Shown here: piece after piece, positions 1-64,000 of the stretch
Numbering within the stretch: the first letter of the stretch is position 1
Layout of the letters: the number at the start of each line of letters is the position of its first letter
NCBI GenBank assembly: GCA_964521295.1
Contig: CAZFRF010000001.1
Span: 850,066 to 914,065 of the forward strand
Direction: 5' to 3'
Source: an uncultured Gammaproteobacteria bacterium
GTDB lineage: Bacteria > Patescibacteriota > Microgenomatia > Levybacterales > UBA12049
DNA length: 64,000 bases
Notes under the pieces: generated by a model
Database searches by the model: none
What the model was told of the DNA's origin: nothing
The model's input: the letters and a program-made list of their open reading frames with translations, nothing else
Program-made: the position numbers and the translations under genes

Positions 1-3000
1 TATATCTTTCTTGATCTCTAGATCCACTGGAGACTTGAACTGTTCCATCATAATCTTCAATGGCTCTTCCAACAACCCTACTGCTTTTAGTCGCTTTCAT
101 TGCAACTCCAGGTACACTTGATGAAGTTAAGTAGTCATTAGTACGAATTGGACCATTTTCTAGGGACACTTTTACAACAACTCTTCCCGCGAGTCCAATT
201 GCTTGAGGATAGTGATCTTCAGGAATAGTTGAGTCTCCTAATACATCTCCATTTGGTCCAGTTGGAATTGTTGAAACAACTCCGATTAAGTTTTGATCAT
301 ATGGAGTAGTTGGCTTGACAACTTGATATTTAAATCTGGCATCAGAACTGGCAACTAAGCTAACTAAATCTCCAGGTTCCATGTCTTCCGTTCCTGGATA
401 ATACTCAGCTATATCAGTTGCAGATCCATTACAGTCATTAATATTTGAATCGGCTTGAGCACCGTTTGTGCCATGGCAAAACGCAAATGTGCCGGATACA
501 TTTTGGATATCTAGTTGTATATTTCCTTCAACATCGAGTCCGCCTGCACCAATTCCAACTTCGCCTCCATTATTATTGAGCCATAGTTTTGATGTGGTTC
601 CATTGAGTCTTGCCTGCAGCTCATTGTTATCAAATCCTACATTTTGGCCTCCAGTGTCTCCGATTATAAATGTTCCAGCATTGGATAAAGATACGTCTGG
701 ACCCCAAGTTATAGCCAGCTGAGCTCCAGGATTACTTGTTCCTATGCCTACATAGCCATTATTAGCAATAGTTAAAGCAACGTTACCTATTCCTGCTCGA
801 TATACGGTTGATAGTGAAGCGGCTGATTCACCTGATCCTCCGACTGCAAAAATATATGAATTTCCGTTTACAGTAACTAGTGTAGTTCCAATATAGGCTA
901 CGTTTTGAGGAAGTTGCGATTGTCCTGAGCTCGACCATGTGCCAGGATTACCTGAAGAATCTAAGGCAGTTTTGTATACAGCATTGCTTGATGTAACAGC
1001 GTTGTTATCTCCACTTCCAATAGAATAAATATAAGTTTTATCATTTAAGGTAACTATTTCTGTTCCACCTTCCTGTCTATTCATAGGTAATCCAGTCACT
1101 GAGCTAAATGTTCCTAAGGTACCGTTGGATGGATTAACAGCTGCTTTATACACAGTACTGCGTCCTTGGGAGTCTCCACCGCCCACATAATAAACATATG
1201 TACTACTTCCAATAGTTGCACTAACAGCTCCACCGCCACCTCGATTGGCAAGTAGAGGAGAAGTGGTAGAGAATGTTCCTAAGGTACCATTACTATTAAC
1301 AGTTGCTTTATAAACTGTAGATGTAGGATTGGTGTTTACAGCGGTTGAATTAAATCCTCCCATTGCGTAAATATAGGTTGTTCCTCCAACAGTTGCAGTT
1401 GTGACAGCTGGTTCAAGTCTGGTTGCAAGAATAGGAGAAGTTGTTGCAAAAGTTCCTGGATTACCATCACTGTTGCTAAGCGTTGCGTAATAAGCGGTTG
1501 ACTGAACTGAGCCACTTGATCCACCAATAAGATAAACATATGTACTTGATCCAATAGTTGCGGTTGTTGCGCCTCCTCCCCAGCGTATGCCTGGTAATGC
1601 ATTGGCGGTTGAACTAAATGTTCCTGCGTTACCAAAGGTTGCATCAACTCTGGATTTATAAACGGTAGAGAGGCTTGTTCCACCACTGTTTTGTCCCCCT
1701 AATGAGTAAATATAAGTTGTTCCGTTTACACTAGCGCTTGTGATTGAGCCAAAAGTATCATTTAGGGCTTGGGGTAATTGACTCTGATTTGCTGTTGAAA
1801 AACCATCTCCTATGTCTCCATTTCCTTCAGTTCCACCTGGTGAAACCATGAAATTTAATTTACTACCATTTAGTACATAGTTGCTAAAATTATTTGTTCC
1901 ACCGCTGTATGCTAAATTACCAGAAATAGAAGCTGATCCAGCAACATCAAGTTTTGCTTTTGGAGTTGTTGTTCCTAAGCCGAAATCACTATCTAAGATA
2001 TATGAACTATCTCCGCCCCAGGCAACTAAATGAACTTTTTTAGAACCAGTAATATATAAGTCTAAGGAACCGTTACCATTTGAGTCTGTGTTAAGAGTAA
2101 AGGCTTTGTTAGTTCCTGTCGTTGTGTCATAACCTTCAACTAAGGTTGGAGCCCCAGCGCCTACAGCTTTTATAGAAAGATACCCGGATGGTAGAGGATT
2201 GTTGATACCTACTTTACCTGCATTAGTGATAACGAATCTAGATGTTCCCGATGAGGAGGCTGCGAAGATGTCTTGATTTTCTATCTGATCAAGAATTGTT
2301 AAAGATTTGCCTGTCGTGCCTGCGGATAAGGCTCTTGTAACATAGAGTTCGGAAGTTGGGTTTGTGGTTCCCAGTCCAACTAGGCTATTTCCCGTCAATC
2401 TCAATACTTCTCTGAATGCGCTCTGATTATATCTTGTATTAAAGGTTAATGCAGAATCAATGCTGCCGTTACTAGAATCAGTAAGTAGAGCATTTATTGT
2501 TGCTGCTTCTCTTATTGTACTGCCATCATCTTCTAAATTAAATTCAAGTCTTGCTCCAATTCCATCCGCTGCGGTTCCGGTTGAAGACCTTGTTAGGTTA
2601 AGTACTGTAAGAGCAGTATTTGTCGACGCATCGTTATTAACTATTTCCATGATGCCTCCACCACCTATGCCATTGGGACTAGCGGTTCCCACACCAACTT
2701 CTCCTGCAAAATAATTATATGTTCCCGCATCTGAAGAATAGATAGAGTAAGGTGTATTAGTTTGTGTTCCAGCGGTTAAATCTCCGATATATACTCCATA
2801 AGTATTAGTAATTGTTCCAGAATTTCCAGATAGGGTTAATGATAAACCCCTTACTCCAGCAACCGTACCTGTGTCGCTATTGCCAATAGTGCCTCCAATA
2901 GCTATTAATGAACCAGTTGTGTTTTGAGTTGAAGCACTATGATTTTCAGCTGCAGCATCTAGTGCTAAATATTGTCCTGAACAAGCAACTGATGTGCAAA

Positions 3001-6000
3001 TGTTTTGCAAGAGAACTCGAGAGGTGGATTTACTTGTTGCATCTGTACCTTGGTTGTAAAAATATGTTCTATATATACTTGAGGGTGCTATTCCAACTCC
3101 AAGACTTCCGTTTACAAAGAGTCCATCACTTAAAGGTGTAAAAGTTGTGTTTGTAGCACCATTTGTAATGGTTGCATAGGTTGTTCCATTGTCCTTAAAA
3201 ATTACATCATCTCCAGCAGCGTCTAAAATGATATCTCCTGAAGAATCTAGAGTCATGTCTCCTGTAGAATTTAAGGTAAGAGTGGTAGTTGGTGAAATAG
3301 TTAACGATCCATCAGTTGTAATGTTGTCACCATTAACTGCTAAGTTGCCAACTAGAGTAAGGGCACCGGCTCCACTTAAGGTCATAGCAGTAGTTGTTCC
3401 TCCATACCATTTGAACTGTTGGCCAGTTGTACTTACGGTAGAGAACATTGTTCCAGATTCAATACCTAAAGTGTAGCCAGCAGCAGATCCACTTAGATCG
3501 TTATATAAAACAATTTTTACTCCAGAGCTATAATTTGTGAATGTTGGTGCGGCAACACCTGTGGTGTTAAAGTTAATTCTATCTGAAGTTATCGAAATAT
3601 CTCCACCACTTGGATTAATTGTTAAGTCTCCACCTGAGTTAGTAGTTAAATCTGCATAGTTTGTAGCAGATCCATTACTATCGTTATATGTTAGTCTTAG
3701 GTTAGTTCCACCAGATGAATTAATTTCTAAGGCTCTATCTGGAGCAGTTGTGCCTACGCCAATATTACCGTTTTGTAAAATTGTTAGCATGTTTTGCATG
3801 GTAATTGCTCCATCTGCGGCTCCTGCAGCATTTGATATATTAAAGCTCATGGTTCCAGTTGAGGGGCTAACGTTAATTTCGCCTCCATAATGAGCTGTGC
3901 TGCCTTGGCCAAATTTCCAACCACTGTTGTAATACGCATTAAAACCAACAGTTGGATTGGATGCGACTGTATATAGAGGGAATGATGATCCAAATTTTCC
4001 AAATGTATTTCCAGTTGCTTTTTCTATATCTAGAGCTACTTCTGGAGAAGTTGTGCCAATACCAACTTTTCCCGTAGAGCTTTCGATCATCATGTCTGCT
4101 GTTCCTGCAGCATTTGCTGCAAACCAAAGATTTTGCTGTGATCGAACAAAGACATCATATTGAGAGCTTCCTGTTATATAGGCGCCAGCTGTGCCAATAA
4201 TTCCAAACCAGCCCTTATCTGTTCCGACAGAATTTTTAAGTCCATAAAGAGTGTTAGTAGTAGCAGATGGTTGAGTTAAAGTAAGGTTATTGGTTACATC
4301 AACACTACTTGGAGTATAGATTTGTTGATTATTATATAAATATCTCCAATATCCTCCAGCTGGAATTCCGCTTGTAACTGTTCCTGCACCTGTATAGCCA
4401 TAACCGTCACCTGTATAGGTTATATGCATAGCAGCAGATCCTAAGGCTCCAGACTCACCAAGGGAGATATATGCTCCTTGAGATGTCCAGTTATCACCAG
4501 TGCTTAATGAATCTAAGACTAGTCTAGGTTGGGTTGCATCTGTGTCAGAAAGTACGTTATTTGCTGAGTTATATGTTCCTCCGATAGCATCAATGTTGCC
4601 AGTGACTGCAAGATTTGAAGAGGCGTCTAGTGTCATGCTTGTTGTAGTTCCTCGTCTGTCCCAGCTATATGCATCATAAGTATTAAAGACCATCGTGCTG
4701 CCTTTAACTCCAAGTCCATATGAATTTCCTGCTGTTGCGTCGGAGTATAAGAGAATTTGATATTCAGCAAATGTATCTAGGAATCCAGTAGCGACATTAT
4801 TTCCTAAAGTTAATTTTGCATCAGGAGTTGAATCTCCAATGCCCAATTTATTAGCAGAGTCATCCCAGAAGAAATTAGTATTGTCTTGTGAAAGAACTCC
4901 ACTAGTTCCAGCGAATACCACACTTCCTGGAGTCAAGGAGGTGTCGATTGATCCTAGATAGGTTGTGCCTGCAACTTCTAAATCACCTGTTACATAAAGA
5001 TCATCTCCTGCAAGGTCAACTATTCCTGGTGTTCCAGTTCCTATTTTTACTCCACCACCAGCTGCGTCTATTGTTAAATCACCAGATGAGGTAAGTGTAT
5101 TACCTGAAAGATTTAATGTTCCTGCTATGTCGTTTGATGTGCCATCAACATCTAGGTTACTTGATACATTTAGTGCCCCTGTTAAGGTTAACAATGCGCT
5201 AGTTCCAGCTAAGGTTGGTCCTGCGCTTCCTAATTTTATACTTCCTCTTGTTGTGTCAGACGAAGAATAAATACCCAAAGTATTGGCAACGTCAACGTCA
5301 GTTAAGAATGTGTCATCTCCAATCTTAAGCATTGATGTGCCTGCAGCTTTTCCATTGTCTGAAATATCTAGTCCAGTATCTGAGTAAATCCATCCTTCAG
5401 CTCCAATGGAATCAGTTACGAATAAATCATCTCCTGTTAAGCTAAATCCTGCTTGAGAAATAGTTTCTGATAAAGAGCCTACTAATAAGTCTCCATTTAC
5501 TGCTATATCTGCATCTATTAAAGATGCTCTGAGGGAAACTTGATCTATATATAGAGTACAAGCATTAGTTGGATTGTGATTATATATTTGAACAGCAGCA
5601 TGATAAGCATTTGCAGCTGATGTTACCTGTCCACTGTAATTATCCCAAGAGGTCGTAACTGCTCCAGAGTTTGAGTATATATCATTATAGCTTAGATAGT
5701 TTCCCCATTGGTCATACCAGATGACTCTTAAATAGAATCCATCTCCGCATGCTGTATCTACTTTTGCCCAAGTTGAGGCTGTATAGCCTGTGGAAGGGGA
5801 TACGGGTATCTTATATGAGGATATATTTTGTGACTGAGTATCTGAGCCAGTATTGGTTAAGTATAATCCCCATGCACCATCGTGATTTGCACTTTGATTA
5901 GCAATTCTTCCTCTTGTACCAGTTCCAGCTGAGTTCCAATTATCTGCTATACCTAATCCTCCAGCAAAGGTTTCGAAGCTTGGATTTGCGAGCATGTTTG

Positions 6001-9000
6001 TGTTATTGTATGGGGCAGGTATTGCTGAGTGAGATGCAACTGCAAAATCGTTTGCGGCATAAGTTAAGCCAGTAACATTTAAATTACCATCTACATCTAG
6101 ATTACTACCTATCTGGACAGATCCAGGCGTATAAATATTTTGAGTGTTATATGTATATCTCCAATATCCTCCAGCTGGAATACCAGATGTTACAGTTCCT
6201 GCGCCTGTATAGCCATAACCGTTACCAGTATAGGTAATATGCATAGACGCAGATCCTAGTGCTCCACCTTCTCCAATAGAGATATATGCCCCTTGAGCGG
6301 TCCAGTCATCTCCAGTGCCGACTGAGTCTAAAACGAGGTAGGGTTGACTTGCGTTAGCGGTATTACTTATATTGCCAATATTTGTAATATTTCCTGTTGT
6401 GTCTATAGCCCAATCAGATGTAGTTATTGCTCCTGTTTCTCCACCATCACCAAGAGTAAAGATTCCATTTGCATCCAGGGTTCCATTAGCGGTTAGAGTT
6501 CCAGTTGATGTTAATCCTCCTGCGCCAACAGAAACTAGGCCTCCTTCTGCATTAAGGAATAGTGTACTTGCTGTAGTTCCTGCAGTTCTAGCCATAATTT
6601 CATTACCATCCATTGTGATGTTGTCACCAGCAGTGTCGCCAAGAATTAATGCGCCTGAAAGGGCAGTTGCTAATGAAGAATCTCCAGTATTATTTAATAC
6701 AACTTGTCCACCACTTGGATCAATAGTTAAATCTCCACCTGAGTTGGTAGTTAAATCTGCATAGTTTGTAGCAGATCCATTACTATCATTATATGTTAGT
6801 CTTAAATTTGTTCCACCAGATGAATTAATCTCTAAGGCTCTATCTGGAGCAGTTGTTCCAATACCAACATTACCACCTATAGGATTAAGAGATAGCGCTC
6901 TTTGAGTTGAGCCATTTTCAACAGATTGAATCCAGGAGTACATTGTAGATGTATTGTCTACTCCCATTGCCAATCTCATTGCTGTTGTACTTCCTGTAAT
7001 TAGGGAACTACCTAATTCTCCTGCTGGAGTAGTTGATCCACCAGCAACGTGTAATTTAGTTAATGGTCCTGTTGTGCTAATGCCTACATTTCCAGCGAAA
7101 TAGTTTTGATCAGTAGAGCTATTGTAAATAGAGTATGTGCCTGTTGGAATTGAGGTAGAGCCAATTACTAAGTTCGATTGATTTGTTCCCGTAGCTTCTC
7201 CAATTAAGATACCTGCATTATTAGTTCCGGTAGTTAAGCCTCCAACTTGAATACCCATTTGATTCGTTAGGGTTCCAGTTACAGTACCATTATTTATTCC
7301 ATAATTAATACCATTGGTAACAGTGTGTCCTGTTGCTGAATCGATTCTACTCCAAAGTCCATATGCATTTGTGGTAGTCCCTCCGTTACCAGCTCCTGTT
7401 ACTAATGATAGTAGGCCAATTAAATTTGCTTGCGTTCCAGTTGTATGAGTAGCTCCTGTGTTAAGTCTTAAATTTTGTTTTAAGCCTGTATCTGCAGCTG
7501 AGTAATTAATAGTAGAGTATATACCAAATTGCTCAGTTGCTGTGGCTGAGCCCCAAGTCTTAGCAACAGAAAGTCTAGTTGTAGATCCAGGAGCAGCAGT
7601 ACCAATTCCTAAAGAATCATTCGTGTCATCATAGAATAGGCTGGCATTATCCTGTGAAAGAACTCCGCTTGTTCCAGCAAAAACAACGCTTCCTGGTGTA
7701 AGTGCAGTATCAATTCCACCGTCTGTATATAAAACTCCATCGACTTCTAAGTCTCCTTCAACAAACAAGTCATCGTCTCCAGTAGCAGTTCCAGGAGTTG
7801 CAGTATCTCCAACTCTAACATATGAAGTCCCATTAAGTGTAAATGCGGCACCAGTAGTCATTGAAGTTAGAGATGAGGCAGTAATGCCGGTTGTGCCAGA
7901 GAAAGTAAGGCCTGTATTTGTTAAAGTTGTGGTTGCACCAAGAGTAAGTCTACTAGTTCCTGCTGAGTCTAAGATATCATTGCCGTTTACTCTAAAATCG
8001 TCTGCAATCGTAAGTGCTCCTGCATTAGTCAAGCTCATGTAGCTAGTAAGCGCACCGAGGCTTGTTCCAAATCCGAATCTAGCAACTGTTCCTGTAGTAT
8101 CAGTCCATATGCCAAAGTTTCCAGTACCATCTGCTAATCCAATTCCGCCTCCATATGATCCTGAAGCTGTTAATGCAAATGTATCGATGCCATTACTTGG
8201 GTTTGTAGCAGAGGTAATACCAGTAATTTGACCAACTTGTGTTGTACCACCAACACTTAGATAGTTTCCACTTCCTATCACTACATTAGAGCCACTTGGA
8301 TTAATGGTTAAATCTCCGCCTGAATTAGTAGTTAAATCTGCATAGTTAGTTGCAGAACCATTGTTATCATTGTATGTAAGTCTTAGATTATTTCCAGTTG
8401 CTGAATTAATTTCTAAAGCTCTATCAGGTGCTGTTGTGCCGATACCGACATTACCATTGCCCTTTACTGTTAGAAGGTGGGTGAGAGCGGTTCCAGGAGC
8501 ACTTGATATTGGCGTTCCTAAGACTCCAAATACTCCTTGGTTTACATCGTCAGCGCCCAAATATATTGCTCCGGCAGAGGTAATACCTCCGTTATTTGAT
8601 CTCAAATAAACTTCATTAGCTGCTCCTACTGCATTTTGAACATTTACTCCTATTACCTTAGCAGCATATCCAACACCTGTATTTACATCTCTACTGTTTA
8701 GGATATATAAATCAGATTCAGTTACTGATCCACCTTGCAGATTTGTTATGAAATCACCGGTGCCACCAGCACCAGAGGTTCCAGTAACTTGAAATTTTGC
8801 AGTGGGATTAGTAGTTCCAATTCCGACTCTTCCATTCCCTGCAATTGTCATAGCGTTTGTAAGTCCTGCGTCTCCGCCGGGAGATGTTTGAAAATCGAGT
8901 CTAGAACCGTTAAGAATATCTATTGTTTGATTAGAGGCAGACTGAAAGACTAAGCTTCCTGATATTGAAGCGTCACCTGTTGTTGCATTAAAGTTAATAT

Positions 9001-12000
9001 TTGAATTTGTATCAGGAGTTGAGTTTGTAGCATTATTTGCTGGATTGCTTGATCCAAAAATACTGAGCCATGTGCCAGTTTTTACAGCTAAAGTGGAATT
9101 AGCTATACCTAAAGCGAATGAATTTGACCAAAGTCCTACCTTCCAGCCTAAGTTTGTTCCTACTGTAAGTGGAGAACCGGTAATTGTGGTATTTCCATTT
9201 GCAGCAATATATCCATTATTGTTAATTAATCCGCCTGTCCCGTTATTTGGTAAGAGAGTAATATTTCCAGTAGTACTTCCTCCAATAGTTAAGGTATTTT
9301 GATCATAGGATTGAATAGATCTACTGGCTCCTTCTAGAACTAAGTTTCCAGAAACTGAAGCAGAGCCATCTAGTCCTAATAAATTGTTTTGATCCATTCT
9401 GATTCCAAAATTTCCATTACTTGACCAAGCTGACGCATAAGTTTGAGATGTAGGAATTTCCTCTAACATGAATCCATCAAAAAGAGCAGTTGTACTTGCA
9501 CAGTTTGCATCTACCCTAATAATTACTGCAGTTGATCCTGAATTAGAGGTAAAGGTGTTGCTAAGTCTAGTCCATGACGAGGTATCTGCTGTTCCTCCTG
9601 CTGATCTATGAGTCCCATCGCTTTCTCTTACATACATTTCTACGCTACAAGTCGTACCCGCAGAAAGCTTAGAATACACAGAAAAAGCATATTTTGTACT
9701 TGGTTTAATTGGTATGTTGTAGCTAGTTGAGGATGTTCCATTTAGGTAAGCATATCCGTCTGTAGCTGATCCATTGGTACTAACTGCTACGCTTCTTGTT
9801 CCGTCATATGCATCTGCGGTACTAATGGTAACTGAAGTTACATTTACATTTCTAGCTGAAGGAATATTTGTTCCATCTACACCTGTTTCCCAAGATGCAT
9901 ATTGATAAGGAAGAATATTTTTACCGGCAATTATTCCAGATGCACCAAGTCCACCAGATATATTTACAAATCCTGAACCATTACTTGGAGATAAATTAAT
10001 ATTTCCAGTAGTGCTTCCACCAATGGTTAAGGTATTGTTTCTAACAGATTGCAATGATCCATTTCCAGATAGATAGATACCTTTTGTTGCATCTGATCCT
10101 GCAGTTGCTGAAACAGATGCTATTGGTGTTAGTGTTCCTGCTATATTTAATACTGCAAACTGTGCAGAACTTGTTGAATTACCTCCAACTAGTAAATCCA
10201 TGGTGTTATTAATTGGAGTTAAAGCTTTACCATCAGTAGAGGTTGTCCACCAGTTAGTGCCTAATGCGCAATTTACCCAGGATGCAGTTGCTCCGCCAGC
10301 TATACATTGAGATCCTGTTCCATAATTTAATCCATTAGATCCAAGAGAAATTCCACCAGCTCTAGTTATGGTAAAGACTGGAGTGCCTGATGCTGAAGCG
10401 GTGAAAATATCCTGATTTTCAATCTGATCAAAAATAGAGAGAGCTTTACCTGTTGCTCCAGAGGCAAGTGGCCTGCTTACATATAGTTGAGATGTTGGTA
10501 CTGTATTACCAACTCCAAGTCCAACTAAACCAGTATTGGTGATAGTAAGTCTAGTATTTGATCCCTGATAGATTCTAAAATCATCTTGATAAGCATCTAA
10601 GTTATAGGCATTAACTGTGGTATCGTAATCGGCTGCGGTGTATAGAATAACTTCTCCTCCTTCAGAGCTTCCTGTTCCATTACCATAAGCGTGAAATAAT
10701 CCTCCAGTAGTATCATTGACACCAGCATATATATTGCCATTTTGTGAGGTAAAGGCTCCTGATGTTATTAAATCTCCGCCACTAGGATTAATTGATAAAT
10801 CTCCACCTGAATTTGTAACTAAATCTGCATAGTTAGTTGCAGAACCATTGTTATCATTGTATGTTAATCTTAAATTAACTCCAGTTGCTGAGTTAATTTC
10901 TAAGGCTCTATCTGGGCCAGTTGTGCCTATGCCAACATTGCCTGCGCTAGGGAAATACATAGCAGTTGAGCCATTAACATTGATACTTAACGGATCATTA
11001 GCACTAGTTATGAATGCAGAATTGTTTCCTTGTCCAAAATCAAAATTTCCAGTAGTGTTTTCTGTTCTTACATAATTATTTGAAGTATCTCCTCCATGTA
11101 ACCAAAGACCTTGATTGTTCCCTGAAGCAAGATATTGCTGCATTGCTCCTCCTTGAACATTTAATTTTGAAGTTCCAGGATTAGTTGTGCCTATGCCAAC
11201 ATTGCCATTCCCTGCAATTGTCATAGCGTTTGTTAGTCCCGCATCACCGCCAGGAGAGACTTGAAAATCAAGCCTAGAACCGTTAAGTATATCTATTGAT
11301 TTATTTGATCCATTAAATACAAGACTACCTGATGTAGAAGCGTCACCATTAATGTCAAGTTTGGCAGTAGGTGTGGTGGTATTTATTCCTAAATTTCCAC
11401 TTGTATCAAATCTCGCAATTTCTGAATTGTTAAGGAAGAAGCTGACAGGATTATTTGTAATGGTTCCAATAACTAATTTCGCATTGTTATTATCCCAATA
11501 AAATCTTCCAGTATTTGTGCCTGTAGAATTTGCTACCAAGAATCCTGATCCACCAGAGCTTGTATTGACTACTCTCGCATATATAGGATTTGTACTTGAT
11601 CCAGAGATATCAAGTGGTTCTGTTGGGCTTGATGTTCCAATTCCAACATTACCGTTTCCATTCCTAGGCATTAAAGCTATATTCCCAGTAGTACTTCCTC
11701 CAATGGTTAAGGTATTGTTTCTAACAGATTGCAATGATCCATTTCCAGATAGATAGATACCTTTTGTTGCATCTGATCCTGCAGTTGCTGAAACAGATGC
11801 TATTGGTGTTAGTGTTCCTGCTATATTTAATACTGCAAACTGTGCAGAACTTGTTGAATTACCTCCAACTAGTAAATCCATGGTGTTATTAATTGGAGTT
11901 AAAGCTTTACCATCAGTAGAGGTTGTCCACCAGTTAGTGCCAAGAGCACCAGCCGCGCAAGTAGATAAAATGTTTGAACCATCATAACAGAGTGGATTGG

Positions 12001-15000
12001 AGGCTCCTGAGTTTAATGTTCCAATTGCTAATTTATCATCTGTTTTAAGAGTATCAGCTGCTGATCTGTATAAATTAGTATCTCTAGAAGCACCAAAAGC
12101 AATTCCATTGGCAGCATCAGTATTATCAGCACCAGATGATAACCAAAGAACTTGAGTATCAGCGCCTGCTATTGTTATTCCGTAATCATTAGTATCTCCT
12201 CCTGTTTGATCTTGAATATATAGACCATGATTGTTGACGATGGTGCCTGTCGAAGTAGGGTTTTGAATATGGATACCATATGCGTTAGTAATTGTAGCCG
12301 TGGCATTAGATGCTGATATAAGAGATGTTATTCCATAACAGTTTGTTATTGTTGTCCCTGCGCTAGCAGCTTGGCATTGTGACCATATGCCATATGTATT
12401 TGTAAATGTTTCAGATAGGCCACTAGACTGTAATCCTCTTGCCCAAATTCCATAAGTAGTATCTGCATCTTGTGAATCAAAATATCCTCCGTATCCAGTA
12501 ACGATTCCATTTGAAGCGTAATCTCCATTTTCATAGGATTGAGCATATATTCCTCGGCTTGTCGTTATGGTTGCGCCGTCAGTTGTGGCATAGGAAATGA
12601 ATCTACCACCGTCATTGTTAGTTACAGTACCACCCGCATTACTGTTTTGGGCAATACCATATATGCCCATATTACTTGTTACTGTTCCTGCGGCATTCAA
12701 ATTTGCAATTCCATATGTGCCGGCCGAAGTAGTTGCTGTATTACCAAAGGAAGAGAGAGTGGAGGAGCTTATTAAGGAATATCCTTGAGTTCCATAAGAA
12801 GTGTCAATTGTGTAGCCATTGTTTAATTGCGATACGTTATATCCTGCGATTGCAGTATGTGAGAACATATCGTCACTTGCAGTGGTAGTTACATAATTAT
12901 ATAGTCCATAATCTGTTCTATTTGCGTTAATAGTTCCAGTTATGGTTCGTTGAACTGTGCCTGTATATGTTTTTGCGTTAATATCTGAATTTGAATCATT
13001 TATGTCAAAAAGTCTATCTGTTCTCGCAATAGTTCCATTGCCAAGTGCTAGGGTTGGGGCAAGAGCGTTTCCGTTTGAATCTACTTGGAAAAGGTCTCCA
13101 TTTCCAACTACAAATAGCTTAGAAGGAGTGGAATCTCCAATTCCTACGTTTCCACCGTTTGGTTGAAGTAAGAGATATGATGTTGTTTTAGTAGCGTGTG
13201 ATGTTCCTTCAAGAGTAAGATTTCCATTAGCAGCAGTGTCTCCATAAACTGTTCCTGCACCATTTCTAGGCATTAACCAAATATTTCCAGTAGTATTTCC
13301 ACCGAGAGTTAAATTGTTATTAGTTGTAGTCTGAATGCTTCTTGCTCCGCCTGATAGGGTAAGGTTTCCTGCAATTGATGCAGTCGAGCCAACCGTAAGG
13401 GTATCATCGATAGTTACATCGTTGTAGAATCTAGAATCTCCATTGTCATCAATTGCGAATGATGTCCCGCCTCTAATTTGGAAAACTATTCCGTTGGTTC
13501 CAGCTGAAGGAGCAGTATTGGATGAATCCGTAGTGGCATTAATTATTAAGCTTTTAGCATTGTTAGTTGCTGAATAGCTTGTTAAAAAGTTGCCTCCAGC
13601 AGTACCGCCAATTCCAACATTTTGAGTTGTGCTTCTGCCGATATTGGCAACATCAGTAATGTCTCTAAAGGCTGATAATAAGGAAATTGGGGTGGTTGTG
13701 CCAATTCCAACATAGCCTGAGTTGTTAAGAGGGGAGAGGATTATATTCCCAGTAGTATTTCCGCCTATGGTGAGTTGTTGGTTGGCAGTAGATTGAATTT
13801 GAGCAGTGCCATTTCTGAAAGTAAATTGTCCGCCGACAGACGCTGCGCCGTCTACATCCAATATTGCAGTGGGAGAAGTGGTTCCAATTCCCAATCTACC
13901 ATTTGGTGTAATTCTCATTTGCTCTGATCCACCAAGCTTCCAGGTTAGGGTAGGTGCAGATGCGCCTGTGATTTCTTGCTCAATTATATTAGTAGCCTCT
14001 GTAAAGTTGTATTGAAAAATTGGCAGATTTGATCCACCTGCTCTTTGTAATCTAAATAATGTACCATCTCCAGTACTATTTACTTGGAGTCTAGCAAGAG
14101 GGTTAGTAGTTCCAATTCCTACATTGCCACCTGCACCATTTTTTGGCATTACAATTAAATTTCCGGCAACAGTTGCAGTTGCTGGTCCTGTTCCATTTAA
14201 GCCTAGAACTGCGAATTTTGCAGTTGCTGTAGCTGTTCCACCTAAAAGAAAGTCCATTGTTGAGTTAATTGGAGTTAAAGCTTTTCCATCAGAGGAGGTG
14301 GTCCACCAATCTGTTGGAAGTCCGCTCGCACAAGAACCCCAGGTGGGAGTTGTAGCTCCAGAAACTAAACAAAGTCCAGAGCTACCAGTTACTGCGCTTA
14401 AAGCTCCTGTTGCTGAATCAGCATATAAGACTCTATTGTTTCCGGTGAAGGAGGTAGTTAGCGTTCCTATTAAGGTTGCGGATCCTAACTGAAGCGTACC
14501 TGCTGAAGCATAAATATCATGATTTCCAGATCCACTAAACCTAAGATCTGCTCCGGTTCCACTTAATACTATGCCTGTTGCTCCACCTACTGAAATATCA
14601 CCTGAATTTGTTTGGTTTCCACCGTTATCTACGGTAAATACTGGCGCTCCAGAAACGGAAGCGCTAATTACTGGACCTGTAGAATTTTGATTTACTGTGA
14701 ATGCCGATTGTCCAGATGAGGTAGCGAGAATTGCAAACTGATCATTAACTTCAACTGCTCCTGCTGCTGTAAAAGCTCCTGCTGCTGATCTAATATTGGT
14801 AGAAAGAGTATTGTTTTGTAAAGGTTTTTGGACATCAATTTTACCAGTGCCATTTGGACTAATGACTACATTTGAATTACTAGAGTCATTAGTTGTTAAA
14901 AGTAATGGTTGACCTGAAAGCTTAAATTGTCCGCCGCTTGCTGAGAAAGCAGGTGAGGCTGATCCACCAATTGTTAGGTTTCCGGATGAGTCTAGGGCTA

Positions 15001-16582
15001 AGACAACATTTGATGTGCCTGCGGCTGTAGCAGTGATTGGAAGAAGTCCTTGTAATGTTTCAGAATTCGCTGCATAGCCGACAGTTGCAATTTGTTGCCT
15101 AGGAGTAAGCTCTCCTGTTGATTCAACGGTTACACCTAGGAACAAAGCTGCATTTTCTGCAAATAGAGTAGAGGGGATTGCACATTGTCCAGTTGCAATT
15201 GCGATTGGATTAGCGCAGGTTGGTCCACTACCAAGTAAGGTATTAAAAATACCATCTTGGTCTGGTGTTACTTTGTCTACTTCTTGCCAAAGTAAAATAC
15301 CTGCACCTGTTCCTGGAGTTTGTTGAGTGTAGATCGCAAATCTAAGATTGGTTAAAGAAGTAATAGGATTATCATTGTTATCTGTAAGTCTTCCTTGGAA
15401 GGAAAGGATTCTATTTGGTGAGGTTGGTAGGTTAGGAGCAGCTGTGATTTTAGATTGGTTTCCAAAGAAGGAATTATAAAAACCTAAAGATATGGCAACA
15501 ATAACGATAATAAATACTGCAAAGTGGAAATAGTGGGTAATTGCATATGAATGATATCTTTTGTACCAATTTGGTCTAGTAAATCTAGCGTGAAAAATAA
15601 TTCTTTGTAGAGGAGAAAGAGAACTAACGGCTATGGTTGAAGGTGCAAAAACCTTTTTAGAAATATTTCTTATACCCAATAAGTCTTTGTGGGTAATGTT
15701 TTTAATTTGAAATGTTTGGGGATTCTTGTGAAAAATTGGTTTTCCTTTGAGTGTCCAGGCTAAATCTTGTCCTTTTTTAGCAAAAGAAGCTAAAGGAAGT
15801 ATTAATGCAGCATCTAAAGCTAAGATTAATCCTTGGGATAGTTTCTGAGCAAGTCTTAAAGGAGGGAATCTGGAATATGTTTTAGTTTTAATTTCTGGTT
15901 GTGAAAATTCAGGAGTCTCAGGTATAAATAATTTTTGTTTTGCCTCATTTATATTTGTGAAATCTAATACTTTTTCAGTTAAGATGCCAGCTTCATCTGC
16001 CCAAGTTAGATATTTTCTCAAAGAAGATAGTTTTCTATTAACAGAGGCTGGCGAAAAGCCTTTGGAGCTACTTAATGCTGTCTTGTATTCTTCGATAAAT
16101 TCCTTGCTTATTCTGCCTGGTAATATTGAGTCTTCGAGTCCAGTGGCTTCCTTTGCCCAATTAATGAATTGTTTAACATCAATGATATAGTTTTTTATAG
16201 TAAGATGCGCTGCGTTAGTATCGAATAAGCTGCTTTTGAAATCCTTTAGCTTCCAATAGTCTTTTTCTTCTGGTTTATTTAAGGCTAAAGCTTCGAAAGG
16301 ATCAAAGGTTATTTGATTTTCGATCTTAAGGAATTTGAAGAATTTTCTAAGGGATGATAAGTGTCTTTGCATTGATGAAGCAGAGAAGACTGAGGAGTTG
16401 TCTTTTTTGTACTCTTCGAGTGTTTGGAAATTAACTTGGCCAGGAGTAAAGCTTGAGTTGTATTTCTGAGAAAACCAGTTAACGAAATGATTAATATCCG
16501 ATAAGTAGTTTTTTACAGTAACCTTTGAAGGCTGAACTTCTTGTGAAAATAAATAATTTTTAAAGCTTGTTAATAAATCCAT
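1..16582 (-). CDS. Giant cell-surface repeat protein of at least 5,527 codons; its 3' end lies beyond window position 1. Domain order: N-terminal 2x integrase-SAM-like (core-binding-like) repeats, one TM helix, then tail-fibre-like 'GNVGIGTTxP(D/T)xALEINS...NSGGDLTINPSG' repeat units, two CBM4_9-like jelly-roll modules, and Kelch-like blades.
   Basis: Manual reverse-complement translation from ATG (complement of 16580-16582; an in-frame stop lies just upstream at 16604-16606) stays open in one frame (codon first bases at positions congruent to 1 mod 3) all the way to position 1. The frame was spot-checked at 12002-12058 and at 1-10. The gene is absent from the ORF track because no stop lies inside the window. 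All listed ORFs in 1-16582 are short, antisense or out of frame. N-terminus: MDLLTSFKNYLFSQEV...RHLSSLRKFFKFL plus a second copy ...NRKLSSLRKYLTWA, then a hydrophobic helix HYFHFAVFIIVIVAISLGFY. Confidence 0.8.
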   Translation of the reverse strand, partial: MDLLTSFKNYLFSQEVQPSKVTVKNYLSDINHFVNWFSQKYNSSFTPGQVNFQTLEEYKKDNSSVFSASSMQRHLSSLRKFFKFLKIENQITFDPFEALALNKPEEKDYWKLKDFKSSLFDTNAAHLTIKNYIIDVKQFINWAKEATGLEDSILPGRISKEFIEEYKTALSSSKGFSPASVNRKLSSLRKYLTWADEAGILTEKVLDFTNINEAKQKLFIPETPEFSQPEIKTKTYSRFPPLRLAQKLSQGLILALDAALILPLASFAKKGQDLAWTLKGKPIFHKNPQTFQIKNITHKDLLGIRNISKKVFAPSTIAVSSLSPLQRIIFHARFTRPNWYKRYHSYAITHYFHFAVFIIVIVAISLGFYNSFFGNQSKITAAPNLPTSPNRILSFQGRLTDNNDNPITSLTNLRFAIYTQQTPGTGAGILLWQEVDKVTPDQDGIFNTLLGSGPTCANPIAIATGQCAIPSTLFAENAALFLGVTVESTGELTPRQQIATVGYAANSETLQGLLPITATAAGTSNVVLALDSSGNLTIGGSASPAFSASGGQFKLSGQPLLLTTNDSSNSNVVISPNGTGKIDVQKPLQNNTLSTNIRSAAGAFTAAGAVEVNDQFAILATSSGQSAFTVNQNSTGPVISASVSGAPVFTVDNGGNQTNSGDISVGGATGIVLSGTGADLRFSGSGNHDIYASAGTLQLGSATLIGTLTTSFTGNNRVLYADSATGALSAVTGSSGLCLVSGATTPTWGSCASGLPTDWWTTSSDGKALTPINSTMDFLLGGTATATAKFAVLGLNGTGPATATVAGNLIVMPKNGAGGNVGIGTTNPLARLQVNSTGDGTLFRLQRAGGSNLPIFQYNFTEATNIIEQEITGASAPTLTWKLGGSEQMRITPNGRLGIGTTSPTAILDVDGAASVGGQFTFRNGTAQIQSTANQQLTIGGNTTGNIILSPLNNSGYVGIGTTTPISLLSAFRDITDVANIGRSTTQNVGIGGTAGGNFLTSYSATNNAKSLIINATTDSSNTAPSAGTNGIVFQIRGGTSFAIDDNGDSRFYNDVTIDDTLTVGSTASIAGNLTLSGGARSIQTTTNNNLTLGGNTTGNIWLMPRNGAGTVYGDTAANGNLTLEGTSHATKTTSYLLLQPNGGNVGIGDSTPSKLFVVGNGDLFQVDSNGNALAPTLALGNGTIARTDRLFDINDSNSDINAKTYTGTVQRTITGTINANRTDYGLYNYVTTTASDDMFSHTAIAGYNVSQLNNGYTIDTSYGTQGYSLISSSTLSSFGNTATTSAGTYGIANLNAAGTVTSNMGIYGIAQNSNAGGTVTNNDGGRFISYATTDGATITTSRGIYAQSYENGDYASNGIVTGYGGYFDSQDADTTYGIWARGLQSSGLSETFTNTYGIWSQCQAASAGTTITNCYGITSLISASNATATITNAYGIHIQNPTSTGTIVNNHGLYIQDQTGGDTNDYGITIAGADTQVLWLSSGADNTDAANGIAFGASRDTNLYRSAADTLKTDDKLAIGTLNSGASNPLCYDGSNILSTCAAGALGTNWWTTSTDGKALTPINNTMDLLVGGNSTSSAQFAVLNIAGTLTPIASVSATAGSDATKGIYLSGNGSLQSVRNNTLTIGGSTTGNIALMPRNGNGNVGIGTSSPTEPLDISGSSTNPIYARVVNTSSGGSGFLVANSTGTNTGRFYWDNNNAKLVIGTITNNPVSFFLNNSEIARFDTSGNLGINTTTPTAKLDINGDASTSGSLVFNGSNKSIDILNGSRLDFQVSPGGDAGLTNAMTIAGNGNVGIGTTNPGTSKLNVQGGAMQQYLASGNNQGLWLHGGDTSNNYVRTENTTGNFDFGQGNNSAFITSANDPLSINVNGSTAMYFPSAGNVGIGTTGPDRALEINSATGVNLRLTYNDNNGSATNYADLVTNSGGDLSINPSGGDLITSGAFTSQNGNIYAGVNDTTGGLFHAYGNGTGSSEGGEVILYTAADYDTTVNAYNLDAYQDDFRIYQGSNTRLTITNTGLVGLGVGNTVPTSQLYVSRPLASGATGKALSIFDQIENQDIFTASASGTPVFTITRAGGISLGSNGLNYGTGSQCIAGGATASWVNCALGTNWWTTSTDGKALTPINNTMDLLVGGNSTSSAQFAVLNIAGTLTPIASVSATAGSDATKGIYLSGNGSLQSVRNNTLTIGGSTTGNINLSPSNGSGFVNISGGLGASGIIAGKNILPYQYASWETGVDGTNIPSARNVNVTSVTISTADAYDGTRSVAVSTNGSATDGYAYLNGTSSTSYNIPIKPSTKYAFSVYSKLSAGTTCSVEMYVRESDGTHRSAGGTADTSSWTRLSNTFTSNSGSTAVIIRVDANCASTTALFDGFMLEEIPTSQTYASAWSSNGNFGIRMDQNNLLGLDGSASVSGNLVLEGASRSIQSYDQNTLTIGGSTTGNITLLPNNGTGGLINNNGYIAANGNTTITGSPLTVGTNLGWKVGLWSNSFALGIANSTLAVKTGTWLSIFGSSNPANNATNSTPDTNSNINFNATTGDASISGSLVFQSASNQTIDILNGSRLDFQTSPGGDAGLTNAMTIAGNGRVGIGTTNPTAKFQVTGTSGAGGTGDFITNLQGGSVTESDLYILNSRDVNTGVGYAAKVIGVNVQNAVGAANEVYLRSNNGGITSAGAIYLGADDVNQGVFGVLGTPISSAPGTALTHLLTVKGNGNVGIGTTAPDRALEINSATGNNLRLTYNDNNGSATNYADLTTNSGGDLTINPSGSNVVIGSGNYLSVGGTTQVGQITGITSATNPSNGIDTFALTASGSYGGGIGLADGTGNFGIWTDTTGTVARFGFGTSLGALTSYMSLTNAGALTIADDFRVNGNDILDSAGTSRLTLGATTTLTNTGLTFSGTTGITASSLTSMTTGAAFTLNGTSYVRVGDTATPGTATGDDDLFVEGDLEVDGVLYTDGGIDTALTPGSVVFAGTSGVLSQDNASLFYDDTNDSLGIGTAAPGSTTRLSVAKTWGSATATEQFGIYSTINYSAADTGLKQNLRLNTGATHTTGTQANLIGLLSLVTGAGNGGTTTNAYGLWSRIDSATGHTVTNGINYGINNGTVTGTLTNQMGIQVGGLTTGTNNAGILIGEATGTNQSNLVIGSTSIPTGTYSIYNSSTDQNYFAGNVGISTTGPLTKLHVAGGSTTPAGELGSSLITGSTTAMRLAMGVDNTSTMYSWIQSVENGSTQRALSLNPIGGNVGIGTTAPDRALEINSSGGTNLRLTYNDSNGSATNYADLTTNSGGDLTIDPSGGQVVLNNTGDSSLATALSGALILGDTAGDNITMDGNEIMARTAGTTASTLFLNAEGGLVSVGAGGLTSTGTLTANGTLDANGIFTLGDGGETGAITTSDWAIDTTGNITNIGNISNTANASQPYLVLDSVGTGDDWTAQGAYISIGEGGALGSASMHITYTGNGYGYTGAGTVTSGIPAGGYWRYTYNTQNIYTPGSVQIGSNLDVDGNLNVTGLTYAANDFAVASHSAIPAPYNNTNMLANPSFETFAGGLGIADNWNSAGTGTRGRIANQSANHDGAWGLYLTNTGSDTQSQNISSYKIPVSPSTGYTASTWAKVDTACGDGFYLRVIWYDQWGNYLSYNDIYSNSGAVTTSWDNYSGQVTSAANAYHAAVQIYNHNPTNACTLYIDQVSLRASLIDADIAVNGDLLVGSLSETISQAGFSLTGDDLFVTDSIGAEGWIYSDTGLDISDNGKAAGTSMLKIGDDTFLTDVDVANTLGIYSSSDTTRGSIKLGSAGPTLAGTSALLTLTGALNVSSNLDVDGTSNDIAGTLNLSGNTLTSSGDLTIDAAGGGVKIGTGTPGIVDLAGDDLYVTGDLEVAGTTYLGSIDTSLTPGSVVFAGTSGVLSQDNTNFFWDDSANKLGIGDSTPDAKLTLGNNVATGFLDTFAEYQILLYSDATAGNSYGLGVKGSTMVFNTYDAYSWDRRGTTTSMTLDASSNLAVTGNIDAIGGTYNSANNVLSDTDATQPRLVLDSLSTGDNWTSQGAYISLGESGALGSAAMHITYTGDGYGYTGAGTVTSGIPAGGYWRYLYNNQQIYTPSSVDVTNNLTLTQPSATTNTLYGLKNSVGTDKGWFGIIGTAGAYITGSSQYDVFVRSQQNLWFAANAAGTADMMIESSTGKVGIGTTSPEVALDIEKATGNTFGKFGSSFPLYTVASNPTVGFNAYYNSGWKFGQGSTAHYGGEINVSPSTGTMSFNISNAAGAADGAITMQNMLTILQNGNIGVGTTAPDRALEINSSGGTNLRLTYNDSNGSATNYADLTTNSGGDLTINPSGGDISITSDRINFNTTGVAAPTFTNYSSGVKIVLYNDLSGSAAGYTLGIESGTMFSTVSTTGQQFKWYGGTTTAMTLSGAGALTLVGNLAVNGDNITTDGSLTISPTTTLTLNSTGDMTLDSSGDIILDAAGDDVIFKDNGTTYATITNGATNTTFTPLSDGLFVNGSLGVGIAPSSIYRTYFYNQGTDATSKSTSRVLLQNICTSVACSGQYLALDAAAENHSASTQNTTGSLIAIGGTIGNSDTGTVAGVRGLSLTLSGNSGTITNTYGVYIGDLTAGTQTNTPYSIYSSDAGTYNYFAGEVGVGTASPNGIGGGGIMEIVNNDASTNTALTVLNLTRSSTGTAADGIGARLEFNLEDDGSTIREAATINALLTDSSNGSIDSALTFNTRYNQSAFREVLRLTGNSLVGLGTTNPTSELYVTRALSAGTTGKSLTILDQIENQDIFAASSSGTSRFVITNAGKVGINNPLPSGYLSIKAVGAGAPTLVEGYDTTTGTNKAFTLNTDSNGNGSLDLYITGSKKVHLVAWGGDSSYILDSDFGLGTTTPKAKLDVAGSASISGNLAYSGGTNNFSNYVLNGSKLNFMVSPGGTEGNGDIGDGFSTANQSQLPQALNDTFGSITSASVNGTTYIYSLGGQNSGGTSLSTVYKSRVDATFGNAGTFSSTANALPGIRWGGGATTATIGSSTYVYLIGGSSGSVQSTAYYATLSNSDGNPGTFATTSPILATRLEPAVTTATVGGTTYIYAMGGFNSTAVNTNPTSTVYKATVNSNGTLGTFSTTSPLLANRGGGGAVSATIGSSTYVYYVGGGDSQGRSTVYKAAVNPSNGTLGTFSSVTGLPMNRQEGGTEIVTLNDKTYIYSIGSGDNNAVTSSNAVYKTALDSSGNPGTWSSSGQSQLPQNVAYIGTTLVTVNGNSYIFAVGGSGESAASLSTVYRAGIGNVALTIANNGYVGIGTSNPGAQLAITWGPDVSLSNAGTFIIGDTGGQNVGFDNNELQARLNGTTSKLWLNNNGGEVGIGAGGLDVEGNIQLDIQNVSGTFAFCHGTNGAQADSNINDCNGSATDIAEYYPGTEDMEPGDLVSLVASSDARFKYQVVKPTTPYDQNLIGVVSTIPTGPNGDVLGDSTIPEDHYPQAIGLAGRVVVKVSLENGPIRTNDYLTSSSVPGVAMKATKSSRVVGRAIEDYDGTVQVSSGSRDQERY
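3603..3750. repeat. Copy of a ~140-bp near-identical coding repeat (the module encoding ...NSGGDLTINPSGG...LRLTYNDNNGSATNYADL...)
   Basis: Visual alignment with 6711-6858 gives roughly 95% identity. It is more distantly similar to 8297-8435 and 10785-10920. Confidence 0.6.
6711..6858. repeat. Copy of the same ~140-bp coding repeat
   Basis: Contains 'atctccacctgagttggtagttaaatctgcatagtttgtagcagatccattactatc' as in 3603-3750. Confidence 0.6.
8297..8435. repeat. Copy of the same ~140-bp coding repeat, sub-family B
   Basis: Contains 'aaatctccgcctgaattagtagttaaatctgcatagttagttgcagaaccattgttatcattgtatgt', nearly identical to 10785-10920. Confidence 0.6.
10021..10261. repeat. Intragenic 240-bp perfect direct repeat, copy 1 (inside the giant gene)
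   Basis: Read directly: 'caatggttaaggtattgtttctaacagattgcaatg...catcagtagaggttgtccaccagttagtgcc' is identical at 10021-10261 and 11701-11941. The offset is 1680 bp, which is 560 codons, so the copies are in frame. Confidence 0.9.
10785..10920. repeat. Copy of the same ~140-bp coding repeat, sub-family B
   Basis: See 8297-8435. Confidence 0.6.
11701..11941. repeat. Intragenic 240-bp perfect direct repeat, copy 2
   Basis: Identical to 10021-10261. The 20 bp flanking upstream already diverge at a few positions. Confidence 0.9.
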
Positions 16583-17114
16583 TTTAATTGTGACTCTTAA
16601 TATTTAAAAAAGAGTAGGCAGGCACGAGATTATACAGATTATACGCATTATACTCTTGTGAAAAAGAAAATTTACTCATACTATTAGAATAGAAAAAAAT
16701 GAATTTTCAAGTCAATGACCTAGAGTAAAGATCCATAAGATATTTTGATATAGTTTAATATATTCTAGAAAAAATGAATTTCACGGGAAAAATGGTGCAT
16801 TTGTTGAGCATTTAGTTGAAGTAGGGGGTTATAGGTCAAATTTTATATATTTCAAAATATAACAAAGTATAACATTGATTTTGTAATTCTAAATTGTTGT
16901 CCTAATGCTTTCCTAAATATTGATTAAGAAATTAATTAAATATTATGCCTGAAAGGTATTATTTTAGCAGACATTGTCTTTTACTGATAAGATAAATTTA
17001 TAATAGTTTTAGATTGTTAAATCAATAAAAATAACTTTATATTGCAGGTTATATTTATTAATTAGCTTCGAGCTTGTATTTAATATTATTTTCTATGTAC
17101 AATAAGTGTAAGTA

Positions 17115-18014
17115 ATGAAGACTCTGCCCAGAATTGTACTTATTTTTTCTTTTCTTCTTTTGTTCTTAGCAAAGGGAAGCTCAGTTTTTGCTCAACAAGC
17201 AGTTCCTTTGGTTGCCCCAAGGCCAGGAGCATCCTCAACAACAGTATCGGGGACAATAGGAAATTATTACATTACTCTTAAGGGTTATATTGCTCCTTTT
17301 GCTTCCATAGTTTTATACGGATCTGATGGTGCTTTTCTAAAAGCAGTTGTTACAGACTCAAAAGGATATTTTACAGTCACAGATTTATTAGTTAAGAAAG
17401 GTTTTTCTAAGGTTTGTTTTGATGCAATTGACTTTAAAAGACTAGGTGAATCATATTCTTGTCTTACTTTTTCGCCTATTGAGGGACCACGAACAATTGA
17501 TGGTATTTTTCTACCACCAACCCTTGGTTTATCTAGATCAGAGATAGCAGCTGGTTCCTCAGCTATTGCTTGGGGTTATTCTATGCCATATGCAATTGTA
17601 ACTGTGCACGTTGGTAATGTTGTCTATTCAACTACTGCAGATTCTAATGGATATTATCAAATTGAGCTTAAAAACGTAAAAGCTGGAGTATATTCTTTAT
17701 ACTCAACTGCGGAATTAAATGCAAAACCTTCGCTAGATCCTCAAAAAAGAGTACAGCTAAAAGCTTTGTCATGGTGGGAGCAGTTTATTGCTTGGATAAT
17801 GCAGCTTCTTAAAAAGATTTGGGTATTCTTAACTTCATTTACCATAACACCGTTTTGGATTGCTATACCAGTCTTTATCCTCATTATTATACTAATTTTA
17901 AAGATCTGGCCTGAGAAATTTACCATTCTTTATCACAATAGATTAGTAATCTTTTTTACCAAACTCTTTAGAAGACATAAGCCTCTTCATCACGAATACT
18001 TCATGGGTTATTAA
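17115..18014 (+). CDS. Secreted, C-terminally membrane-anchored protein with two carboxypeptidase-regulatory-like / Ig-like beta-sandwich segments
   Basis: N-terminal signal peptide MKTLPRIVLIFSFLLLFLAKGSSVFA. C-terminal TM IPVFILIIILILKIW. Motifs 'TVHVGNVVYSTTADSNGYYQIELKNVKAGVYSLYST' and 'IVLYGSDGAFLKAVVTDSKGYFTV' fit CarboxypepD_reg-like patterns. Confidence 0.55.
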   Translation: MKTLPRIVLIFSFLLLFLAKGSSVFAQQAVPLVAPRPGASSTTVSGTIGNYYITLKGYIAPFASIVLYGSDGAFLKAVVTDSKGYFTVTDLLVKKGFSKVCFDAIDFKRLGESYSCLTFSPIEGPRTIDGIFLPPTLGLSRSEIAAGSSAIAWGYSMPYAIVTVHVGNVVYSTTADSNGYYQIELKNVKAGVYSLYSTAELNAKPSLDPQKRVQLKALSWWEQFIAWIMQLLKKIWVFLTSFTITPFWIAIPVFILIIILILKIWPEKFTILYHNRLVIFFTKLFRRHKPLHHEYFMGY

Positions 18015-18029
18015 TTTAAACTTACTGTT

Positions 18030-19478
18030 TTAGAAATTTGCAGTTGCTACGTAGGTAAAGGTTGTCGAGTAGATTCCAGCTGGTGCAGTAGGTGAGATTG
18101 TTGCTCCATACTCAACGCTAGTTATGCTTACCGCTGAAGGTACGCTAGTTGACGCTAGTAGGCCATGAAAACCACTTATGCCTAAATTCCAAGGATTAGC
18201 ATATTTGTTGCTTGCGCCTCCTCCAGAACCCCAGCCTGTTGGTATTGTTGGACTAGTTGTGCTTCCGGAGCCTATACAAGGATGAATGCCAAAAGCATTA
18301 GTACCAGGAGTTATCGCTGCTGGAGCAGGATTTGTGCCATTAGTTGAGTCGTTTCCAGCTAGCCCTAGTCCGTTATTACCAGTATTGGCATCGGGCAAGA
18401 AGATTCCACTGCCTGGGTTAATAAAATGGCCTGAGGAAGTGGCTGTTAGGGTATATCCATATGAGGCGTTGGTATCAATTTGAATGTTTTGAGCGGAAAC
18501 ATTTCTTTTTCCGCTAGTAAGGCTTCCTAAATTAACAAATGTGGCTGTTGAATCAAGTCCAGGTCCAGGATTAGTAGTATCACCACAGATACTAGCACCG
18601 TTTGCTATTCCCGAAATGGTCATTGTCATATATGGTTCAATAGTGCCTTGAATTTGTACAGATTCAATAATTCCAGCAATTGCAGTTGTCGTATCTTGAT
18701 CTACCCCAGAATTATCTTGAGTTTTAACCACAATTTTCCATTGATCTGCAGTACCTGAAATATTGCTACTCTTAATCGGGTTAATAAGCATAGGTTTAAA
18801 AGAAGTACAGACTCCGCTAGAATTTGTTAAGCAGCCAACCTCAACCGTAACTGTAGCTCCGGCGCTAATACCAGAACCGTTTAAGGTGCAATCCATTGTT
18901 GAGCCGCTAATATTCCAGCTTGAGCAGGTAGCGTTATCGGTTTGGATTTCTGAGGAAGAGATGTTATTAAAGGAAAAGCCTGTTGCAGAGGGTGAAGCAG
19001 AGTTGCTGCCTGAGCCTGGAAAAGTTAAAACAATATGGCCTCCGCCTACAACTGAAGCTGATGTTGTAAATTTGATAGTGTGAGTCGCAGTAATTGGGGT
19101 AATTAAAGTTTCACCAGCTGTATGTGCTGTTGTGGTGCTGCCAGTAAAAAAGACAATTCTTTGATTAGAAGATGGGGTATTGGCGGCTGACATCGAAGCA
19201 ACATTTAGTCTATCTGTAGGATTGCCTAGGTTATTTAAGAATCTGGCAGAATCTGATGATATCCATAATGCCGAATTATACCCACTAATTGGTAAGTCAG
19301 TAACAATTACTTGGCCAACCCCGGAAGATATTCCTGTGGCTACTGGAGCCGCTGCAGAGGGCCTAGAAGTAGATAATTGAACGGAAACGTTAGTAAGTGC
19401 AGCATTGGTTTTAGGAGCAAAAAATAAGCCTAAGGAAAGGAGAAGAATAATAACAGACAGTATTTTTTTTATACTCAT
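18030..19478 (-). CDS. Secreted Ser/Thr/Gly/Asn-rich surface protein with a C-terminal WxL-like (YxL/YxA variant) domain; paralog of 20613..22055
   Basis: Signal peptide MSIKKILSVIILLLSLGLFFAPKTNA. Shares long blocks with the 480-aa paralog (LSTSRPSAAAP...NVASMSAANTPS...). 'IQIDTNASYGYTLTATSSG' and the C-terminus '...PAGIYSTTFTYVATANF' resemble the two WxL-domain motifs, with Tyr or Phe in place of Trp. Confidence 0.55.
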   Translation of the reverse strand: MSIKKILSVIILLLSLGLFFAPKTNAALTNVSVQLSTSRPSAAAPVATGISSGVGQVIVTDLPISGYNSALWISSDSARFLNNLGNPTDRLNVASMSAANTPSSNQRIVFFTGSTTTAHTAGETLITPITATHTIKFTTSASVVGGGHIVLTFPGSGSNSASPSATGFSFNNISSSEIQTDNATCSSWNISGSTMDCTLNGSGISAGATVTVEVGCLTNSSGVCTSFKPMLINPIKSSNISGTADQWKIVVKTQDNSGVDQDTTTAIAGIIESVQIQGTIEPYMTMTISGIANGASICGDTTNPGPGLDSTATFVNLGSLTSGKRNVSAQNIQIDTNASYGYTLTATSSGHFINPGSGIFLPDANTGNNGLGLAGNDSTNGTNPAPAAITPGTNAFGIHPCIGSGSTTSPTIPTGWGSGGGASNKYANPWNLGISGFHGLLASTSVPSAVSITSVEYGATISPTAPAGIYSTTFTYVATANF

Positions 19479-19569
19479 GTAAATAAAATAAGTGCTACTA
19501 TTACTATCTGATTTTTAAAATCAATTGTCAAGGTTTTTTGGGCTTAATTTAGATTCAAAACTGAAGATT

Positions 19570-20559
19570 TTAAGCAGTTGTTGTATTTCCGCCCTCATCA
19601 TGACTTACCTGAGGCTGATTTACTTGATGATCAGGGTTTTTGCGCTGATTTTTTCTCTTTTTGTAATATTTTGCCCCTAGGATTACCGCTATTACGATAA
19701 GAATAATTATTATCGTAAGTCTCCAAGGGAAAACCCAGAATGTTAAAGAAGAAACGAGTGGGAGATTGCCATTTTGTCCATATGAGGCAGTTAGTTGAGC
19801 TTTATATGGTCCAAACATTAACATGCTACCAAATCTATTTGTAAAATCCCTGGTGGCTTCTGGGAAAATGTTGTGAGTTGGTAGATTTTGTGACTCATTA
19901 AAGAAAAGACCCGTTACTTTAACAGTTCCTTTTGGTGCGATATGCAGATCTCCTAAGTTTCTAATTTGCGTTAAGACGTCAACTGGTCCATATTCATGTA
20001 AAAAGTTAGTAAAGAATTTAAATACTGAAGCTGATTCTTTAACTGGTCCATTGATTGTGACATAAAAAAGGGAACCTATTTGAGTATTTACCACACCACC
20101 GGTTGCATTATCTACGCCTTCAACTCTTGGTTTGGTAACAATTGCTGCGTAGTGTCCACCTGGTTTAGCATAGGATGGGATTTGAACATAATAGTTTACA
20201 ACCTGAGTTTGACCTGGTTTTAGAGTAAATTGAGAAGGTGAGACTCCAATCCAGGCTGCAGCAGAATATTTATTACTTAAGGAGTTGGGAGGAAGTATTT
20301 GAGGTGTGCCTTGGGTATCTGAAACGATATAGTCTTGAACGCTGATATCAAAAGTTAATGGGGCATTGCTTTGGTTTACCACCTTAGTTGTGCCTTGTTT
20401 GTATCCTCCTGGATCAAGTTTTACGTCAATTGTAGGATTAACAACCGTAAATGTTCTTTGTAGCTCTTGAGCAGTAGCAACGCTAATTACGCTAAACACA
20501 AAAACTAACGTTGTAGCTATCAATAATCTTTTCTTTAATTGTAAATTGGGCAGTTTCAT
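19570..20559 (-). CDS. Signal-peptide protein with a C-terminal TM anchor and a basic tail (DUF916/CscA-like topology); paralog of 22135..23145
   Basis: N-terminal signal MKLPNLQLKKRLLIATTLVFVFSVISVATAQE. C-terminal 'LTIIIILIVIAVILGAKYYKKRKNQRK'. The 'TFTVVNPTIDVKLDPGG...VVNQSNAPLTFDISVQDY' block resembles DUF916-type surface proteins of WxL loci. Confidence 0.5.
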   Translation of the reverse strand: MKLPNLQLKKRLLIATTLVFVFSVISVATAQELQRTFTVVNPTIDVKLDPGGYKQGTTKVVNQSNAPLTFDISVQDYIVSDTQGTPQILPPNSLSNKYSAAAWIGVSPSQFTLKPGQTQVVNYYVQIPSYAKPGGHYAAIVTKPRVEGVDNATGGVVNTQIGSLFYVTINGPVKESASVFKFFTNFLHEYGPVDVLTQIRNLGDLHIAPKGTVKVTGLFFNESQNLPTHNIFPEATRDFTNRFGSMLMFGPYKAQLTASYGQNGNLPLVSSLTFWVFPWRLTIIIILIVIAVILGAKYYKKRKNQRKNPDHQVNQPQVSHDEGGNTTTA

Positions 20560-20612
20560 ATTTTTTAACTAATTTACATTATGAGCATTTTATTTTAAGG
20601 TTGTCAATTGCC

Positions 20613-22055
20613 TTAAAATCTTGCTGTTGCTACATATGTAAAGACTGTCGTATAAATACCTGCTGGCGTAGTTGCTGAGACTGCTGCTGCATATTCAATT
20701 GTGGTTATGCTGGCTGCAGAAGGAGCGCTTGTGCTTGATAAGAGAGCGTAATATCCATTGGTTTGATTATTCCAAGGATTAGCATAGTTATTGCTTCCTC
20801 CGCCTCCAGAGCCCCAGCCAGTTGGTATGGTTGGCGCAGGAGAACCGCTAGTTGCACAAGGGTGTATACCAAAGTCTGAAACACCTGCTGTAATTGCGGC
20901 TGGTGAAGGAGTAGTACCGTTAGTTGCGTTATTAGCAGTTAAACCATTGCCTCCGTTTGCGTCAGCCAGATAAAAACCAGTTGATGGGTTAACAAATCTA
21001 CCAGCTGAGGTTGCTGTTAGGGTATATCCAAAAGAACCATTGGTATCAATTTGAATTGTTTGAGCTGATCTGTTAATTTGTCCGCTGGAAAGTGAACCTA
21101 GGTTAACAAAGGTTGCTGTTGAATCAAGACCTGCGCCAGGATTAGTTGTGTCTCCGCAGGCACTTGCTCCATTAGTTACTCCAGCAATGGTCATGGTCAT
21201 ATATGGCTCAACTGTTCCTTGGACCTGTACAGATTCTATTATTCCCGCTACAACGGTTGCGCTGTCTAAATCAACTGAGCTAGCGTCTTGAGTTTTGATG
21301 CCAATTTTCCATTGATCAGCGCTTCCTACTGCCTGGGTTGTTTTCACCGGATTAATAAGTCTAGGGTTAAAGACTGTGCAAACTCCAGATGATTGAGTCG
21401 TACAACCAACTAAAAGCGTAACAGTAGTGTTGGCTGCTACTCCTGAAGCATTTAAATTACAGGTAATAGAGTTTGCGCCGATTGTGTATGAAGAGCAGGT
21501 TGCATTATTAGCTTGAATTTGTCCTGAGGCAAGGTTGTTAAATGAAAAGCCAGTTGCTGAGGGAGATGCAATGTTGCTTCCAGCCCCAGGGAAGGTAATT
21601 ACAATTTTTCCGCTTCCAGGTATTGCAGTAACAGTTGTAAATTTAATAGTATGTGTTGCTGTGATTGGAGTAATTACAGTTTCTCCGGAAAAATGTTGGG
21701 CTGCAGTGTTAGCAGTAAAAAAGAGAGTTCTTTGGTTTGCAGATGGGGTATTAGCGGCTGACATAGAGGCAACGTTAATAGATTCACTTGGTGTGCCATT
21801 GTTTCTTAAGAAAGTTGCACTATCTGATGCAAGCCAGAGAGCTGAATTATATGCGCTTCCTGCTAGATCAATAACCGTTACTTGTCCTACGCCTGAAGCA
21901 AAACCTGCTGTTAATGGTGCTGCAGCAGAGGGTCTGGAGGTGCTTAGCTGATCAGAGGCATTCGAGAGGGAAGCTGCTTGAGTTTTAGATGTAAATACCA
22001 ATCCCGATAACAGGATTAATAATACTATAATATTTAGCCTCAATAAGTATTTCAT
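20613..22055 (-). CDS. Secreted surface protein with a WxL-like C-terminal domain; paralog of 18030..19478
   Basis: Signal peptide MKYLLRLNIIVLLILLSGLVFTSKTQA. 'IQIDTNGSFGYTLTATSAG'. C-terminus '...PAGIYTTVFTYVATARF'. Co-linear with the 482-aa paralog. Confidence 0.55.
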   Translation of the reverse strand: MKYLLRLNIIVLLILLSGLVFTSKTQAASLSNASDQLSTSRPSAAAPLTAGFASGVGQVTVIDLAGSAYNSALWLASDSATFLRNNGTPSESINVASMSAANTPSANQRTLFFTANTAAQHFSGETVITPITATHTIKFTTVTAIPGSGKIVITFPGAGSNIASPSATGFSFNNLASGQIQANNATCSSYTIGANSITCNLNASGVAANTTVTLLVGCTTQSSGVCTVFNPRLINPVKTTQAVGSADQWKIGIKTQDASSVDLDSATVVAGIIESVQVQGTVEPYMTMTIAGVTNGASACGDTTNPGAGLDSTATFVNLGSLSSGQINRSAQTIQIDTNGSFGYTLTATSAGRFVNPSTGFYLADANGGNGLTANNATNGTTPSPAAITAGVSDFGIHPCATSGSPAPTIPTGWGSGGGGSNNYANPWNNQTNGYYALLSSTSAPSAASITTIEYAAAVSATTPAGIYTTVFTYVATARF

Positions 22056-22134
22056 TTAAATAAATGCTACTATTAATATGTATGGTTTTTGCGTATAAGT
22101 CAAGTGGTAATCTGAGGGATAAGTATACCTTGGT

Positions 22135-23145
22135 TTAGTTAGTATATTTTTTAACTCTTAAGAGTATAAAGACGAGTATAATTATTAATAAAACTATACC
22201 TATTAAGTAGTTGATGGGGAAGGCAAAGAAGGTTATAGTTTTGGAAAGTGTTTGTGATTTATCATCAAGATTAATAGTAAGTGTGGCTGTGTATGGTCCA
22301 AGTAAAAATTTTTCAGGCCAGATAGCTACGGGAATATTTTCTTCCTCTAGTAATGCATTAGCTGCTGCGTATTCCTTTGAATCTGGGTTTTGTTGTTTTA
22401 AATCAGGAATAAGTCTTTCTGAGTTAGAAAGGATATTAACTGGTAGTAAGTCAATTCTGCCAATTGTTTGATTAAACATGTTTTTAATAACTATCTTTCC
22501 TTGTGGAGTAATAAAATGGTCACTTTTATTAACTACGTTAACGGTAAAGGGTACTGGGCCACTATCTTTAAAAAATGCAGTCTCAAATTCCTTAATGTAT
22601 CCATTTGTTGCGCCTTTTGGTCCGACAGTAAGTAAGACATTCATTGCAATTGCTGCTGTAGCTAAAGAAGAATTAGCTAGGTTGGTGTTGTTATTTTTTG
22701 ATACAAAAAGAATACTAAAGTAATAGTCTCCTTTTTCTTCGTTCGCCGGAACCTGAAGGACAAGTTGTAGCTTTTTGCCTTGCTTAGGAGCTAGGGTAAT
22801 ACTTTTCACAGCTTCGCCCTCATCTAGGATTTTAATTCTATTCGCAAATAGAGGGTCTGGAAAAGCGGAAAAAGTATCTTGAATTTGTAGTTGACCGTCT
22901 TTACTTTGAGCCGGAGCAAAGGGCTTAATAACTATATTTAAATCTACACTCGAATCAGTATTGTTTTCCAAGAAGATATCGCCTTTAGGCTCAGCAGGAG
23001 GTGTGGAGTCGATCTGCATAATTGGAGGATATATGCCTAAAGACACTTCTTGGGCCATGATGTTTTTTACAAGACCAATATTTGAAGCTAAAATTAGCAG
23101 TATTAATATCCAAGTGCTAAGTATAATTATTTTTTTTAGTATCAT
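22135..23145 (-). CDS. Signal-peptide protein with a C-terminal TM anchor (DUF916/CscA-like topology); paralog of 19570..20559
   Basis: N-terminal hydrophobic signal. C-terminal 'LIGIVLLIIILVFILLRVKKYTN'. Same size class and layout as the 329-aa protein. Confidence 0.5.
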   Translation of the reverse strand: MILKKIIILSTWILILLILASNIGLVKNIMAQEVSLGIYPPIMQIDSTPPAEPKGDIFLENNTDSSVDLNIVIKPFAPAQSKDGQLQIQDTFSAFPDPLFANRIKILDEGEAVKSITLAPKQGKKLQLVLQVPANEEKGDYYFSILFVSKNNNTNLANSSLATAAIAMNVLLTVGPKGATNGYIKEFETAFFKDSGPVPFTVNVVNKSDHFITPQGKIVIKNMFNQTIGRIDLLPVNILSNSERLIPDLKQQNPDSKEYAAANALLEEENIPVAIWPEKFLLGPYTATLTINLDDKSQTLSKTITFFAFPINYLIGIVLLIIILVFILLRVKKYTN

Positions 23146-23150
23146 ATTTT

Positions 23151-23900
23151 TTAAAATGTCGGAAACGCGATATAGTTTACTACATTTGTATATAGTCCGG
23201 CGGGTTGGGTTCCTGGAATATTTACCTTATATGTTATCTGAGTTTGTCTATTTTTGCCAACATTTGGACTACTCATAACCAGAACTGCAGAAGGAGAAGC
23301 AGCGAATTGCTTATAAAAAGTTGCGGTTGAGAAGCCAGAGGCACAATCAGTTCCGCTTAAGTTGTCGCATCTATAGCCAAACCCGTATGCAAGTGAGCTT
23401 GTCCAGGCAGCGGCTGTGGTTGTTGTGCAGCTGCCTGCATCGCAGGTAGTTGGTTGGATTTCTGCTCCAGTTGCGTTCACTCTTAGGTTGCGGTTGTTGT
23501 TTACATAGACTCCATAGCCATGACCTGATTCAAAAGATACGGTTAGAGTATTGGTTCTGGTTGTAGGGCTAGTGGGAACGATTACGCCAAAGTTAATAAA
23601 GGTGCTAGAGATAGTAAAAGTAAAGGGAGTAAGGGGGTGAATATATTGAAAACCTGCTTTTACTTTATAATTAGTGCCTGTGAAAAGAAATTGACCGGAT
23701 TCACCGCTAGTTATTGATAATTTATAATTACTTCCGGTTGGTTTACCCGCGAAAGAGTTAAGATTACCCATCTGGATTATATAAGAAGAATTAGACATTG
23801 TTTGAGCAAGGGATTTTGATACAGAAAGTACTAGAAATGTAATAGACAGATATATTATTAGGGTTGCAAATAGGAAGTTTTGCAGCGAATTATTTTTCAT
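23151..23900 (-). CDS. Small secreted protein consisting essentially of one WxL-like domain; it corresponds to the C-terminal half of the ~480-aa paralogs
   Basis: Signal peptide. 'FTFTISSTFINFG...LTVSFESGHGYGVYV' aligns with 'YMTMTISGIANGAS...IQIDTNASYGYTLTA' of the larger proteins. C-terminus '...QPAGLYTNVVNYIAFPTF'. Confidence 0.5.
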   Translation of the reverse strand: MKNNSLQNFLFATLIIYLSITFLVLSVSKSLAQTMSNSSYIIQMGNLNSFAGKPTGSNYKLSITSGESGQFLFTGTNYKVKAGFQYIHPLTPFTFTISSTFINFGVIVPTSPTTRTNTLTVSFESGHGYGVYVNNNRNLRVNATGAEIQPTTCDAGSCTTTTAAAWTSSLAYGFGYRCDNLSGTDCASGFSTATFYKQFAASPSAVLVMSSPNVGKNRQTQITYKVNIPGTQPAGLYTNVVNYIAFPTF

Positions 23901-23902
23901 AT

Positions 23903-24538
23903 TTAACTTTTAATTTCAGAGCGAAGATCATCTGCTTCTTCAAGTATCTCATTTAGCTTTTCCATATCTTTATCCTTAAGATTTCCATGTTCGTTATCTA
24001 AGATTTCTTCTACATCTTCTGCGATTGTGTCTGCAGCTTCCTTTTCACGTTCTTTTAACTGTAACATTTCTTCGTTTTGAAGGTCATTTTTTTGATATTC
24101 CTTGCCAAAAAAGTAGGCAAGGGGAGAAAGTAGGGCAACTGAGCCTAGTTTTAGGGAATTCATGGCTAAATCTGACTTTAAAATATCTGGCACAAAGATC
24201 AGTAGAGTGCCAATTATGAATACAAATACTAATGTTGGTTCAAAAACAAAGGCTATACCGAAGGCTAGAAAGTAGAGAATGAAAAAAAGTGGACTATTTA
24301 ACCCACCAGTTGTAAAGATTAGGAGAAAAATAAGGCTATTTAACAAAAATATTCCCATTGGACTTTCTCCACCCATGGTTAAAAAGCCTCTTCCTTTTTT
24401 TCTGGCTGAAATAATCAGGTACAAAGCTATAAAAAGTCCAAGCATTTGAACTGTGAAATCTTTAAGTGGACTATTTTGCCAAATAAAGATAACTGCAAAA
24501 GAGGCAATCAGAGTTAAAAATTGGGTCAGGCTCTTCAT
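23903..24538 (-). CDS. Polytopic membrane protein with a C-terminal acidic coiled-coil tail; first gene of the surface-protein operon
   Basis: About four hydrophobic helices, then 'LQNEEMLQLKEREKEAADTIAEDVEEILDNEHGNLKDKDMEKLNEILEEADDLRSEIKS'. Separated by 2 bp from the next gene. Confidence 0.5.
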   Translation of the reverse strand: MKSLTQFLTLIASFAVIFIWQNSPLKDFTVQMLGLFIALYLIISARKKGRGFLTMGGESPMGIFLLNSLIFLLIFTTGGLNSPLFFILYFLAFGIAFVFEPTLVFVFIIGTLLIFVPDILKSDLAMNSLKLGSVALLSPLAYFFGKEYQKNDLQNEEMLQLKEREKEAADTIAEDVEEILDNEHGNLKDKDMEKLNEILEEADDLRSEIKS

Positions 24539-24592
24539 AACTATATGGTAAGTAATTTAAATTAAAACTGCAAGTATGCTATACTTTAGGCT

Positions 24593-26851
24593 ATGAAATT
24601 AGGTAAATATTTTCCTGATAAAATCGAGTCTAAGTGGCAAAAAGAGTGGCAAAAAGCTGGTATTTTTAAGTTTAAAGAAGATGCCAAATCAAAGGGCAAA
24701 TATTACAATCTAGTTGAGTTACCATATCCCTCAGGCGATCTTCATTTGGGACATTGGTTTGCATTTGTTCCTGCAGATGCGCACGCAAGATATAAAAAGA
24801 TGTCAGGTTTTAATGTTTTATTTCCTAATGGTTTTGATGCATTTGGTCTTCCAGCCGAAAACGCAGCTATAAAACGAAATATTCATCCTCAGGATTGGAC
24901 GATGAAAAATATTGAGACCATGCGTGATCAATTTGCGACAATGGGAACTATGATTGATTGGACACATACCGCAATTACTTGTCTTCCTGAGTATTATCGT
25001 TGGAATCAATGGATGTTTCTAAAAATGTTTGAAAAAGGTATTGCCTATAAAGGAAAAGCACTATCAAACTGGTGCCCAACAGATCAAACAGTACTTGCTA
25101 ATGAGCATATTGAAAATGGAAAGTGCTGGAGATGTGGTACAGAGGTTATCCAAAAAGAAGTAGAGCAGTGGTTTTTAGCAATTACTAAATACGCCGATTC
25201 TTTAATCTGGCCAGAAAATCCTAAAGAGGATTGGCCAAAAATGGTTAGAGATGGACAAAACAATTGGATAGGAAGATCAGAGGGGATGCTCATTGATTTT
25301 GGTGGTATTGAAGTTTTCACAACCAGACCCGATACGATTGATGGTGCAACATTTTTAGTCGTAGCTCCTGAACATTCCTTTGCAAGTTCAATTGATTTGC
25401 CTGAAGTTAAGGAATATATAGAAGTGGCTAAGAAGAAAACTGAGATGGAAAGAAAGGAAGAAAAGGTGAAGTCAGGGGTGTTTACTGGACGCTCTGTGAA
25501 AAATCCCTACACAGGTAAAGATATTCCGGTTTGGATCTCAGATTATGTTTTAGCAGGTTATGGTACAGGAGCAATTATGGCAGTTCCATTCGCTGATGAG
25601 AGAGATAAGGAGTTTGCTACTAAGTTTAATCTTCCAATTATTCCTACAGATTATAAATCAAAGCCAGAAGGTAAGAAAATGGTTAATTATCATCTAAGAG
25701 ATTGGTCAGTTTCAAGGCAAAGATATTGGGGAACTCCTGTGCCAATTATTCATTGTGAAAAATGTGGTTTAGTTCCAGTGCCTTTAGAGGACTTGCCAGT
25801 AGAGCTACCATATAATGTAGATTATGCGCCTAAGGGTAAGCCACCTTTGGCAACAGATGAAAAATGGTTAGCGGTTAAATGTCCAAATTGCCAAGGCGAG
25901 GCGAAAAGAGAAGCAGAAACTTTAGATACTTTTTTTGATAGCGCCTGGTATTACTATAGATATGTAACTCCAAAGTTTGACAAAGCTCCTTTTGATTCTG
26001 ATTTGGTAAATAAAATTATGCCAGTCGATGTATATTTTGGGGGATCCGAGCATACATTGGGTCATACTTTATATGCAAGATTTTTCACAAAATTTTTTAA
26101 AGATCTAGGTCTTGTTGATTTTTCAGAGTTTGCTAAAAAAAGAGCACAACATGGGGTGATCCTAGGACCTGATGGTAACAGGATGAGTAAGAGTAAAGGA
26201 AATGTCGTTAATCCTGATGACGTTGTTTCTGAGTTTGGAGCAGACACGGTCAGGCTTTATCTCTGTTTTATGATGCCATATGAGGCAACTGCTCCTTGGA
26301 ATAAAGAAGCGATTTCGGGAATTTATAGATTTATTAAAAGAGTTTGGGAGTTAGCAGAGGTTGTGGAAGAAGGGGAATTAACTAGAGAAGATAAATTTCA
26401 AATGAATAAAGCCATAAAAAAAGTAGGCGATGATCTAGAGATGTTACAGTTTAATACAGCAGTATCTAGTTTAATGATCTGGTTGAATTACTTAGCCGCC
26501 AAAGACAAGGTCTATAAGGAGGAATATCTTAATTTATTAAAGCTACTCTCTCCATTTGCACCTCATGTAGCAGAGGAGATTTGGCATTTAATTAATCCAT
26601 CTGCTAGCTTTATTCATTTAGAGAATTGGCCGTCATATCAATCTGAATACTTAATTGCAGATTCAGTGAAAATTGTAGTTCAGATCAACGGAAAGGTTAG
26701 GGACTTAGTTGAAGTAGAGAGTTCTAAATTAAAGGATCAGGGATATGTAGAAAATTTAGCTAAAGAGGCTAATAATGTGAAAACATATTTAAATAGCCCT
26801 GTGAAAAAAGTGATTTACGTTGAAGGTAAAATAATAAATTTTGTTGTGTAA
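24593..26851 (+). CDS. leuS: Leucyl-tRNA synthetase (short form, 752 aa)
   Basis: Class I HIGH motif 'PYPSGDLHLGHWFAF'. KMSKS motif 'RMSKSKGN'. LeuS-typical N-terminus '...IESKWQKEW'. Confidence 0.95.
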   Translation: MKLGKYFPDKIESKWQKEWQKAGIFKFKEDAKSKGKYYNLVELPYPSGDLHLGHWFAFVPADAHARYKKMSGFNVLFPNGFDAFGLPAENAAIKRNIHPQDWTMKNIETMRDQFATMGTMIDWTHTAITCLPEYYRWNQWMFLKMFEKGIAYKGKALSNWCPTDQTVLANEHIENGKCWRCGTEVIQKEVEQWFLAITKYADSLIWPENPKEDWPKMVRDGQNNWIGRSEGMLIDFGGIEVFTTRPDTIDGATFLVVAPEHSFASSIDLPEVKEYIEVAKKKTEMERKEEKVKSGVFTGRSVKNPYTGKDIPVWISDYVLAGYGTGAIMAVPFADERDKEFATKFNLPIIPTDYKSKPEGKKMVNYHLRDWSVSRQRYWGTPVPIIHCEKCGLVPVPLEDLPVELPYNVDYAPKGKPPLATDEKWLAVKCPNCQGEAKREAETLDTFFDSAWYYYRYVTPKFDKAPFDSDLVNKIMPVDVYFGGSEHTLGHTLYARFFTKFFKDLGLVDFSEFAKKRAQHGVILGPDGNRMSKSKGNVVNPDDVVSEFGADTVRLYLCFMMPYEATAPWNKEAISGIYRFIKRVWELAEVVEEGELTREDKFQMNKAIKKVGDDLEMLQFNTAVSSLMIWLNYLAAKDKVYKEEYLNLLKLLSPFAPHVAEEIWHLINPSASFIHLENWPSYQSEYLIADSVKIVVQINGKVRDLVEVESSKLKDQGYVENLAKEANNVKTYLNSPVKKVIYVEGKIINFVV

Positions 26852-27465
26852 TGGATAATTTCTCTGGTTTTGTCCTCGAGCTTTGCAAAAAGCACTGGCT
26901 TCCTTTGTCCCTCGGAGTATTAGGTTTGATATTCTTAATATATGGTTTGATAGGGTTATTTAATGCAAGTTCTCGATCTGATCAGATTAAGTTTGAGACT
27001 AATTCAGTAAATGATTCAAGTTTATCTGAAAAGTTAGTTTATGTGGACATAGAAGGCGAGGTCGTAAAGCCAGGTGTATATAAGTTAAAGCAAGACTCAA
27101 TTGTTCAAGATGTTTTTGTTGCTTCTGGTGGATTAACAGCTAGTGCAGATAGGGAGTGGGTAGCAAAAAATGTTAACTTAGCGCTTAAGGTTTCTGACGG
27201 ACAGAAAATATATATACCTAAAGTTGGTGAAGATGGTAAGACTATGTCGACTAGTGTCTTGTCTGGTTCGACAGCTAATTCTGGTCTTATAAATATTAAC
27301 ACTGCTTCGGAAAAAGAATTAGATAGTTTACCCGGAATAGGTCTGGTAACTGCAGCAAAGATTATTAATTTGAGACCATATGCCGCCATAGAGGATTTAG
27401 AAATAAATAAAATAGTTAGTTCTAAAGTGTATTTACAGATAAAAGATAAAATTGCCGTTTGGTAA
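26851..27465 (+). CDS. comEA: ComEA-like DNA receptor (TM anchor, SLBB domain, helix-hairpin-helix)
   Basis: C-terminal HhH 'NINTASEKELDSLPGIGLVTAAKIINLRP'. SLBB-like 'VYVDIEGEVVKPGVYKL...VSDGQKIYIP'. Its start overlaps the leuS stop (taATG). Confidence 0.85.
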   Translation: MDNFSGFVLELCKKHWLPLSLGVLGLIFLIYGLIGLFNASSRSDQIKFETNSVNDSSLSEKLVYVDIEGEVVKPGVYKLKQDSIVQDVFVASGGLTASADREWVAKNVNLALKVSDGQKIYIPKVGEDGKTMSTSVLSGSTANSGLININTASEKELDSLPGIGLVTAAKIINLRPYAAIEDLEINKIVSSKVYLQIKDKIAVW

Positions 27466-28680
27466 ATGAAAAAGATAATTTTGTTTATTGGTGTTTTGTC
27501 TTTTATTCTGTGTTTAAGACTTATTATTTTTTATTCAAGTCTGAAGACATATCAAAATGCTGAGTATGTTAATTTTGAGACGCAAATAAGTTCACCAGTT
27601 AGGGAATATTCCGCATACCAAACTGTCTATGTAAGTCTTGATCCGGTTACGAAGGTGTTGATTAAAACGACTCTTGATAAAGATCTTAGTTATGGAAATA
27701 TGCTAAAAATCTCTGGCAATTTAGAAACTCGACTGCTAGACAATAATACCACTATTTTCACGCTAAATTATCCCAAAATTGAAGCTAATTTCCGTGAAAA
27801 TTATCTAAAATCCGCTAGAATCTATTTTATAAGACAACGAATAATTGATGTCTTTAATGCTAATTTGGATAAGAATTCAGCAGATTTAATGCTAGGAATA
27901 GTGTTTGGGATTAAGCAAGATTTAGATAAAGAGTTTGCCAAACAAATTCAAGCAGTTGGCTTAACGCATGTTATTGCTGCGTCGGGAATGAATGTAACAT
28001 TAGTGAGTGGTTTTTTATTTTATATTTTGTCTTATTTTCTCAAAAGACAGCGGGCAATTTTCGTGTCGGTTTTAGGTATATTGTTTTATGTATGCCTAGC
28101 TGGTTTTGAGCCGTCAATAGTTAGGGCAGCGATAATGGGAATTCTGGTTTTTAGTAGTCAAATTTTGGGAAGACAACAACTGAGTTTAATAACTCTTTTG
28201 TTAACTGGTTTTGTAATGTTGTTTATTTGGCCTGGGTTTTTGGTTAATATTGGCTTTCAGCTATCTTTCTTGTCGACTTTAGGAATAATGTATTTACCAG
28301 ATTTATTTAAAAGAATTAAAAATGGCTTTACAGAGGATTTGATAGTTACGCTCTCAGCGCAAATAGCCACATTGCCAATAATTTTATTTAATTTTGGGAA
28401 TTATTCGCTTTTTTCTTTAGCTTCAAATGTATTAGTCTTGTGGGTTGTGCCAATTTTGATGATTCTCGGGTTTATTGCGAGTATCTTTAGTTTTATTTTC
28501 CCTCCTATTGCAAGCTTAATTTTGTATCTTTCTTTACCTCTTTTATTGTATTTTCAAAAAATAGTGAGTATTTTTAGCTCTTTCGGAACAATTAATGGTT
28601 TAAATACTTTTCCTTGGCAGATAGTTGTAGCATATTATTTATTCTTAGCTTCGTTTCTGATATATAAATATAACAAATGA
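27466..28680 (+). CDS. comEC: ComEC/Rec2 membrane portion (DUF4131 OB-fold plus competence domain)
   Basis: Competence-domain motif 'GLTHVIAASGMNVTLVSGFLFYIL'. Multiple TM helices. No MBL domain in this ORF. Confidence 0.8.
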   Translation: MKKIILFIGVLSFILCLRLIIFYSSLKTYQNAEYVNFETQISSPVREYSAYQTVYVSLDPVTKVLIKTTLDKDLSYGNMLKISGNLETRLLDNNTTIFTLNYPKIEANFRENYLKSARIYFIRQRIIDVFNANLDKNSADLMLGIVFGIKQDLDKEFAKQIQAVGLTHVIAASGMNVTLVSGFLFYILSYFLKRQRAIFVSVLGILFYVCLAGFEPSIVRAAIMGILVFSSQILGRQQLSLITLLLTGFVMLFIWPGFLVNIGFQLSFLSTLGIMYLPDLFKRIKNGFTEDLIVTLSAQIATLPIILFNFGNYSLFSLASNVLVLWVVPILMILGFIASIFSFIFPPIASLILYLSLPLLLYFQKIVSIFSSFGTINGLNTFPWQIVVAYYLFLASFLIYKYNK

Positions 28681-29537
28681 AAAAAAATGTATTTACCCTT
28701 GGAGCCTTAATTATATTTTTTTTAGGCTTTTTCTCGGTTAATCTATATAAATTTAGCGATAATAATTTGCACGTTGTTATGTGTGATGTGGGGCAGGGAG
28801 ATGCAATCTTTATTCGTACGCCTTCTAAGTCAAATATTCTAATTGATGGAGGGCCAGATGATTCAGTTTTAGATTGTTTAAATAATAATTTGCCATTTTG
28901 GGATAAGAAAATTGATTTAATAATCTTGACACATCCGCATGCAGATCATCTTAACGGACTTAAGTATGTATTAGAAAGATATACTGTTTTACATTTTGTT
29001 ACAGAGAAAATTGAGAGTAAAAGTCAGGGATTTAAGAGTTTAGAGCCTAAATTAGCAGCAAAAAACTTAACTGCTAAGTATATTTATGCAGGAGATAAAA
29101 TAATTTTCACTAATAATCTAGTTTTCACAACCATGTGGCCTGATAAAGAATGGGTAGCAAGCCAGGAAGCAAGGTTAAATCCCAAGTTGGATTTTAATAA
29201 TACATCTCTAGTTGAGTTACTTACTTATGGCAATTTTAAGGCTTTATTTACTGGTGATGCAGGAGTTAAGATTGAGGATGGTATTGTTCAAAAAGTGGGC
29301 AAAATTAATCTGTTAAAAGTTCCGCACCATGGGTCTAGAACTGGAATGAGCGATTATTTCTTAAGCAGTGTTAGACCGGATTTGGCCTTAATTTCAGCTG
29401 GAAAAGGAAATAGTTATGGTCATCCTGCCAAATTTAGCCTTGATTTATTAAATAAACATAATATTAAGACACTTAGAACTGATATTGATGGAGAGATTGA
29501 AGTAGTGACCGATGGAAAAGATTATTGGCTAAATTAG
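28677..29537 (+). CDS. comEC: ComEC C-terminal metallo-beta-lactamase domain encoded as a separate ORF
   Basis: 'VVMCDVGQGDAIFIRTP...ILIDGGPD', 'ILTHPHADHLNGL', 'LKVPHHGSRTG'. Its ATG overlaps the upstream TGA (ATGA). Confidence 0.8.
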   Translation: MKKNVFTLGALIIFFLGFFSVNLYKFSDNNLHVVMCDVGQGDAIFIRTPSKSNILIDGGPDDSVLDCLNNNLPFWDKKIDLIILTHPHADHLNGLKYVLERYTVLHFVTEKIESKSQGFKSLEPKLAAKNLTAKYIYAGDKIIFTNNLVFTTMWPDKEWVASQEARLNPKLDFNNTSLVELLTYGNFKALFTGDAGVKIEDGIVQKVGKINLLKVPHHGSRTGMSDYFLSSVRPDLALISAGKGNSYGHPAKFSLDLLNKHNIKTLRTDIDGEIEVVTDGKDYWLN

Positions 29538-29878
29538 CGAGCTTTAGATTTAGCGGGTACTTTAGGATGTCTAAATTTAAACCTATCAGGATATCTTAAG
29601 CCTTGAATGATGCCTCCAATAGCAATTCCTTTAAGAATGGTTACATATTGAAGTCCTTCATAATTTAAGACAATTATGGCTGTAAGTAGGGTTAATACAA
29701 ACCAATGATGAATCCAATAGATTTTGCCTCTAGAGTGGATTTTAATATTAGGTAAGAGCTCAAGTCTCCAGATTCTAACCTGAGGAATCTTGTGCTTTTT
29801 CTTTTCAGGATGAGTGAAATAGAGAAAAAGAACGTATCCTACCCAAATTGAAAATAAAAATGTAAATAAACCCGTCAT
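29534..29878 (-). CDS. Small two-TM membrane protein, hypothetical
   Basis: ORF with two hydrophobic helices and basic loops. Overlaps the comEC-C stop by 4 bp. No recognisable family. Confidence 0.35.
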   Translation of the reverse strand: MTGLFTFLFSIWVGYVLFLYFTHPEKKKHKIPQVRIWRLELLPNIKIHSRGKIYWIHHWFVLTLLTAIIVLNYEGLQYVTILKGIAIGGIIQGLRYPDRFKFRHPKVPAKSKAR

Positions 29879-30000
29879 ATAGATTACTATATTTCAGTCT
29901 TATAGTACTTGATATATCATATCTTAAATAATAATACTTTGCAAGTGCAAGGGAATTGTTCATTTGAATGTGCTAAAATGAAAAAAAGCGCTAAAAACGT

Positions 30001-31599
30001 ATGGAAAAATTATACTCAATTTTACAACAATTAGCTTCAGAAATGGGTCAAAAAGACCTTGAATTTAAAGTAGAAATCCCTAAGGAAAAATCACATGGTG
30101 ATTTAAGCACAAATTTAGCCTTGGTAATGGCAAAAAAGCTAGGTAAAAACCCTATGGAAGTAGCAGAAGAAATTGCTGAAAAGCTCATGCCAGATGAGAG
30201 TTTTATCTCAGATATTCAGGTTGCCACGCCTGGTTTTGTTAATTTCTATTTTTCTCATAAATATCTAGAGGATAATTTGCGAAAAATACTTAATTTAGCT
30301 TCAGAATATGGATCTTTAAAGGTGGGATTAGGCAAAAAAGCTAGCGTTGAATATGTGTCAGCAAATCCTACAGGGCCTTTGCACATCGGAAATGCTCGCG
30401 GAGGCCCAATTGGCGATGTTTTGGCAAATGTTCTAGCTAAGGCTGGTTACAGTGTCACAAGAGAGTATCTGCATAACAATGTTGGAGGTCAGATTGCTAA
30501 GCTTGGTGAATCGATCTATTTTGTTTTAAATCCAGCTCAAGTAACGCCTGAGATTCAAGTTCAATATCAGGGTGAGTATATTAAAGAACTAGCAAGTCTG
30601 GTTGAGGCTAAGATTGATAAAACTTTAGCAAAAGAGGAGTTTGTCCAAAAAGCCGGAGAAATAGCTGTTGAGCATATGTTAGCTGAGATTTTAGAGGATT
30701 GTAAGAAAATGGGAATTCAGTTTGACAAAGTTACCAATGAATCTGATTTAAGACTAGAGGTTCCACAAGCGCTTGATAAATTAAAGCCAAATCTTAAAGA
30801 GAATGAAGGAGCACTGTGGTTTGCTCCTAATGATGAATTCTTGAAAGATCGAGAAACTGTAGTTAGAAAATCTAATGGAGAATATACATATTTTTCTGCA
30901 GATATTGCCTATCATAACCAAAAAATGATGCATTACGATCTAGTTTTAAATATTTGGGGAAGTAATCATAGTGGTCACGTTCCTAGAATCCAAGCAGTGG
31001 TTAAAGCCTTAGGTTTTGATCCTGAAAAGCTTAAATTTATTCTTTACCAATGGGTTAGATTAAAAAGAGGAGAAGAAGTGGTGAAGATGAGTAAGCGTGC
31101 AGGAAATTTTGTAACTGCTAGAGAAGTATTAGATGAAGTTGGTAAAGATGCATTTAGATTTTTCCTGCTGATGCCTAGAAGTCAAACGCATATGGATTTT
31201 GATCTAGAATTAGCTAAGAAAAAAGCCAGTGATAATCCTGTGTATTATGTGCAGTACGCTTATACAAGAATTAGTAGCATATTTGCCAAAATTGAAGCTC
31301 CAGATTTAGCCGATGCTGATTTATCTTTACTTGCAAGTGATGAGGAAGTAGCTTTAATTAGACTTATTCTAGAATTTCCAACTCTGATTGAGCGCATTTT
31401 AGATACTTTCGAAGTTAATTCTTTAACTACCTATGCAATTGAAATAGCTAATTCCTTCCACAGATTCTATGAAAAGCATAGAGTTGTTTCAAATGATAGA
31501 GACATAACTAAAGCAAGGCTTGCATTGGCCAAGGCTACGCAGATAACTCTTAAAAACACCTTTGATTTATTGGGTGTAACAGCTTTAGAAAAGATGTAG
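30001..31599 (+). CDS. argS: Arginyl-tRNA synthetase
   Basis: 'SANPTGPLHIGNARGGPIGDVL' HIGH region. Overall ArgS layout. 532 aa. Confidence 0.95.
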   Translation: MEKLYSILQQLASEMGQKDLEFKVEIPKEKSHGDLSTNLALVMAKKLGKNPMEVAEEIAEKLMPDESFISDIQVATPGFVNFYFSHKYLEDNLRKILNLASEYGSLKVGLGKKASVEYVSANPTGPLHIGNARGGPIGDVLANVLAKAGYSVTREYLHNNVGGQIAKLGESIYFVLNPAQVTPEIQVQYQGEYIKELASLVEAKIDKTLAKEEFVQKAGEIAVEHMLAEILEDCKKMGIQFDKVTNESDLRLEVPQALDKLKPNLKENEGALWFAPNDEFLKDRETVVRKSNGEYTYFSADIAYHNQKMMHYDLVLNIWGSNHSGHVPRIQAVVKALGFDPEKLKFILYQWVRLKRGEEVVKMSKRAGNFVTAREVLDEVGKDAFRFFLLMPRSQTHMDFDLELAKKKASDNPVYYVQYAYTRISSIFAKIEAPDLADADLSLLASDEEVALIRLILEFPTLIERILDTFEVNSLTTYAIEIANSFHRFYEKHRVVSNDRDITKARLALAKATQITLKNTFDLLGVTALEKM

Positions 31600-31601
31600 T
31601 C

Positions 31602-31632
31602 TTGACAACCTCTTCTTCTTTCTGCAGAATAT
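31602..31632 (+). promoter_or_regulatory. Duplicated promoter/5'-UTR block (TTGACA-containing) upstream of both GH26-like paralogs; second copy at 34108-34138
   Basis: 'cttgacaacc...tttctgcagaatatctttaagtggcaaagatcttaag' occurs near-identically before both GTG starts. Confidence 0.5.
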
Positions 31633-31638
31633 CTTTAA

Positions 31639-34086
31639 GTGGCAAAGATCTTAAGTTTTGACAGTGGTCAGTTTGTTAAGTACCCCTTATTTAATAGGTT
31701 TAAAGATTGGTGGGATATTCAAGATAAGTTTATTAAGCTAACTCTAGTTACCATTGTTCTTCTGGCTATTTCTACTCCTGTTATCGTTACCACCTATCTT
31801 ACTCTTAGACAGGAGGCAAGTAATGCTAATAAGAAAATCTTTTTAGGAATTAATAATGGCAAAGCTGATGTTGGCAAGGATTTAGGCTGGATTCAGGCTG
31901 ATTTAGAAAGTATAAAAAATAGTACTGGTGCTTATCCTGCTGTATATGTATTGTGGGCTAACTTTGAAAGTAATCCACCAAAAATTGAAGTCTTAAACTA
32001 TTTAGATTCTAAGGGTATTACTCCAATGCTAGCTTTGATGCCGCGAGGTCGTGATGGGACTGAAAATAGAAGAGATGGCAGGTTTATTTTAAGCGAATCA
32101 AGCACAAGTGACGTCGTTGACTTAGGCAAGATAAAATTTGATAGCCTAGATCCTGCGACAATAACTAAGATCTATGTAAGTAAAGAGTCTTCTATAGTAT
32201 CAGAAGATCCCTCAGTAAATCTTGAGCCTAGTTGGGTAGTTGGTGAAAAAATTGAAGTTTTTGGTACAAATCCTAAGGGTAAAGTTGATTATGATAGTGG
32301 TAATAACTTTCAATTTGAAATTACTGGAAAAACTGATACTCCTACTAATTGGATTTTGTCAGTAAAGCCATTAAAAACAACTCCTTTCAAGGATCAGTTC
32401 AAGTTTAATGAGCCTGTATTTATTACGCCTTCTACTTATTTTATTAAAAACTATGGTAACGCTAAGATTGCAAATGGATCGATGGATGGTAAATTTAGAG
32501 AAATCGCTCAAGTTGCAGCTCAATTTAATAAAACAATAGTTTTAAGATATGCACAGGAGATGAATGCAGATTATTATACTTGGACAGATGAGCATAAGAG
32601 CGCAAAAGATGAAAAATACGAAAGATATAAGTTTCACGATTTCGGTAATAAAAAAGGTGATTTTATAGATTCATGGCGCCATATATATGATTTAATTAAG
32701 CCAATAGCTCCAAATATGTTATTCTTCTGGAATCCTCACAATACTGCAACTGCGAAGTATGTTGATTATTTTCCTAAAGATAAATATGTTGATTTTGTAG
32801 GAATTGATGTTTATAGTGGATCAAAAAGACAGGATTATAAATCGTTGGAAGAGGCTTCAAGAAATGCGTTACAAGAATTAAGATCAATTTCAGACAAGCC
32901 TATTATTATTGGAGAAACAGGAATAAACTCAACTCATTCAAGCGGAGTAAGTGGCAATTTTGCTAATTATAGAAAGAATTGGTTAAGAGATGGTTATTAT
33001 TTCTTGGCTAACGAGCCAAAAGTAAAGGGAGTTTTATATTTCAATGTTAATATGGGTGATACGATTTATGGTGGTCAGAAGGAAAATAATTGGCTTTTAA
33101 GTGACCCCACTGACCCTGGTTTTCCAGAGATTGCGTCTACTTATAGAACGTTGCTTTTGGATCCAAGGTTTCAAGGTAAGTTAAGATCTGGTGGAGGAGA
33201 CGATTCCGAACCACCAACTGTTACCATAACTCCTTTTCCTACTTCCGATGCTGATCCAAAAGGATATCACGATTATTCTTCATGTGTAATCTCAAGTGGT
33301 TGGTCCTGTGATCTTGATGGTTATCAGCAGGCTTTGAATATGGAATTTTATGCAGATAATCCTAAAGGTTCAGGAGGAATTTTACTCGGCAATGCTAATG
33401 CAAATTTAGTCAGAGAGCAAGCGGTAGGTGGACAGTGTGGGGGGAACAGCTCTCATGGCTTTAATTTTGCAACTCCAGCAACTCTTAGCGATGGTAGGCC
33501 TCACAAGATCTACGCATATGCAACTAATATTGGTGACGGTAAAACTATTTTATTAAAAGGTAGTCCAAAAACTATTACCTGTGGAGCCGGTGGAACATCT
33601 ATTTATACCAGCAATGTCTTGCCACTTAATGATTCATATACAGCTTCTAATCAACCATCTCAAAATTATGGAAGAGGCATCTATCTAAAAGCAGATGCGT
33701 CTCCTTTAAGCGTTACTTATCTTAAATTTGATACTAGTGGGTATAAGGATAAAACCATAAAATCAGTATTTTTAGAATTAACTGTTTCGAAATTAGAAGA
33801 TGCAGATTCTGCATTAGCCAAGGGATTGGATGCTAGAGCAATATCTAACTCTTGGACTGATATAAAGATTACGCATAACAATCATCCAATTTATGGAAAT
33901 ATTATTCAAACACACAAGGGAACTGTGAGAAATGGCGACAAAGTGAAGTTGGACATAACAGATTATATTAAGTCTAATTTAGGAGTGGTTTCATTAGCCT
34001 TAGTAAATAGAGGCTCAGACGGAGTAATCTTTAATTCTATGGAATCTACAGGAGCTAAGCCCAAGTTAATTATTACCTACCAATAA
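31639..34086 (+). CDS. Membrane-anchored glycoside hydrolase-like protein: N-terminal TM, GH26-like (clan GH-A) domain, Cys-containing middle domain, C-terminal DNRLRE-like/CBM-like domain; paralog 1
   Basis: GTG start. TM 'LTLVTIVLLAISTPVIVTTYL'. 'LRYAQEMNADYYTWTD' and 'IIIGETGINS' resemble GH26 acid/base and nucleophile regions. C-terminus 'DSYTASNQPSQNYGRGIYLKADASPLSVTYLKFDTSG...VFLELTV'. Confidence 0.55.
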   Translation: MAKILSFDSGQFVKYPLFNRFKDWWDIQDKFIKLTLVTIVLLAISTPVIVTTYLTLRQEASNANKKIFLGINNGKADVGKDLGWIQADLESIKNSTGAYPAVYVLWANFESNPPKIEVLNYLDSKGITPMLALMPRGRDGTENRRDGRFILSESSTSDVVDLGKIKFDSLDPATITKIYVSKESSIVSEDPSVNLEPSWVVGEKIEVFGTNPKGKVDYDSGNNFQFEITGKTDTPTNWILSVKPLKTTPFKDQFKFNEPVFITPSTYFIKNYGNAKIANGSMDGKFREIAQVAAQFNKTIVLRYAQEMNADYYTWTDEHKSAKDEKYERYKFHDFGNKKGDFIDSWRHIYDLIKPIAPNMLFFWNPHNTATAKYVDYFPKDKYVDFVGIDVYSGSKRQDYKSLEEASRNALQELRSISDKPIIIGETGINSTHSSGVSGNFANYRKNWLRDGYYFLANEPKVKGVLYFNVNMGDTIYGGQKENNWLLSDPTDPGFPEIASTYRTLLLDPRFQGKLRSGGGDDSEPPTVTITPFPTSDADPKGYHDYSSCVISSGWSCDLDGYQQALNMEFYADNPKGSGGILLGNANANLVREQAVGGQCGGNSSHGFNFATPATLSDGRPHKIYAYATNIGDGKTILLKGSPKTITCGAGGTSIYTSNVLPLNDSYTASNQPSQNYGRGIYLKADASPLSVTYLKFDTSGYKDKTIKSVFLELTVSKLEDADSALAKGLDARAISNSWTDIKITHNNHPIYGNIIQTHKGTVRNGDKVKLDITDYIKSNLGVVSLALVNRGSDGVIFNSMESTGAKPKLIITYQ

Positions 34087-34144
34087 ATCTAATGCTTACC
34101 TAAAGTCTTGACAACCTATTTTTCTTTCTGCAGAATATCTTTAA

Positions 34145-36658
34145 GTGGCAAAGATCTTAAGTTTTGACAGTGGTCAGTTTGTTAAGTACCCCTTATTTAA
34201 TAGGTTTAAAGATTGGTGGGATATTCAAGATAAGTTTATTAAGCTAACTCTAGTTACCATTGTTCTTCTGGCTATTTCTACTCCTGTTATTGTTACTTCC
34301 TATCTTACTCTTAGACAGGAGGCAAGTGATGGGAATAGAAAGGTATTTATTGGTATGGCTGATGCAATCTCGCAAGGCCCAATTGGCGGTGGTCATCAAA
34401 ACGATTTGACTTATGTTACCGCTGATGTTGAAAATATTAAAAATCTAACAGGGGTGTATCCAGCAGTATATTCTATTTTTATAAATGTAGATACGCCTGT
34501 TGTAAATTTAGAACTCTTACGATATTTAGATTCAAAGGGTATTGCTCCAGTAATTAACTTGTTGCCTGTTGGATCTCCCATGGAAAGAAGAGATGGAAGA
34601 TTTAAACTTTCTTCTGATACTACAGATCCAGTATCAAATTTAGTAGCGCAGGAAGTTAGGTTTAATAGCTTAGTTCCATCAGCGATTACAAAAATATGGG
34701 TTAGTAAAACATATTTCGATACTCCGGATAAGAGAGTTTCCGGCGGATTGAAGGAACTAGTAAAAACTTGGGAACCTGGATCAACTTTTTCCATGATTGG
34801 CTCTAAAGAAAATGAAAATGCAGATTATGAAAATTCTAATAAATTTGAATTTGTTGTTGTAAATAAAGTAGAGAAGGCTAATTTTTGGGAAATTGAGGTA
34901 AGTGTTAAAAGACAAGGAAGTTTTGATGGTGTGTTTAGTGCTGCAAAGCCAGTCTTTCTCACTATGGCAGATACCTATGGCAAGGAGTGGGGGAATCAAA
35001 GAATATCAGAAGGTAGTTTAGATGATAAATTTAAGCAGTTTGGGGAAGTTGCTAAGCAATTTGGTAAGCCAATTTTGCTTCGTTATGCATTTGAAATGAA
35101 TGGGGATTGGTTTCCCTGGTCAGCAGGGGCAAGAGATCACAGAGTGCCTCCATATAAAACACTTAGGTATTTTGACATGAATAATACAGAGGCTAATTAT
35201 AAATCAGCTTGGAGGCATGTTTACAAAGTTATCAAAGGAGATCCTAATCAAGTAAATGCTCAAAATGTATATTTCTTCTGGTGCGCTACGGACAAATCTT
35301 CATCTGAAGGATATTTGAGGCAATATTTTCCGGGCGATGATTTTGTCGATTTTGTTGGTTTCGATGTTTATAGTGGAATTGGTGGTAGTAATCACGCATC
35401 AGTTCAGACATTGATTGATGCACCCATGAGACGTTTAATGAATATTTCTTCAAAAAATTTAGTAATTGGTGAAATGGGAATAAATTCTGATAATAAGCAA
35501 ATTCCTGCCGATCAGTTCCCAGACTATAGAAGAAGGTGGTTATTAGAAGGATATTCCTATCTTTACGAAGCTTTTCCAAGAATGAGGGGAATAATTTATT
35601 TTAATCTCGATGTTCGTGATGTTGAGCGAAACAATAACTGGTTGATCTCTAATGGTTTTTCTCATAAGCCTAGTCCAGATGCGATTCCCGAAGTGCTTAC
35701 ACAATATAAAACCTTACTTGCAGATCCTAGGTTTCAAGGCAAGCTTACCCCCGGTCAGGCTAATGGGGGACCAGATACTCCAACCGTGACAATTGCACCA
35801 AATCCAAGCTCCGGCTTAAGCCCAGTTGGATTTCATGATGTATCTACCTGCGTTGTGTCTGGTGGTTGGGCGTGTGATAAGGATAACTACTCTCAGGCCC
35901 TGAATATTGAATTTTATGCAGATAATCCCAAAGGTTCAGGTGGGGTATATTTGGGCAATACTAATGCTAATTTGGTTAGAGAGCAGGCGGTAGGTGCACA
36001 GTGTGGAGGCAATCGTTCTCATGGTTTTAATTTTGCAACTCCAGCAACTCTTAGCGATGGTAAGCCTCACAAGATCTACGCATATGCAACCAATATTGGA
36101 GAAGGAAAAACAAGAATTCTCAATAATAGCCCAAAGACAATTACTTGTGGTAACGTAGGTCAGCTTGGTACATATACCGCAAATCTTTTACCCCTTGAAG
36201 ATTCATATACAGCTTCTGGTCATCCGACGCAAAATTATGGCAGAAGCATCTATCTAAAAGCTGATGCATCTCCTTTAAACGTGACTTATCTTAAATTTGA
36301 CACAACTACATATAAAACTAAGAAAATTAAAAAAGCTATAATCGAATTAACGGTTTCTACTCTTGAAGATGCTAAATCTGCATTAGGAAAAGGATTAGAT
36401 GCTAGAGTAGTATCAAGTTCTTGGAAGGATATAACCATTACTCACAATAGCCATCCTTTATATGGTAACGTTATACAAACTCATACTGGGGCTGTGGTAA
36501 CCGGAAATAAAGTTACACTTGATATAACAGATTATATTAAATCTAATTTAGGCGTAGTTTCGTTGGCTTTAGTAAACAAAGGCTCAGATGGAGTGGTCTT
36601 TAATTCTATTGAAGCTACGGCAAATAAGCCAAAGTTAATTATTACCTACGAAAATTAA
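34145..36658 (+). CDS. Paralog 2 of the membrane-anchored GH26-like/DNRLRE-like protein
   Basis: The first ~51 aa are identical to paralog 1. 'LRYAFEMNGDWFPWSAG', 'LVIGEMGINSD'. Conserved 'FYADNPKGSGG...REQAVG.QCGGN.SHGFNFATPATLSDG.PHKIYAYATNIG'. Confidence 0.55.
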   Translation: MAKILSFDSGQFVKYPLFNRFKDWWDIQDKFIKLTLVTIVLLAISTPVIVTSYLTLRQEASDGNRKVFIGMADAISQGPIGGGHQNDLTYVTADVENIKNLTGVYPAVYSIFINVDTPVVNLELLRYLDSKGIAPVINLLPVGSPMERRDGRFKLSSDTTDPVSNLVAQEVRFNSLVPSAITKIWVSKTYFDTPDKRVSGGLKELVKTWEPGSTFSMIGSKENENADYENSNKFEFVVVNKVEKANFWEIEVSVKRQGSFDGVFSAAKPVFLTMADTYGKEWGNQRISEGSLDDKFKQFGEVAKQFGKPILLRYAFEMNGDWFPWSAGARDHRVPPYKTLRYFDMNNTEANYKSAWRHVYKVIKGDPNQVNAQNVYFFWCATDKSSSEGYLRQYFPGDDFVDFVGFDVYSGIGGSNHASVQTLIDAPMRRLMNISSKNLVIGEMGINSDNKQIPADQFPDYRRRWLLEGYSYLYEAFPRMRGIIYFNLDVRDVERNNNWLISNGFSHKPSPDAIPEVLTQYKTLLADPRFQGKLTPGQANGGPDTPTVTIAPNPSSGLSPVGFHDVSTCVVSGGWACDKDNYSQALNIEFYADNPKGSGGVYLGNTNANLVREQAVGAQCGGNRSHGFNFATPATLSDGKPHKIYAYATNIGEGKTRILNNSPKTITCGNVGQLGTYTANLLPLEDSYTASGHPTQNYGRSIYLKADASPLNVTYLKFDTTTYKTKKIKKAIIELTVSTLEDAKSALGKGLDARVVSSSWKDITITHNSHPLYGNVIQTHTGAVVTGNKVTLDITDYIKSNLGVVSLALVNKGSDGVVFNSIEATANKPKLIITYEN

Positions 36659-36696
36659 TGTTTTCATTGGTATAAAAACTTGCTATAATCTCCCTT

Positions 36697-37971
36697 ATGC
36701 AATATAAGAGAAAAGTCCTCAAGAATGGTTTGCGTATAATTACAGTTCCAATGCCTGGATTTGAATCAGCTACAGTTATGGTCATGGTAGGTGCTGGCTC
36801 TAGATACGAAACGCCTCAAAACAATGGAATATCCCATTTTCTAGAACATATGGCTTTTAAGGGCACTACAAAGCGTCCAACAGCCCAAGATATAGCGAGT
36901 TTAATTGATGGAATTGGTGGAGAATTTAATGCTTTTACGAGCAAAGAAATAACTGGATATTTTGTTAAAGCTTCAAAAAACCATGTTGAGCTTTGTTTAG
37001 ATATTCTTTCAGACATGCTACAAAACTCTAAATTAGATAAGCTAGAGCTTGAAAAAGAAAAAGGTGTTATCTTAGAAGAAATTAACCTTTATGAAGATAC
37101 GCCTGCAAGAAAAATAGGCGATGTTTACGAAGCACTTTTATATGGTGACACTCCAATGGGTTGGGATATTGCAGGAAGGAAAGAAGTAATCAGGGCAATT
37201 ACCAGAGAAGATTTCGTTAAATACATGGGAAGCCTTTATAGCGCAAATAACATCACAGTTGTTGTTGCTGGTGGAATTAATTCTGAGGAAACTGAGGCTA
37301 ATATAGAAAAATATTTTGGAGAAATGAAATCTTTTGATACAGTTAAGTATAATAAATTAACTGAAAACCAGGTCAAACCAGATCTTTCTATAAAAAAGAA
37401 AACTACAGAACAGGTTCATATTGGAGTCGGATTTAGAACTGTTTCTATTCAAAGTGAAGATAGACACGCATTATCAGTTTTAGCAGCAATTTTAGGTGGA
37501 GGAATGAGTTCAAGGCTATTTAGTGAGGTTAGAGAGAAAAGAGGCTTGGCATATTATGTTAGAACTAGTTCAGATCATTATGCAGATGCTGGTCATATAG
37601 TTTCAACAGCAGGCCTTGATCCTAAAAGAATCGAAGAGGGAATAGAGGTAATTGTGGCTGAGTATTCTAAATTTGCCAAGGGCAAGGCTAATGTAACCGA
37701 AAAAGAGCTAGCAAAAGCTAAAGAATATCTAAAGGGCCATATGGTTTTAGAGCTTGAAGATAGTCGATTTGTGGCCGCATTATATGCTCAAGCTGAGCTT
37801 TTAGAGCCATCAATTGAGACCCCAGAAGAGCTTTTGAGGATTATAGATAAAATTACGGTTAAGGATGTAGAAGAGGTTGCTAAAAAATATTTCAAACAAG
37901 AAACTCTTAATTTAGCCATAATTGGCAATTTTGAAGATGGACAAAGATTTGAAAAATTGTTAAAATTGTAA
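36697..37971 (+). CDS. M16 family zinc peptidase (insulinase/pitrilysin-like)
   Basis: Inverted zinc motif 'HFLEHMAFKGT'. 424 aa. Extended -10 'tTGcTATAAT' at 36680-36690. Confidence 0.85.
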   Translation: MQYKRKVLKNGLRIITVPMPGFESATVMVMVGAGSRYETPQNNGISHFLEHMAFKGTTKRPTAQDIASLIDGIGGEFNAFTSKEITGYFVKASKNHVELCLDILSDMLQNSKLDKLELEKEKGVILEEINLYEDTPARKIGDVYEALLYGDTPMGWDIAGRKEVIRAITREDFVKYMGSLYSANNITVVVAGGINSEETEANIEKYFGEMKSFDTVKYNKLTENQVKPDLSIKKKTTEQVHIGVGFRTVSIQSEDRHALSVLAAILGGGMSSRLFSEVREKRGLAYYVRTSSDHYADAGHIVSTAGLDPKRIEEGIEVIVAEYSKFAKGKANVTEKELAKAKEYLKGHMVLELEDSRFVAALYAQAELLEPSIETPEELLRIIDKITVKDVEEVAKKYFKQETLNLAIIGNFEDGQRFEKLLKL

Positions 37972-37975
37972 AAAT

Positions 37976-38437
37976 ATGGAAAAAACAGTAGTTTTAGTAA
38001 AACCAGATGGAGTTCAAAGAGGACTTATTGGCGAAATAATCCACAGATTTGAAAGAAAAGGCCTTAAATTAGTAGGTTTAAAGATGATTTCATTAACAGA
38101 TGCTATTTTAGATGAATGGTACGTTCATCATAAAGATAAGCCATTTTTTCCAGGCCTTAAGAGTTTTATGATGGAATATCCAGTTGTTGCCATGGCCTTA
38201 GAAGGAACTGAAGCAGCTTCAGTAGTAAGAAAAATGATTGGAATTACTAAATCTAGAGAAGCTGAGCCAGGAACAATTAGAGGAGATTTTGGAATGAGCC
38301 AACAATATAATTTAATTCATGCTTCAGAAAGTAAAGAAGCAGCTGATAGAGAGATTAAATTAATGTTTACAGAAGATGAATTATTTGAGTGGGATAGAAC
38401 AGATGTAGTCCACGTTTTGCTTCCTGAAGAAAGATAA
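37976..38437 (+). CDS. ndk: Nucleoside diphosphate kinase
   Basis: 'TVVLVKPDGVQRGLIGEIIHRFERKGLKLVGLKM' and 'NLIHASES' (active-site His region). Confidence 0.9.
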   Translation: MEKTVVLVKPDGVQRGLIGEIIHRFERKGLKLVGLKMISLTDAILDEWYVHHKDKPFFPGLKSFMMEYPVVAMALEGTEAASVVRKMIGITKSREAEPGTIRGDFGMSQQYNLIHASESKEAADREIKLMFTEDELFEWDRTDVVHVLLPEER

Positions 38438-38446
38438 TTATTCTTT

Positions 38447-39670
38447 TTATTGTTCTGCTTTAGCTTTTTCAATTTCGTCGAGAATATAAAGTCCTACTTC
38501 TGCAATTGGATGTCTTTGGCTCATGTTTTCAAGAAGTTCTGCTAACTGGGATAGGTTAGAACTACTTTTTTTAGCTATGGCTTCAATAGTTGCTTTCATG
38601 ACCGTTCTGCTTTCATTTCCCATTTGGTCGAAAACGTCTAATGCAGCTTCTGGTCCAGGTTGATCTCCCCAAGGTTCATCTAATAGCTCAGCCAGTCTAG
38701 CTCCTAAAAATTTTTGAGTTCTTTCTGAACGAGCAATTGAAGCTTGAACAAGTGAATCACCAAATACAGCTTGGTATGTCATTTCAGGTTTAATTTCTTG
38801 GAGTTTTTCAAAATCATATCTTACTTGAAATCTTAAGCTGTTTGGATCTTCCGGATGAGTATGAAGCGTACCTAGTAAGTAGGGTAGGACTAATTGATCA
38901 ATTAATTTGGGATCAACAGCTAGATTACCATCTAGGTTTGTTTCAGCTGCTACCTTTTTTATAAATTCTAGATACGCAGTTAACCCCTCAGTTGTAAATC
39001 TGCCCATATCTGTCTCATGTTTAACGTGTGAATAGGTTGTTAAGCCTCTATTTCTTTCATAAAGAGGAATATATTCTGCTGCTAAGGCTGGATCAAGCTC
39101 TTGGCCATGATCTAATAATATATCTTCAACTCTATCAGGTGCAGTAGCTGAGCCTAGCTCTTCCCAAAAAGCACCATTTGCAAGTGCTTTTGGAGCTTCA
39201 GGTGTTAAAAACTCTGGAAAGATTGAGCCTGGTTTTTCGACCATATGTCTAAGTAATAGGCTGTGGCCTCTTGCGTATCCTGGAGCTGTTCTTACTTGTT
39301 CATCTGTAGGATTTATTGCTACGTCAACTATTCCTGCTGTAAGAGTATGAAGTTGTTCCGTTGTGAAGGCTTGTCTTGTCCAAGCTCTAGCCTCTTGTCT
39401 TTTGAGATCATATTCTTCTTTGGGTACACGTGACCATCTTTCAGGATGATCTAAATCCCCTTTAGCTGGTCCATCAAGAATAGACATTGGTCCCCAAGCT
39501 TTTCCTTTCTTAAGGTCTCCAAATAATACGCCAAACTTGTCTTCCGTATGACTTCTTGGTTGTCCTAATTCAGGATGAGCGGCAAGTACGGCTCCTCTTA
39601 CTGCTAAGGCTTTTTCAGCTGCAGTCGGAGATTCAATAGTTCTTCTAACTAATTCAATTCTTGTTGGCAT
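38447..39670 (-). CDS. Hypothetical 407-aa protein, Ala/Arg/Glu/Leu/Pro/His-rich and compositionally unlike its neighbours
   Basis: Long intact ORF with no family recognised. Its amino-acid usage (low Lys/Ile/Asn) contrasts with the flanking genes. Confidence 0.5.
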   Translation of the reverse strand: MPTRIELVRRTIESPTAAEKALAVRGAVLAAHPELGQPRSHTEDKFGVLFGDLKKGKAWGPMSILDGPAKGDLDHPERWSRVPKEEYDLKRQEARAWTRQAFTTEQLHTLTAGIVDVAINPTDEQVRTAPGYARGHSLLLRHMVEKPGSIFPEFLTPEAPKALANGAFWEELGSATAPDRVEDILLDHGQELDPALAAEYIPLYERNRGLTTYSHVKHETDMGRFTTEGLTAYLEFIKKVAAETNLDGNLAVDPKLIDQLVLPYLLGTLHTHPEDPNSLRFQVRYDFEKLQEIKPEMTYQAVFGDSLVQASIARSERTQKFLGARLAELLDEPWGDQPGPEAALDVFDQMGNESRTVMKATIEAIAKKSSSNLSQLAELLENMSQRHPIAEVGLYILDEIEKAKAEQ

Positions 39671-39703
39671 TTTAAAAGAGGCAGGTATTTTGGGATTGTA
39701 ATA

Positions 39704-40162
39704 TTATTCCTTATCCGAGTCAATAGTTTCTTTTTTAGATTTTCGGGCTTGATAGATATCTAAGAATGCTAGTATAAAAATAGTTAATGATGTTCCGCAG
39801 GAGAGTAGGCAATACTGACAAAAACTTTTAATAATAAAGGCTTGCAGCCCAAGAAGATATAGGGAAACAATAACTCCGGTTACCGCGAAGAGATAAAAGA
39901 TTTGTAAAAATATTTTTCTAAAGCTAGTTAGTAAAACTAAGGATAAAATGATAACTGTAAGATAGAAAAAGCTACCGAATAAAGCTAAAGGAACTCCAAA
40001 AATGACAGAATATTCGCTGGTTAATACTTTTTCACAGCCTGTTGTTGTGCAAGGAGGGATTACATTTTTAAAATGCTGAATTGTAAGGTATGTAGAATCA
40101 AGAAAGCCAATAATTGCAGAGAGCAGTGCTAAGAAGATTAATTTACTATTTTGTAGTTTCAT
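39704..40162 (-). CDS. Vitamin K epoxide reductase (VKOR) family membrane protein
   Basis: Loop cysteines 'IPPCTTTGCEKVLTSEYSVIFGVPLALFG'. TM CxxC 'FCQYCLLSCG'. Confidence 0.8.
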   Translation of the reverse strand: MKLQNSKLIFLALLSAIIGFLDSTYLTIQHFKNVIPPCTTTGCEKVLTSEYSVIFGVPLALFGSFFYLTVIILSLVLLTSFRKIFLQIFYLFAVTGVIVSLYLLGLQAFIIKSFCQYCLLSCGTSLTIFILAFLDIYQARKSKKETIDSDKE

Positions 40163-40901
40163 TGTCTATTGCTTGTTTAATTTGATCTTTAAATTCTTCA
40201 TAAGTATTTACGCTTGCCATTTTTTTGCCGTTAATAAAAAAACTTGGAGTTGATTGAAGACCGATGCTATTCGCATCTGTTACTGAGTCATCAACAAACT
40301 TTTTAGCTTCACTAGATTCCATATCTTTTAGGAATCTATTTGTATCTAAGCCTATTTTTTGAGCATAGCTTACAAACACACTTTTTGCATCGGTTCCTTC
40401 TGCCCAGTCTGTCTGATTTTCATAAAGCAAGTCATACATTTCCCAGAATTTATTTTGTTTATATGCAGCATAGCCTGCTTGAGCGCTAATTTGAGCATTC
40501 CTATGAATATTTACTAGAGGAAAGTATCGGTAGACGAAATATATTTTGTCACCCATCTCATTCATAAGAGGTCTTATGACATTTTCATGATAGGATTTAC
40601 AGGCTGGGCATTGAAAATCTCCGTATTCAGTCAAAACAACTTTAGCTTTTGGATTTCCTTTTGTGAAAATATCTTTTTTAGAAGGCTCTGGAACTGTAAT
40701 TGAACTAGTTTGGCTTCCAGATGGGGTATTGACTAGCCAAGCAAGGCCAATAATTCCCAAAACTATTACGATTCCAACAGTTGCCCAAAGGCCAATTTTT
40801 TTATATTGCTCAGTCTTTTTAGCTTTTTCTGCTTCTTGTTGCCACTCTAATTTTCGAAGTTCTCTTTTTTCGGCTTTAGTCAATTTTTGAGGATTATCCA
40901 T
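40146..40901 (-). CDS. DsbA-like thioredoxin-fold thiol:disulfide oxidoreductase with an N-terminal TM anchor
   Basis: 'GDFQCPACKSYHENV' CPxC active site. Overlaps the VKOR gene by 17 bp, so the two form an operon. Confidence 0.8.
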   Translation of the reverse strand: MDNPQKLTKAEKRELRKLEWQQEAEKAKKTEQYKKIGLWATVGIVIVLGIIGLAWLVNTPSGSQTSSITVPEPSKKDIFTKGNPKAKVVLTEYGDFQCPACKSYHENVIRPLMNEMGDKIYFVYRYFPLVNIHRNAQISAQAGYAAYKQNKFWEMYDLLYENQTDWAEGTDAKSVFVSYAQKIGLDTNRFLKDMESSEAKKFVDDSVTDANSIGLQSTPSFFINGKKMASVNTYEEFKDQIKQAIDNETTK

Positions 40902-40952
40902 GAGATTTATGATCGCATTTTAACAGTTAATTTTCAAGAGGTAAAACCCAGC

Positions 40953-41366
40953 TTAGCCTTGTCTAAGTTGGTAAGCTTGACGATGAGCTTTTATTACTGT
41001 ATTTGAAGCGTTTAGTCTCTCGGTTAAGCCAAAATACATGTGGCCAGCTTTTAGCGTTAAAGTTTCAATTAGTTGGCTTGGTGTCCATAAATTTAGAGGA
41101 GGTAAGACAACTGTTGCGTGATTAGTAAATTCTAGAACAACTGAGTGTTGTAAGTCTAGAGTTTGAGGTCTATATTCTTCTTCAGTTGCAAAGTGAGCAA
41201 ATGGTCGAGGCCTAAGTTGAAGCATACTTTCATCTGCGAAAACTAAAGCATCAGGTATTTGTGATGCACCAATTTTACCAGCAAAATGCCTAACTACATG
41301 CTGATCTGCGCTTCCCGCAATCTCCCTAAAGGGAATAATTAATGGTGTTTCGATTGTGTTTTTCAT
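40953..41366 (-). CDS. Hypothetical protein (137 aa)
   Basis: ORF only. No motif recognised. Confidence 0.35.
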   Translation of the reverse strand: MKNTIETPLIIPFREIAGSADQHVVRHFAGKIGASQIPDALVFADESMLQLRPRPFAHFATEEEYRPQTLDLQHSVVLEFTNHATVVLPPLNLWTPSQLIETLTLKAGHMYFGLTERLNASNTVIKAHRQAYQLRQG

Positions 41367-41441
41367 ATTTTGGGAATTATAGCTTCAAAAAACTATTATG
41401 TAAAGAGTAGAAAAGCTTAATGTATGGTAAAATATTAACAT

Positions 41442-41513
41442 GCCCTCGTAGCTCAACGGATAGAGCAGACCCGTCCTAAGGGTAAGATAGAGGTTCAATT
41501 CCCTTCGAGGGCA
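41442..41513 (+). tRNA. tRNA-Arg (anticodon CCT)
   Basis: Cloverleaf: acceptor GCCCTCG/CGAGGGC, D stem GCTC/GAGC, anticodon loop gTCCTAa with U33, T loop TTCAATT. One G.A at 27-43 and one A.C in the T stem. No encoded CCA. Confidence 0.7.
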
Positions 41514-41515
41514 CA

Positions 41516-42265
41516 GTGAAAAAAACGGAAATTATTAAATTTCTCATCTTGCGTACCATCGGAAATTTTCTGGTACTTTTTGCTATTTTTGGAATTATTT
41601 CTACTTTTGGTCCAGCAGTATATTTTGAGGTTAATTATCAGATAGTTAAAGCAAGGGGAGTAAGATACATAGTTGAAGCTAAAGAGCCTACTAAACCATC
41701 TTTTGCAGATTTATATAATCAAAATTCTACTTCTACGGTAGTTAAGACTCAAGCTCCCAAGACAAAAGGAGTAGAGAGCTTTTCAGATGTATTATTAGGC
41801 GCTAAGGAACAGATTCTAACACCTAAAGATACTGATTTTAGTATTGTTATTCCTAAAATTGGAGCAAGCGCTAAGGTTTTTCCTAATATAGACCCGTCAA
41901 ATGAGGATGAATTTTTACCAATTTTAATGCAAGGCGTTGCGCATGCAAAGGGTACAGTTTTCCCTGGACATATTGGTAATACCTATTTATTTGCTCATTC
42001 TACTGATAATTTTTGGGATGTTGGAAGGTATAATGCCATTTTTTATCTCCTTAAAGATTTAAAACCAGGCGATGAAGTAATTATGTTTTTTCAAGGAAAA
42101 AGACATGATTACATAATTAATGATTCAAAGGTAGTCGATGCTTCAAATGTTGAGAGCATTGTGAATGCCCAAAGTACTGGAGTAGAGCAGCTGATTTTAC
42201 AAACATGTTGGCCTCCGGGAACTACTTGGCAAAGATTACTGGTTTTTGCAACTCCTAAGAAGTGA
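41516..42265 (+). CDS. Sortase family transpeptidase
   Basis: N-terminal TM. Catalytic His in 'YLFAHSTDNF', Cys in 'LILQTCWPPGT', Arg in 'QRLLVFATP'. The annotated GTG start lies 3 nt after the tRNA, so the true start is probably internal. TGA stop. Confidence 0.75.
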   Translation: MKKTEIIKFLILRTIGNFLVLFAIFGIISTFGPAVYFEVNYQIVKARGVRYIVEAKEPTKPSFADLYNQNSTSTVVKTQAPKTKGVESFSDVLLGAKEQILTPKDTDFSIVIPKIGASAKVFPNIDPSNEDEFLPILMQGVAHAKGTVFPGHIGNTYLFAHSTDNFWDVGRYNAIFYLLKDLKPGDEVIMFFQGKRHDYIINDSKVVDASNVESIVNAQSTGVEQLILQTCWPPGTTWQRLLVFATPKK

Positions 42266-42680
42266 GATCTACTTGAAAAGGTACAAAATTTGTTGGATCG
42301 TGTGGATTTTCATTAGCTGCCCATAGATCAGATGGTTCTCTAAAAAGAAAAGTATGGGCGACTCTAGCTGGAAGTTCTATTAATGTATCTGGTCCTAGGT
42401 TTTCAAATCTTTTTTGTTCTTTTGTTTCAGGATCAGAAAGAATAAGTTGATCAATTGCGCCTCTACCTAAAAAGAATAGTTCCGTGTCTAAGTGGTAATG
42501 TTGTCCTAAAACAAATCCCTCAGCAGATCCATTAATTCTGATGAGTCTTAAATTGCCAAATTTAGGTGCTATTTGGTCATAAAATTCAACAATTTGTCTT
42601 CTTGCATCAGTATGTACAGGTTGAATGACTTCAACTCTTGCTAAGTGGAGCGCTGATTGTCTGTTTTCTGGTCTTGTCAT
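42255..42680 (-). CDS. Cupin-fold protein (possible FdtA/WxcM-like sugar ketoisomerase)
   Basis: 'LGQHYHLDTELFFLGRGAID' is a cupin-like His/Glu motif. 141 aa. Confidence 0.35.
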   Translation of the reverse strand: MTRPENRQSALHLARVEVIQPVHTDARRQIVEFYDQIAPKFGNLRLIRINGSAEGFVLGQHYHLDTELFFLGRGAIDQLILSDPETKEQKRFENLGPDTLIELPARVAHTFLFREPSDLWAANENPHDPTNFVPFQVDLTS

Positions 42681-42716
42681 CGCTAAATTATATCCTATAA
42701 GATTTAAGCTGTCAAC

Positions 42717-43916
42717 TTATTTAAGGCTAATTGTATACAGATTAGGAGAGATTAAGGGGTTACCCAAATTAGTTAAGATTACGATTCTAGTAGCATCTGG
42801 CCATGGGAAGACAAAGTTTCCTTCAAATGGGCCCGCATAAATTGTAGTTTGGTTGGCTTTGTCATATTCCATAATGTCAATTTTGCCATCATGAACATAA
42901 ATTAAATGTTTAGAGTCAGGAGAGAACATTATTTCTCTTTGGTTTTCGATATTAGCAGTTAAGCCGTCTAAGATTTTATAATTTCTATCTTCTTTAATGT
43001 CATATACATAAACTCCATCCTTTTCTATATCTCTAACTTCAGGAGTAGAATCAGTGCCAATTAGGGCTGGGATGATAACCTGGGGAAGAGTAGCAGATTT
43101 AGAGGCGACATATAAAATCTTGGTTTCATCATCTGACCATTCTAGAATGTTAAAGTTTTCTAGTACTATCTTTCTCAAAGGTTTTTTTAAGCTATCCATT
43201 TGAGCTTTTTGTTTCTCGTCTTTAAGTTTAGTCCAGGCTGAATTAACGGTTGCTAAAGTCTCTGTAACGTCTTGAGGAGTAGTATTTAGGGTGGAAGAGT
43301 TAAGTAGATATTCTGTTCGAAAACTGTTATTTATAGAGGCAATGATTTGCTTGCTATCTGGTGACCATTTAAGAGCGCTTTGTGAGAAGGTATTAATAGT
43401 GTCAGTTGCTATCTGACTAGATGAGCTTTGTAAAGTTAAAATTGGTCTCAAAGTCATATCTAAAACATAAATTCCGTTTTTTACCGCTGATTGAGAGGCA
43501 ACTAAATAAGCAATTTTTGTTCCTGTAGGATCGATTACGGGGTTTTGAACACCTATATTAGTTATGCTTTCAAGTTTTGGTGCGTTAGGAATGAGTAGTG
43601 CGTCTGCTTTAGAAACTACTTCTTTTTTAATGACAATGTGTTTTTGCCATGGTAAATACCCTTCTTTAAAAATTTTTACATCATATTCTCCTGGGTTTAA
43701 ATTAATAGTATTGTCAGTTGCAGTAGTTAAGTGGCCATTTACAAAGACTTGTGCTCCATCAGGGGAGCTAGTGGCAACCAATAGCCCTGTTCCCGCTATT
43801 CCTGCTGAGCCTTGGGTTAAATTTAGTCTGTAGCCTTTGCCGTAAAAAATGATTCCTGCAGTTGCTAATATTATTGCAAGTAGAATTCCGAATGAAATAC
43901 CTATTTGTTTTTTCAT
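42717..43916 (-). CDS. Membrane-anchored PEGA-domain protein with a TolB-like beta-propeller
   Basis: N-terminal TM. PEGA 'VFVNGHLTTATDNTINLNPGEYDVKIFKEGYLPWQKHIVI'. Repeated 'SPDSK...IYV' propeller-like segments. Confidence 0.6.
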   Translation of the reverse strand: MKKQIGISFGILLAIILATAGIIFYGKGYRLNLTQGSAGIAGTGLLVATSSPDGAQVFVNGHLTTATDNTINLNPGEYDVKIFKEGYLPWQKHIVIKKEVVSKADALLIPNAPKLESITNIGVQNPVIDPTGTKIAYLVASQSAVKNGIYVLDMTLRPILTLQSSSSQIATDTINTFSQSALKWSPDSKQIIASINNSFRTEYLLNSSTLNTTPQDVTETLATVNSAWTKLKDEKQKAQMDSLKKPLRKIVLENFNILEWSDDETKILYVASKSATLPQVIIPALIGTDSTPEVRDIEKDGVYVYDIKEDRNYKILDGLTANIENQREIMFSPDSKHLIYVHDGKIDIMEYDKANQTTIYAGPFEGNFVFPWPDATRIVILTNLGNPLISPNLYTISLK

Positions 43917-44031
43917 TAATTAAGTATATCGCGTGATACTACCACTTGCAAGTAAAGATGACAATGTTATAATCGAATTACTGAGGCTAAACCTCAGTTT
44001 TGATATATAAATAGTATATTTTGATACACTT

Positions 44032-45051
44032 ATGGCGCTTTCAAAAAGAATTGGTATTGATCTCGGAACCGCAAATACTCTTGTTTACCTAGTGGGAGAA
44101 GGTATTGTTTTAAATGAACCTACCGTTGTTGCTGTAACAGCTGAAGAAAACAGGGTTGTAGCTGTTGGCAAAGAAGCTAAAGAAATGCTTGGTAGAACCC
44201 CTGGAAATATTGTTGCTCAAAGACCTTTGCGTGATGGAGTAATTGCAGATTATACGATTACCGAAGCTATGCTGACATATTTTATCGATAAAGCAGCAGG
44301 TAAGTCGCGTTTTTTCAAGCCAGAAGTTATGGTTTGTATTCCCTCAGGAGTTACTCAAGTAGAGAGAAGAGCGGTATTAGATGCAACTATGGCTGCAGGA
44401 GCAAAAGTAGCCTATTTAATAGAAGAGCCGTTGGCAGCAGCAATTGGGGCAAAAGTGCCAATTGCTCAGCCTGCGGGACACATGGTTGTTGATATTGGCG
44501 GAGGATCAACTGAGGCTGCAGTTATCTCTTTGGGAGGAGTTGTAGTTCATAATAGTGTTAGAGTTGGGGGAAACAAGATCGATGAGGCAATAGCAACTTA
44601 TGTCAAAAAGAAGTTTAATTTACTTATTGGTGAGCGTACAGCAGAAGAAATCAAGATCGAAATGGGCAATGCGTTATTAGATGAGAAAAAGGTTTCTGAG
44701 CAAAAGCACATGGAAATAAGAGGAAGGGATGCTATTAATGGCTTGCCACGTACAATTTCTCTTCACGAAGGCCAAGTAAATGAAGCTATTACGCCAACCT
44801 TAATGGATATAATCTCAGCTGTAAAAGGAGTTATGGAACAGACTCCACCAGAGCTAGCTAGTGACATTATAGATAAAGGTGTTGTTATGAGTGGGGGAAC
44901 TTCGCTTCTAACAAATTTTGATAAGTTAATGACTAAGGTAACTGGAGTTCCTTGTCATGTTGCTGAGGATTCTCTTTTATGTGTAGTTAGGGGCACAGGT
45001 GTAGCATTAGAGAATATAGAGCTATATAAAAGAAGTATAGCGAGAAAATAA
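44032..45051 (+). CDS. mreB: Rod shape-determining actin homolog MreB
   Basis: 'RIGIDLGTANTLVY', 'VVDIGGGSTEAAVISLGG'. 339 aa. Confidence 0.9.
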   Translation: MALSKRIGIDLGTANTLVYLVGEGIVLNEPTVVAVTAEENRVVAVGKEAKEMLGRTPGNIVAQRPLRDGVIADYTITEAMLTYFIDKAAGKSRFFKPEVMVCIPSGVTQVERRAVLDATMAAGAKVAYLIEEPLAAAIGAKVPIAQPAGHMVVDIGGGSTEAAVISLGGVVVHNSVRVGGNKIDEAIATYVKKKFNLLIGERTAEEIKIEMGNALLDEKKVSEQKHMEIRGRDAINGLPRTISLHEGQVNEAITPTLMDIISAVKGVMEQTPPELASDIIDKGVVMSGGTSLLTNFDKLMTKVTGVPCHVAEDSLLCVVRGTGVALENIELYKRSIARK

Positions 45052-45272
45052 GCCTATATTTTTAGAAATTAATTTTTTTTCGTAAAAATTTATTTAAAAT
45101 GTAACAAAATTTTCACAGAATATTTTATATAGTATTTTAAAGTAAATATTTGTTATTTTAACCATTATATTTAAGTATTAAGCACGTTTTAAAGAGGAAA
45201 AAATGAATAACTAATTTGAACAAAAGAGTTAAAATAGCTAAAAATAAAGTTATAAAAATTATCTTATATTAA

Positions 45273-45986
45273 ATGAATAATTTTAAAAAAATAAATCTGC
45301 TTGGAATTAGTTTTACAAACGCCACAGAATTAGAAGTCTTAGAGTTTATTAATACAAGCCTAAGAGATAATGCCAAAAAGTATTACATTGTTACCCCAAA
45401 TCCTGAGATTTTGGTAATTGCAGACAAAAATCCGGACTACAAAAGAGTGCTAAATGAAGCAGAATTAGCCTTGGCAGACGGGGTAGGGGTCATAATTGCT
45501 ACAAGACTTATGGGTAATAGGCTTAAACAGCGCATTGCAGGGGTAGATCTGCTCGAAAGTATATGTAGGTACTTTGCCGATAAGCCCGTCACGACAAGCT
45601 ATTTAGGGGCTGGGCCTGGAGTAGCAGAGATTACAGCTGAGCGCTTACAAAAAAAATATACAGGACTTAAAGTTGCATGGACTACCGAGGAGTATTTCGA
45701 TGAATTGTCAACAAAAAAGACAGATATTTTGTTTGTAGCGCTGGGTTCTCCAAAACAAGAATTATGGATAAACAAAAATCTCAACAAACTGAACGCTAAA
45801 ATTGTAATTGGAGTGGGAGGGGCTTTTGATTTTATTTCGGGAAAAGTGCCAAGGGCTCCAAGGTTTTTAAGAAACATAGGTCTTGAGTGGCTTTTTAGAT
45901 TAATTATTCAACCATGGAGAATTACTAGACAATTATCATTAGTTAAATTTATTTTTTTGGTAATTAAACAAAGATTTAAAATTTAA
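45273..45986 (+). CDS. WecG/TagA/CpsF family (GT26) N-acetylmannosaminyl-transferase-like glycosyltransferase
   Basis: 'YIVTPNPEILVIADKNPDY...ADGVGVIIATRLMG...VALGSPKQELWI'. Confidence 0.75.
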   Translation: MNNFKKINLLGISFTNATELEVLEFINTSLRDNAKKYYIVTPNPEILVIADKNPDYKRVLNEAELALADGVGVIIATRLMGNRLKQRIAGVDLLESICRYFADKPVTTSYLGAGPGVAEITAERLQKKYTGLKVAWTTEEYFDELSTKKTDILFVALGSPKQELWINKNLNKLNAKIVIGVGGAFDFISGKVPRAPRFLRNIGLEWLFRLIIQPWRITRQLSLVKFIFLVIKQRFKI

Positions 45987-46880
45987 CCAAGATTCTTATG
46001 GTACTAAGTGAATAAATTTACTTAGATAAGTAAGATCCCCTAGATAAATAATTAGCAATCTCTTCTTTTTAATTATTAAAGAATAACTCTGTGAGTTTAT
46101 AAAAGGTAGTGTCAGCTGAATTAATACTTATTATTTTTATTAATAATAGGAAAGTAACAATAAGAGAATTGATAGTCATATAGTTTTTAATAACATTGTA
46201 TAAAATATAAATAGAGTGTAAATTTAACAATTTCTATAAGACAATTTTAAATTTATTATAAGACGATCATGTAATACAAAGAGAAATATATAATAATAAA
46301 ATTAAACAAATAATAGTTTTCGAGAAATTAAAAGGATTAAAATGGGAGGAAATTAATAAAAAATATATTTTGTAATATATGTATATATATTGATATAAAT
46401 AGAGGGTAAAAAGTGATTTTTGGGATTTGGATAGGGGATTTTAGAGATACATAATTTGAACAAAAGGTAATTAAGATTGATGAAAAAAATACGAATCTGG
46501 ATAAATGAAGCTAAAAATAATGATTACCGACTATTTACCGAACATAAAATTGATTAATTTAGCTTCAAATTGTGACTATTTCACAAGTTAGTACATGTCC
46601 TCGTAATTTTAGTACAATTATAGGTTAGATATTTAATCTTAACAGTACAAATAACTGAACAGATTGATTTGTCAATCTAAATAGTCATTTTTGATTAATA
46701 GCATTACGACGTATCGGATGCTAATTTAGCCTATTTTATAACCTATAAAAATGAATTCACGCGCATTTAAGTCATATTTTGGCTAAATTTGAAGCTAAAA
46801 CATGAATTCTATTTATTTTCGAATTAATATTGCTTTTAATTCTAATTGCATATTGTGGCTAAATAGACAATAATTTAATT

Positions 46881-47744
46881 ATGGACTTTAAATTCTTGCA
46901 AGATGATATATCTGGAAAATGGATTGTGTCTGCTCCCAGAAGAGCGAGGCGTCCTAGTGCGACTGGTGGAACAGAAATGTTTTGTCCATTTTGTTACGGT
47001 AGCGAAAAAGAAAACGATGAGTTATATAGGATACCCCAAGAAAATAATTGGAAAGTTAGAGTGATAAAGAATGCCTTTCCTTTTGCATCAGTCCATGAGG
47101 TTATAGTTCATTCTCCGGATCATCATAAAACATTTGATGAGCTCCCATTATCGCAATCTCAGCTTATTTTGGAAACATTTAAAAAACGATACAACGAACA
47201 TGCACAGAAAGGTAGTGTCTATATTTTTAACAATCATGGTGAGGCAGCAGGGGAAAGCCTTCCTCATCCGCACAGTCAACTGGTTGTAATAGGTGATAAT
47301 GTTAAATTGGATTTGCCGCATTATGAGATTGAAGCCAATGAGAAGATAAAAGAAACCGGGTTATTTACGATTTTTGCTCCATATCAGTCTCAATGGCCAG
47401 ATGAAGTTTGGGTGTATCCAAAAAAAAGGAATTCAACGTTTGGAGAGATTAATGAGGAAGAAATTAAAGATTTATCAAAGGTAATATATAGACTTATTCA
47501 GATCATGGATTTAAGACACGGTCATGAGTTTCCTTATAACTTTTATATTTATCCATATAGAGATTGGTATTTTAGACTTGTTCCCAGGATAAAGATAATT
47601 GGTGGTTTTGAAGTTGGTACCAATGTGTTTGTTAATACTCAAGATCCTAAGGAGACAATAGAATTCATAATTGAGCATTTTGATAATCCTGATTTTGAAA
47701 AAATAAAAACACTACATAAGGCTAAATATCATCGATTCTCTTAA
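46881..47744 (+). CDS. GalT-like (HIT superfamily) nucleotidyltransferase / hexose-1-phosphate uridylyltransferase family
   Basis: Zinc knuckle 'CPFCYGSE'. 'LPHPHSQLVVIG' is the HxHxQ active-site motif. Confidence 0.65.
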   Translation: MDFKFLQDDISGKWIVSAPRRARRPSATGGTEMFCPFCYGSEKENDELYRIPQENNWKVRVIKNAFPFASVHEVIVHSPDHHKTFDELPLSQSQLILETFKKRYNEHAQKGSVYIFNNHGEAAGESLPHPHSQLVVIGDNVKLDLPHYEIEANEKIKETGLFTIFAPYQSQWPDEVWVYPKKRNSTFGEINEEEIKDLSKVIYRLIQIMDLRHGHEFPYNFYIYPYRDWYFRLVPRIKIIGGFEVGTNVFVNTQDPKETIEFIIEHFDNPDFEKIKTLHKAKYHRFS

Positions 47745-47763
47745 GAATAATTAAATAGGGGAA

Positions 47764-47970
47764 TTAAACTTCTCTGGCTTGAATACCAAGTAGCCACAAT
47801 ACAGCTTCTTTTTTGTATCTTCTGTCTCCTCGGGAATTAATTCTAATTGGCGCTAGTTTACCTCTTTTGCCCCATCTCTTAATTGTTAGGGGAGATACTC
47901 TCAATATTTGAGCAACTTCTCTTACTGTTAGTAAATCTGGGAGGTTATTAATTGAAACTTGATCTGCCAT
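47764..47970 (-). CDS. Excisionase-family / MerR-like helix-turn-helix DNA-binding protein (68 aa)
   Basis: 'LTVREVAQILRVSPLTIKRWGKRGKLAPIRI' is the HTH_17/Xis-type signature. Confidence 0.6.
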   Translation of the reverse strand: MADQVSINNLPDLLTVREVAQILRVSPLTIKRWGKRGKLAPIRINSRGDRRYKKEAVLWLLGIQAREV

Positions 47971-48067
47971 ATGTTTAGTAAATCATTAATAATCAATATG
48001 ATTATTATATACTCTAAAGGTAACAAAATGTAACAAACTTGTCAATAGGTAAAAGACTTTTTGGCAA

Positions 48068-48097
48068 CAAAAAACCGCTCAATTGAGCGGTTGTTTG
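48068..48097 (-). terminator. Rho-independent terminator downstream of rplL (symmetric, potentially bidirectional)
   Basis: Perfect palindrome CCGCTCAATTGAGCGG (48075-48090) flanked by an A-run and TTGTTTG. Confidence 0.75.
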
Positions 48098-48115
48098 CGA
48101 ATTTCGCAACAAAGC

Positions 48116-48529
48116 TTATTTCAATTCAACAGTAGCACCAGCTGCTGTTAATTTTTCTTTAGCTTCATCTGCGGTTTTCTTATTAACTGCTGTTAATACT
48201 TCTTTTGGAGCTGAGTCAACTAAAGCTTTAGCTTCGGTTAGACCTAGGGTTGGAACTAATTCTCTTACAGCTTTAATAACTGCAATTTTAGTAGCACCAC
48301 CATTAGTAATAACAACGTTAAATACTGTTTGCTCAGAGGCAGCGTCTCCGCCCTCAGCAGCAGGAGCACTAGCAGCAGGAGCAGCTGCTACCATAGCGGC
48401 AGCGGATACTCCAAATTTTTCTTCTAATGCTTTTACAAATTCCGATAGTTCGAGAACTGACATCTCCTCAACTGCTTTAAGCAATTCTTCGTTAGTTAAT
48501 TTTGCCATATCAATTCTCACCTCCTTCAT
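48116..48529 (-). CDS. rplL: Ribosomal protein L7/L12. The true start is probably the second Met at 48508.
   Basis: '[34 protein letters not shown]...ATVELK'. Confidence 0.9.
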
Positions 48530-49193
48530 TTTTTACTTCTTCATTAGTTTCATTTAGGGCTTGAGTTTCTTCTTTTTTCTCTTCTGTTGTTGTTTCTGGT
48601 TGAGTTGCTTCTACTGCTGGAGTTTCTGTAGCTGCGCTTGCTGCCATTGCTGGTTTTGCTTTCGCAACTGCATTAAGAGTCATAACTAATTTTTGTAAAT
48701 TCCAGTTTAATGCTCTGTGTAATCCAGAAATTGGAGATTTGAGTCCAACTGCAATTTGAGTTAATAATGTTTCTCTTGATGGTAAAGTGGAAAGTTTAAT
48801 AACTTGTTCGCCTGTAATAAAGTTTTTTTCCATTATTCCGAATTTTACGCTTGGTAAATTAAGTTCTTTAATTGTTTTTGCCAATGCTTTTAATGGACTA
48901 ACGATGTCACCATATAAAAATAAAGTGCCTGTAGGGCCTTGTAGTGACAAGTTTTCAGATAGAGTCATTTTATTTTCAGCTAAAGCGATAGTTAAAAGAG
49001 AGTTTTTAGCTACTACGAATTCGGCCTCAAAGGGCTTAATAGCTTTTTTAAGTTCTTCAATTTGTTTGTGGGTAAGGCCTCCGTAGTTTGTAAAAACTAC
49101 TGCATTAGCCTTAGCAAACATATCTGTTAAAACCTGTACGGTTTCAATTTTCTTTTGCTTATTAGCTGTGATTTTTGGTTCTTTGGTATCCAT
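48510..49193 (-). CDS. rplJ: Ribosomal protein L10 with a ~50-aa acidic Thr/Glu-rich C-terminal extension
   Basis: '[23 protein letters not shown]...VVAKNSLL'. Tail '...[40 protein letters not shown]'. Confidence 0.85.
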
Positions 49194-49217
49194 AAAAAAA
49201 CTCGCCCTAAGCGAGTA
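49194..49217 (-). terminator. Hairpin plus U-tract immediately 5' of the rplJ start codon (terminator of the upstream gene and/or leader attenuator)
   Basis: On the minus strand, ACTCGCttaggGCGAGT is followed by TTTTTTT, which abuts the ATG. Confidence 0.5.
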
Positions 49218-49326
49218 AAAGAGCAGATATAGATTGCTCGTTCATTCCTCGACAGGACTTATCTTTGCGCCTGTTGTCTTAGGTAATATGTAGTTTAACA
49301 AATATTTGGTCTTAAGTCAATGCTAA

Positions 49327-49950
49327 TTACTCTCTAATTTTGATCTGCTGCATGGGTCGAGAGTAGGAAATTCCCTGTGAGTGTGCCGCTTGTCTAACTG
49401 CTGCAACCTTAGGATCAATTGAAAAAGTGGGAATTTCAAGGATATCCATTATCGATTTTCCTCTTTGTGTGTTGTGAACAATATGAAATCTTGTAGGTGT
49501 CCATAATACATCTAATTCCTCGGCTGTGGGAGCTTCTGGCTTTTTCCAATTAGGTAGTTGAAAAGTATGTTCTCTACATAATTTTATAATAGAAGGTTGG
49601 TCTGGTCCAAGATCTTCAGGAGGAATGGCTCTGTAATGTAAATCTTCATTAAAAAATACTCCCAATTCTTGCATTGCCATATCTTCTTTTGGATGATGGT
49701 TAGATCTTTCACATATGTCGAGGCCATTATCCACTAATGTCGTAACCGTTAATTGAGCTCTAATTCTTCCTCCCTCAGTCAATATTAAGTCTCCCATGTC
49801 AGCATACCCTTGAGCAATTGCTTCTCGAGCATGGTTTAAAGCGACAACTGCGGAGTTGAATCGTTCAATTGCAGCGTGTGTTTGTCTTGCTTTTGTATCA
49901 ACAAGACTACTGAGCTCTAGATATGGATCTTCTTTTGTTCTTTTGGTCAT
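49327..49950 (-). CDS. Hypothetical 207-aa protein, Ala/Arg/His/Gln-rich
   Basis: ORF only. Composition unlike the flanking ribosomal genes. Confidence 0.4.
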   Translation of the reverse strand: MTKRTKEDPYLELSSLVDTKARQTHAAIERFNSAVVALNHAREAIAQGYADMGDLILTEGGRIRAQLTVTTLVDNGLDICERSNHHPKEDMAMQELGVFFNEDLHYRAIPPEDLGPDQPSIIKLCREHTFQLPNWKKPEAPTAEELDVLWTPTRFHIVHNTQRGKSIMDILEIPTFSIDPKVAAVRQAAHSQGISYSRPMQQIKIRE

Positions 49951-50012
49951 GCGAGGATTTTAGGTATTGGCTTGGGTTTTGTCAATAATTAAGCTATAAT
50001 TAGTGAGATTTT

Positions 50013-50840
50013 ATGTCAAGAACACGTGTTTTACATTTTAACCTCAAAATAAAAGGCCAAAAGGATAAACTGACCTTATTTAGCTTGCCAAAGAGTAATA
50101 AATACCAAACAATTTCTGGTTTAAAATACTCTAAAAAAAACTTTTCAAAAATCATAGAGAAGCAATTTGGTAATGAATTGGTTATTTTAGAAGGTGGTAT
50201 TGAAGCCAATCTTGAATTCAAGGCTGTGTTAAAAAGTATTGACATGCCTATTAAACAAGAACTTAAGAGTAAATTAATCTTCAATGACAAATTTATTAAT
50301 TCTAAAGATATAAAGATAAGAGAGATTGCTAAAAAACTTAAGGGTAAAACATTACAAGACACAATTGCTAATACATATCAATATGTGGTTGATTATCTGG
50401 ATTATGGATATCCATATCAAGGTCTTTATACATATGCTCAATCGCTACGAGACAGGGTAACTGATTGTGGGGGATTTTCAACTTTACTTATGTCTCTATT
50501 GTCTGCTAATAAAATTAATTCAAGACTTGTTGTTGGATTTATATTAAAAGATAACAGAGCAACAAAATTACTCATTAATTTTCCCATAATGCCATTAACT
50601 TTTGATAACTTATATATGCATGTATGGGTAGAAGCTGAGTCTTCTAAAAATTTGTGGCTAACTTTAGATCCGTCACTCGAAAAAAGGAGACAAAAAGGAT
50701 TAACTAAAAGAAAAGGTGGATATGAAAAGCTTCCAGCTGATAGATTAATTACATCTTTTGGACACAATTTGCAAGTGAAAATAAATAATAAAAAAATTAA
50801 TTTTCCAATTGTACAAAATCCTGTGAGTATAAAAATATGA
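50013..50840 (+). CDS. Transglutaminase-like superfamily protein (Cys-His-Asp core)
   Basis: 'VTDCGGFSTLLMSLLSANKINSRLVVGF' holds the Cys. His lies in 'YMHVWVEA'. Asp lies in 'TLDPS'. Confidence 0.6.
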   Translation: MSRTRVLHFNLKIKGQKDKLTLFSLPKSNKYQTISGLKYSKKNFSKIIEKQFGNELVILEGGIEANLEFKAVLKSIDMPIKQELKSKLIFNDKFINSKDIKIREIAKKLKGKTLQDTIANTYQYVVDYLDYGYPYQGLYTYAQSLRDRVTDCGGFSTLLMSLLSANKINSRLVVGFILKDNRATKLLINFPIMPLTFDNLYMHVWVEAESSKNLWLTLDPSLEKRRQKGLTKRKGGYEKLPADRLITSFGHNLQVKINNKKINFPIVQNPVSIKI

Positions 50841-52021
50841 TTTCAACCGACTTTGCATCAAATGAAATGCTAAAAGACGCACTATTGTCTTTTAGCTTGA
50901 TGTTCACACCTTGGGACTGGAATAGTAAAGACCTGTCAAAAGATTTAGAAGCAGAAATAAGTAAGCTTTTGAGGCTAAAAAAAGAAAATATTTTTTTCTT
51001 TTTAACTGGAAGAAGTGCGTTGCTTAATGTTTTTAAAGCATTAGGGCTAAAGGAAAATGAGGGAGTATTGGTGCAAACATTTACTTGCGAGGCTGTAGTT
51101 TTGCCAATTTTACATTTAAAATTAATCCCACAGTACGTAGATATAGAAAAAGATACCTTTTCTATGGATTTAAATAGCTTAAAAAAAAGAATTACTAAAA
51201 ATAGTAGGGTTTTGGTATTGCAAAGTACATTCGGTTTAAGGCCAAAATATAAAGACGCGATACTAAGAATAGCAAAACAACATAAATTAATTGTCGTAGA
51301 GGATTTAGCACATGGTTTTAGTAAGGAAAACCTAGTAGAAAATACTATAAAGATTGTTTCATTTGGTAGGTCTAAATCTTTCTCATCAGTTTGGGGAGGA
51401 GCAATGATCTGTAAAGATAAAAATATTGTAAATGCAATCCAAATATTAAATAATGAGTTAAAAGATCCCTCATATATTTTCATACTACAAGCTTTGTTTT
51501 ATAAACAGTTTTCTGTGTTAATTAAATCGACATACGACATTTTATTGGGAAAATTTTTGCACAAGTTGATTGGACAAAAAATTCTCAGTAAAGAAATAAC
51601 AAATATTGAAAAAAAAATGCGTTTTGATGAGGCATTGAATAAAAAGTATCCCGCAGTTTTTGCGAAGCTTTTATGGCTACAGTTGAAAGACCAAGATGCT
51701 ATTAGGATGCAAAGAGAAAAGATAACAATTCTATATTCTAAATATTTTAAAAATGATTACAAAGGATCTTTGATTAGATATCCAGTTTTGGTTAAAAATC
51801 CTACTAAGCTTTTATCAATTTTAGCTTCAAAAAATATATTTTTGGGTAACTGGTATAATGATGTGATTGCGCCAAAAAATTTGAACTTATTAAAGCTTTT
51901 ATATAAAAAGGGTGCATGTCCCAATGCGGAAGATATAACTAGACATATTATTAATTTGCCAACTTTAATTTCAGAAAATAAAGCTAAATATATTCTTAAA
52001 TTAATTCATGATAACAGTTAA
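50837..52021 (+). CDS. DegT/DnrJ/EryC1/StrS family PLP-dependent (sugar) aminotransferase
   Basis: 'LIVVEDLAHGF' and 'VSFGRSKSFSSVWGGAMI' (Lys region). 4-bp overlap with the upstream gene. Confidence 0.6.
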   Translation: MISTDFASNEMLKDALLSFSLMFTPWDWNSKDLSKDLEAEISKLLRLKKENIFFFLTGRSALLNVFKALGLKENEGVLVQTFTCEAVVLPILHLKLIPQYVDIEKDTFSMDLNSLKKRITKNSRVLVLQSTFGLRPKYKDAILRIAKQHKLIVVEDLAHGFSKENLVENTIKIVSFGRSKSFSSVWGGAMICKDKNIVNAIQILNNELKDPSYIFILQALFYKQFSVLIKSTYDILLGKFLHKLIGQKILSKEITNIEKKMRFDEALNKKYPAVFAKLLWLQLKDQDAIRMQREKITILYSKYFKNDYKGSLIRYPVLVKNPTKLLSILASKNIFLGNWYNDVIAPKNLNLLKLLYKKGACPNAEDITRHIINLPTLISENKAKYILKLIHDNS

Positions 52022-53021
52022 AGAAATACAGAACCAAAAAACTTGGGATAACTTTTACAATCAATATGGCGAAGAAACATTCTTGCAGTCTTGGGAATGG
52101 GGATTTTTGCAAGAAAGTATAGGAAATATTCCTTTACGATTAGGTGTTTATGATGATAAAAGTTTAAAGGCAATTGTGCAGGTGTTAAAAGTCAAAGCTC
52201 AGAGGGGAAACTTTTTATTTGTTCCACATGGTCCCTTAACAAAGACTAGCTCGATATATTTAAAACAAATTTTAAAATATTTACATTTAATTGCTAAAAA
52301 AGAAGGATATTTGCACCTAAGAGTGGCTCCAATTTTAGAAAAAACATCTCAAAATAAGTCAATATTTTCTAAAGCTGGTTTTAAAAAGGCAGCAACTCAC
52401 ATGCATGCCGAAAACGTATGGATTTTAGACCTTGCTAAGTCAGAGGAAGAGCTCTTGCAGAGTATGCGCAAGACAACCCGGTATTTAATTAGAAAGGCTA
52501 TTAAGGAAGAAGTGGTAATTGAAAAAATTTCAGATATTTCAGCTTTAAATAAATTTTGGAAAGTGTATGAAAAAACAGTTGAAAGAGAAAATTTTACGCC
52601 ATTTTCCAAAGAATTTATAAAAAAAGAATTTGAAGCTTTTAATAGTACTGGAAATGCGATTTTTCTCTTAGGTAGAGAGAAGGATTCCAATAAGATATTA
52701 GCTGCAGCTTTAATTATATTTAATAAAAAAACAGGGTTTTACCATCAGGGAGCATCTTTGCATAGCAAGGTCCCAGTAGCATATCTTTTGCAGTGGGAAG
52801 CTATTCTTGAGGCTAAAAAAAGAGGCTGTTTATATTATAATTTTTGGGGAATTGCACCAGATGAAAATCCTAAGCATCCTTGGTATGGGTTAACTTTATT
52901 TAAAAAAGGATTTAATGGATTCCAGAAAGATTATTTAGATACTCAAGATTATATATTTTCCCCTTTATATTATGCGACATACATTTATGAAAGATTAGTT
53001 AAGTGGAAAAGGAATTTGTAG
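52008..53021 (+). CDS. FemAB-family (tRNA-dependent aminoacyl/peptidyl-transferase-like) protein
   Basis: 'WDNFYNQYGEETFLQSWEWGFLQE', 'FVPHGPL', 'YHQGASLH...AYLLQWEAILEAKKRGCLYYNFWGI' follow the FemAB pattern. 14-bp overlap with the upstream gene. Confidence 0.55.
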   Translation: MITVKEIQNQKTWDNFYNQYGEETFLQSWEWGFLQESIGNIPLRLGVYDDKSLKAIVQVLKVKAQRGNFLFVPHGPLTKTSSIYLKQILKYLHLIAKKEGYLHLRVAPILEKTSQNKSIFSKAGFKKAATHMHAENVWILDLAKSEEELLQSMRKTTRYLIRKAIKEEVVIEKISDISALNKFWKVYEKTVERENFTPFSKEFIKKEFEAFNSTGNAIFLLGREKDSNKILAAALIIFNKKTGFYHQGASLHSKVPVAYLLQWEAILEAKKRGCLYYNFWGIAPDENPKHPWYGLTLFKKGFNGFQKDYLDTQDYIFSPLYYATYIYERLVKWKRNL

Positions 53022-53075
53022 TTGACAACTCTACGATAGATATAATATTATTTCATGAAAGCTTCCCAAATTTAG

Positions 53076-54101
53076 ATGAGATCTAATCAAGAAACCGCAG
53101 CTGTTATTGGATCAGGCGTAATTGGCCTAACCACAGCTCTTGAAGCCCAAAGAGCAGGTTTTAGGCGGGTAAAAATATATACAGAAAAACCTCCATTATC
53201 CACAACTTCAGTTAAAGCGGGTGCAGTTTTTGAGCCTTATGAGCCTGGTAGGCTGGATGTTGCTACGATAAATAGATTTGTAACTGTAGGAATGCAAAGA
53301 TATGAGGAGATAGTCGATGATCATCCAGAAAGCGAAACTGGAATAAGGATGCATGATTTATATATTGCATCACACGCTCCAATGGATACTGAAAGATACT
53401 CTTTTTTAGATGTATTACCCTCTAGGCCATCATATTTACACGCAGTCAGTGATAGAGTGCCTGGTGATTATTCACATGCAATTAAAGTTGAAGTACCAAT
53501 GATTGATCCAAATTTCGCATTACCGTGGCTAGTTGGAAAATTTGTTAATCAGGGTGGAGATATAGCATCTTTTCAAAAAATAGAAAATATCGACCAGTTT
53601 TTAAGAGACGTCCCGGAAAGAGTAGTTTTTAACTGTTCAGGGTTGGGCGCACGCGAGTTAATTGGAGATACTGAGCTTACTCCTGTAAGAGGTCAAATTG
53701 CAGTAGCAAGGTATTCAAGGCCTGGATATGATTATTCAGTTTTAGGAGACGATGCATTTTATGCATTTCCTAGGCAAGCGCAGGTCGTTTTAGGTGGCTC
53801 GATCGAAAGGGGTCAAGAGGAAGAATCAACAACGGAAAGAATAAATGAAATAATTGAACATGCAAGGCTAATTATTCCTGATTTGAAAAATTCAGATATA
53901 GTCCTAACATATGCTGGGTTAAGGCCATTTAGAGCATCTGGCCCCAGAATTGAGATAGACGATAGGGTAATCGGTAAAACCCATGTAGTTAATACTGGAT
54001 TTGGTGGTTCAGGATGGACATTTTGCTTTGGAGCCGCAGAAAAAGCAGTTGGATTAGTAAGGCCACATGATTATGCGATGCCAGTACCTCAGGCTGCATA
54101 A
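53076..54101 (+). CDS. FAD-dependent oxidoreductase of the D-amino-acid oxidase / glycine oxidase family
   Basis: Rossmann 'AVIGSGVIGLTTALEAQRAGFRRVKIY'. DAO-like length and layout. Confidence 0.65.
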   Translation: MRSNQETAAVIGSGVIGLTTALEAQRAGFRRVKIYTEKPPLSTTSVKAGAVFEPYEPGRLDVATINRFVTVGMQRYEEIVDDHPESETGIRMHDLYIASHAPMDTERYSFLDVLPSRPSYLHAVSDRVPGDYSHAIKVEVPMIDPNFALPWLVGKFVNQGGDIASFQKIENIDQFLRDVPERVVFNCSGLGARELIGDTELTPVRGQIAVARYSRPGYDYSVLGDDAFYAFPRQAQVVLGGSIERGQEEESTTERINEIIEHARLIIPDLKNSDIVLTYAGLRPFRASGPRIEIDDRVIGKTHVVNTGFGGSGWTFCFGAAEKAVGLVRPHDYAMPVPQAA

Positions 54102-54152
54102 AATATATCCTATAATATTTACTTTATATTCTCATTTTGGTATAATTAATTC

Positions 54153-55688
54153 ATGGAAAGACCAAGATTTATCAATCCAGAAGTAGCTAGAGATATTACA
54201 CCTAGATTGACTGGTATAGAGCCCGATAATGGAACCTTAAGAAGGGCAATTCAGATTAAAAATGCTGTTGTTGCAACCAGTGAATCTTTGGGGATGCAAC
54301 CCTTTTCTGTAGTAAAAGAAATAAGGCTCGCTAATGCTTCTGCTCCAGATCAAGCACGGGCAATAGAAAAAGAAAGAGTTGAAAAATTTGCTTATGTAGG
54401 AGACATCCATGGTTTTACTCCTCAAAAACAAGCAGAAATAGAAGAACCATTGCTTACAGGTAATTTCGATCAAATATTTTTTACTGGAGATATTGGTGGT
54501 TCTGATCTATTAGCAAAATTACAGAAATTATTCTACCAAGGTGGCAATACTGGAAATGTAAGTTTAATGTGGAATAGATATAAGCAATTAGCTCAACAAG
54601 CTCAGCAAAATGGAGATCAAATTAGCGATGAAGTTATGCTTACAGAATTAAGAGAAGGATATTTAAATATAGCTTCTTTTGAAAAAACATTGATAGATCA
54701 ATCTTTGTCTGAGGAAAAAGCGAGAGAACAAGTTGTTGAAATGTCAGATGTAGAGATAGTTGCAGATATAAAAAGAATTGTTTCTCATGTACATTTTGGT
54801 CACTACGTAGCTGATTTACCAGAGGAAGCAATTGACAGATTAGCTCAGGATGTTAGGGGAAATTATGAAAGATTTGCTGATTTTGTGGGTGCGATAAAAG
54901 ATCAAACAGGCGCAGATGTTTTTGTTGCAGAAGGAAATTGGGATGCAAGACTTCCTTTTGATTTTAGAAGAGGTACTGAAAAACCAGAGCCGCTTCCAAT
55001 TAAGGAAAGAAGATTTTATGGCGCTGATATTTTAAGAGCAAAAGGCGTCAGTTTCATAACTGAACCAACAATTGTTGCATCGGATACAGCTTTACATTTA
55101 GTATTGCCTTTTGACTCATTAGCTAAGCCAGCAGATCCAGATTTAGTTAAAACATTGTTTTTAGATGCTGCAAGTAAAGCAGGAAGAAGAGAGGTTTTGA
55201 CAGTTGGTCATGCAGTTTTATCTTGGGATGCTCATGGAAATACAACTCCTACTAAAGAAGGAGAAACAACAACAGCTAATTTTCGAGATTGGATTCAAAT
55301 CTTTAGGCCATCACAGGCAATTACTGGACACGAACATTTTCCATTAAAAGATAGAGATGGAAATAATGCTCCAAATATTAAATATGGAATTAAGATAGAT
55401 AGTTCGGGAGAGGCTGATGTTGCTCCATATTTATCACCTGATGTCTTAAACTCAATTGATGATATTAGGGTTGAATTAGCTAGGGAAAGAGAAGCTACAT
55501 CATTTGAGATTGCAGTGCCTACGATTGTAAGTCCTGTTCCAATGTCAGATCAATTAACAGGCTCAAGAATCGCTCATACTGAGCTACTTAGAGATTTGGG
55601 ACCACAACAAAATAGGAATGAAATTAGAGGAAGAGGTGGAAAAGCATCTCCAGTAAGAGTTGATTTACCTGTTAACAATATTTCTTAA
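54153..55688 (+). CDS. Calcineurin-like metallophosphoesterase domain protein (511 aa)
   Basis: 'YVGDIHG', 'FTGDIGG', 'AEGNWD', 'TGHEH' phosphoesterase motifs. Confidence 0.6.
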   Translation: MERPRFINPEVARDITPRLTGIEPDNGTLRRAIQIKNAVVATSESLGMQPFSVVKEIRLANASAPDQARAIEKERVEKFAYVGDIHGFTPQKQAEIEEPLLTGNFDQIFFTGDIGGSDLLAKLQKLFYQGGNTGNVSLMWNRYKQLAQQAQQNGDQISDEVMLTELREGYLNIASFEKTLIDQSLSEEKAREQVVEMSDVEIVADIKRIVSHVHFGHYVADLPEEAIDRLAQDVRGNYERFADFVGAIKDQTGADVFVAEGNWDARLPFDFRRGTEKPEPLPIKERRFYGADILRAKGVSFITEPTIVASDTALHLVLPFDSLAKPADPDLVKTLFLDAASKAGRREVLTVGHAVLSWDAHGNTTPTKEGETTTANFRDWIQIFRPSQAITGHEHFPLKDRDGNNAPNIKYGIKIDSSGEADVAPYLSPDVLNSIDDIRVELAREREATSFEIAVPTIVSPVPMSDQLTGSRIAHTELLRDLGPQQNRNEIRGRGGKASPVRVDLPVNNIS

Positions 55689-56498
55689 TTACCTATAATT
55701 TCCTCTATATTTTTCAGGTAAAAGTTTAGCCAGTCGTTGCATCATAATTTCCGTTGGAGTAATTCCAGGATTTTGTTCTGCAACTCGCTCTAAGTCTGCA
55801 AAAGAAAAAGGTGTTCCAGGAACAACTAAAACATCGTCAATAAAGGGTCTTATGCGACCTGATTCAGGTAAGACAATTGCAACAGGCATTGCTAAGCCGA
55901 TTTCTCCTGAATTTTTCAAGGGACCATGAATTTCAAGTGGTGGTTCTTGTAAAATACCATCACTGTGTCTGGTGCCTTCTATTGCAGCAAATAGTACGTT
56001 ACCTGGGGTTTGCATAACCTCTCTGGTTTGTTTTAAGGCTTCCACATTGAAAGATCTTGCAGAGAGACCATGAGTTGATTCAGTGGGCTTAGGATATGAA
56101 GCCATATCATTTGGTTGAATAACTAGGATTTTAGTTAATCCAGTATATCCTTCAACTAAATTGGTAGCCGTTCGAGTTATTGAGCCACTTTCTGGTCTTT
56201 GAGGATCATAATGTTTTAGACCCGCTATTCCATAGACGTTTTCTAGATCAGTTAAATATCTATTAGCAAATCTTGCTGAAATTACTGGATCGAATGCGCT
56301 AACATGGTTCATATAGACATATAAAGATCTTGGGTTATCTTGAAAAACTCCTTCGCCATGAAGAGCATCTTTTGCAATATGAGTAGAGAATGCACGTTTT
56401 TCATCTACGTGAAATTTAACAGCTCTTGTGGCAAGCCATAAAGCTCTTCCTAGAGTTTGCTCAGCAGTAGTTTTTCTTAACTGTCTAAGTCTTTCCAT
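55689..56498 (-). CDS. PlsC/LPLAT-family acyltransferase
   Basis: 'NHVSAFDP' (HX4D) and 'AIEGTRHSDG' (EGTR block). Confidence 0.65.
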   Translation of the reverse strand: MERLRQLRKTTAEQTLGRALWLATRAVKFHVDEKRAFSTHIAKDALHGEGVFQDNPRSLYVYMNHVSAFDPVISARFANRYLTDLENVYGIAGLKHYDPQRPESGSITRTATNLVEGYTGLTKILVIQPNDMASYPKPTESTHGLSARSFNVEALKQTREVMQTPGNVLFAAIEGTRHSDGILQEPPLEIHGPLKNSGEIGLAMPVAIVLPESGRIRPFIDDVLVVPGTPFSFADLERVAEQNPGITPTEIMMQRLAKLLPEKYRGNYR

Positions 56499-56538
56499 AG
56501 ATTTGGATAATAGTTTATAAGAGGAAGTTAGTCAAGAA

Positions 56539-57333
56539 TTAGACTCTAACTTTAACACCAGGAGACATTGTGGATTTTAAGGTGATATTTAAGATATTAG
56601 CTTTTTTAACTGCATCAAGCATTACCGTGATGTTTTCAGCTAATTTTTCTGATCCAAATGACATTTTGCCAACTGAAAGATGAAGAAGTGGATTTTTAGA
56701 TTCTGTTTTAAAATTAAATTGTCCACCCGCATATTTCTTAGCAGCTTCTTCAGGTTTTTCGGTAATAGTTCCGTTTTTGGGATTTGGCATTAAGCCTTTT
56801 GGTCCTAAAACTCTAGCAACCTTTGCAAGTTTAGGCATCATTTGCGGAACAGCAAGTAAAATATCAAAATTAACTACACCTTTTTCAATTTCAGCAAGTA
56901 ATTTGTCATCTGCAATAGCTACTCTGGTTTGTTTTCCAGTTCCGTGGGGAAGAGTTATGCTACCTGAAATACCAGGAGTAGTTGTGTTAATGTGCAATTC
57001 AACTGTTTCATCAAATTTACCTCTTTGTAAATCTTTTAAGAGTTCTAAAGCTTCTTTAACTGTGTATGTTTTTGTTAAATCTACTTTTGCTGCGAGGGAG
57101 TTATATTTCTGTGAATGAATTGCTTTTGTATCTTTTTTAGAAACAGTTTCTTTTTTTTCAGTTTTTACTTCTTCTACTTTTTCTTCAGCTGGTGCAGTTT
57201 CTTCTACAATTGCTTCTACTTGAGCTTTTGCTTTTTCTTCAGCAATCTTAGCTTCTTTTTTCTTTTGAAGCTCTAATTGTTGTTTTTTTTCTAATTCTTC
57301 GTCTCCTAAAGTTTTTACTCTAATTTTTCCCAT
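56539..57333 (-). CDS. rplA: Ribosomal protein L1 with a ~60-aa Lys/Glu-rich N-terminal extension
   Basis: Core '...KYNSLAAKVDLTKTYTVKEALELLKD...GKQTRVAIA...GPKGLMPNPK'. The extension is unusual. Confidence 0.85.
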   Translation of the reverse strand: MGKIRVKTLGDEELEKKQQLELQKKKEAKIAEEKAKAQVEAIVEETAPAEEKVEEVKTEKKETVSKKDTKAIHSQKYNSLAAKVDLTKTYTVKEALELLKDLQRGKFDETVELHINTTTPGISGSITLPHGTGKQTRVAIADDKLLAEIEKGVVNFDILLAVPQMMPKLAKVARVLGPKGLMPNPKNGTITEKPEEAAKKYAGGQFNFKTESKNPLLHLSVGKMSFGSEKLAENITVMLDAVKKANILNITLKSTMSPGVKVRV

Positions 57334-57334
57334 A

Positions 57335-57757
57335 TTATTGTACTTTTACGCCCATTGAGCGAGCTACTCCTTCCACAATTTTTACTGCTGGTTCTAATTC
57401 ATCTGTATTTAAATCTTCCATTTTGTTTTTCGCAATTTCTTCAGCTTGAGCCCTAGATAGGGTGCCAGCAACTTCAGTTCCAGGTTTACCAGCGCCTTTT
57501 TCTTTACCTAACGCTTTTTTAATCATTTCAGCAATAGGAGATTTTTTAACGATGAAAGAAAAAGTTCTATCTTCATAAACTGTAATAACAGCAGGAACGA
57601 TTGTGCCTTTTTGATCAGCTGTTTTATCATTAAATGCCTTAACGAACTCCATAATAGGGAGTCCATGGGGTCCCAATGCTGTTCCAACAGGTGGCGCAGG
57701 AGTTGCTGCTCCAGCTGGAATATTAATTTTAATTAATGTTTTAATTTTCTTTGCCAT
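57335..57757 (-). CDS. rplK: Ribosomal protein L11
   Basis: 'IPAGAATPAPPVGTALGPHGLPIMEFVKAFN'. Confidence 0.95.
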   Translation of the reverse strand: MAKKIKTLIKINIPAGAATPAPPVGTALGPHGLPIMEFVKAFNDKTADQKGTIVPAVITVYEDRTFSFIVKKSPIAEMIKKALGKEKGAGKPGTEVAGTLSRAQAEEIAKNKMEDLNTDELEPAVKIVEGVARSMGVKVQ

Positions 57758-57856
57758 ATTTTTCTTTGGGACTATGTAGAGAAGTTACTCTTGCGAGGTT
57801 CTTATCTACTGGTTCAAGCGACTTATGTCTCCCAGATTAACAATAAGTTGTCTGTA

Positions 57857-58624
57857 TTATATCTTACTTACTTGTAAAAAGTCTAGTTCAACTGGTGTTT
57901 CTCTTCCGAAAATAGAAACTAAGACCTTTAATTTACCTTTTGCTTCATCAATCGTATCGATTGTTCCTAAGAAATCAGAGAATGGTCCATCAACAATTTT
58001 TACAGCTTCACCAGTTGTAAATGAAGTTGTATATAATGGTTGTTCTGATTGCATAAACTTTTGAATTGCTTCAACTTCTTTTTCAGAAATAGGAGTTGGC
58101 TTGTTGCCAGCGCCGATAAAAGCAGTTACTCCTTGAGTTGTTCTGACTAAAAGCCAGGATTCATCATCAAGAATCATTTTTACTAATACGTATCCTGGGA
58201 AGATCTTTTCTTTAACATTTTCTTTTTTGCCTTGTGCAACTTTTACTGTATCTCTAGTTGGAACAATGATGTCAAAAATTCTAGTTTCAAATCCCATTGA
58301 TTCAACTCTTTGATGAAGTGATTTTGCAACTTTATTTTCATGTCCTGAATAAGTGTGGACGATATACCATTTTGCATCATCAGCAGGTGAATGTGGCTTG
58401 TCTTCTACGGGAGTTGGTGCTTGCTCCTCTTGTGTAGCTTCTTCAGCTTGATCATGTAAAGCTTCAGCTGAAGCTTCTTCTTGGGCTTCTCCTTCTGTCT
58501 TTATTTCCTCTGAAGTAGGTGTTACTTCCAGCTCAGTATTTGCTTCTTCCACGACATCAGTTGCTGGCTCTGCAGCTACTTGTTCTTCTTGTACATCTTG
58601 TAAATTTTTTGTATCGTCTATCAT
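57857..58624 (-). CDS. nusG: Transcription antiterminator NusG with a ~90-aa acidic N-terminal extension
   Basis: NGN 'KWYIVHTYSGHENKV'. KOW 'GEAVKIVDGPFSDFLGTIDTID'. Confidence 0.9.
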   Translation of the reverse strand: MIDDTKNLQDVQEEQVAAEPATDVVEEANTELEVTPTSEEIKTEGEAQEEASAEALHDQAEEATQEEQAPTPVEDKPHSPADDAKWYIVHTYSGHENKVAKSLHQRVESMGFETRIFDIIVPTRDTVKVAQGKKENVKEKIFPGYVLVKMILDDESWLLVRTTQGVTAFIGAGNKPTPISEKEVEAIQKFMQSEQPLYTTSFTTGEAVKIVDGPFSDFLGTIDTIDEAKGKLKVLVSIFGRETPVELDFLQVSKI

Positions 58625-58813
58625 TTATCTTGTTATTATTAATTGAACTACTTTTGTAAGTAAGAGATCGATTCCTCCTAGGAAAAGACCGATTCCTACG
58701 CTTACTATGATTACAACACTTGTTAGTCTAATTACTTCTTCCCTTGATGGCCAGACAACTTTTTTTAATTCATCTCTTACTTCTTTAAAAAAATTCACTG
58801 GTGTTGTAGCCAT
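58625..58813 (-). CDS. secE: Preprotein translocase subunit SecE
   Basis: 'FKEVRDELKKVVWPSREEVIRLTSVVIIVSVGIGLFLGGIDLLL'. Confidence 0.85.
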   Translation of the reverse strand: MATTPVNFFKEVRDELKKVVWPSREEVIRLTSVVIIVSVGIGLFLGGIDLLLTKVVQLIITR

Positions 58814-58966
58814 AAATTAAAATCCCAACATAATATTATTTTGGGATTTGTCAACATTTTAGCAAAACTTGGAGCGTATGTAAAGAAGAAGTAGATTAGA
58901 TTGCTAAATTAGCTAAAATACTAGATTGACATAAATTAGTTTTCACTTTACAATCATATAATAACT

Positions 58967-59857
58967 ATGGCAAAGATTAGAAAAGCAGTTATCCCCGCAG
59001 CTGGTTTTGGAACCAGATTTTTACCTCAAACTAAAGCAATGCCCAAGGAAATGCTTCCAATTGTTGATAAGCCTGTTATTCAGTATGTTGTTGAAGAGTT
59101 AGTAGGAGCAGGAATTACAGATATAATTTTAGTAACGGGATATCATAAGAGAACAATTGAAGATCATTTTGATGCCGCAAATTTAGATTTACTTGAAAAC
59201 TTAAGAATGGGTGGAGAAAAGAAAAAACCACTTCTTGAACAAGTTGAGGAAATTTCTTCCCTTGCAAACTTTATCTATGTAAGGCAAAAAGGACCATATG
59301 GAAATGGAACTCCTCTTATGAACGTAAGACATTTAATTGGCAATGAGCCTTTTATTTATGCTTTCTCTGATGACTTTATCGTTGCTGAGCCTTCAAGATT
59401 TAAGCAAATGATTGAATTATATGAGAAATATAATTGTTCTGTTTTGGGAAGCGTAAAAGCAACCAAAGATGAAGATTATGATAGATATGGTTTTGCTGGC
59501 GGAGAGGAAATAGAGCCTGGAGTAATTGATACAAAAGTTATTATTGAGAAGCCTGGTAAGAACGCAGCGCCATCTGATCTGGCTAATGTTTCAGGGTTTT
59601 TGTTTACTCCAGATATTTTTGAATACCTTGAAAAAATAATGGAAGATTTAAGAGAGGGTGAAGAATTCTATTATAATGATGCCCTAAAGAGAATGTTGTC
59701 TGATGGTAAAAGAATTTTAGCAGCTGAAATTAAAGGCGGAAGATATTATGATACAGGCAATAAGCTTGAATACATGAAAACTGTTGTAGAGCTAGGACTT
59801 AAAAACGAAGATATTAAAGACGAATTCAAAAAATTCCTCGAGAGTTTAAATATCTAA
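58967..59857 (+). CDS. galU: UTP--glucose-1-phosphate uridylyltransferase
   Basis: 'KAVIPAAGFGTRFLPQTKAMPKEMLPIVDKPVIQYVVEE'. Confidence 0.9.
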   Translation: MAKIRKAVIPAAGFGTRFLPQTKAMPKEMLPIVDKPVIQYVVEELVGAGITDIILVTGYHKRTIEDHFDAANLDLLENLRMGGEKKKPLLEQVEEISSLANFIYVRQKGPYGNGTPLMNVRHLIGNEPFIYAFSDDFIVAEPSRFKQMIELYEKYNCSVLGSVKATKDEDYDRYGFAGGEEIEPGVIDTKVIIEKPGKNAAPSDLANVSGFLFTPDIFEYLEKIMEDLREGEEFYYNDALKRMLSDGKRILAAEIKGGRYYDTGNKLEYMKTVVELGLKNEDIKDEFKKFLESLNI

Positions 59858-59890
59858 TTACTTTTGTCATAATAGTTAAGGGATAGTATT

Positions 59891-60511
59891 TTGAAAAGAA
59901 ATTTTCCAATTATCGGTTTTACGTTATTAATTTCATTTGTAATCTTTTCTTTTATAGTTCACAAAGATTTATTTACGCAGTTGGATTTCGATACTACAGT
60001 TAAGCTTCAGGATAATATTTCTAGAAATTTTGATTTTCCTTTTTCACTGCTTAGTTTAATAGGTAGTTTTGAAATTTCGGGTTTAATTTTAATTTTCTTT
60101 CTTGTCTTATTTAAAAAAATTAAGGCAGTTTTTGCTTTAGGATTATTTGTTTTTTTACACATACCAGAGCTTTTTGGCAAAATGTATGTTGATCATCCAG
60201 GTCCTCCTTTTATGTTTTTTAGATATGATATTGATTTTCTTTTTCCATCTTCGTATGTTCAACCGGGATCTTCATATCCATCAGGTCATTCTGCAAGAGC
60301 TGTTTTTATTTCCATAGTGGTCGCATTCTTAGTGTCTAGATTAAAACTAAAAAAAGAATATAAATATGTTTTATATGCACTTGTTTTACTGTTTAACATT
60401 GCTATGTTGACGAGTAGGGTTTATCTTGGAGAGCACTGGACTTCTGATGTTGTTGGAGGTTCATTATTAGGGGCTGCATTTAGTTTCTTTTCTTTATTTT
60501 TTCTTTTATAG
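59891..60511 (+). CDS. PAP2-family (type 2 phosphatidic acid / undecaprenyl-PP phosphatase-like) membrane phosphatase
   Basis: 'SYPSGHSARA' and 'SRVYLGEHWTSDVVGG' PAP2 motifs. TTG start. Confidence 0.75.
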   Translation: MKRNFPIIGFTLLISFVIFSFIVHKDLFTQLDFDTTVKLQDNISRNFDFPFSLLSLIGSFEISGLILIFFLVLFKKIKAVFALGLFVFLHIPELFGKMYVDHPGPPFMFFRYDIDFLFPSSYVQPGSSYPSGHSARAVFISIVVAFLVSRLKLKKEYKYVLYALVLLFNIAMLTSRVYLGEHWTSDVVGGSLLGAAFSFFSLFFLL

Positions 60512-60549
60512 CTTCAGTTTTTAAAAGACAAAATAAGTAATTTGTCAAG

Positions 60550-60577
60550 TTGACAGGCAACGTGTTTTTGTTATACT
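60550..60577 (+). promoter_or_regulatory. Strong sigma70-type promoter (TTGACA, 16-bp spacer, TATACT)
   Basis: Read directly: ttgacaGGCAACGTGTTTTTGTtatact. Confidence 0.6.
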
Positions 60578-60584
60578 TAATTAG

Positions 60585-60752
60585 TTCTTTGGTATACAGA
60601 GTTAGTTGGTAAGATTTTCTCTACATTTCACTGGGTTTGAGGTATCTTACTTTGTAAGAGACAGAGCGAGTAGTATTAGCCTGCGGGTTAATATTCAGCT
60701 TTCCTAATTTACAGACTTAGGGAAACATCAACTAATTCGGTACCAAAGACGA
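60585..60752 (+). ncRNA. Candidate structured RNA of ~170 nt (6S-like, or a tRNA-operon leader) closed by a long-range interrupted helix
   Basis: 5' TCTTTGGTA/tacagag/TTAGTTG (60586-60610) pairs with 3' CAACTAA/ttcgg/TACCAAAGA (60727-60749). It sits directly downstream of the strong promoter. No ORF. Confidence 0.35.
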
Positions 60753-60836
60753 ATTTATTCATTTTAAGGCAGATCTTTCTTCTTTCCTTCGTTTTTGATA
60801 AAATAATTTGATCCTAAGATTAATTTTTTAGGTTTT

Positions 60837-60911
60837 GCCGTCTTAGCTCAGTGGTAGAGCAGCTGTTTTGTAAACAGCAGGTCGTCAGTTCAAGTCTGAC
60901 AGACGGCTCCA
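60837..60911 (+). tRNA. tRNA-Thr (anticodon TGT), CCA encoded
   Basis: Acceptor GCCGTCT/AGACGGC, D GCTC/GAGC, anticodon stem GCTGT/ACAGC with loop tTTGTAa, T stem GTCAG/CTGAC, loop TTCAAGT. Confidence 0.9.
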
Positions 60912-60996
60912 GCTGAGGTGGCGGAGTAGTCAATCGCTCGTGACTGTAGATCACGCGACCGGAAGGTCTACGGGAGTGCAAATCTCTCCCTCAGCA
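60912..60996 (+). tRNA. tRNA-Tyr (anticodon GTA), type II with a long variable arm
   Basis: Acceptor GCTGAGG/CCTCAGC. Anticodon stem CGTGA/TCACG with loop cTGTAga. Variable hairpin GACC-GGAA-GGTC. T loop TGCAAAT has the unusual G55. Confidence 0.8.
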
Positions 60997-61005
60997 CAGT
61001 TTTGT

Positions 61006-61077
61006 GCCGGCTTGGCTCAGTGGTAGAGCAAGTCATTGGTAATGACTAGATCGTGGGTCCGATTCCCACAGCCGGCT
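61006..61077 (+). tRNA. tRNA-Thr (anticodon GGT)
   Basis: Acceptor GCCGGCT/AGCCGGC. Anticodon stem AGTCA/TGACT with loop tTGGTaa. T stem GTGGG/CCCAC with loop TCCGATT (C55). Confidence 0.85.
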
Positions 61078-61119
61078 CAAGGTTGAATTAAGCTCAAGTT
61101 TTTTATATAATACATTCCT

Positions 61120-61296
61120 ATGGCAAAAAAAGGCGAACACAGAGTAACAGTTGGATTAGTATGTACTGTTTGTAAAAACAGGAATTATGTCACGTCAAGA
61201 AATAAATTAAATACAGTTGAAAAACTGCTTTTAAAGAAATTCTGCAGACACTGCAGAAAGATTACGGATCACAAAGAAAACGAAAAGTTGAAATAA
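61120..61296 (+). CDS. rpmG: Ribosomal protein L33 (58 aa; below the ORF-track size cutoff)
   Basis: Manual translation MAKKGEHRVTVGLVCTVCKNRNYVTSRNKLNTVEKLLLKKFCRHCRKITDHKENEKLK has the two CxxC pairs typical of L33. Confidence 0.85.
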   Translation: MAKKGEHRVTVGLVCTVCKNRNYVTSRNKLNTVEKLLLKKFCRHCRKITDHKENEKLK

Positions 61297-61312
61297 CTTC
61301 CTCTTTGCAAGT

Positions 61313-61340
61313 TGATAGCACATATTCCTTAAGGTATAAT
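61313..61340 (+). promoter_or_regulatory. Promoter TTGATA, 17-bp spacer, TATAAT, driving tRNA-Trp
   Basis: ttgataGCACATATTCCTTAAGGtataat, ending 12 bp before the tRNA 5' end. Confidence 0.55.
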
Positions 61341-61351
61341 TTACGTGACGA

Positions 61352-61422
61352 AGGGATGTGGTGAAATGGTATCACAGCAGTCTCCAAAACTGCTTTTCAC
61401 AGTTCGAATCTGTGCGTCCCTG
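61352..61422 (+). tRNA. tRNA-Trp (anticodon CCA)
   Basis: Acceptor AGGGATG/CGTCCCT. D GTGA/TCAC. Anticodon stem GCAGT/ACTGC with loop cTCCAaa. T stem CACAG/CTGTG with loop TTCGAAT. Confidence 0.85.
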
Positions 61423-61461
61423 CAGCATTGAAAATATTTTAAGGAGTAGTATAATCCACCA

Positions 61462-62448
61462 ATGATATCCGAACGAGAGCAAAAAGGTTCGAGATTAAGG
61501 TCATTGTTTAAAAATAATGCAAAGCCTTGGTTGCGTTCCGCAGCTTTAGTTATTGGAATGAGCTCGTTTTTCCCCAACCCAACTGGTGCTCCAGCTGTAC
61601 ACCCTCAAGATTTTTGTGTATTTGATTATGGCCCAGCAGAAGTCTCTTCTGTTTTAGCTGATAACATGTTAAGTACGGGAAATATTGAAGAAGGAATGAA
61701 GCCGATTGAAGGAGGAGTTGTATATACTGCAGCAGATGATGCAGTTAATGAAATACAGTATCAAGATTATTTTTTAAGAGCCAATATGGATTGTGTAATT
61801 TTATCGTGGTATCCAGATCAGAGAGCAAAATATTTTGAATATTATGTAGATTTCTTAAGCGCGCATCCGAATAATAAGCTGAAATATACATTTGAGTACG
61901 AATTATTAGGCGGAGAAGAGCCAAGTATGGATGAAAATAGAGCTTATCTTCAAGAATTAAGTCAACATTTTTCTGATCCAAACTTCTATAGAGATCAAAA
62001 TGGTATTCCAACATATTTTGTGTTTGCAAAAGCTGCTGAGGGATTAATCGATAATCCAGCGTATGTCGAAGAAGCGGCTCAACTAGCTAGTGAAATTAAC
62101 GCTAGGGCAATAATTGAAGATTATCCTTTAAATTTTTTAAACCCTTTTTATAATGATCCCAATATTGGTTGGATTGGTTATGATAGCGAGCCTTGGGATG
62201 TAAGACCTTCTGGAATATACACAACTAAAGATACTACGAGGCTTTTGAATGCGTATGACAAATGGGAAGCAGATCGAGATTTAAAGCAATTGCCGTATGA
62301 TGAGAATAGACTTATCCAAACTATTAATAGAGCAAAATATTTAGGAAGACCAATTGTGGCAATTGTTTCTTCAACTGAAATGGTTGAGGGAACTAATTGG
62401 AATTCAAGTATTGTAGATGTATATGCGCAGCATTTGCCAGCAAATTAA
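61462..62448 (+). CDS. Hypothetical 328-aa protein
   Basis: Intact ORF. No family recognised. Confidence 0.45.
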   Translation: MISEREQKGSRLRSLFKNNAKPWLRSAALVIGMSSFFPNPTGAPAVHPQDFCVFDYGPAEVSSVLADNMLSTGNIEEGMKPIEGGVVYTAADDAVNEIQYQDYFLRANMDCVILSWYPDQRAKYFEYYVDFLSAHPNNKLKYTFEYELLGGEEPSMDENRAYLQELSQHFSDPNFYRDQNGIPTYFVFAKAAEGLIDNPAYVEEAAQLASEINARAIIEDYPLNFLNPFYNDPNIGWIGYDSEPWDVRPSGIYTTKDTTRLLNAYDKWEADRDLKQLPYDENRLIQTINRAKYLGRPIVAIVSSTEMVEGTNWNSSIVDVYAQHLPAN

Positions 62449-62449
62449 A

Positions 62450-62674
62450 TTATTTTATTCTATTTGCCCTAACTTTTTTTGCAAGTAGGTCTGCAGTTTT
62501 TAAAAAGTCTTCTTTATTTACATGCAGTCTATATCTTGCTCTAACTCCGAAATTTTGAATGGGAACATTATTAAAAGTATCTTCAGTAATGACAGAATAT
62601 ATTCCAGATTCTTTAAGAATTTTTTGTCCAAACTCTGCTTGTTCTTTATTATTAAATATTCTTATGCAAAGCAT
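62450..62674 (-). CDS. Small hypothetical protein (74 aa; possibly DUF2007-like)
   Basis: ORF ending 3 bp from the M50 protease gene. Weak resemblance only. Confidence 0.3.
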   Translation of the reverse strand: MLCIRIFNNKEQAEFGQKILKESGIYSVITEDTFNNVPIQNFGVRARYRLHVNKEDFLKTADLLAKKVRANRIK

Positions 62675-62677
62675 GTT

Positions 62678-63325
62678 TTAGAGGCCAAGGAGTTTTAGAG
62701 TGAATAAAATTAAATTTCCCATAATGTCAGAAAGAGAAAAACCGGCAATGGGAAACATGAGAAGGAAAAAGATAATAAAAATTCCAAATTGACCGATTGC
62801 TAAATATTGGTTCGCTTCTTTTTCTGGCAAAATTAAGGCAAACACTTTAGAGCCGTCTAAAGGTGGAATTGGTAATAAGTTAAAAATAAAAAGAGCAATA
62901 TTAATCTGTACTGCTCTTAAGATGAGTTCTAATATTAAAACCCCGTTTTGGCCTAGACTTTGTAGGATTAGGTTTGCAGAGAATTTTAGAATTAAAGCAC
63001 CAATTATTGCAATTAATAGGTTAGTTGCTGGTCCAGCTAGAGAGACTAAGGCTGAGTCTTTCCTGCCGTCTCTTAGGTTAAATGGATCAACTATTACAGG
63101 TTTTGCTCCACCAATGATAACGGGTGAATGACCAATAAAAAGAAGTAATGGTAAGAGGATGGTCATTATTGGGTCTATGTGAGGTTTAGGGTTTAGGGTT
63201 AATCTGCCCATGAGTCTTGCCGTAGGGTCACCTAGGCGTTCTGCAACGAGTCCATGAGCAATCTCGTGTAAGATTACACTGTAGATTAAAATAATAAGCG
63301 AGGCAGCGATAAAAAGTAATTCCAT
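62678..63325 (-). CDS. M50 (site-2 protease / SpoIVFB-like) zinc metalloprotease
   Basis: 'VILHEIAHGLVAERLG' HExxH inside a TM helix. Multiple TM segments. Confidence 0.8.
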   Translation of the reverse strand: MELLFIAASLIILIYSVILHEIAHGLVAERLGDPTARLMGRLTLNPKPHIDPIMTILLPLLLFIGHSPVIIGGAKPVIVDPFNLRDGRKDSALVSLAGPATNLLIAIIGALILKFSANLILQSLGQNGVLILELILRAVQINIALFIFNLLPIPPLDGSKVFALILPEKEANQYLAIGQFGIFIIFFLLMFPIAGFSLSDIMGNLILFTLKLLGL

Positions 63326-63374
63326 GTATTTAGTATTATAAAATTTTGAGCTTAATTAAGCAAATAACTCAGTC

Positions 63375-63403
63375 GTTGAAATATGAGCGTATTTTAGATA
63401 TAA
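63375..63403 (+). promoter_or_regulatory. Promoter TTGAAA, 17-bp spacer, TATAAT, upstream of rpmB
   Basis: ttgaaaTATGAGCGTATTTTAGAtataat, followed by GGTGA and the ATG. Confidence 0.55.
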
Positions 63404-63410
63404 TTGGTGA

Positions 63411-63653
63411 ATGGCAAAAGGTAATAAGTGCGACAATTGCGGAAAAGGCATTATGTATGGACATAATGTTTCTCACGCAAAAAATAGAACAAGAAAAATT
63501 TTTAAACCAAACTTGCATACAGCAAGAGTGGTTGTAAATGGTGTTTCTAAAACATTAAGACTTTGTACAAAATGTCAAAGAATTTTTAAAGGAAGAGTTA
63601 CTAGAAAATCCAAAGTAGAACCAGTTGTTGCTCAGCCAGTTGTAGCCGCTTAA
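63411..63653 (+). CDS. rpmB: Ribosomal protein L28 with a short C-terminal extension
   Basis: 'MAKGNKCDNCGKGIMYGHNVSHAKNRTRKIFKPNLHTARVVVNG...RLCTKCQR'. Confidence 0.85.
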   Translation: MAKGNKCDNCGKGIMYGHNVSHAKNRTRKIFKPNLHTARVVVNGVSKTLRLCTKCQRIFKGRVTRKSKVEPVVAQPVVAA

Positions 63654-64000
63654 GCTTTTAAGTTTTTTTCTTCAAACCTTGCTCTTATAATTAATACAGG
63701 CAATATTACTAAGGTATAAAAGGAAAGTCCTAGAAAAGAGTTGTTTGCGATGCTTGCACCAATTAAGGTAAATGAAATACCAAGATACATTGGGTGGTTA
63801 AAATATTTATATAATCCTGTTTTTACCCTTTTATTTTTTTGTGGTAGTACTCCAAATGATTTTCCTAAATTAACGTAGGATATTATCCAGACAATTACTC
63901 CGATAATGGCAATAATTATTCCAACAATATTAAGTAGAGAATAATTTAGATTTTCTCTAAAAAAAGCTAAATAAATATTTAATAAATATAGAGAAGGAAT
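63650..64000 (-). CDS. C-terminal part of an ICMT/PEMT-family membrane methyltransferase; the 5' end lies beyond the window
   Basis: Manual minus-strand translation: '...LGKSFGVLPQKNKRVKTGLYKYFNHPMYLGISFTLIGASIANNSFLGLSFYTLVILPVLIIRARFEEKNLKA*'. The RHPxY-like 'NHPMYLG' and C-terminal 'RFEEKNL' match the ICMT/PEMT signature. Its stop overlaps the rpmB stop. Confidence 0.55.
   Translation of the reverse strand: MPSLYLLNIYLAFFRENLNYSLLNIVGIIIAIIGVIVWIISYVNLGKSFGVLPQKNKRVKTGLYKYFNHPMYLGISFTLIGASIANNSFLGLSFYTLVILPVLIIRARFEEKNLKA

Follow-up and report, generated by a model that had tools for sequence, protein, structure and literature searches.

What is a recombinase-like module doing inside the cell, at the start of a giant surface protein? 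The protein is encoded by an uncultured Levybacteria-type (CPR) bacterium, and we examined the question in a 64,000-nt stretch of DNA from this organism (the window). The gene is real and lies on the minus strand at the position originally predicted. Its M1 (nt 16582-16580) aligns with M1 in all homologues, confirming the start codon. The open frame continues to window position 2, so the protein is at least 5527 aa long, with a C-terminus beyond the window. The peptides quoted in the original prediction were located exactly in its translation: VTVKNYLSDINHFVNWF (aa 21-37), QRHLSSLRKFFKFL (aa 72-85), LTIKNYIIDVKQFINWA (aa 127-143), NRKLSSLRKYLTWA (aa 182-195) and HYFHFAVFIIVIVAISLGFY (aa 350-369, nt 15535-15476). 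The features of the gene are as follows.

2..16582, minus: giant ORF, at least 5527 aa, ATG at 16582, running past the window edge
16268..16582, minus: core-binding (CB, SAM-like) domain 1, aa 1-105; best Pfam PF02899 stretch aa 5-88, also AF2 and Foldseek
15968..16267, minus: CB (SAM-like) domain 2, aa 106-205; SAM_4 at aa 113-191, SAM_5 at aa 128-205
15878..15967, minus: disordered variable linker, aa 206-235; mean conservation 0.17, pLDDT 52-72
15536..15877, minus: family-specific, strongly basic juxtamembrane module, aa 236-349
15476..15535, minus: single TM helix, aa 350-369; N-in, C-out signal anchor present in all homologues
15380..15412, minus: conserved fibre start, RILSFQGRLTD, aa 391-401, from the homologue alignment
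9506..9832, minus: CBM_4_9 carbohydrate-binding module in the fibre, about aa 2251-2359; Pfam PF02018, E=2.5e-8

Two core-binding domains without a catalytic domain

Two N-terminal repeats of about 120 aa had been proposed; both are present, at a size of about 105 aa each, and share 37% identity over 83 aa (pairwise BLASTP, E 3e-16). In a test set in advance, both repeats showed strong similarity to integrase N-terminal SAM-like/core-binding profiles by Pfam, NCBIfam and hhalign. Pfam Phage_int_SAM_1 (PF02899) matched two stretches within residues 1-205 with E=1.2e-21 and 77.2 bits (cut-off 22.3 bits), which is well above chance, and SAM_4 (E=3.6e-11) and SAM_5 (E=1.2e-8) also matched the N-terminus. 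When compared by hhalign with the N-terminal domain of XerD, repeat 1 scored E=4.9e-6 and repeat 2 E=2.4e-4. The AF2 model of aa 1-205 has a pLDDT of 93-98, with helices at 2-13, 20-41, 52-61, 68-87 and 95-102 in CB domain 1 and at 112-121, 126-147, 160-172 and 178-197 in CB domain 2. Nearly all of the best PDB matches of this model found by Foldseek are recombinase core-binding domains, including 3nrw (TM 0.75, rmsd 2.1), XerA, lambda Int, Tn1549 Int and Cre; a PDB sequence search likewise aligned 3nrw_A to aa 121-204 in CB domain 2. The NCBIfam XerC and XerD models match at positions 3-100 of about 295 only and, as the original prediction held, no catalytic domain was found after the CB pair by Pfam, NCBIfam, PDB sequence search or fold search. 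Residues 1-205 are two tandem XerC/XerD-type core-binding domains with no DNA-cutting domain.

Invariant residues include T22, K24, N25, Y26, D29, F33, S70, R73, S76 and L78 in CB domain 1, and T128, K130, N131, Y132, D135, N182, R183, K184, L185, S186, S187 and R189 in CB domain 2, which is the more conserved of the two (mean conservation 0.58). The median net charge of the pair is +8, and the linker between its domains measures 20-24 aa in 146/170 loci.

Topology and fixed architecture of the family

After the CB pair come a flexible linker, the conserved basic juxtamembrane module, a single TM helix and, on the outside of the cell, a fibre exceeding 5000 aa. The linker is without secondary structure in the AF2 model and differs in length between homologues. 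No Pfam or PDB relative of the juxtamembrane module was found; it carries the motifs YSxFPPxRLxQK, a long helix (240-279), GKPxF, NIxKxxYAP and TRPxWYKxYHSY, and its AF2 model is helical with a pTM of 0.30. The predicted single TM helix preceding the fibre is indeed one conserved helix (KD19 peak 2.23), with three K/R before it and one after. Across 77 homologues the 80 residues preceding it have a median net charge of +12, and those past it are acidic. No signal peptide was found at the N-terminus. A second hydrophobic stretch may be a membrane-embedded segment, given the values for aa 248-267 of this protein (KD19 1.78, mean hydrophobicity <H> 0.63); however, the insertion energy of aa 248-270 is unfavourable in 77/77 homologues. 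In this second test set in advance, charge and hydrophobicity, together with the conserved single TM helix and the missing signal peptide, place the CB module in the cytoplasm.

The fusion of CB pair, TM helix and fibre recurs in related genomes and, judged from sequence comparison, its architecture is fixed across a Microgenomates/Levybacteria family. Counted over Levybacteria and other Microgenomates, this family takes in at least 245 species genomes and, at 50% identity, 370 clusters. A profile search with the juxtamembrane module gave the 370 clusters, the module starting at about residue 225-335 in full-length matches. All 46 homologous ORFs that end within their own locus encode 677-3718 aa; 34 more extend beyond the end of their available DNA. 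Homologue searches found no family member without CB domains, and RILSFQGRLTD has homologues in Levy-, Collier-, Shapiro- and Roizmanbacteria.

A tandem repeat in the leader of the gene

Between promoter and start codon lies a short tandem DNA repeat.

16686..16715, minus: predicted sigma-70-type promoter, TTGACT-18 nt-TATTCT
16629..16653, minus: three tandem GTATAAT units, GTATAATGC GTATAATCT GTATAAT, with a 9-bp period; candidate DNA target of the CB pair
16617..16628, minus: conserved 3' flank of the repeats, CTCGTGCCTGCC in this locus; family consensus YTYGWRGCTAAA

The units end 46 nt upstream of the ATG and are unique in the window, against 0.1 occurrences expected. In the family the element consists of two to three GTATAAT units with a 9-bp period followed by YTYGWRGCTAAA, set between a canonical promoter and the start codon, with the consensus (nnATAAT)(GTATAAT)(GTATAAT)YTYGWRGCTAAA. 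The period is 9 bp in 314 spacings. In the PWM, information is confined to a block of roughly 37 bp and the surrounding DNA carries none; G19 (0.98) and G22 (0.94) of the 3' flank were not imposed by the search pattern. The repeat occurs in 71/77 homologous loci, 66 of them exact and 5 with one mismatch (exact repeats were also counted as 66/80), and the exact form is found once per locus, directly upstream of the gene and on its strand. Moreover, a metagenome scan with the motif only recovered a CB-CB gene at 69/77 testable loci, 2-433 nt downstream of the motif and within 262 nt in 68. More divergent lineages also keep a tandem ATAAT-type repeat: Shapirobacteria (L203) as TGATAAT units, Roizmanbacteria (L201), the Microgenomates group (L206) and L204/L205.

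Among family instances, TTGAC is present upstream in 153/155 and a TAnnnT box follows at 16-19 nt spacing in 147/155. From the predicted promoter here, the transcript would carry the repeats from about +26 to +50.

A candidate DNA-reading head at the membrane

The presence of the repeat before the gene in nearly all readable relatives points to a membrane-tethered DNA-binding device, and its conserved linkage favours a DNA-binding or regulatory reading of the CB module. From this association across loci we infer that the CB module binds nucleic acid and that the repeat is what it reads. A ToxR-like head with its candidate site in its own leader, acting in autoregulation, is our leading proposal, to which we assign a probability of roughly 0.4. 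Such a layout would match that of ToxR/CadC-type one-component regulators, although its DNA-binding fold differs from theirs.

Recombinases make most of their base-specific contacts through the N-terminal helical bundle, which reads about 5 bp (PMC5241119). The recognition helices of Cre are B and D, and its K43, part of the T-W-K motif, bonds to Gua9 in the loxP arm (PMC5766204). The family's own T-x-K lysines (K24 in 152/170, K130 in 168/170) and helix-D arginines (R73 in 169/170, R183 in 148/148 aligned) are nearly invariant, as is the DNA core across loci. We take Gua9 to lie in ...CGTATA of loxP. An hhalign alignment with Cre sets K24 on K43 and R73 on Q90, although weakly (E=0.024, probability 1%). 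Against the proposal, recombinase CB domains in isolation are generally known as weak DNA binders.

The same one-to-one association of repeat and gene would, however, be produced by a gene-specific regulator encoded elsewhere that reads the repeat, or by RNA polymerase/sigma itself. The latter may be favoured by the perfect TATAAT in each unit and by the resemblance of the 3'-most unit plus conserved flank to a -10 box and start region. The variable promoter-to-repeat distance, 9 to 48 nt, also counts against a CB head acting on its own leader. An RNA-level role may be considered because the element is always transcribed; against it, no RNA structure (z=+0.78), Rfam family or internal covariation was found in the element.

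If the CB pair does read the repeat, it would be a domesticated, membrane-held head that recognizes a specific DNA sequence, with one CB domain per GTATAAT unit, placed head-to-tail in the major groove. Bound at or just past the transcription start, the head would block the giant gene's transcription or modulate it, and the locus would be held at the membrane by the fibre base. Since the head is made first, it could act in cis during transcription of the remaining 16-kb-plus gene. More speculatively, the state of the fibre outside, on contact with a host or polysaccharide, might alter DNA binding. We found no published description of such a membrane-tethered CB-CB fibre protein in the literature; if the proposal is correct, this family would represent an undescribed type of membrane-tethered DNA-binding device.

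Core-binding domains and membrane topology of the giant protein

The giant ORF begins at an ATG at 16582 on the minus strand and meets no stop down to window position 2; the window edge truncates it, so that at least 5527 aa are encoded. Its N-terminal part is organised as follows.

N-terminal features of the giant protein
aa 1-105, minus strand: repeat 1, ~105 aa
aa 106-205, minus strand: repeat 2, ~105 aa
aa 206-235, minus strand: linker, variable and disordered, conservation 0.17
aa 236-349, minus strand: juxtamembrane module, conserved and family-specific, with YSxFPPxRLxQK, a 40-residue helix, GKPxF, NIxKxxYAP and TRPxWYKxYHSY
aa 350-369, minus strand: single, conserved transmembrane (TM) helix
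aa 391-401, minus strand: conserved ectodomain start, RILSFQGRLTD

The original prediction described two repeats of about 120 aa; all of the peptides it quoted are present (aa 21-37, 72-85, 127-143 and 182-195), but each repeat is ~105 aa long. Pairwise comparison gives 37% identity between the two over 83 aa (E=3e-16). Their likeness to the core-binding (CB, SAM-like) domain of integrases was borne out by every profile and structure comparison, namely Pfam, NCBIfam, AF2/Foldseek and hhalign. Pfam Phage_int_SAM_1 (PF02899) matches two stretches at E=1.2e-21 (77.2 bits, cut-off 22.3). The CB region is matched by SAM_4 and SAM_5 as well, and the Phage_int_SAM_1 gathering threshold is likewise exceeded in the homologues L003, L023, L055 and L069. 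The closest profile relatives of the head (aa 1-205) are XerC and XerD; the NCBIfam equivalog models for these match only over positions 3-100 of ~295, with 80 bits against a cut-off of 335. In hhalign, the XerD N-terminal domain aligns with repeat 1 (E=4.9e-6) and with repeat 2 (E=2.4e-4). For aa 1-400, AF2 modelling from 51 family sequences yields two helical bundles with pLDDT 93-98 across aa 1-205, and the Foldseek matches of this model in the PDB are almost exclusively tyrosine recombinase CB domains (3nrw, TM 0.75, rmsd 2.1 A; also XerA, lambda Int, Tn1549 Int, Cre, XerH and IntI). The head has the same fold as the CB domain of XerC/XerD, XerA, XerH, lambda Int and Cre (PF02899, PF13495, PF13102), with significant profile and structure matches and the common motifs T-x-x-x-Y-x-x-D...F and S-x-x-R-x-L-S-x-L-R-x-F. 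We regard the CB identity of these domains as practically certain.

No recombinase catalytic domain follows, just as had been predicted. In Pfam, PF00589 (R-K-H-R-H/W-Y active site) gives no match even at E<=10, and neither Pfam, NCBIfam, PDB sequence search nor fold search detects such a domain. A degenerate catalytic domain behind the CB pair was considered and ruled out, there being no Pfam, NCBIfam or PDB match. Residues 206-349 have no relative in the PDB or in Pfam, and their predicted structure consists of a long helix and some short elements; modelled on their own by AF2, aa 230-400 come out helical at a pTM of 0.30, too poor for a fold search. Since no method detects a catalytic domain, the giant protein has a recombinase domain in common with these enzymes but is not a recombinase, and recombination is impossible for it. 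It differs from tyrosine recombinases further in carrying the CB domain as a tandem duplicate, which a TM helix joins to a giant fibre outside the cell.

We also note that the best PDB sequence match to the head (E=0.0015) is 9i5v chain 14, a 401-aa chain in a ribosome entry that is labelled 'RaiA'. Residues 11-96 of this chain align with aa 7-92 of the giant protein only via a XerD-like N-terminal domain with XerC/XerD-type motifs. The label may simply be odd, or the chain may be a recombinase-like protein bound to a ribosome.

The hydrophobic peptide originally proposed as a TM helix was found at aa 350-369. It is the sole segment with a near-neutral insertion energy (+0.06 kcal/mol here, family median +1.1). 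The median net charge is +12 in the loop before it and -5 in the first ectodomain residues, K+R makes up 12-16% of the head but 3.5% of the fibre, and no signal peptide is present at the N-terminus. Because of the single TM helix, the charge pattern, the drop in K+R and the lack of a signal peptide, a single-pass, N-in topology with the head in the cytoplasm and the fibre outside the cell is predicted with high confidence, in keeping with the location first proposed for the N-terminal module. The opposite placement of the head would follow if aa 248-270 formed a first TM helix, leaving the basic loop 271-349 inside and exposing the CB-like domains at the cell surface. Residues 248-267 of the window protein are indeed hydrophobic (KD19 1.78, <H> 0.63, low hydrophobic moment), and the basic loop would keep its cytoplasmic position. 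However, the insertion energy of aa 248-270 is +5.4 kcal/mol here, with a median of +8 over 77 homologues, and is favourable in none, so that a second TM helix was judged unlikely at the family level. The segment contains a conserved Asp and Pro and is deleted in the homologue P0021; export of a 247-aa N-terminal tail with 28 K/R and no signal peptide is very unlikely, and the K+R content of the CB region is unlike that of the ectodomain. We therefore consider an extracellular head highly improbable.

Family distribution, fibre and gene neighbourhood

Levybacteria and other Microgenomates are uncultured, reduced-genome CPR bacteria, and their giant surface proteins are thought to mediate contact with a host or substrate. 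A scan using one genome per species recovered at least 245 relatives, of which 80 were kept for locus analysis; those with a lineage name are nearly all Candidatus Levyibacteriota or Patescibacteria MAGs. The search for the same fusion in related genomes, suggested with the original prediction, shows the order CB-CB-TM-fibre to be fixed in at least 245 species genomes. In every one of the 80 loci the N-terminal module stands at the front of a large ORF, 677-3718 aa long in the 46 ORFs that end inside the locus, with many others cut at >3700 aa. Among 1.84 billion representatives, a juxtamembrane-plus-TM profile retrieves 370 clusters at 50% identity; in full-length matches to it the juxtamembrane module begins at about residue 225-335, i.e. 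behind the CB pair. The conserved ectodomain start also occurs in Collier-, Shapiro- and Roizmanbacteria, where CB domains are again present. We sought CB-less versions of the fibre in order to see whether the DNA repeat described below tracks the head or the fibre, and found none; the apparent cases are contig-edge fragments or split or frameshifted ORFs.

Full-text literature searches found no published description of the CB-pair/TM/fibre architecture. Public annotation labels proteins of this family 'site-specific integrase, partial', an error that inflates the counts of integrases and mobile elements in CPR genomes. Contigs carrying this Levybacteria-type gene and its synteny (L001, L006, L008 and others) are often titled 'uncultured Gammaproteobacteria bacterium', which looks like a systematic mislabel.

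In a second subfamily, comprising loci from metagenome and Shapirobacteria relatives (L093, L119, L122, L126, L127, L151, L158 and L203), the reading frame is broken inside the second CB domain. The break always falls just after the first long helix of that domain (...T[IV]KNYLxDxxxFLxW...), and after 60-480 nt the gene continues in another frame. Stop codons in these interruptions are mixed, and no group I or II intron was matched by Rfam. The insert in L119 holds a 121-aa ORF that by eye resembles the four-helix-bundle proteins of 23S-rRNA intervening sequences. The 'splits' in L212 and L202 resemble simple frameshifts between the two CB domains.

Within aa 301-5527 of the fibre the sole Pfam domain is CBM_4_9 (window 9506-9832, minus strand; E=2.5e-8). 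Peptidase_S74 and Peptidase_G2 domains, intramolecular chaperones typical of trimeric phage tail fibres and tailspikes, occur in the extracellular part of two homologues, L003 (aa 1996-2047) and L023 (aa 878-944), which suggests that the fibres are trimeric. Neither domain is matched in aa 301-5527 of the window protein, whose C-terminus lies beyond the window. In this respect the homologues resemble trimeric phage fibres with a C-terminal chaperone, whereas the present family is cellular, membrane-anchored and, like the DNA motif linked to it, essentially absent from viral contigs (IMG/VR). A phage origin or prophage cargo was rejected: IMG/VR yields three motif matches, which are chance matches with no CB gene downstream, and two weak protein matches, which cover part of the query at 31-36% identity. 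Across the body of the giant gene (window 1-12000) the GC skew is close to zero or negative, against positive values over most of 12000-64000, and AT skew is negative throughout the giant gene; the skews probably reflect the coding-strand composition of a repetitive fibre of low charge (K+R 3.5%).

Features elsewhere in the window
17115-18014, plus strand: divergent 299-aa gene, with signal peptide/TM and sub-threshold CarboxypepD_reg/Big-like matches
18030-24538, minus strand: upstream cluster of genes for 211, 249, 336, 480, 329 and 482 aa, with signal peptides/TM segments
24593-28680, plus strand: leuS, comEA (SLBB + HHH) and comEC (Competence domain), adjoining the cluster
41442-41514, plus strand: lone tRNA-Arg(CCT), an ordinary housekeeping feature
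49186-49301, minus strand: L10 leader, just above threshold, an ordinary housekeeping feature
60837-61423, plus strand: tRNA cluster Thr-TGT, Tyr, Thr-GGT, Trp, an ordinary housekeeping feature

The giant gene stands at the end of a conserved cluster, whose seven proteins are encoded immediately upstream of it and whose synteny is seen in 19-63 of the 80 homologous loci. The 480- and 482-aa proteins are paralogues, as are those of 336 and 329 aa, and the latter two (329 and 336 aa) show a weak likeness to the peptidoglycan-binding domain of WxL-interacting proteins (PF06030, E=0.005 and 0.022). The whole cluster, together with the fibre, probably builds a surface structure. No gene for another DNA-binding protein was found in the conserved cluster. 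The leuS-comEA-comEC neighbourhood is conserved in 28-49 homologous loci, and a functional tie of comEA/comEC to the head is unsupported.

A tandem GTATAAT repeat in the leader of the gene

Between the predicted promoter and the ATG of the giant gene lies a tandem array with a conserved 3' flank, hereafter the leader repeat.

Leader repeat
16653-16629, minus strand: three GTATAAT units with a 9-bp period, ending 46 nt before the ATG

The 37-bp element here reads ATAATnnGTATAATnnGTATAATCTCGAGGCTAAA. The pattern GTATAATNNGTATAAT has a single occurrence in the 64-kb window, against 0.1 matches expected. The leader repeat is found in 66/80 homologous loci, once per locus, always on the strand of the gene and almost always within 100 nt of its start; five further loci carry versions with one mismatch, and three are without upstream sequence. 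In the reverse test, metagenomes were scanned by the DNA motif alone, giving 80 loci, 77 of them testable. A CB-CB gene lies 2-433 nt downstream in 69/77, within 262 nt in 68 of those. Six of the eight misses are without the flanking consensus and look like chance matches; the other two (L097 and L118) have the full consensus, but only 301 and 403 nt of downstream DNA. The leader repeat is new and lies beyond the stretch covered by the original prediction.

A position matrix from 156 unique instances contains one informative block of ~37 bp, nnATAATCn GTATAATCn GTATAAT YTYGWRGCTAAA, and no information on either side of it. Behind the 3' unit come a conserved, discriminator-like stretch of 7 nt and GCTAAA, and in some loci the ATG follows the array within 2-13 nt. 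Divergent lineages retain a tandem array with altered units, e.g. TGATAAT in a Shapirobacteria locus (L203), or with a 10-bp period (L204). Upstream, a TTGAC box is present in 153/155 instances and is joined in 147 by a TAnnnT box at 16-19 nt spacing. Because the -10 box ends 9-48 nt ahead of the penultimate unit, the array is at or after the transcription start, in an operator-like or leader position. A structured RNA leader or riboswitch was rejected, with no Rfam family, a folding z of +0.78 and no covariation among the variable positions.

A possible link between surface fibre and genome

The nearest working analogy is with ToxR, TcpP and CadC, which share with the giant protein, as its topology is predicted, an N-terminal cytoplasmic DNA-binding-type domain, a linker, a single TM helix and an extracytoplasmic domain. 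At the ctxAB promoter, tandem heptad direct repeats (TTTTGAT) recruit ToxR together with ToxT (bioRxiv 10.1101/2021.05.14.444153). Membership of that family fails on the DNA-binding fold: the head is a duplicated recombinase CB bundle and not an OmpR-type winged helix, and in Pfam and Foldseek only CB/SAM-like families match it, with no OmpR/PhoB-type domain. Moreover, a fibre of >5000 aa lies outside the cell where those regulators have a small sensor domain, and DNA binding by the head is at present inferred. RsgI-type anti-sigma sensors of cellulolytic clostridia likewise combine a cytoplasmic effector, a single TM helix and an extracellular carbohydrate-binding module (here CBM_4_9). They differ in that the effector here is a DNA-binding-type module and the size is 10 times larger; no RsgI_N domain is matched by Pfam in the N-terminal region.

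In recombinases, the N-terminal helical bundle enters the major groove, makes most of the base-specific contacts and reads ~5 bp near the crossover region (PMC5241119). The recognition helices of Cre are B and D, and K43 of its T-W-K motif bonds Gua9 of the loxP arm (PMC5766204). In our family the T-x-K lysines (K24 in 152/170, K130 in 168/170) and the helix-D arginines (R73 in 169/170, R183 in 148/148 aligned) are nearly invariant, as is the DNA core. A weak hhalign alignment to Cre puts K24 on Cre K43 and R73 on Q90. In loxP (...TTCGTATA|ATGTATGC...), GTATAAT is an exact 7-mer spanning the arm/spacer junction, and the guanine bonded by K43 opens the arm part, GTATA. The inner arm of E. coli dif reads GCATAAT at the same place, which resembles the repeat unit. 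The candidate sites here are direct repeats with a 9-bp period, in contrast to the inverted arms around a spacer of recombinase sites. The CB1-CB2 linker is 20-24 aa in 146/170 loci, and the CB pair has a median net charge of +8. Taken together, we think it fairly probable that the CB pair binds DNA, and more tentatively we put forward the leader repeat as its candidate site.

Two head-to-tail CB domains, free of the bulky catalytic domain, would fit two adjacent direct repeats. We therefore propose that a membrane-tethered, sequence-specific head may act on its own leader and so autoregulate the gene. Such binding would hold the locus at the membrane and, with transcription coupled to translation, might take place in cis. 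An attractive origin would be capture of a recombinase gene with its adjacent core site. In its full form, the proposal is of a domesticated recombinase-site pair coupling surface to genome: the head would bind the core-arm-like leader repeats in cis and co-translationally, the locus would be tethered, and fibre assembly, occupancy or load would set expression. We give this a probability of roughly one in four.

The head could instead have another DNA or a protein partner as its ligand, and the leader repeat could be a second promoter, an operator for another regulator, a site of sigma pausing or a signal that acts at the RNA level; the second-promoter reading arises because the last unit and its flank resemble a -10 box and start region. 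It is possible, if doubtful, that the repeat is not a ligand of the CB pair, which may even bind no DNA at all and instead form a plug in the cytoplasm at the fibre base, with a structural, oligomerisation or partner-binding role and with an independent GTATAAT array acting as second promoter, sigma-dependent pause site or operator of another regulator. Each unit contains a perfect TATAAT, the discriminator-like stretch and GCTAAA follow the 3' unit, and an ATG within 2-13 nt fits a leaderless start in some loci. Vertical inheritance alone can hold gene and leader together, and the chaperone domains of the homologues, typical of trimeric fibres, make a cytoplasmic assembly role conceivable. 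However, a canonical -35/-10 promoter is already present upstream in 147-153 of 155 instances, and a -10 box needs neither a three-unit array of strict 9-bp period nor a conserved G before each TATAAT. Moreover, the most conserved residues of both CB domains are basic or polar and lie on helices that serve recombinases for reading DNA, where a passive plug would not need them, and the conserved cluster is without another gene for a DNA-binding protein.

That the CB pair binds other DNA seems to us rather improbable; on this reading it would anchor the nucleoid in general, a dif-like site on the chromosome or DNA entering the cell to the membrane at the fibre base. The basic charge of the module and its kinship with XerC and XerD would suit such a role, as would comEA and comEC, 8-10 kb away and syntenic in 28-33 loci. 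However, leuS separates these genes from the giant gene and the linkage may simply be conserved gene order, the fact that specific polar residues hardly vary points to a defined site and away from non-specific binding, and the 64 kb showed no further copy of any candidate site. Regulated release is less probable again. Here the fibre would sense contact or force, and cleavage in or near the membrane would free the CB pair as a soluble transcription factor, as in Notch or RsgI/RseP-type signalling. The parallel with RsgI-type sensors in cytoplasmic effector, single TM and large CBM-bearing ectodomain points this way, and the disordered linker (aa 206-235) could be a cleavage zone. However, the search near the gene turned up neither a protease site nor an autoproteolytic SEA-like domain nor a gene for a site-2 protease, and the conserved juxtamembrane module argues for function at the membrane.

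In summary, the original observation is confirmed and its interpretation supported, and the finding now takes in an architecture common to the whole family and a cis element linked to it. A whole family of giant fibres shares a head, predicted to be cytoplasmic, of two recombinase DNA-reading domains. If this head binds the linked repeat, it would be the first case known to us of a tyrosine-recombinase CB domain exapted as a membrane-tethered regulator, and would add a new DNA-binding fold to ToxR-type signalling. It would also provide a testable handle, 200 aa of protein and 37 bp of DNA, on regulation in unculturable organisms. CPR bacteria have very few conventional regulators; coupling of surface to genome, if true, would give them a direct mechanical or occupancy sensor.

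Follow-up and report, generated by a model that had tools for sequence, protein, structure and literature searches.

A locus of seven genes in the analyzed stretch of 64,000 nucleotides (the window) is likely to be an operon for a Pam-type pilus, carried by a bacterium of the Levyibacteriota (Microgenomates, CPR). Its parts are best read as a tip subunit, two chaperones, one or more pilins, and a probable anchor (Table 1). A preprint of 2026 presented Pam as a pilus built by donor-strand exchange. According to that preprint, the system of Candidatus Mycosynbacter amalyticus comprises the pilins PamA, PamB, and PamE, the tip PamT, the chaperones PamC and PamD, and the anchor PamR; homologues are reported in Microgenomatia, with a PamA homologue at ~21% (bioRxiv 10.64898/2026.03.03.709456). 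An earlier note on this DNA had regarded the locus as a WxL/csc-like complex and as a new surface-display system. The novelty did not hold, since the proteins match NCBIfam models of this published pilus. The CscA-like part of the WxL idea was retained, whereas its domain part fared less well, as described below.

Table 1. Features of the locus, in positions of the window
Feature	Position	Strand	Description
Membrane protein, 211 aa	23903..24538	minus	First gene of the operon; ~4 TM segments, acidic C-terminal tail
PamT-like tip subunit (putative), 249 aa; counterpart of "small WxL" protein	23151..23900	minus	Secreted, single domain
DUF916/WxLIP-family chaperone (PamC/D-like), 336 aa	22135..23145	minus	Signal peptide, C-terminal TM
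PamA-like two-domain pilin, 480 aa	20613..22055	minus	Beta-sandwich NTD joined by a conserved linker to a Pam pilin domain at the C terminus
Candidate donor strand, linker SVQVQGTVEP (480-aa pilin residues 275-284)	21204..21233	minus	
C-terminal domain of 480-aa pilin (residues 286-480)	20616..21200	minus	Motifs F.NLG, GY.LTA, PAG.Y..TYVAT..F
WxLIP/PapD-like chaperone, 329 aa	19570..20559	minus	Second divergent paralogue; membrane-anchored
Second pilin, 482 aa	18030..19478	minus	Lineage-specific extra copy
Candidate pilus anchor (PamR-like), 299 aa	17115..18014	plus	Convergent; signal peptide, two Ig-like domains, TM, cytoplasmic tail

Gene content and synteny

All seven open reading frames, six on the minus strand and one on the plus strand, were found where the earlier note had placed them. 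From the end at 24538 to that at 17115, successive genes are separated by 2, 5, 79, 53, 91, and 15 nt, and each of the six non-membrane proteins carries a hydrophobic, signal-like N-terminal segment. The source genome belongs to the Microgenomates/Levyibacteriota lineage of the Patescibacteria (CPR). Homologues come from organisms named Levybacteria, Levyibacteriota, or Patescibacteria, in agreement with the non-Firmicute host that had been proposed. Three relatives (L071, L072, and L073) show conserved gene order. A more distant locus (L075) encodes one 368-aa pilin and three chaperone paralogues. The predicted sortase (41516-42265) is real (PF04203, E 1.4e-18); its supposed role in the locus was not upheld. 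It lies 17 kb away, and no LPXTG sorting signal was found at the C termini of the locus proteins.

About four hydrophobic segments were recognized in the 211-aa membrane protein, which had no family match in Pfam or NCBIfam scans. A gene of ~210 aa holds the identical first slot, beside divergent LeuRS, in the same three relatives. The protein has no counterpart in the available text of the pam operon account (bioRxiv 10.64898/2026.03.03.709456).

The 299-aa gene likewise keeps its convergent position in these relatives, and the strand at the mature N terminus and the tail (PLHH.YFMGY) of its product are conserved among them. The product has a TM segment at 244-262 and matches CarboxypepD_reg (E 2.4e-7) and Big_6 (E 1.2e-5), each slightly under cutoff. 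Judged by architecture only, it is a candidate PamR-like anchor. It should be noted that the opposite strand, and matches to CarboxypepD_reg/Big and not to the RbmA-like FnIII model, count against the Pam reading.

Secreted subunits and the conserved linker

One strictly C-terminal domain is common to the 249-, 480-, and 482-aa secreted proteins. In all three, the C-terminal ~150 aa matched NF058581 (CPR_Pam_pilin_C, "Pam pilus system pilin subunit"), with E values of 1.4e-6 (residues 98-249), 1.6e-8 (residues 314-480), and 7.9e-7, respectively, at scores of 28 to 35 bits, which are below the NCBI curated cutoff of 55 bits. The model also matched 49 of 54 close homologues of the 480-aa pilin and 82 of the 92 broad family members. 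NF058579 (CPR_pilus_PamT) matched 29 of these 92, mostly proteins of ~240 to 260 aa (best, 3e-14), and did not match the 249-aa protein at an E value of ≤1. The latter, which has four Cys, can be aligned with the C-terminal domains of both pilins. A profile of this domain from the 480-aa pilin yielded 1,115 representative clusters at an E value of ≤1e-3. Of 98 proteins inspected, 84 were matched right up to their final residue, and the C-terminal position was maintained in proteins of ~240, 390, 480, and 700+ aa.

The 480-aa pilin has six Cys, and no Pfam family was found for it. Its AF2 model is all-beta with two domains (pLDDT 83) and matched only generic Ig-like folds in the PDB; a search of the PDB copies for a Pam entry found none. 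The 482-aa pilin is 66% identical to it (NTD, 63%; linker plus CTD, 70%), and a pilin at its position is absent in L071 to L073. This locus had been described as two copies of a pair. However, identity between its TM-anchored proteins is no more than 21%, and both persist in single-pilin relatives. Only the 482-aa pilin is an extra copy.

The sequence motifs claimed for the secreted proteins are present in the 480-aa protein (DTNGSFGYTLTA, at residue 337) and the 482-aa protein (DTNASYGYTLTA, at residue 335) and in a looser version in the 249-aa protein (SFESGHGYGVYV); the C-terminal ends read PAGIYTTVFTYVATARF, PAGIYSTTFTYVATANF, and PAGLYTNVVNYIAFPTF. The motifs are family-wide; across 54 homologues, residues G343/Y344, P464, G466, Y468, Y474, and F480 vary little or not at all. 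The interpretation of the secreted proteins as WxL domains with Trp replaced by Tyr received weak support. The Pfam WxL model (PF13731) matched none of the 54 or 92 family members (0 of 146 in all). An HMM-HMM comparison specified beforehand, between the WxL domain and the C-terminal domain of Pam, aligned the proposed motif pairs in register, at a P value of 0.003 to 0.004 but a probability of 8 to 10%, and none of 100 permutations scored equally well. The likeness, located at pilin residues ~310 to 358, is weak, reproducible, collinear, and bidirectional. On these profiles, equivalence of the "YxL" and WxL domains is weakly supported.

The linker SVQVQGTVEP ranks among the best-conserved 10-mers of the pilin family (0.83), with V276, Q277, V278, Q279, and P284 near-invariant, yet it is the lowest-confidence part of the monomer model (pLDDT of <50 at 276 to 282). 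Conservation without a confident place in the monomer argues for strand donation between subunits, which makes the linker a candidate donor strand.

Membrane-anchored chaperones and alternative explanations

The TM segment lies at residues 311 to 329 of the 336-aa protein and at 276 to 294 of the 329-aa protein, where KKRKNQRK follows. The AF2 chaperone model consists of a TM helix plus two beta-sandwich domains. DUF916 (PF06030) was the best-scoring Pfam family for both chaperone families: the 336-aa protein itself was sub-threshold (E 0.022), and 59 of its 62 orthologues (best, 5.8e-10; most already so annotated in precomputed data) and 37 of 54 members of the 329-aa family (best, 1.3e-5) matched. 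In hhalign against 55 real Firmicute WxLIPs (DUF916-DUF3324-TM), the 329-aa family reached 96.7% (E 4.3e-10, 269 columns) and the 336-aa family 95.6% (E 1.1e-8); the two families aligned with each other at 100% (E 1.8e-46). The best match of the chaperones was WxLIP and not a chaperone-usher chaperone. As judged by these profiles, both are true homologues of Firmicute WxLIP/CscA, beyond likeness in topology, which bears out the CscA/DUF916 identity proposed earlier. A chaperone-usher-like fold and WxL/DUF916 similarity had been posed as alternatives; both hold, because WxLIP is itself PapD-like in fold.

Pam pilins of M. amalyticus form filaments seen by cryo-EM, according to the preprint (bioRxiv 10.64898/2026.03.03.709456). 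By homology to that work, all components would be exported by Sec. The Ig-like C-terminal domain of every subunit would be incomplete by itself and would be held by the two PapD-like membrane-anchored chaperones, with a strand supplied from the long hairpin at the end of their first domain. Polymerization would proceed by donor-strand exchange, the linker filling the groove of the C-terminal domain of the adjacent pilin. The fiber would start at the 249-aa tip, continue as a shaft of 480- and 482-aa pilins, and end at the 299-aa Ig-Ig-TM protein, which would tether it to the membrane, with neither usher nor outer-membrane pore. The likely function is that of a long, thin adhesive filament contacting a host or partner.

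Alternatively, WxL-like domains that do not polymerize could sit noncovalently on peptidoglycan, held by the WxLIP-like proteins and displaying adhesive N-terminal domains. We consider such a WxL/csc-type complex unlikely, although the WxLIP homology, a parts list equal to the WxL cluster definition, and the weak collinear similarity in both directions speak for it. Neither the failure of the Pfam WxL model across the family nor the matches to models of filament-forming pilins agrees with it; the poorly placed, conserved linker favors inter-subunit donation, and a CscD-like LPXTG protein is missing from the locus. The Pam and WxL models are not wholly exclusive, since WxL systems may themselves use strand complementation. 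It is clearly improbable that the genes encode a set of unrelated secreted surface proteins of beta-sandwich fold, whether S-layer-like or generic adhesins, whose motif and profile similarities reflect convergent beta-strand patterns. Generic PDB matches, NF058581 scores under cutoff, and the low HH probability for WxL would fit, whereas tight gene order, one C-terminal domain in three operon genes, and significant, consistent family-wide matches to Pam models and DUF916/WxLIP do not. A classical Pap/Fim-type operon acquired from a diderm bacterium is effectively refuted by the absent usher gene and the family assignments: PapD_N, PapD_C, and Fimbrial Pfam matches were none, the chaperones are membrane-anchored and closest to WxLIP, the pilins have two domains, and all homologues found were from CPR.

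Comparison with known systems

In contrast to chaperone-usher pili (Pap/Fim, CFA/I, Saf, and Csu), the Pam-type locus has no usher and belongs to a cell without an outer membrane. Its chaperones are tethered by a TM helix, its pilins have two domains with a putative internal rather than N-terminal donor strand, and its proteins lack sequence-profile similarity to PapD or Fimbrial Pfam families.

WxL/csc clusters of Lactobacillales and Bacillales contain small and large WxL proteins, WxLIP, and CscD (PMC1534035, PMC10599100). A homologous two-Ig-domain membrane-anchored protein, accompanied by a small single-domain protein and a large one with the same domain C-terminal, is shared, as in the cluster definition of PMC10599100, and so are a monoderm envelope and the collinear motifs F..G, Q.xxD/T.xG..G(W/Y).L, and Y.T..T(W/Y). 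In AF2 predictions, the beta-sandwich of WxL is completed by a strand from a hairpin of WxLIP (PMC10599100), the same act proposed for Pam chaperones. Differences include Tyr for Trp in both motifs, a domain undetected by the Pfam WxL model and ending in ...TYVAT..F-COOH instead of ...TW.L.D.P, the lack of an LPXTG CscD partner, the presence of two WxLIP paralogues in each cluster, and another phylum; published descriptions have WxL proteins bound to peptidoglycan rather than forming filaments.

The closest likeness, by NCBIfam models and the published description, is to Pam of M. amalyticus. In the preprint, Pam pilins have two domains with the inter-domain linker as the donated strand, the tip has a single domain, the chaperones are FimC/PapD-like with a C-terminal TM helix, and the anchor has two Ig domains and a TM (bioRxiv 10.64898/2026.03.03.709456). 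The match here is remote, being under the curated cutoff. Instead of distinct PamA and PamB, there is a single major type of pilin, which this genome has in duplicate. A conserved 211-aa membrane protein opens the operon, the gene for the candidate anchor is convergent and its product Big/CarboxypepD_reg-like, and the neighbors are LeuRS, ComEA, ComEC, and a giant surface protein rather than the ATP synthase of that account. Both systems occur in a CPR host and lack an usher. They share two-domain pilins with a C-terminal domain matching CPR_Pam_pilin_C, a small subunit of one domain, a pair of divergent PapD-like chaperones that end in a TM helix, an Ig-Ig-TM protein, a conserved inter-domain linker, and, as in PamA and PamB, paired Cys. 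Chaperone homology to WxLIP/CscA implies that the Pam-type system and WxL/csc clusters are evolutionarily related. This kinship, not found in the searched literature, joins two systems hitherto treated as unrelated: Pam pili and the WxL clusters of enterococci and lactobacilli.

Gene content and genomic setting of the locus

All seven open reading frames (ORFs) of the locus were found at exactly the positions reported by an earlier note on this DNA. Neighboring genes on the minus strand are separated by 2 to 91 nt. Signal peptide-like N termini, which the note had also described, are present on the 249-, 336-, 480-, 329-, 482-, and 299-aa proteins. A single C-terminal transmembrane (TM) segment is predicted for the 336-aa protein (residues 311-329), the 329-aa protein (276-294, followed by KKRKNQRK), and the 299-aa protein (244-262). 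The motifs DTNGSFGYTLTA and DTNASYGYTLTA occur in the larger secreted proteins as quoted in the note, the 249-aa protein carries the looser version SFESGHGYGVYV, and the C termini of the secreted proteins conform to PAG(I/L)Y.....Y(V/I)A...F. Since these motifs are invariant or nearly so among 54 close pilin homologues, they do not reflect chance. A scan for promoters and terminators performed no better on the sequence than on shuffles.

Features of the window and their counterparts, numbered by step, in the gene order shared by three related loci (L071, L072, and L073)
Feature	Position (nt)	Strand	Counterpart in shared order
Giant ORF, at least 5,534 aa	2-16582	minus	8, giant protein headed by Phage_int_SAM
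299-aa convergent gene	17115-18014	plus	7, ~300-330-aa Big/CarboxypepD_reg protein with TM, convergent
482-aa pilin	18030-19478	minus	
329-aa TM-anchored protein	19570-20559	minus	6, ~337-aa TM-anchored protein
480-aa pilin	20613-22055	minus	5, ~475-aa pilin
336-aa TM-anchored protein	22135-23145	minus	4, ~335-aa TM-anchored protein
249-aa secreted protein	23151-23900	minus	3, ~248-aa small secreted protein
211-aa membrane protein	23903-24538	minus	2, ~210-aa membrane protein
LeuRS (752 aa), then ComEA-like, ComEC-like, and metallo-beta-lactamase-fold genes	24593-29537		1, LeuRS, divergent
DsbA-like thioredoxin	40146-40901		
137-aa ORF	40953-41366		
Sortase	41516-42265		

Named homologues belong to Candidatus Levybacteria, Levyibacteriota, or the "Patescibacteria group," identifying the host as a member of the CPR/Patescibacteria, Microgenomates group. 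The co-occurrence check suggested by the note was positive: the order of the locus genes is kept in three relatives. Each of these relatives has a single pilin gene. The two TM-anchored proteins of the window are clearly homologous (hhalign between their families, 100%, E 1.8e-46) at only 21% identity, and the two pilins are 66% identical. The "two copies of a pair" described in the note must therefore be revised: both chaperone genes are ancestral, the pilin gene alone was duplicated, and the window represents the ancestral arrangement with one extra pilin copy. The slot between the second chaperone gene and the convergent anchor gene is variable. It holds the extra pilin gene in the window, an 86-aa 23S_rRNA_IVP-like gene in L072 (12517-12777), and a 135-aa gene together with a Fic protein gene in L073 (12449-14012).

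On one side, divergent from the pilus operon, lies the LeuRS-ComEA-ComEC block, which is syntenic with L071 and L073 and is named solely by synteny with these annotated relatives. On the other side, the giant ORF runs past the left edge of the window. Its N terminus contains two Phage_int_SAM domains (PF02899, E 5e-20) and a hydrophobic segment, followed by a fiber-like body rich in G, T, S, and N. GC content is ~0.40 at this ORF and ~0.32-0.37 across most of the window beyond ~16 kb. In L071 and L072, too, a giant gene of this kind comes after the pilus locus (at least 3,901 aa in L072). A preprint on pam operons, which encode a CPR pilus, reports that a "tail fibre-like protein" colocalizes with them (10.64898/2026.03.03.709456), and the giant ORF may be this protein.

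The sortase that the note had linked to the locus is genuine (PF04203, E 1.4e-18). We reject a role for it because C-terminal LPXTG signals are absent from all locus proteins and the gene lies at a distance of 17 kb. It lies 0.6 kb from the gene for the DsbA-like thioredoxin (PF13462, E 3e-29), with an ORF lacking annotation in between. As a speculation, the conserved Cys pairs in the pilins could be substrates of the DsbA-like protein.

Secreted proteins and a proposed pilus assembly

The NCBIfam model NF058581 (CPR_Pam_pilin_C, "Pam pilus system pilin subunit") matched the last ~150 residues of the 480-, 482-, and 249-aa proteins over its full length (E 1.6e-8, 7.9e-7, and 1.4e-6, respectively), with scores of 28-35 bits that lie below the curated NCBI cutoff of 55 bits. 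It likewise matched 49 of the 54 close homologues (best E 6.6e-10) and 82 of 92 broader members of the family defined by this C-terminal domain (CTD; best E 3e-15). The model NF058579 (CPR_pilus_PamT) recognized 29 of the 92 broader members, namely, small ones of ~240-260 aa (best E 3e-14), and gave no match at E<=1 to the 249-aa protein of the window. Pfam returned no family for the secreted proteins of the window. An exhaustive profile search with the CTD only yielded 1,115 representative clusters at E<=1e-3. CTD-bearing proteins are ~240, 390, 480, or 700+ aa long, and the match ends at the very last residue in 84 of 98 proteins checked. Four family members, P0251 (726 aa), P0306 (545 aa), P0288 (769 aa), and P0262 (791 aa), appear to join a complete WxLIP-like chaperone (residues ~3-324, E 1e-111 to 1e-121 with the 336-aa family HMM) to a C-terminal Pam pilin domain. 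They could be real chaperone-subunit fusions or gene-calling read-through.

Pam pili were described by cryo-electron microscopy in Ca. Mycosynbacter amalyticus, a CPR bacterium whose filaments are built of PamA and PamB. According to that preprint, each of these two-domain pilins donates its interdomain linker strand to the open, truncated Ig-like CTD of its neighbor. The operon further encodes a single-domain tip protein, PamT, the FimC/PapD-like chaperones PamC and PamD, in which a C-terminal TM helix is retained, and PamR, a TM protein with two FnIII domains (RbmA-like) proposed as the anchor; there is no usher. The same source reports homologues in Saccharimonadia and, at ~21% identity by a language-model search, in Microgenomatia (10.64898/2026.03.03.709456).

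The AlphaFold2 model of the 480-aa pilin (pLDDT 83.1) is all beta and consists of two domains joined by residues 272-285. Within this linker lies SVQVQGTVEP (275-284), whose conservation (0.83) few other 10-mers of the family equal; V276, Q277, V278, Q279, and P284 are nearly invariant. The confidence of the monomer model is lowest here, with a pLDDT of <50 at residues 276-282. A strand that is conserved and yet poorly placed in the predicted monomer would be expected if its partner sits in another subunit. Fold searches of the PDB with the pilin model gave generic Ig-like matches only and no Pam entry. In the model of the 329-aa protein (pLDDT 81.2), two domains form beta-sandwiches and residues 279-306 form a TM helix. 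Domain 1 is closed by a hairpin whose tip (residues 149-156) is disordered, and we take this hairpin to be analogous to F1-G1 in chaperones of the PapD type. Searches of PDB sequences with the pilin and chaperone sequences returned nothing usable, and the profile of the 336-aa family did not recover 9i1y. The 299-aa protein comprises a signal peptide, two Ig-like domains, and a TM segment, is syntenic in all three relatives, and shares with them a conserved N-terminal strand and cytoplasmic tail. The RbmA-like Pfam model did not match it.

Taken together, gene content, protein families, topology, synteny, and the behavior of the linker are best explained by a Pam-type, usher-less pilus. All components would be exported by Sec, and the membrane-tethered 336- and 329-aa chaperones would capture the incomplete CTD of each subunit. 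By analogy with M. amalyticus, polymerization would proceed by donor-strand exchange with the conserved linker as the donor. The order of subunits proposed there would place the 249-aa protein at the tip and the 480- and 482-aa pilins in the shaft, with the 299-aa Ig-Ig-TM protein as the probable terminator and anchor. A function in partner contact is likewise suggested by the M. amalyticus work. The 249-aa protein is made up of a CTD-like domain and a ~45-aa N-terminal extension (residues ~33-80; SSYIIQMGNLNS...SNYKLSITSG...TNYKVKAGF) ahead of the part that aligns with pilin CTDs. PamT is described as having no linker strand (10.64898/2026.03.03.709456). Could this extension be a self-complementing hairpin?

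Relationship to WxL/csc proteins

The note had called the TM-anchored proteins CscA/DUF916-like, that is, related to the WxLIP of Firmicute WxL/csc clusters, and this call was upheld at the level of families. PF06030 (DUF916, now "WxLIP_PGBD") was the top Pfam family for both proteins, below threshold (E 0.0049 for the 329-aa and 0.022 for the 336-aa protein). It was found in 37 of 54 members of the 329-aa family (best E 1.3e-5) and in 59 of 62 members of the 336-aa family (best E 5.8e-10), was by far the commonest Pfam family among homologues of both, and is already a precomputed annotation of most 336-aa orthologues. For a direct comparison, 68 Firmicute loci were collected via the back-translated WxLIP signature NQIDKxxxYFDLK, from which 55 WxLIPs and their WxL neighbors were extracted. 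Aligned with these WxLIPs by hhalign, the 329-aa family scored 96.7% (E 4.3e-10), with 269 aligned columns that cover both domains as well as the TM segment, and the 336-aa family scored 95.6% (E 1.1e-8); all cross-controls were at 15% or below. Used in plain hmmsearch, the HMM of Firmicute WxLIPs also matched (E 5e-9) a 318-aa protein of L075, a more distant Pam-type locus. These independent lines agree that the 336- and 329-aa proteins are, as judged from their sequences, WxLIP homologues. In the L075 locus (GCA_964460255.1, 1220-5363), the pilin is PamB-sized (368 aa), and three TM-anchored chaperone paralogues come after it (361, 298, and 318 aa), the last being the one matched. An NCBIfam scan for a Pam chaperone model gave no match.

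The cluster logic of the note also held. A WxL cluster is defined by a WxLIP together with two kinds of WxL protein, a small one that has only this domain and a large one that bears it at the C terminus (PMC10599100), and the window combines one small (249-aa), two large (480- and 482-aa), and two WxLIP-like genes within 6.5 kb. This composition is a further line of evidence for the WxLIP homology.

The proposal that the CTD is itself a WxL domain with Tyr for Trp fared less well. Both WxL Trp positions are Tyr in the window proteins. Of the Pfam families named in the note, DUF916 was detected family-wide, whereas WxL (PF13731) matched none of the 54 close homologues, none of the 92 broader members, and none of the window proteins at E<=1, and DUF3324 appeared in no Pfam result for the window proteins or either chaperone family. 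Remote similarity was weakly supported. Earlier, cruder hhalign runs of the CTD against a rough WxL alignment gave P values of 0.12 and 0.059. With a broad CTD profile and 66 dereplicated, HMM-delimited WxL domains, the local score reached 24.5-25.0 over 46-48 columns (P 0.003-0.004, at a low hhalign probability of 8-10%). This score was attained by 0 of 100 block-shuffled (mean 17.0, SD 1.9, maximum 23.3) and 0 of 100 column-shuffled alignments (mean 10.1), and the reversed alignment scored 10.5. Global mode was uninformative. The aligned stretch corresponds to pilin residues ~310-358, with F.NLG opposite.DFG and Q.L.V.TN..GY.ITA...G.F of the CTD in register with vqV.D.RG..GW.L.vk....F of WxL. 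A greedier alignment places PAG.Y...TY.A over Y..tLTW.L.D.P, which is the second motif pair of the note.

Sequence-level searches pointed in the same direction. When the Pam-CTD HMM was run over ORFs of the Firmicute loci, WxL proteins made up 20 of the top 25 dereplicated matches against a base rate of 23% (Mann-Whitney p 1e-9, AUC 0.76, for members that are not independent). The top three "background" matches proved to be WxL proteins overlooked by the regular expression, one of which ends in ...DTTPAGTYTNKLTWNMTEE compared with ...TTPAGIYTTVFTYVATARF in the window. Real WxL domains outscored reversed (paired p 2.7e-5) and shuffled (p 1.7e-8) sequences, and in the reciprocal search with a WxL HMM, Pam CTDs outscored reversed sequences (p 9e-4). 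Because family members are not independent, these p values overstate the case. A raw hmmsearch count against WxL sequences is not decisive alone, given that one of the shuffles scored 12.6 bits and that WxL sequences are interrelated, and it was replaced by the dereplicated rank tests and the reversed, shuffled, and column-permutation nulls. A sequence search of the PDB found no WxL structure. Considering also the demonstrated homology of the partner protein, WxLIP, we regard homology of the CTD and the WxL domain as fairly probable.

The "W" positions vary naturally in the two families. In one CPR pilin homologue, the Tyr of motif 1 is Trp (...TNGGSWVITATSSG...). Among Firmicute ORFs (bg63 and bg170), the second Trp of one WxL protein is replaced by Phe (...LTFELIDSPA), and another carries a Pam-like TTPAGTYT directly before the second WxL motif.

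Comparison with known surface-assembly systems

The reading offered in the note thus stands for the CscA/WxLIP component and the cluster logic, is weak for the identity of the WxL domain, and is rejected for the sortase and for a new surface-display system. The locus is best read as one of the known Pam pili. The parts of the window correspond one for one to those of the Pam system, with the tip and anchor as candidates. The two share the two-domain pilin (N-terminal domain, linker, and CTD), in which the linker is a candidate donor, and the FimC/PapD-like chaperones that retain a TM helix. WxL/csc clusters differ in having an LPXTG-anchored CscD partner. The resemblance of the window's chaperones to those of chaperone-usher pili is confined to the fold: PapD_N, PapD_C, and Fimbrial of Pfam matched neither window proteins nor family members at E<=1, the locus has no gene for an usher-sized beta-barrel, and neither Pfam nor NCBIfam detected an usher family among its proteins. 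The locus itself is a further, Microgenomates-type Pam pilus, already known in outline.

What the analysis contributes is a tie between the CPR Pam system and the WxL/csc clusters. The latter, recognized since 2006 in enterococci, listeriae, and lactobacilli, have been associated with adhesion and virulence, but their assembly logic has remained unclear. A WxLIP strand has been described as completing the WxL beta-sandwich, in a paper in which the words chaperone and PapD are absent (PMC10599100); this is donor-strand complementation of the chaperone type. The Pam preprint, for its part, never mentions WxL or DUF916 and calls the system CPR exclusive and distinct from any characterized filament system (10.64898/2026.03.03.709456). 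In the literature searched, we found neither a link of WxL to donor-strand mechanisms nor the homology of Pam-locus chaperones to WxLIP.

This chaperone homology suggests that Pam pili and WxL clusters form one family of monoderm surface-assembly systems. We lean towards the view that a single ancient donor-strand system of monoderms, usher-less and chaperone-assisted, gave rise to two branches, Pam pili in CPR and WxL/csc clusters in Firmicutes. In this view, WxLIP/CscA would be the counterpart of PamC/D, the small WxL protein that of PamT, and the WxL domain that of the Pam CTD, with Trp replaced by Tyr. The chaperone half of this unity is essentially shown, and the pilin-domain half is suggestive. 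If it is true, Pam would not be exclusive to CPR, WxLIP would act as a chaperone tethered to the membrane and not chiefly as a binder of peptidoglycan or the host, and Firmicute WxL proteins may be assembled, perhaps polymerized, by strand complementation. The homology of WxLIP and Pam chaperones gives both fields a concrete, testable hypothesis and offers an evolutionary origin of Pam pili among monoderm bacteria.

Follow-up and report, generated by a model that had tools for sequence, protein, structure and literature searches.

One gap stands out in the window, by which we mean the whole 64,000-nucleotide (64-kb) stretch of DNA that was analysed, and it raises the question of what function such a region serves. 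The gap (45987–46880) lies between a WecG/TagA glycosyltransferase gene (45273–45986, + strand) and a GalT/HIT-like gene, and has a G+C content of 23.0%, compared with ~36% across the window. Within it lies the window's longest stretch (876 bp) devoid of stop-free runs of at least 80 aa; the next, a tRNA cluster, measures 829 bp. No ORFs of more than 53 aa were found in the gap. The ORF-free scan and the base composition bear out the initial annotation, which described the gap as gene-free, AT-rich and the longest non-coding stretch and offered four readings of it: a regulatory hub for the downstream GalT-like gene, a small RNA locus, a replication-related element, or the remnant of an excised element. 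The first of these fits best, given the linkage to the gene in 53 loci and a behaviour like that of protein-bound DNA. We lean towards the view that positions 46385–46880 act at the DNA level, as a cis-regulatory array governing transcription of the GalT-like gene.

Conservation of the array and its linkage to the GalT-like gene

An iterated nhmmer search for the element returned 53 loci, with 46 distinct sequences, from Levybacteria assemblies. The gap falls into two parts. The 5' spacer is unconserved, sharing 45–50% identity with the closest relative, L004, compared with 80–89% for the coding DNA of L004, and is not alignable even with a 90%-identical relative. Conservation in this spacer was sought by tblastx and blastn and none was seen, and an Rfam search of it gave no match. 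On sequence grounds, this part is an AT-rich spacer without constraint; in the relatives that carry the element, the gap as a whole measures 431–1090 bp. The second part is the conserved array, composed of ~12 short boxes (Table 1).

Table 1 Features of the gap and of the two genes that follow it, in window coordinates.
Feature	Coordinates	Strand	Evidence or remark
5' spacer, extremely AT-rich, unconserved	45987..46384	.	Length differs between relatives
Box Z, ATATATTGATATA, upstream edge of the array	46385..46397	+	At most 2 mismatches in 21 distinct relatives
Box A, GAAAAAAAT-N-GAAT, A-tract	46482..46496	+	Conserved in alignments
Box B, GARGCTAAA(A), first copy, opens module 1	46507..46516	+	Alignments
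Box C, TTACCGA-N4-TTACCGA, 11-bp-register direct repeat	46524..46541	+	Best-conserved box; consensus ATTACCGAGTATTTACCGAA
Inverted GAAGCTAAA, left arm of the 14-nt inverted repeat	46558..46566	-	Lineage-specific: window, L001 and L004 only
Box D, TTTCACAA, conserved right half of the CRP-like motif	46579..46586	+	TTTTCACA conserved, TGTGA half not
Box F, TAGAYTGTTAAATCAATCTAAAC, holds the palindrome	46660..46682	+	About midway between C and J
Boxes G (TAGCAy) and H (TGCTAA), inverted repeat TAGCA-N15-TGCTA, CIRCE-like geometry	46699..46724	.	Conserved
Box I, CCTATAAWA, resembles a -10 element	46742..46750	+	TATAAT in one clade; last T not conserved overall
Box B', second GARGCTAAAA, opens module 2, right arm of the inverted repeat	46791..46800	+	Alignments
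Box J, TTCGA-N6-TTCGA (TTCTATTTATTTTCGA in the window), 11-bp-register direct repeat, similar to C	46807..46822	+	Alignments
Box K and probable core promoter of the GalT-like gene	46828..46880	+	85–89% identity to L004, as high as coding DNA
GalT/HIT-like gene, presumed regulated target	46881..47744	+	Pfam GalP_UDP_transf and HIT
68-aa BldC-like winged-HTH gene, candidate direct-repeat binder	47764..47970	-	NCBIfam HTH_BldC, E 1.2e-11

Box C is nearly invariant (44 sequences) and unique within the 64-kb window. Outside the detected elements, ~1 Mb of related loci contained one copy in a divergent element upstream of GalT (L013), plus three chance matches. The C-type double box was seen nowhere else in the window or the loci, which means that no regulon backs a dedicated regulator. 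A C-box match in L036 falls within the L10 leader and was attributed to chance, and a short ORF over box C (46505–46591) was rejected as coding, since it contains stops in many relatives and a frame shift at box D. Boxes B and C form one module and boxes B' and J a second, similar one, each comprised of GARGCTAAA and an 11-bp-phased YCGA direct repeat. Box B' is missing in the clade of L002, L003, L005, L006, L008, L009 and L086, box D lies 34–37 nt after J, and not after C, in some clades, and box K is conserved in the nearer clades.

The element keeps to one gene. In 53/53 loci it lies on the + strand, directly upstream of a GalT/HIT-like gene, while its upstream neighbour varies (WecG, starch synthase and others), and the boxes are kept where the flanking GalT-like protein is only 56–68% identical to that of the window. 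Comparison of the locus in relatives, one of the checks proposed in the initial annotation, shows the array to be kept across the Levybacteria clade (53 loci). GalT homologs without the element sit 4–100 bp behind a co-directional gene, and in relatives lacking the element the GalT-like gene follows a starch/glycogen synthase gene by 4–100 bp. The flanking genes that co-occur with the element (WecG, mreB, a 381-aa protein of unknown function and a large surface protein) are clade markers only, and no regulator genes, including response regulators, were seen among the ~40 annotated ORFs. The GalT-like product has 1Z84 as its best solved relative (E 3e-30) and is probably a hexose-1-phosphate nucleotidyltransferase or an enzyme of the ADP-glucose phosphorylase type.

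Several motifs listed in the initial annotation belong to these boxes. The perfect palindrome GATTGAtttgTCAATC is present at 46662–46677, as claimed. In box F, which holds it, the right arm and tail (ATCAATCTAAAC) are conserved and the left arm weakly so, and the arms are paired in 59.2% of cells, without a compensatory pattern. The CRP-like TGTGActattTCACA was correctly placed at 46571–46585 but does not fit a CRP site: its spacer is 5 nt long, whereas CRP sites have a 6-nt spacer. The arrangement of CRP/FNR-type operators, TGTGA-N6-TCACA with both halves kept, was not found among the relatives, where the TCACA half alone is conserved and the halves are paired in 45.9% of cells. The inverted repeat exists as a perfect 14-mer (46558–46571 and 46786–46799, with 214 nt between the arms), 7–8 nt away from the positions first given (46551–46563 and 46779–46791). 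Two of three supposed copies of GAAGCTAAAA are present (46507–46516 and 46791–46800), and the third is in fact GAAGCTAAA on the minus strand (46558–46566); this inverted copy can pair with box B in 47.6% of cells (40 relatives). Of the operator-like sites, the relatives keep the palindrome's right arm, the TCACA half and the GARGCTAAA boxes, whereas the palindromes are mostly lineage-specific.

We compared these motifs with chance using 300 dinucleotide shuffles of the gap, which gave p ~0.03 for the 14-nt inverted repeat, p ~0.04 for the count of 6-bp hairpins and p<0.003 for a 9-mer with at least 3 G/C occurring three times. The single motifs are each marginally above chance, and conservation among the relatives is the decisive evidence. 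GARGCTAAA occurs 18 times in the window, compared with 2.4 expected. We rejected it as a genome-wide promoter or regulon motif, since most copies encode Glu-Ala-Lys in frame, as in the L7/L12 gene; between genes, leaving the element aside, the motif is by a rough estimate about as frequent as expected, and it shows no favoured distance to gene starts.

Helical phasing and a probable promoter

The distances between boxes are rigid or change in steps. G to H measures 19 nt and F to H 44–45 nt, each in 45/46 sequences. C to J has a mode of 273–275 nt, ~26 helical turns, with variants of ~+/-10 nt, C to F has a mode of 150–151 nt, and Z to C has a mode of 140 nt, with variants of 119–121, 130–131, 150 and 161 nt. 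A to B is 21, 25 or 27 nt, B to C is 17–18 nt (28–29 nt in one clade), H to I is 24 nt (14 nt in one clade) and H to J is 77–81 or 89–92 nt. Length-change classes lie no more than 2 bp from a multiple of 10.5 in 14/19 cases (binomial p=0.0018), with a best-fitting period of 9.5–10.5, and G/C positions give a spectral peak at 9.75–10.25 bp, the ~10-bp G/C periodicity being significant in 19/42 single sequences, compared with 3/53 coding controls; the sequences share descent, so that these periodicity and quantisation statistics overstate independence. Tolerance of length in steps of ~10 bp is the evolutionary counterpart of classical helical-phasing experiments. The rigid, turn-stepped spacing together with the G/C periodicity argues for proteins bound on one face of the DNA.

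The array ends in a candidate promoter, TTGCAT (46846–46851) and AATAAT (46869–46874) separated by 17 nt, with the ATG 6 nt further on. This is probably the core promoter of the GalT-like gene, of which the mRNA may be leaderless. A canonical TTGCAA-16-TATAAT promoter lies upstream of mreB, indicating that sigma-70-type promoters are in use in this genome. A sigma-70 promoter scan of the alignment gave none that was consistently placed upstream of box K, and box I has lost the -7 T in several clades. Box G was considered as an extended -10 element on the minus strand and fails at the -7 position, and a sigma-54 reading of G and H has the wrong spacing.

We propose that several proteins on one helix face would bend, loop or wrap ~0.5 kb of AT-rich DNA. 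The modules B+C and B'+J, ~26 turns apart, would bracket a palindromic operator, TAGCA-N15-TGCTA. In what we see as the likeliest mechanism, cooperative binding at both modules would loop or wrap the DNA between them and so switch the promoter, whether on or off.

Known operators and a BldC-like protein

We compared the array with known bacterial operators. Looping pairs, such as gal OE/OI with GalR and HU, ara O2/I1 with AraC and the deo operators, likewise place two similar modules around a promoter region at a whole-turn separation, and the C-to-J distance of 273–275 nt corresponds to ~26 x 10.5. As in such pairs, similar sites lie whole turns apart and length is tolerated in a phase-dependent manner. 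The half-sites differ in being direct repeats and not palindromes, the looping here is our inference, and the array is longer, with at least 6 further conserved boxes. Bacterial control regions seldom reach 500 bp upstream, and in a reduced genome such a reach is all the more unexpected.

The inverted repeat formed by G and H resembles CIRCE, the HrcA operator (TTAGCACTC-N9-GAGTGCTAA), in its outer core TAGCA...TGCTA and its identical 27-bp span, TAGCAC to TGCTAA being 20 nt apart in 45/46 sequences. It differs in that the arms match CIRCE at a mean of 12.85/18 positions, the inner CTC/GAG triplets are not conserved, and the gene downstream is not a chaperone gene. The G-H arms are kept by sequence rather than by covariation (74.6% paired). 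A CIRCE-like match at 23094–23120 is inside a signal-peptide coding region and was put down to chance.

The direct repeats of C and J were compared with another type of operator. The initial annotation had noted an excisionase-family HTH gene 0.9 kb downstream of the gap; the gene is present, but its 68-aa product is better described as BldC-like. The HTH_BldC match is below the curated cut-off (44 compared with 77 bits), the only solved relatives are the BldC structures 6AMK and 6AMA (E 1.5e-8), and Arg30 and Lys36 are conserved, with His46 replaced by Asp. Head-to-tail BldC multimers, which vary in length, assemble on direct repeats of AT-rich sequence plus C/G and distort the DNA; the repeat register is 9 bp (PMC5859096). 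Boxes C (TTACCGA twice) and J (TTCGA twice) share with the BldC operators of Streptomyces whiI and smeA-sffA (PMC5859096) the tandem direct repeats made of AT-rich sequence and YCGA, and the whiI repeat unit AATCCGAGC has CCGAG in common with box C. They differ in register: a 9-bp register was not found in C or J, which are spaced by 11 bp from start to start. The BldC-like gene adjoins GalT in 45 loci without the element, and in 37 loci that carry the element no such gene was seen in the 3-kb flanks; co-occurrence of gene and element is not specific. On sequence grounds we count the 68-aa BldC-like protein, whose family forms head-to-tail oligomers on direct repeats, as a candidate binder of C and J.

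Alternative functions and the meaning of the array

The array might instead be a non-coding RNA or a long 5' leader, whose boxes would be RNA-level sites for proteins or sRNAs with little stable structure. We consider this unlikely. A long conserved non-coding stretch within a compact genome would suit such an RNA, the segment 46480–46760 of the window folds better than shuffled sequences (z of -3.5 and -2.75 for the + and - strands), and box I, a perfect TATAAT in one clade, could start a ~125-nt leader containing B', J and K. Among 40 relatives, however, mean folding z values are -0.18 and -0.30, RNAalifold gives 0 pairs on both strands (40 sequences), and a 7-sequence subclade yields one short conserved hairpin only, in box F. 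The hairpins of the window are paired in 57.1% of cells, compared with 55.0% in shuffles, and show no covariation. Rfam searches of the window and six relatives were negative, also with the limit relaxed to E<=10; the window had no hit at the gathering score and only noise at the relaxed limit. An intrinsic terminator was sought and not found, which leaves the suggestion of a small RNA locus unsupported. The ~10-bp quantisation of indels and the G/C periodicity are properties of duplex DNA, which argues for a function at the level of DNA rather than RNA.

Two further readings also rest on protein-bound DNA. A chromosome-level architectural site, serving nucleoid-associated or BldC/RacA-like anchoring, acting as a centromere or controlling replication away from the origin, would account for phased boxes that extend over 0.5 kb, their distances kept and the sequence in between random, a pattern that is also the classical description of the enteric oriC. 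The strong 10-bp periodicity suggests wrapped or bent DNA, and the C box is unique in the sequence sampled. The array resembles a bacterial oriC in its short conserved boxes, in its fixed-length spacers of free sequence and in its position beside a very AT-rich stretch, and one box (TTTTTCACA in relatives) fits the relaxed DnaA-box consensus TTWTNCACA. It differs in lacking a switch in strand composition, a DnaA-box cluster and a nearby dnaA. The + strand GC3 skew is +0.24/+0.39 (+/- genes, 17–46 kb) and +0.28/+0.19 (46.8–64 kb), and +0.52 in the giant gene at 1–16.6 kb, and DnaA boxes (TTATCCACA-like, at most 1 mismatch) number 21 in the window compared with 19.7 expected, with no cluster and two isolated boxes in the gap. 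No parS (TGTTTCACGTGAAACA-like palindrome) was found at up to 3 mismatches anywhere in the window, and no dnaA among the annotated ORFs. A dif-like site picked out by eye at 46370–46400 was dismissed, as its right arm matches at 5/11 positions. The checks of skew and DnaA boxes, with no change of sign and a background frequency, reject the earlier idea of a replication-related element in the sense of an origin or terminus. The element also follows the GalT-like gene through changes of neighbourhood and in one orientation, which fits gene-specific control better, and we regard an architectural site as quite improbable. Recombination, with the gap as an invertible promoter segment or as the att site or scar of a mobile element and the Xis-like HTH protein as directionality factor, seems to us highly improbable. 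The perfect 14-nt inverted repeat does enclose 214 nt with promoter-like boxes (p ~0.03), the HTH protein weakly matches an excisionase domain model (E 3e-6, below the cut-off), and phased binding sites are typical of recombination complexes. Against this, the left arm is found in the window, L001 and L004 only, the copies in L001 and L004 being imperfect, the ORFs annotated around the locus show no recombinase or integrase domain, the internal boxes have the same orientation in 53/53 loci, and throughout the clade the element has been kept by vertical descent at a single locus. A set of 120 viral contigs with the C-box pattern contained 0 matches to the element model, the pattern matches being chance. 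The remnant of an excised element, as once suggested, would sit poorly with purifying selection on boxes of fixed spacing and has no match in the sampled viral contigs.

To our knowledge, there is next to no information on how CPR bacteria control transcription; these organisms cannot be cultivated on their own, and very few regulators can be recognised in them. A conserved non-coding array of 0.5 kb is costly in a genome of ~1 Mb, which argues for a function under strong selection. For the cis-regulatory array that we favour, a fuller picture is tentative and, taken as a whole, rather doubtful: Levybacteria, as ultra-small CPR, may keep a phased nucleoprotein platform of ~0.5 kb, on which BldC-like winged-HTH oligomers, and possibly a palindrome-binding repressor, would wrap or loop the DNA as an enhancer- or chromatin-like switch for a glycogen or sugar-nucleotide gene. 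Should the BldC-like protein bind the array, the BldC mode of recognition would be extended to a distant phylum and, because the target gene adjoins glycogen synthase in relatives, linked to carbon-storage metabolism. Should it not bind, the array would be an ordinary, though unusually large, promoter-upstream region. If the fuller picture is true, the locus would be a natural illustration of helical-phase constraint read from comparative genomics. The turn-quantised indels of the array provide, through comparison alone, a signature of protein-bound, bent or looped DNA for which other sequences could be screened.

The gap and its neighbourhood

The window derives from the chromosome of a Levybacteria-type (CPR/Microgenomates) bacterium; the named best matches to its GalT-like protein belong to assemblies of Candidatus Levybacteria. 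The gap, an AT-rich interval between the WecG/TagA and GalT/HIT-like genes, is 894 bp long with a G+C content of 23%. It holds no ORF longer than 53 aa and no tRNA was found in it by tRNA search. No ORF-free stretch in the window is longer, as the initial annotation had claimed.

The palindrome and the CRP-like TGTGActattTCACA lie where the initial annotation had placed them. The inverted repeat also exists, but had been positioned 7–8 nt too low, and GAAGCTAAAA, said to occur three times, has two copies, the third being a 9-mer on the opposite strand. Taken one by one against shuffles of the gap, these motifs are only marginal (14-nt inverted repeat, p~0.03; hairpin number, p~0.04; 9-mer present three times, p<0.003). 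The conserved element behind the observation is real, but its form differs: the fixed-spacing array of boxes matters, and single palindromes matter little.

Features of the gap and of the surrounding window
Feature	Position	Strand	Remarks
Giant gene	1-16603	-	Single stop-free frame >5,534 codons, extends past left end of window
tRNA-Arg(CCT)	41442-41514
mreB promoter	43948-43995		Canonical sigma-70, TTGCAA-16-TATAAT; range includes the hairpin 3' of it
mreB	44032-45051	+
WecG/TagA glycosyltransferase gene	45273-45986	+	Followed by the gap
Gap	45987-46880
Element (array)	46385-46880		Conserved 3' part of gap
Box Z	46385-46397		ATATATTGATATA
Box A	46482-46496		A-tract
Box B	46507-46516		GARGCTAAA
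Box C	46524-46541		TTACCGA-N4-TTACCGA
Inverted 14-mer repeat	46558-46571 / 46786-46799
CRP-like site	46571-46585		TGTGActattTCACA
Box D	46579-46586		TTTCACAA
Box F	46660-46682		Ends in ATCAATCTAAAC
Palindrome	46662-46677
Box G	46699-46704		TAGCAy
Box H	46718-46724		TGCTAA
Box I	46742-46750		CCTATAAWA
Box B'	46791-46800		Second GARGCTAAAA
Box J	46807-46822		TTCGA-N6-TTCGA
Box K	46828-46851		Includes likely core promoter
GalT/HIT-like gene	46881-47744	+	3' of gap
68-aa HTH (BldC-like) gene	47764-47970	-	Beyond it rplL, rplJ and L10 leader
Upstream region of BldC-like gene	47971-48115
L10_leader (Rfam)	49186-49301	-	Upstream of rplJ; 44.3 bits vs gathering score 44 bits; 52.9 bits in relative L009
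Four-tRNA cluster (Thr-TGT, Tyr, Thr-GGT, Trp)	60837-61423		Fills the second-longest ORF-free stretch

Conservation and spacing of the array

We sampled loci around GalT-like homologs (80 genome loci, 80 metagenome loci and three from exact protein look-up). Comparison of the locus across these relatives, as the initial annotation had asked, showed by iterated nhmmer that 53 loci (46 distinct sequences) carry a homologous non-coding element; its strand is the same in every one, and the GalT-like gene always follows it directly. The gene upstream of the element differs among loci (WecG, starch/glycogen synthase, others). GalT-like homologs below ~56% identity mostly lack the element. Element-less homologs lie 4–100 bp behind a co-directional gene, usually starch/glycogen synthase (Pfam Glyco_transf_5), the order seen in most element-less Levybacteria (many loci, L018-L083 and L098-L163). 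Compared with the nearest relative, at 90% protein identity and 80–89% coding-DNA identity, the last 90 nt of the gap show 85–89% identity, 46440-46790 show 56–71%, and 45987-46384, at 45–50%, are essentially unalignable; the 5' part of the gap has neither translated nor nucleotide conservation, one box excepted.

Downstream of the GalT-like gene, 20 loci encode a 381-aa protein without a Pfam domain (for example L012 3959-5101, minus strand); the 20 all carry the element, and the protein occurs in 0/110 element-less loci (Fisher p=1e-11). Its gene, absent from the window, is probably a clade marker.

The boxes were defined from alignments of the array among relatives. Boxes C and J share the pattern WWWWYCGA-N-TWWTTWYCGAA in an 11-bp register and GARGCTAAA precedes each; therefore the array comprises two copies of a composite module, at a modal separation of 273–275 nt. 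G-H is the only truly conserved inverted repeat, its arms kept by sequence without covariation. It equals the CIRCE operator exactly in span, but only 12.85/18 arm positions match. The likely core promoter, TTGCAT-17-AATAAT, would end 6 nt before the ATG of the GalT-like gene.

G and H are 19 nt apart in 45/46 sequences, F and G 25–26 nt, and F and H 44–45 nt, again in 45/46. The remaining distances change in steps: Z-to-C is 140 (variants 120, 130, 150, 161), C-to-F 151 (changes -30, -20, -11, -8, +8, +10, +30), H-to-I 24 or 14, H-to-J 77–81 or 89–92, and B-to-C 17–18 or 28–29. These steps approximate one helical turn (best-fitting period 9.5–10.5), and 14/19 length-change classes lie <=2 bp from a multiple of 10.5 (p=0.0018), although the p-values for spacing and periodicity are optimistic since the sequences share descent. 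G/C positions over the 450-bp element give a spectral peak at 9.75–10.25 bp, significant in 19/42 individual sequences vs 3/53 coding controls. Despite shared descent, rigid spacing, quantised length changes and periodic G/C agree, and they point to duplex DNA with proteins bound on one face.

A perfect hairpin directly 3' of the mreB promoter, CTGAGG-CTAAA-CCTCAG, holds the GAGGCTAAA word common to boxes B and B'; the relatives L002 and L003 have AAGGCTAAA or AAGGCCAGA at this position and GAAGCTAA immediately 5' of the mreB start codon. In one clade a 27-nt palindrome is conserved between convergent genes, ~30 nt 3' of the GalT-like stop codon (L107 3903-3929; L017 3902-3928; L101 3902-3928; L117 1184-1210); it reads TTAKCAGTC-N9-CGAGTGMTAA, and AGAAAATTTTT follows it. 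Boxes G and H are less close to the CIRCE consensus than this palindrome, which matches no Rfam family in L107, L017 or L101. Two IMG/VR viral contigs (L182 5157-5262; L187 2382-2521) contain tandem TTACCGA-N4-TTACCGA arrays (3–4 copies, 22-bp step) that look like iterons; an HMM test showed no relation to the Levybacteria element.

RNA, origin and mobile-element readings

The evidence speaks against a structured RNA. The window's own hairpins have folding z-scores of -2.7 to -3.5, but are not kept in relatives (57.1% of cells paired vs 55.0% in shuffles), where mean z-scores over 40 sequences are -0.18 and -0.30. RNAalifold gave zero consensus pairs on both strands for 40 sequences, and little more than a box-F hairpin for the close subclade. 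The small RNA locus suggested initially, with Rfam as its check, is not borne out: Rfam had no match in the window or relatives even at E<=10, and no terminator was predicted in the region. That the element is an unstructured RNA is unlikely.

GC3 skew (+ strand) over genes of both orientations is positive left (+0.24, +0.39) and right (+0.28, +0.19) of the gap. In the giant gene, of a kind common in CPR genomes, all-position GC skew is ~0, yet GC3 skew is +0.52; the whole window therefore belongs to one replichore. This constant sign, DnaA boxes at background frequency, an empty parS search and no dnaA among the annotated ORFs rule out a replication origin, where a replication-related AT-rich element had been another early suggestion; a chromosome-architectural site is a slightly less likely reading than unstructured RNA. 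The remnant of an excised element, likewise considered at first, and an invertible segment do not fit with vertical inheritance at one locus, a 14-nt repeat confined to the window's closest relatives, no recombinase gene seen nearby, and 0 matches to the element among 120 viral contigs sampled via the C-box pattern. A recombination site is very improbable.

The BldC-like protein and the GalT-like gene

The best model for the 68-aa HTH protein is NCBIfam HTH_BldC (E 1.2e-11, under cut-off), and among solved structures its relatives are BldC 6AMK and 6AMA alone (E 1.5e-8). Arg30 and Lys36, which contact DNA, are conserved, and His46 is replaced. BldC forms head-to-tail multimers of variable length on tandem direct repeats of an AT-rich tract plus a C/G position, distorting the DNA (PMC5859096). 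Boxes C and J resemble BldC sites in composition and arrangement but have an 11-bp rather than 9-bp register. The BldC-like gene is widespread beside GalT, also at loci lacking the element. The protein is a candidate binder of the array, a lead and not a finding.

The upstream region of the BldC-like gene is 92–95% identical to the nearest relative, above coding DNA. Three features are kept there across 46 Levybacteria loci: TTGACA, a direct repeat of TGTTAC that covers the spacer and the -10 region in a 10-bp register, and TAATAATCATATTGATTATTA, which is a perfect palindrome. The promoter looks autoregulated. The rplL terminator hairpin, AACCGCTCAATTGAGCGGTT, adjoins this region.

We propose, with slightly better than even confidence, that the array serves the GalT-like gene as a large cis-regulatory region with helical phasing; this is the best-supported explanation. 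Looping or wrapping between the two direct-repeat modules around the palindromic operator would be the most likely mechanism. The array matches no described family and belongs to a known kind, that of complex phased promoter-upstream regions. Among solved structures, the best relative of the GalT-like protein is 1Z84, a GalT-like plant protein and ADP-glucose phosphorylase. Together with the starch/glycogen synthase neighbour, this suggests that the GalT-like gene has a role in the metabolism of glycogen or ADP-glucose instead of a Leloir-pathway function.
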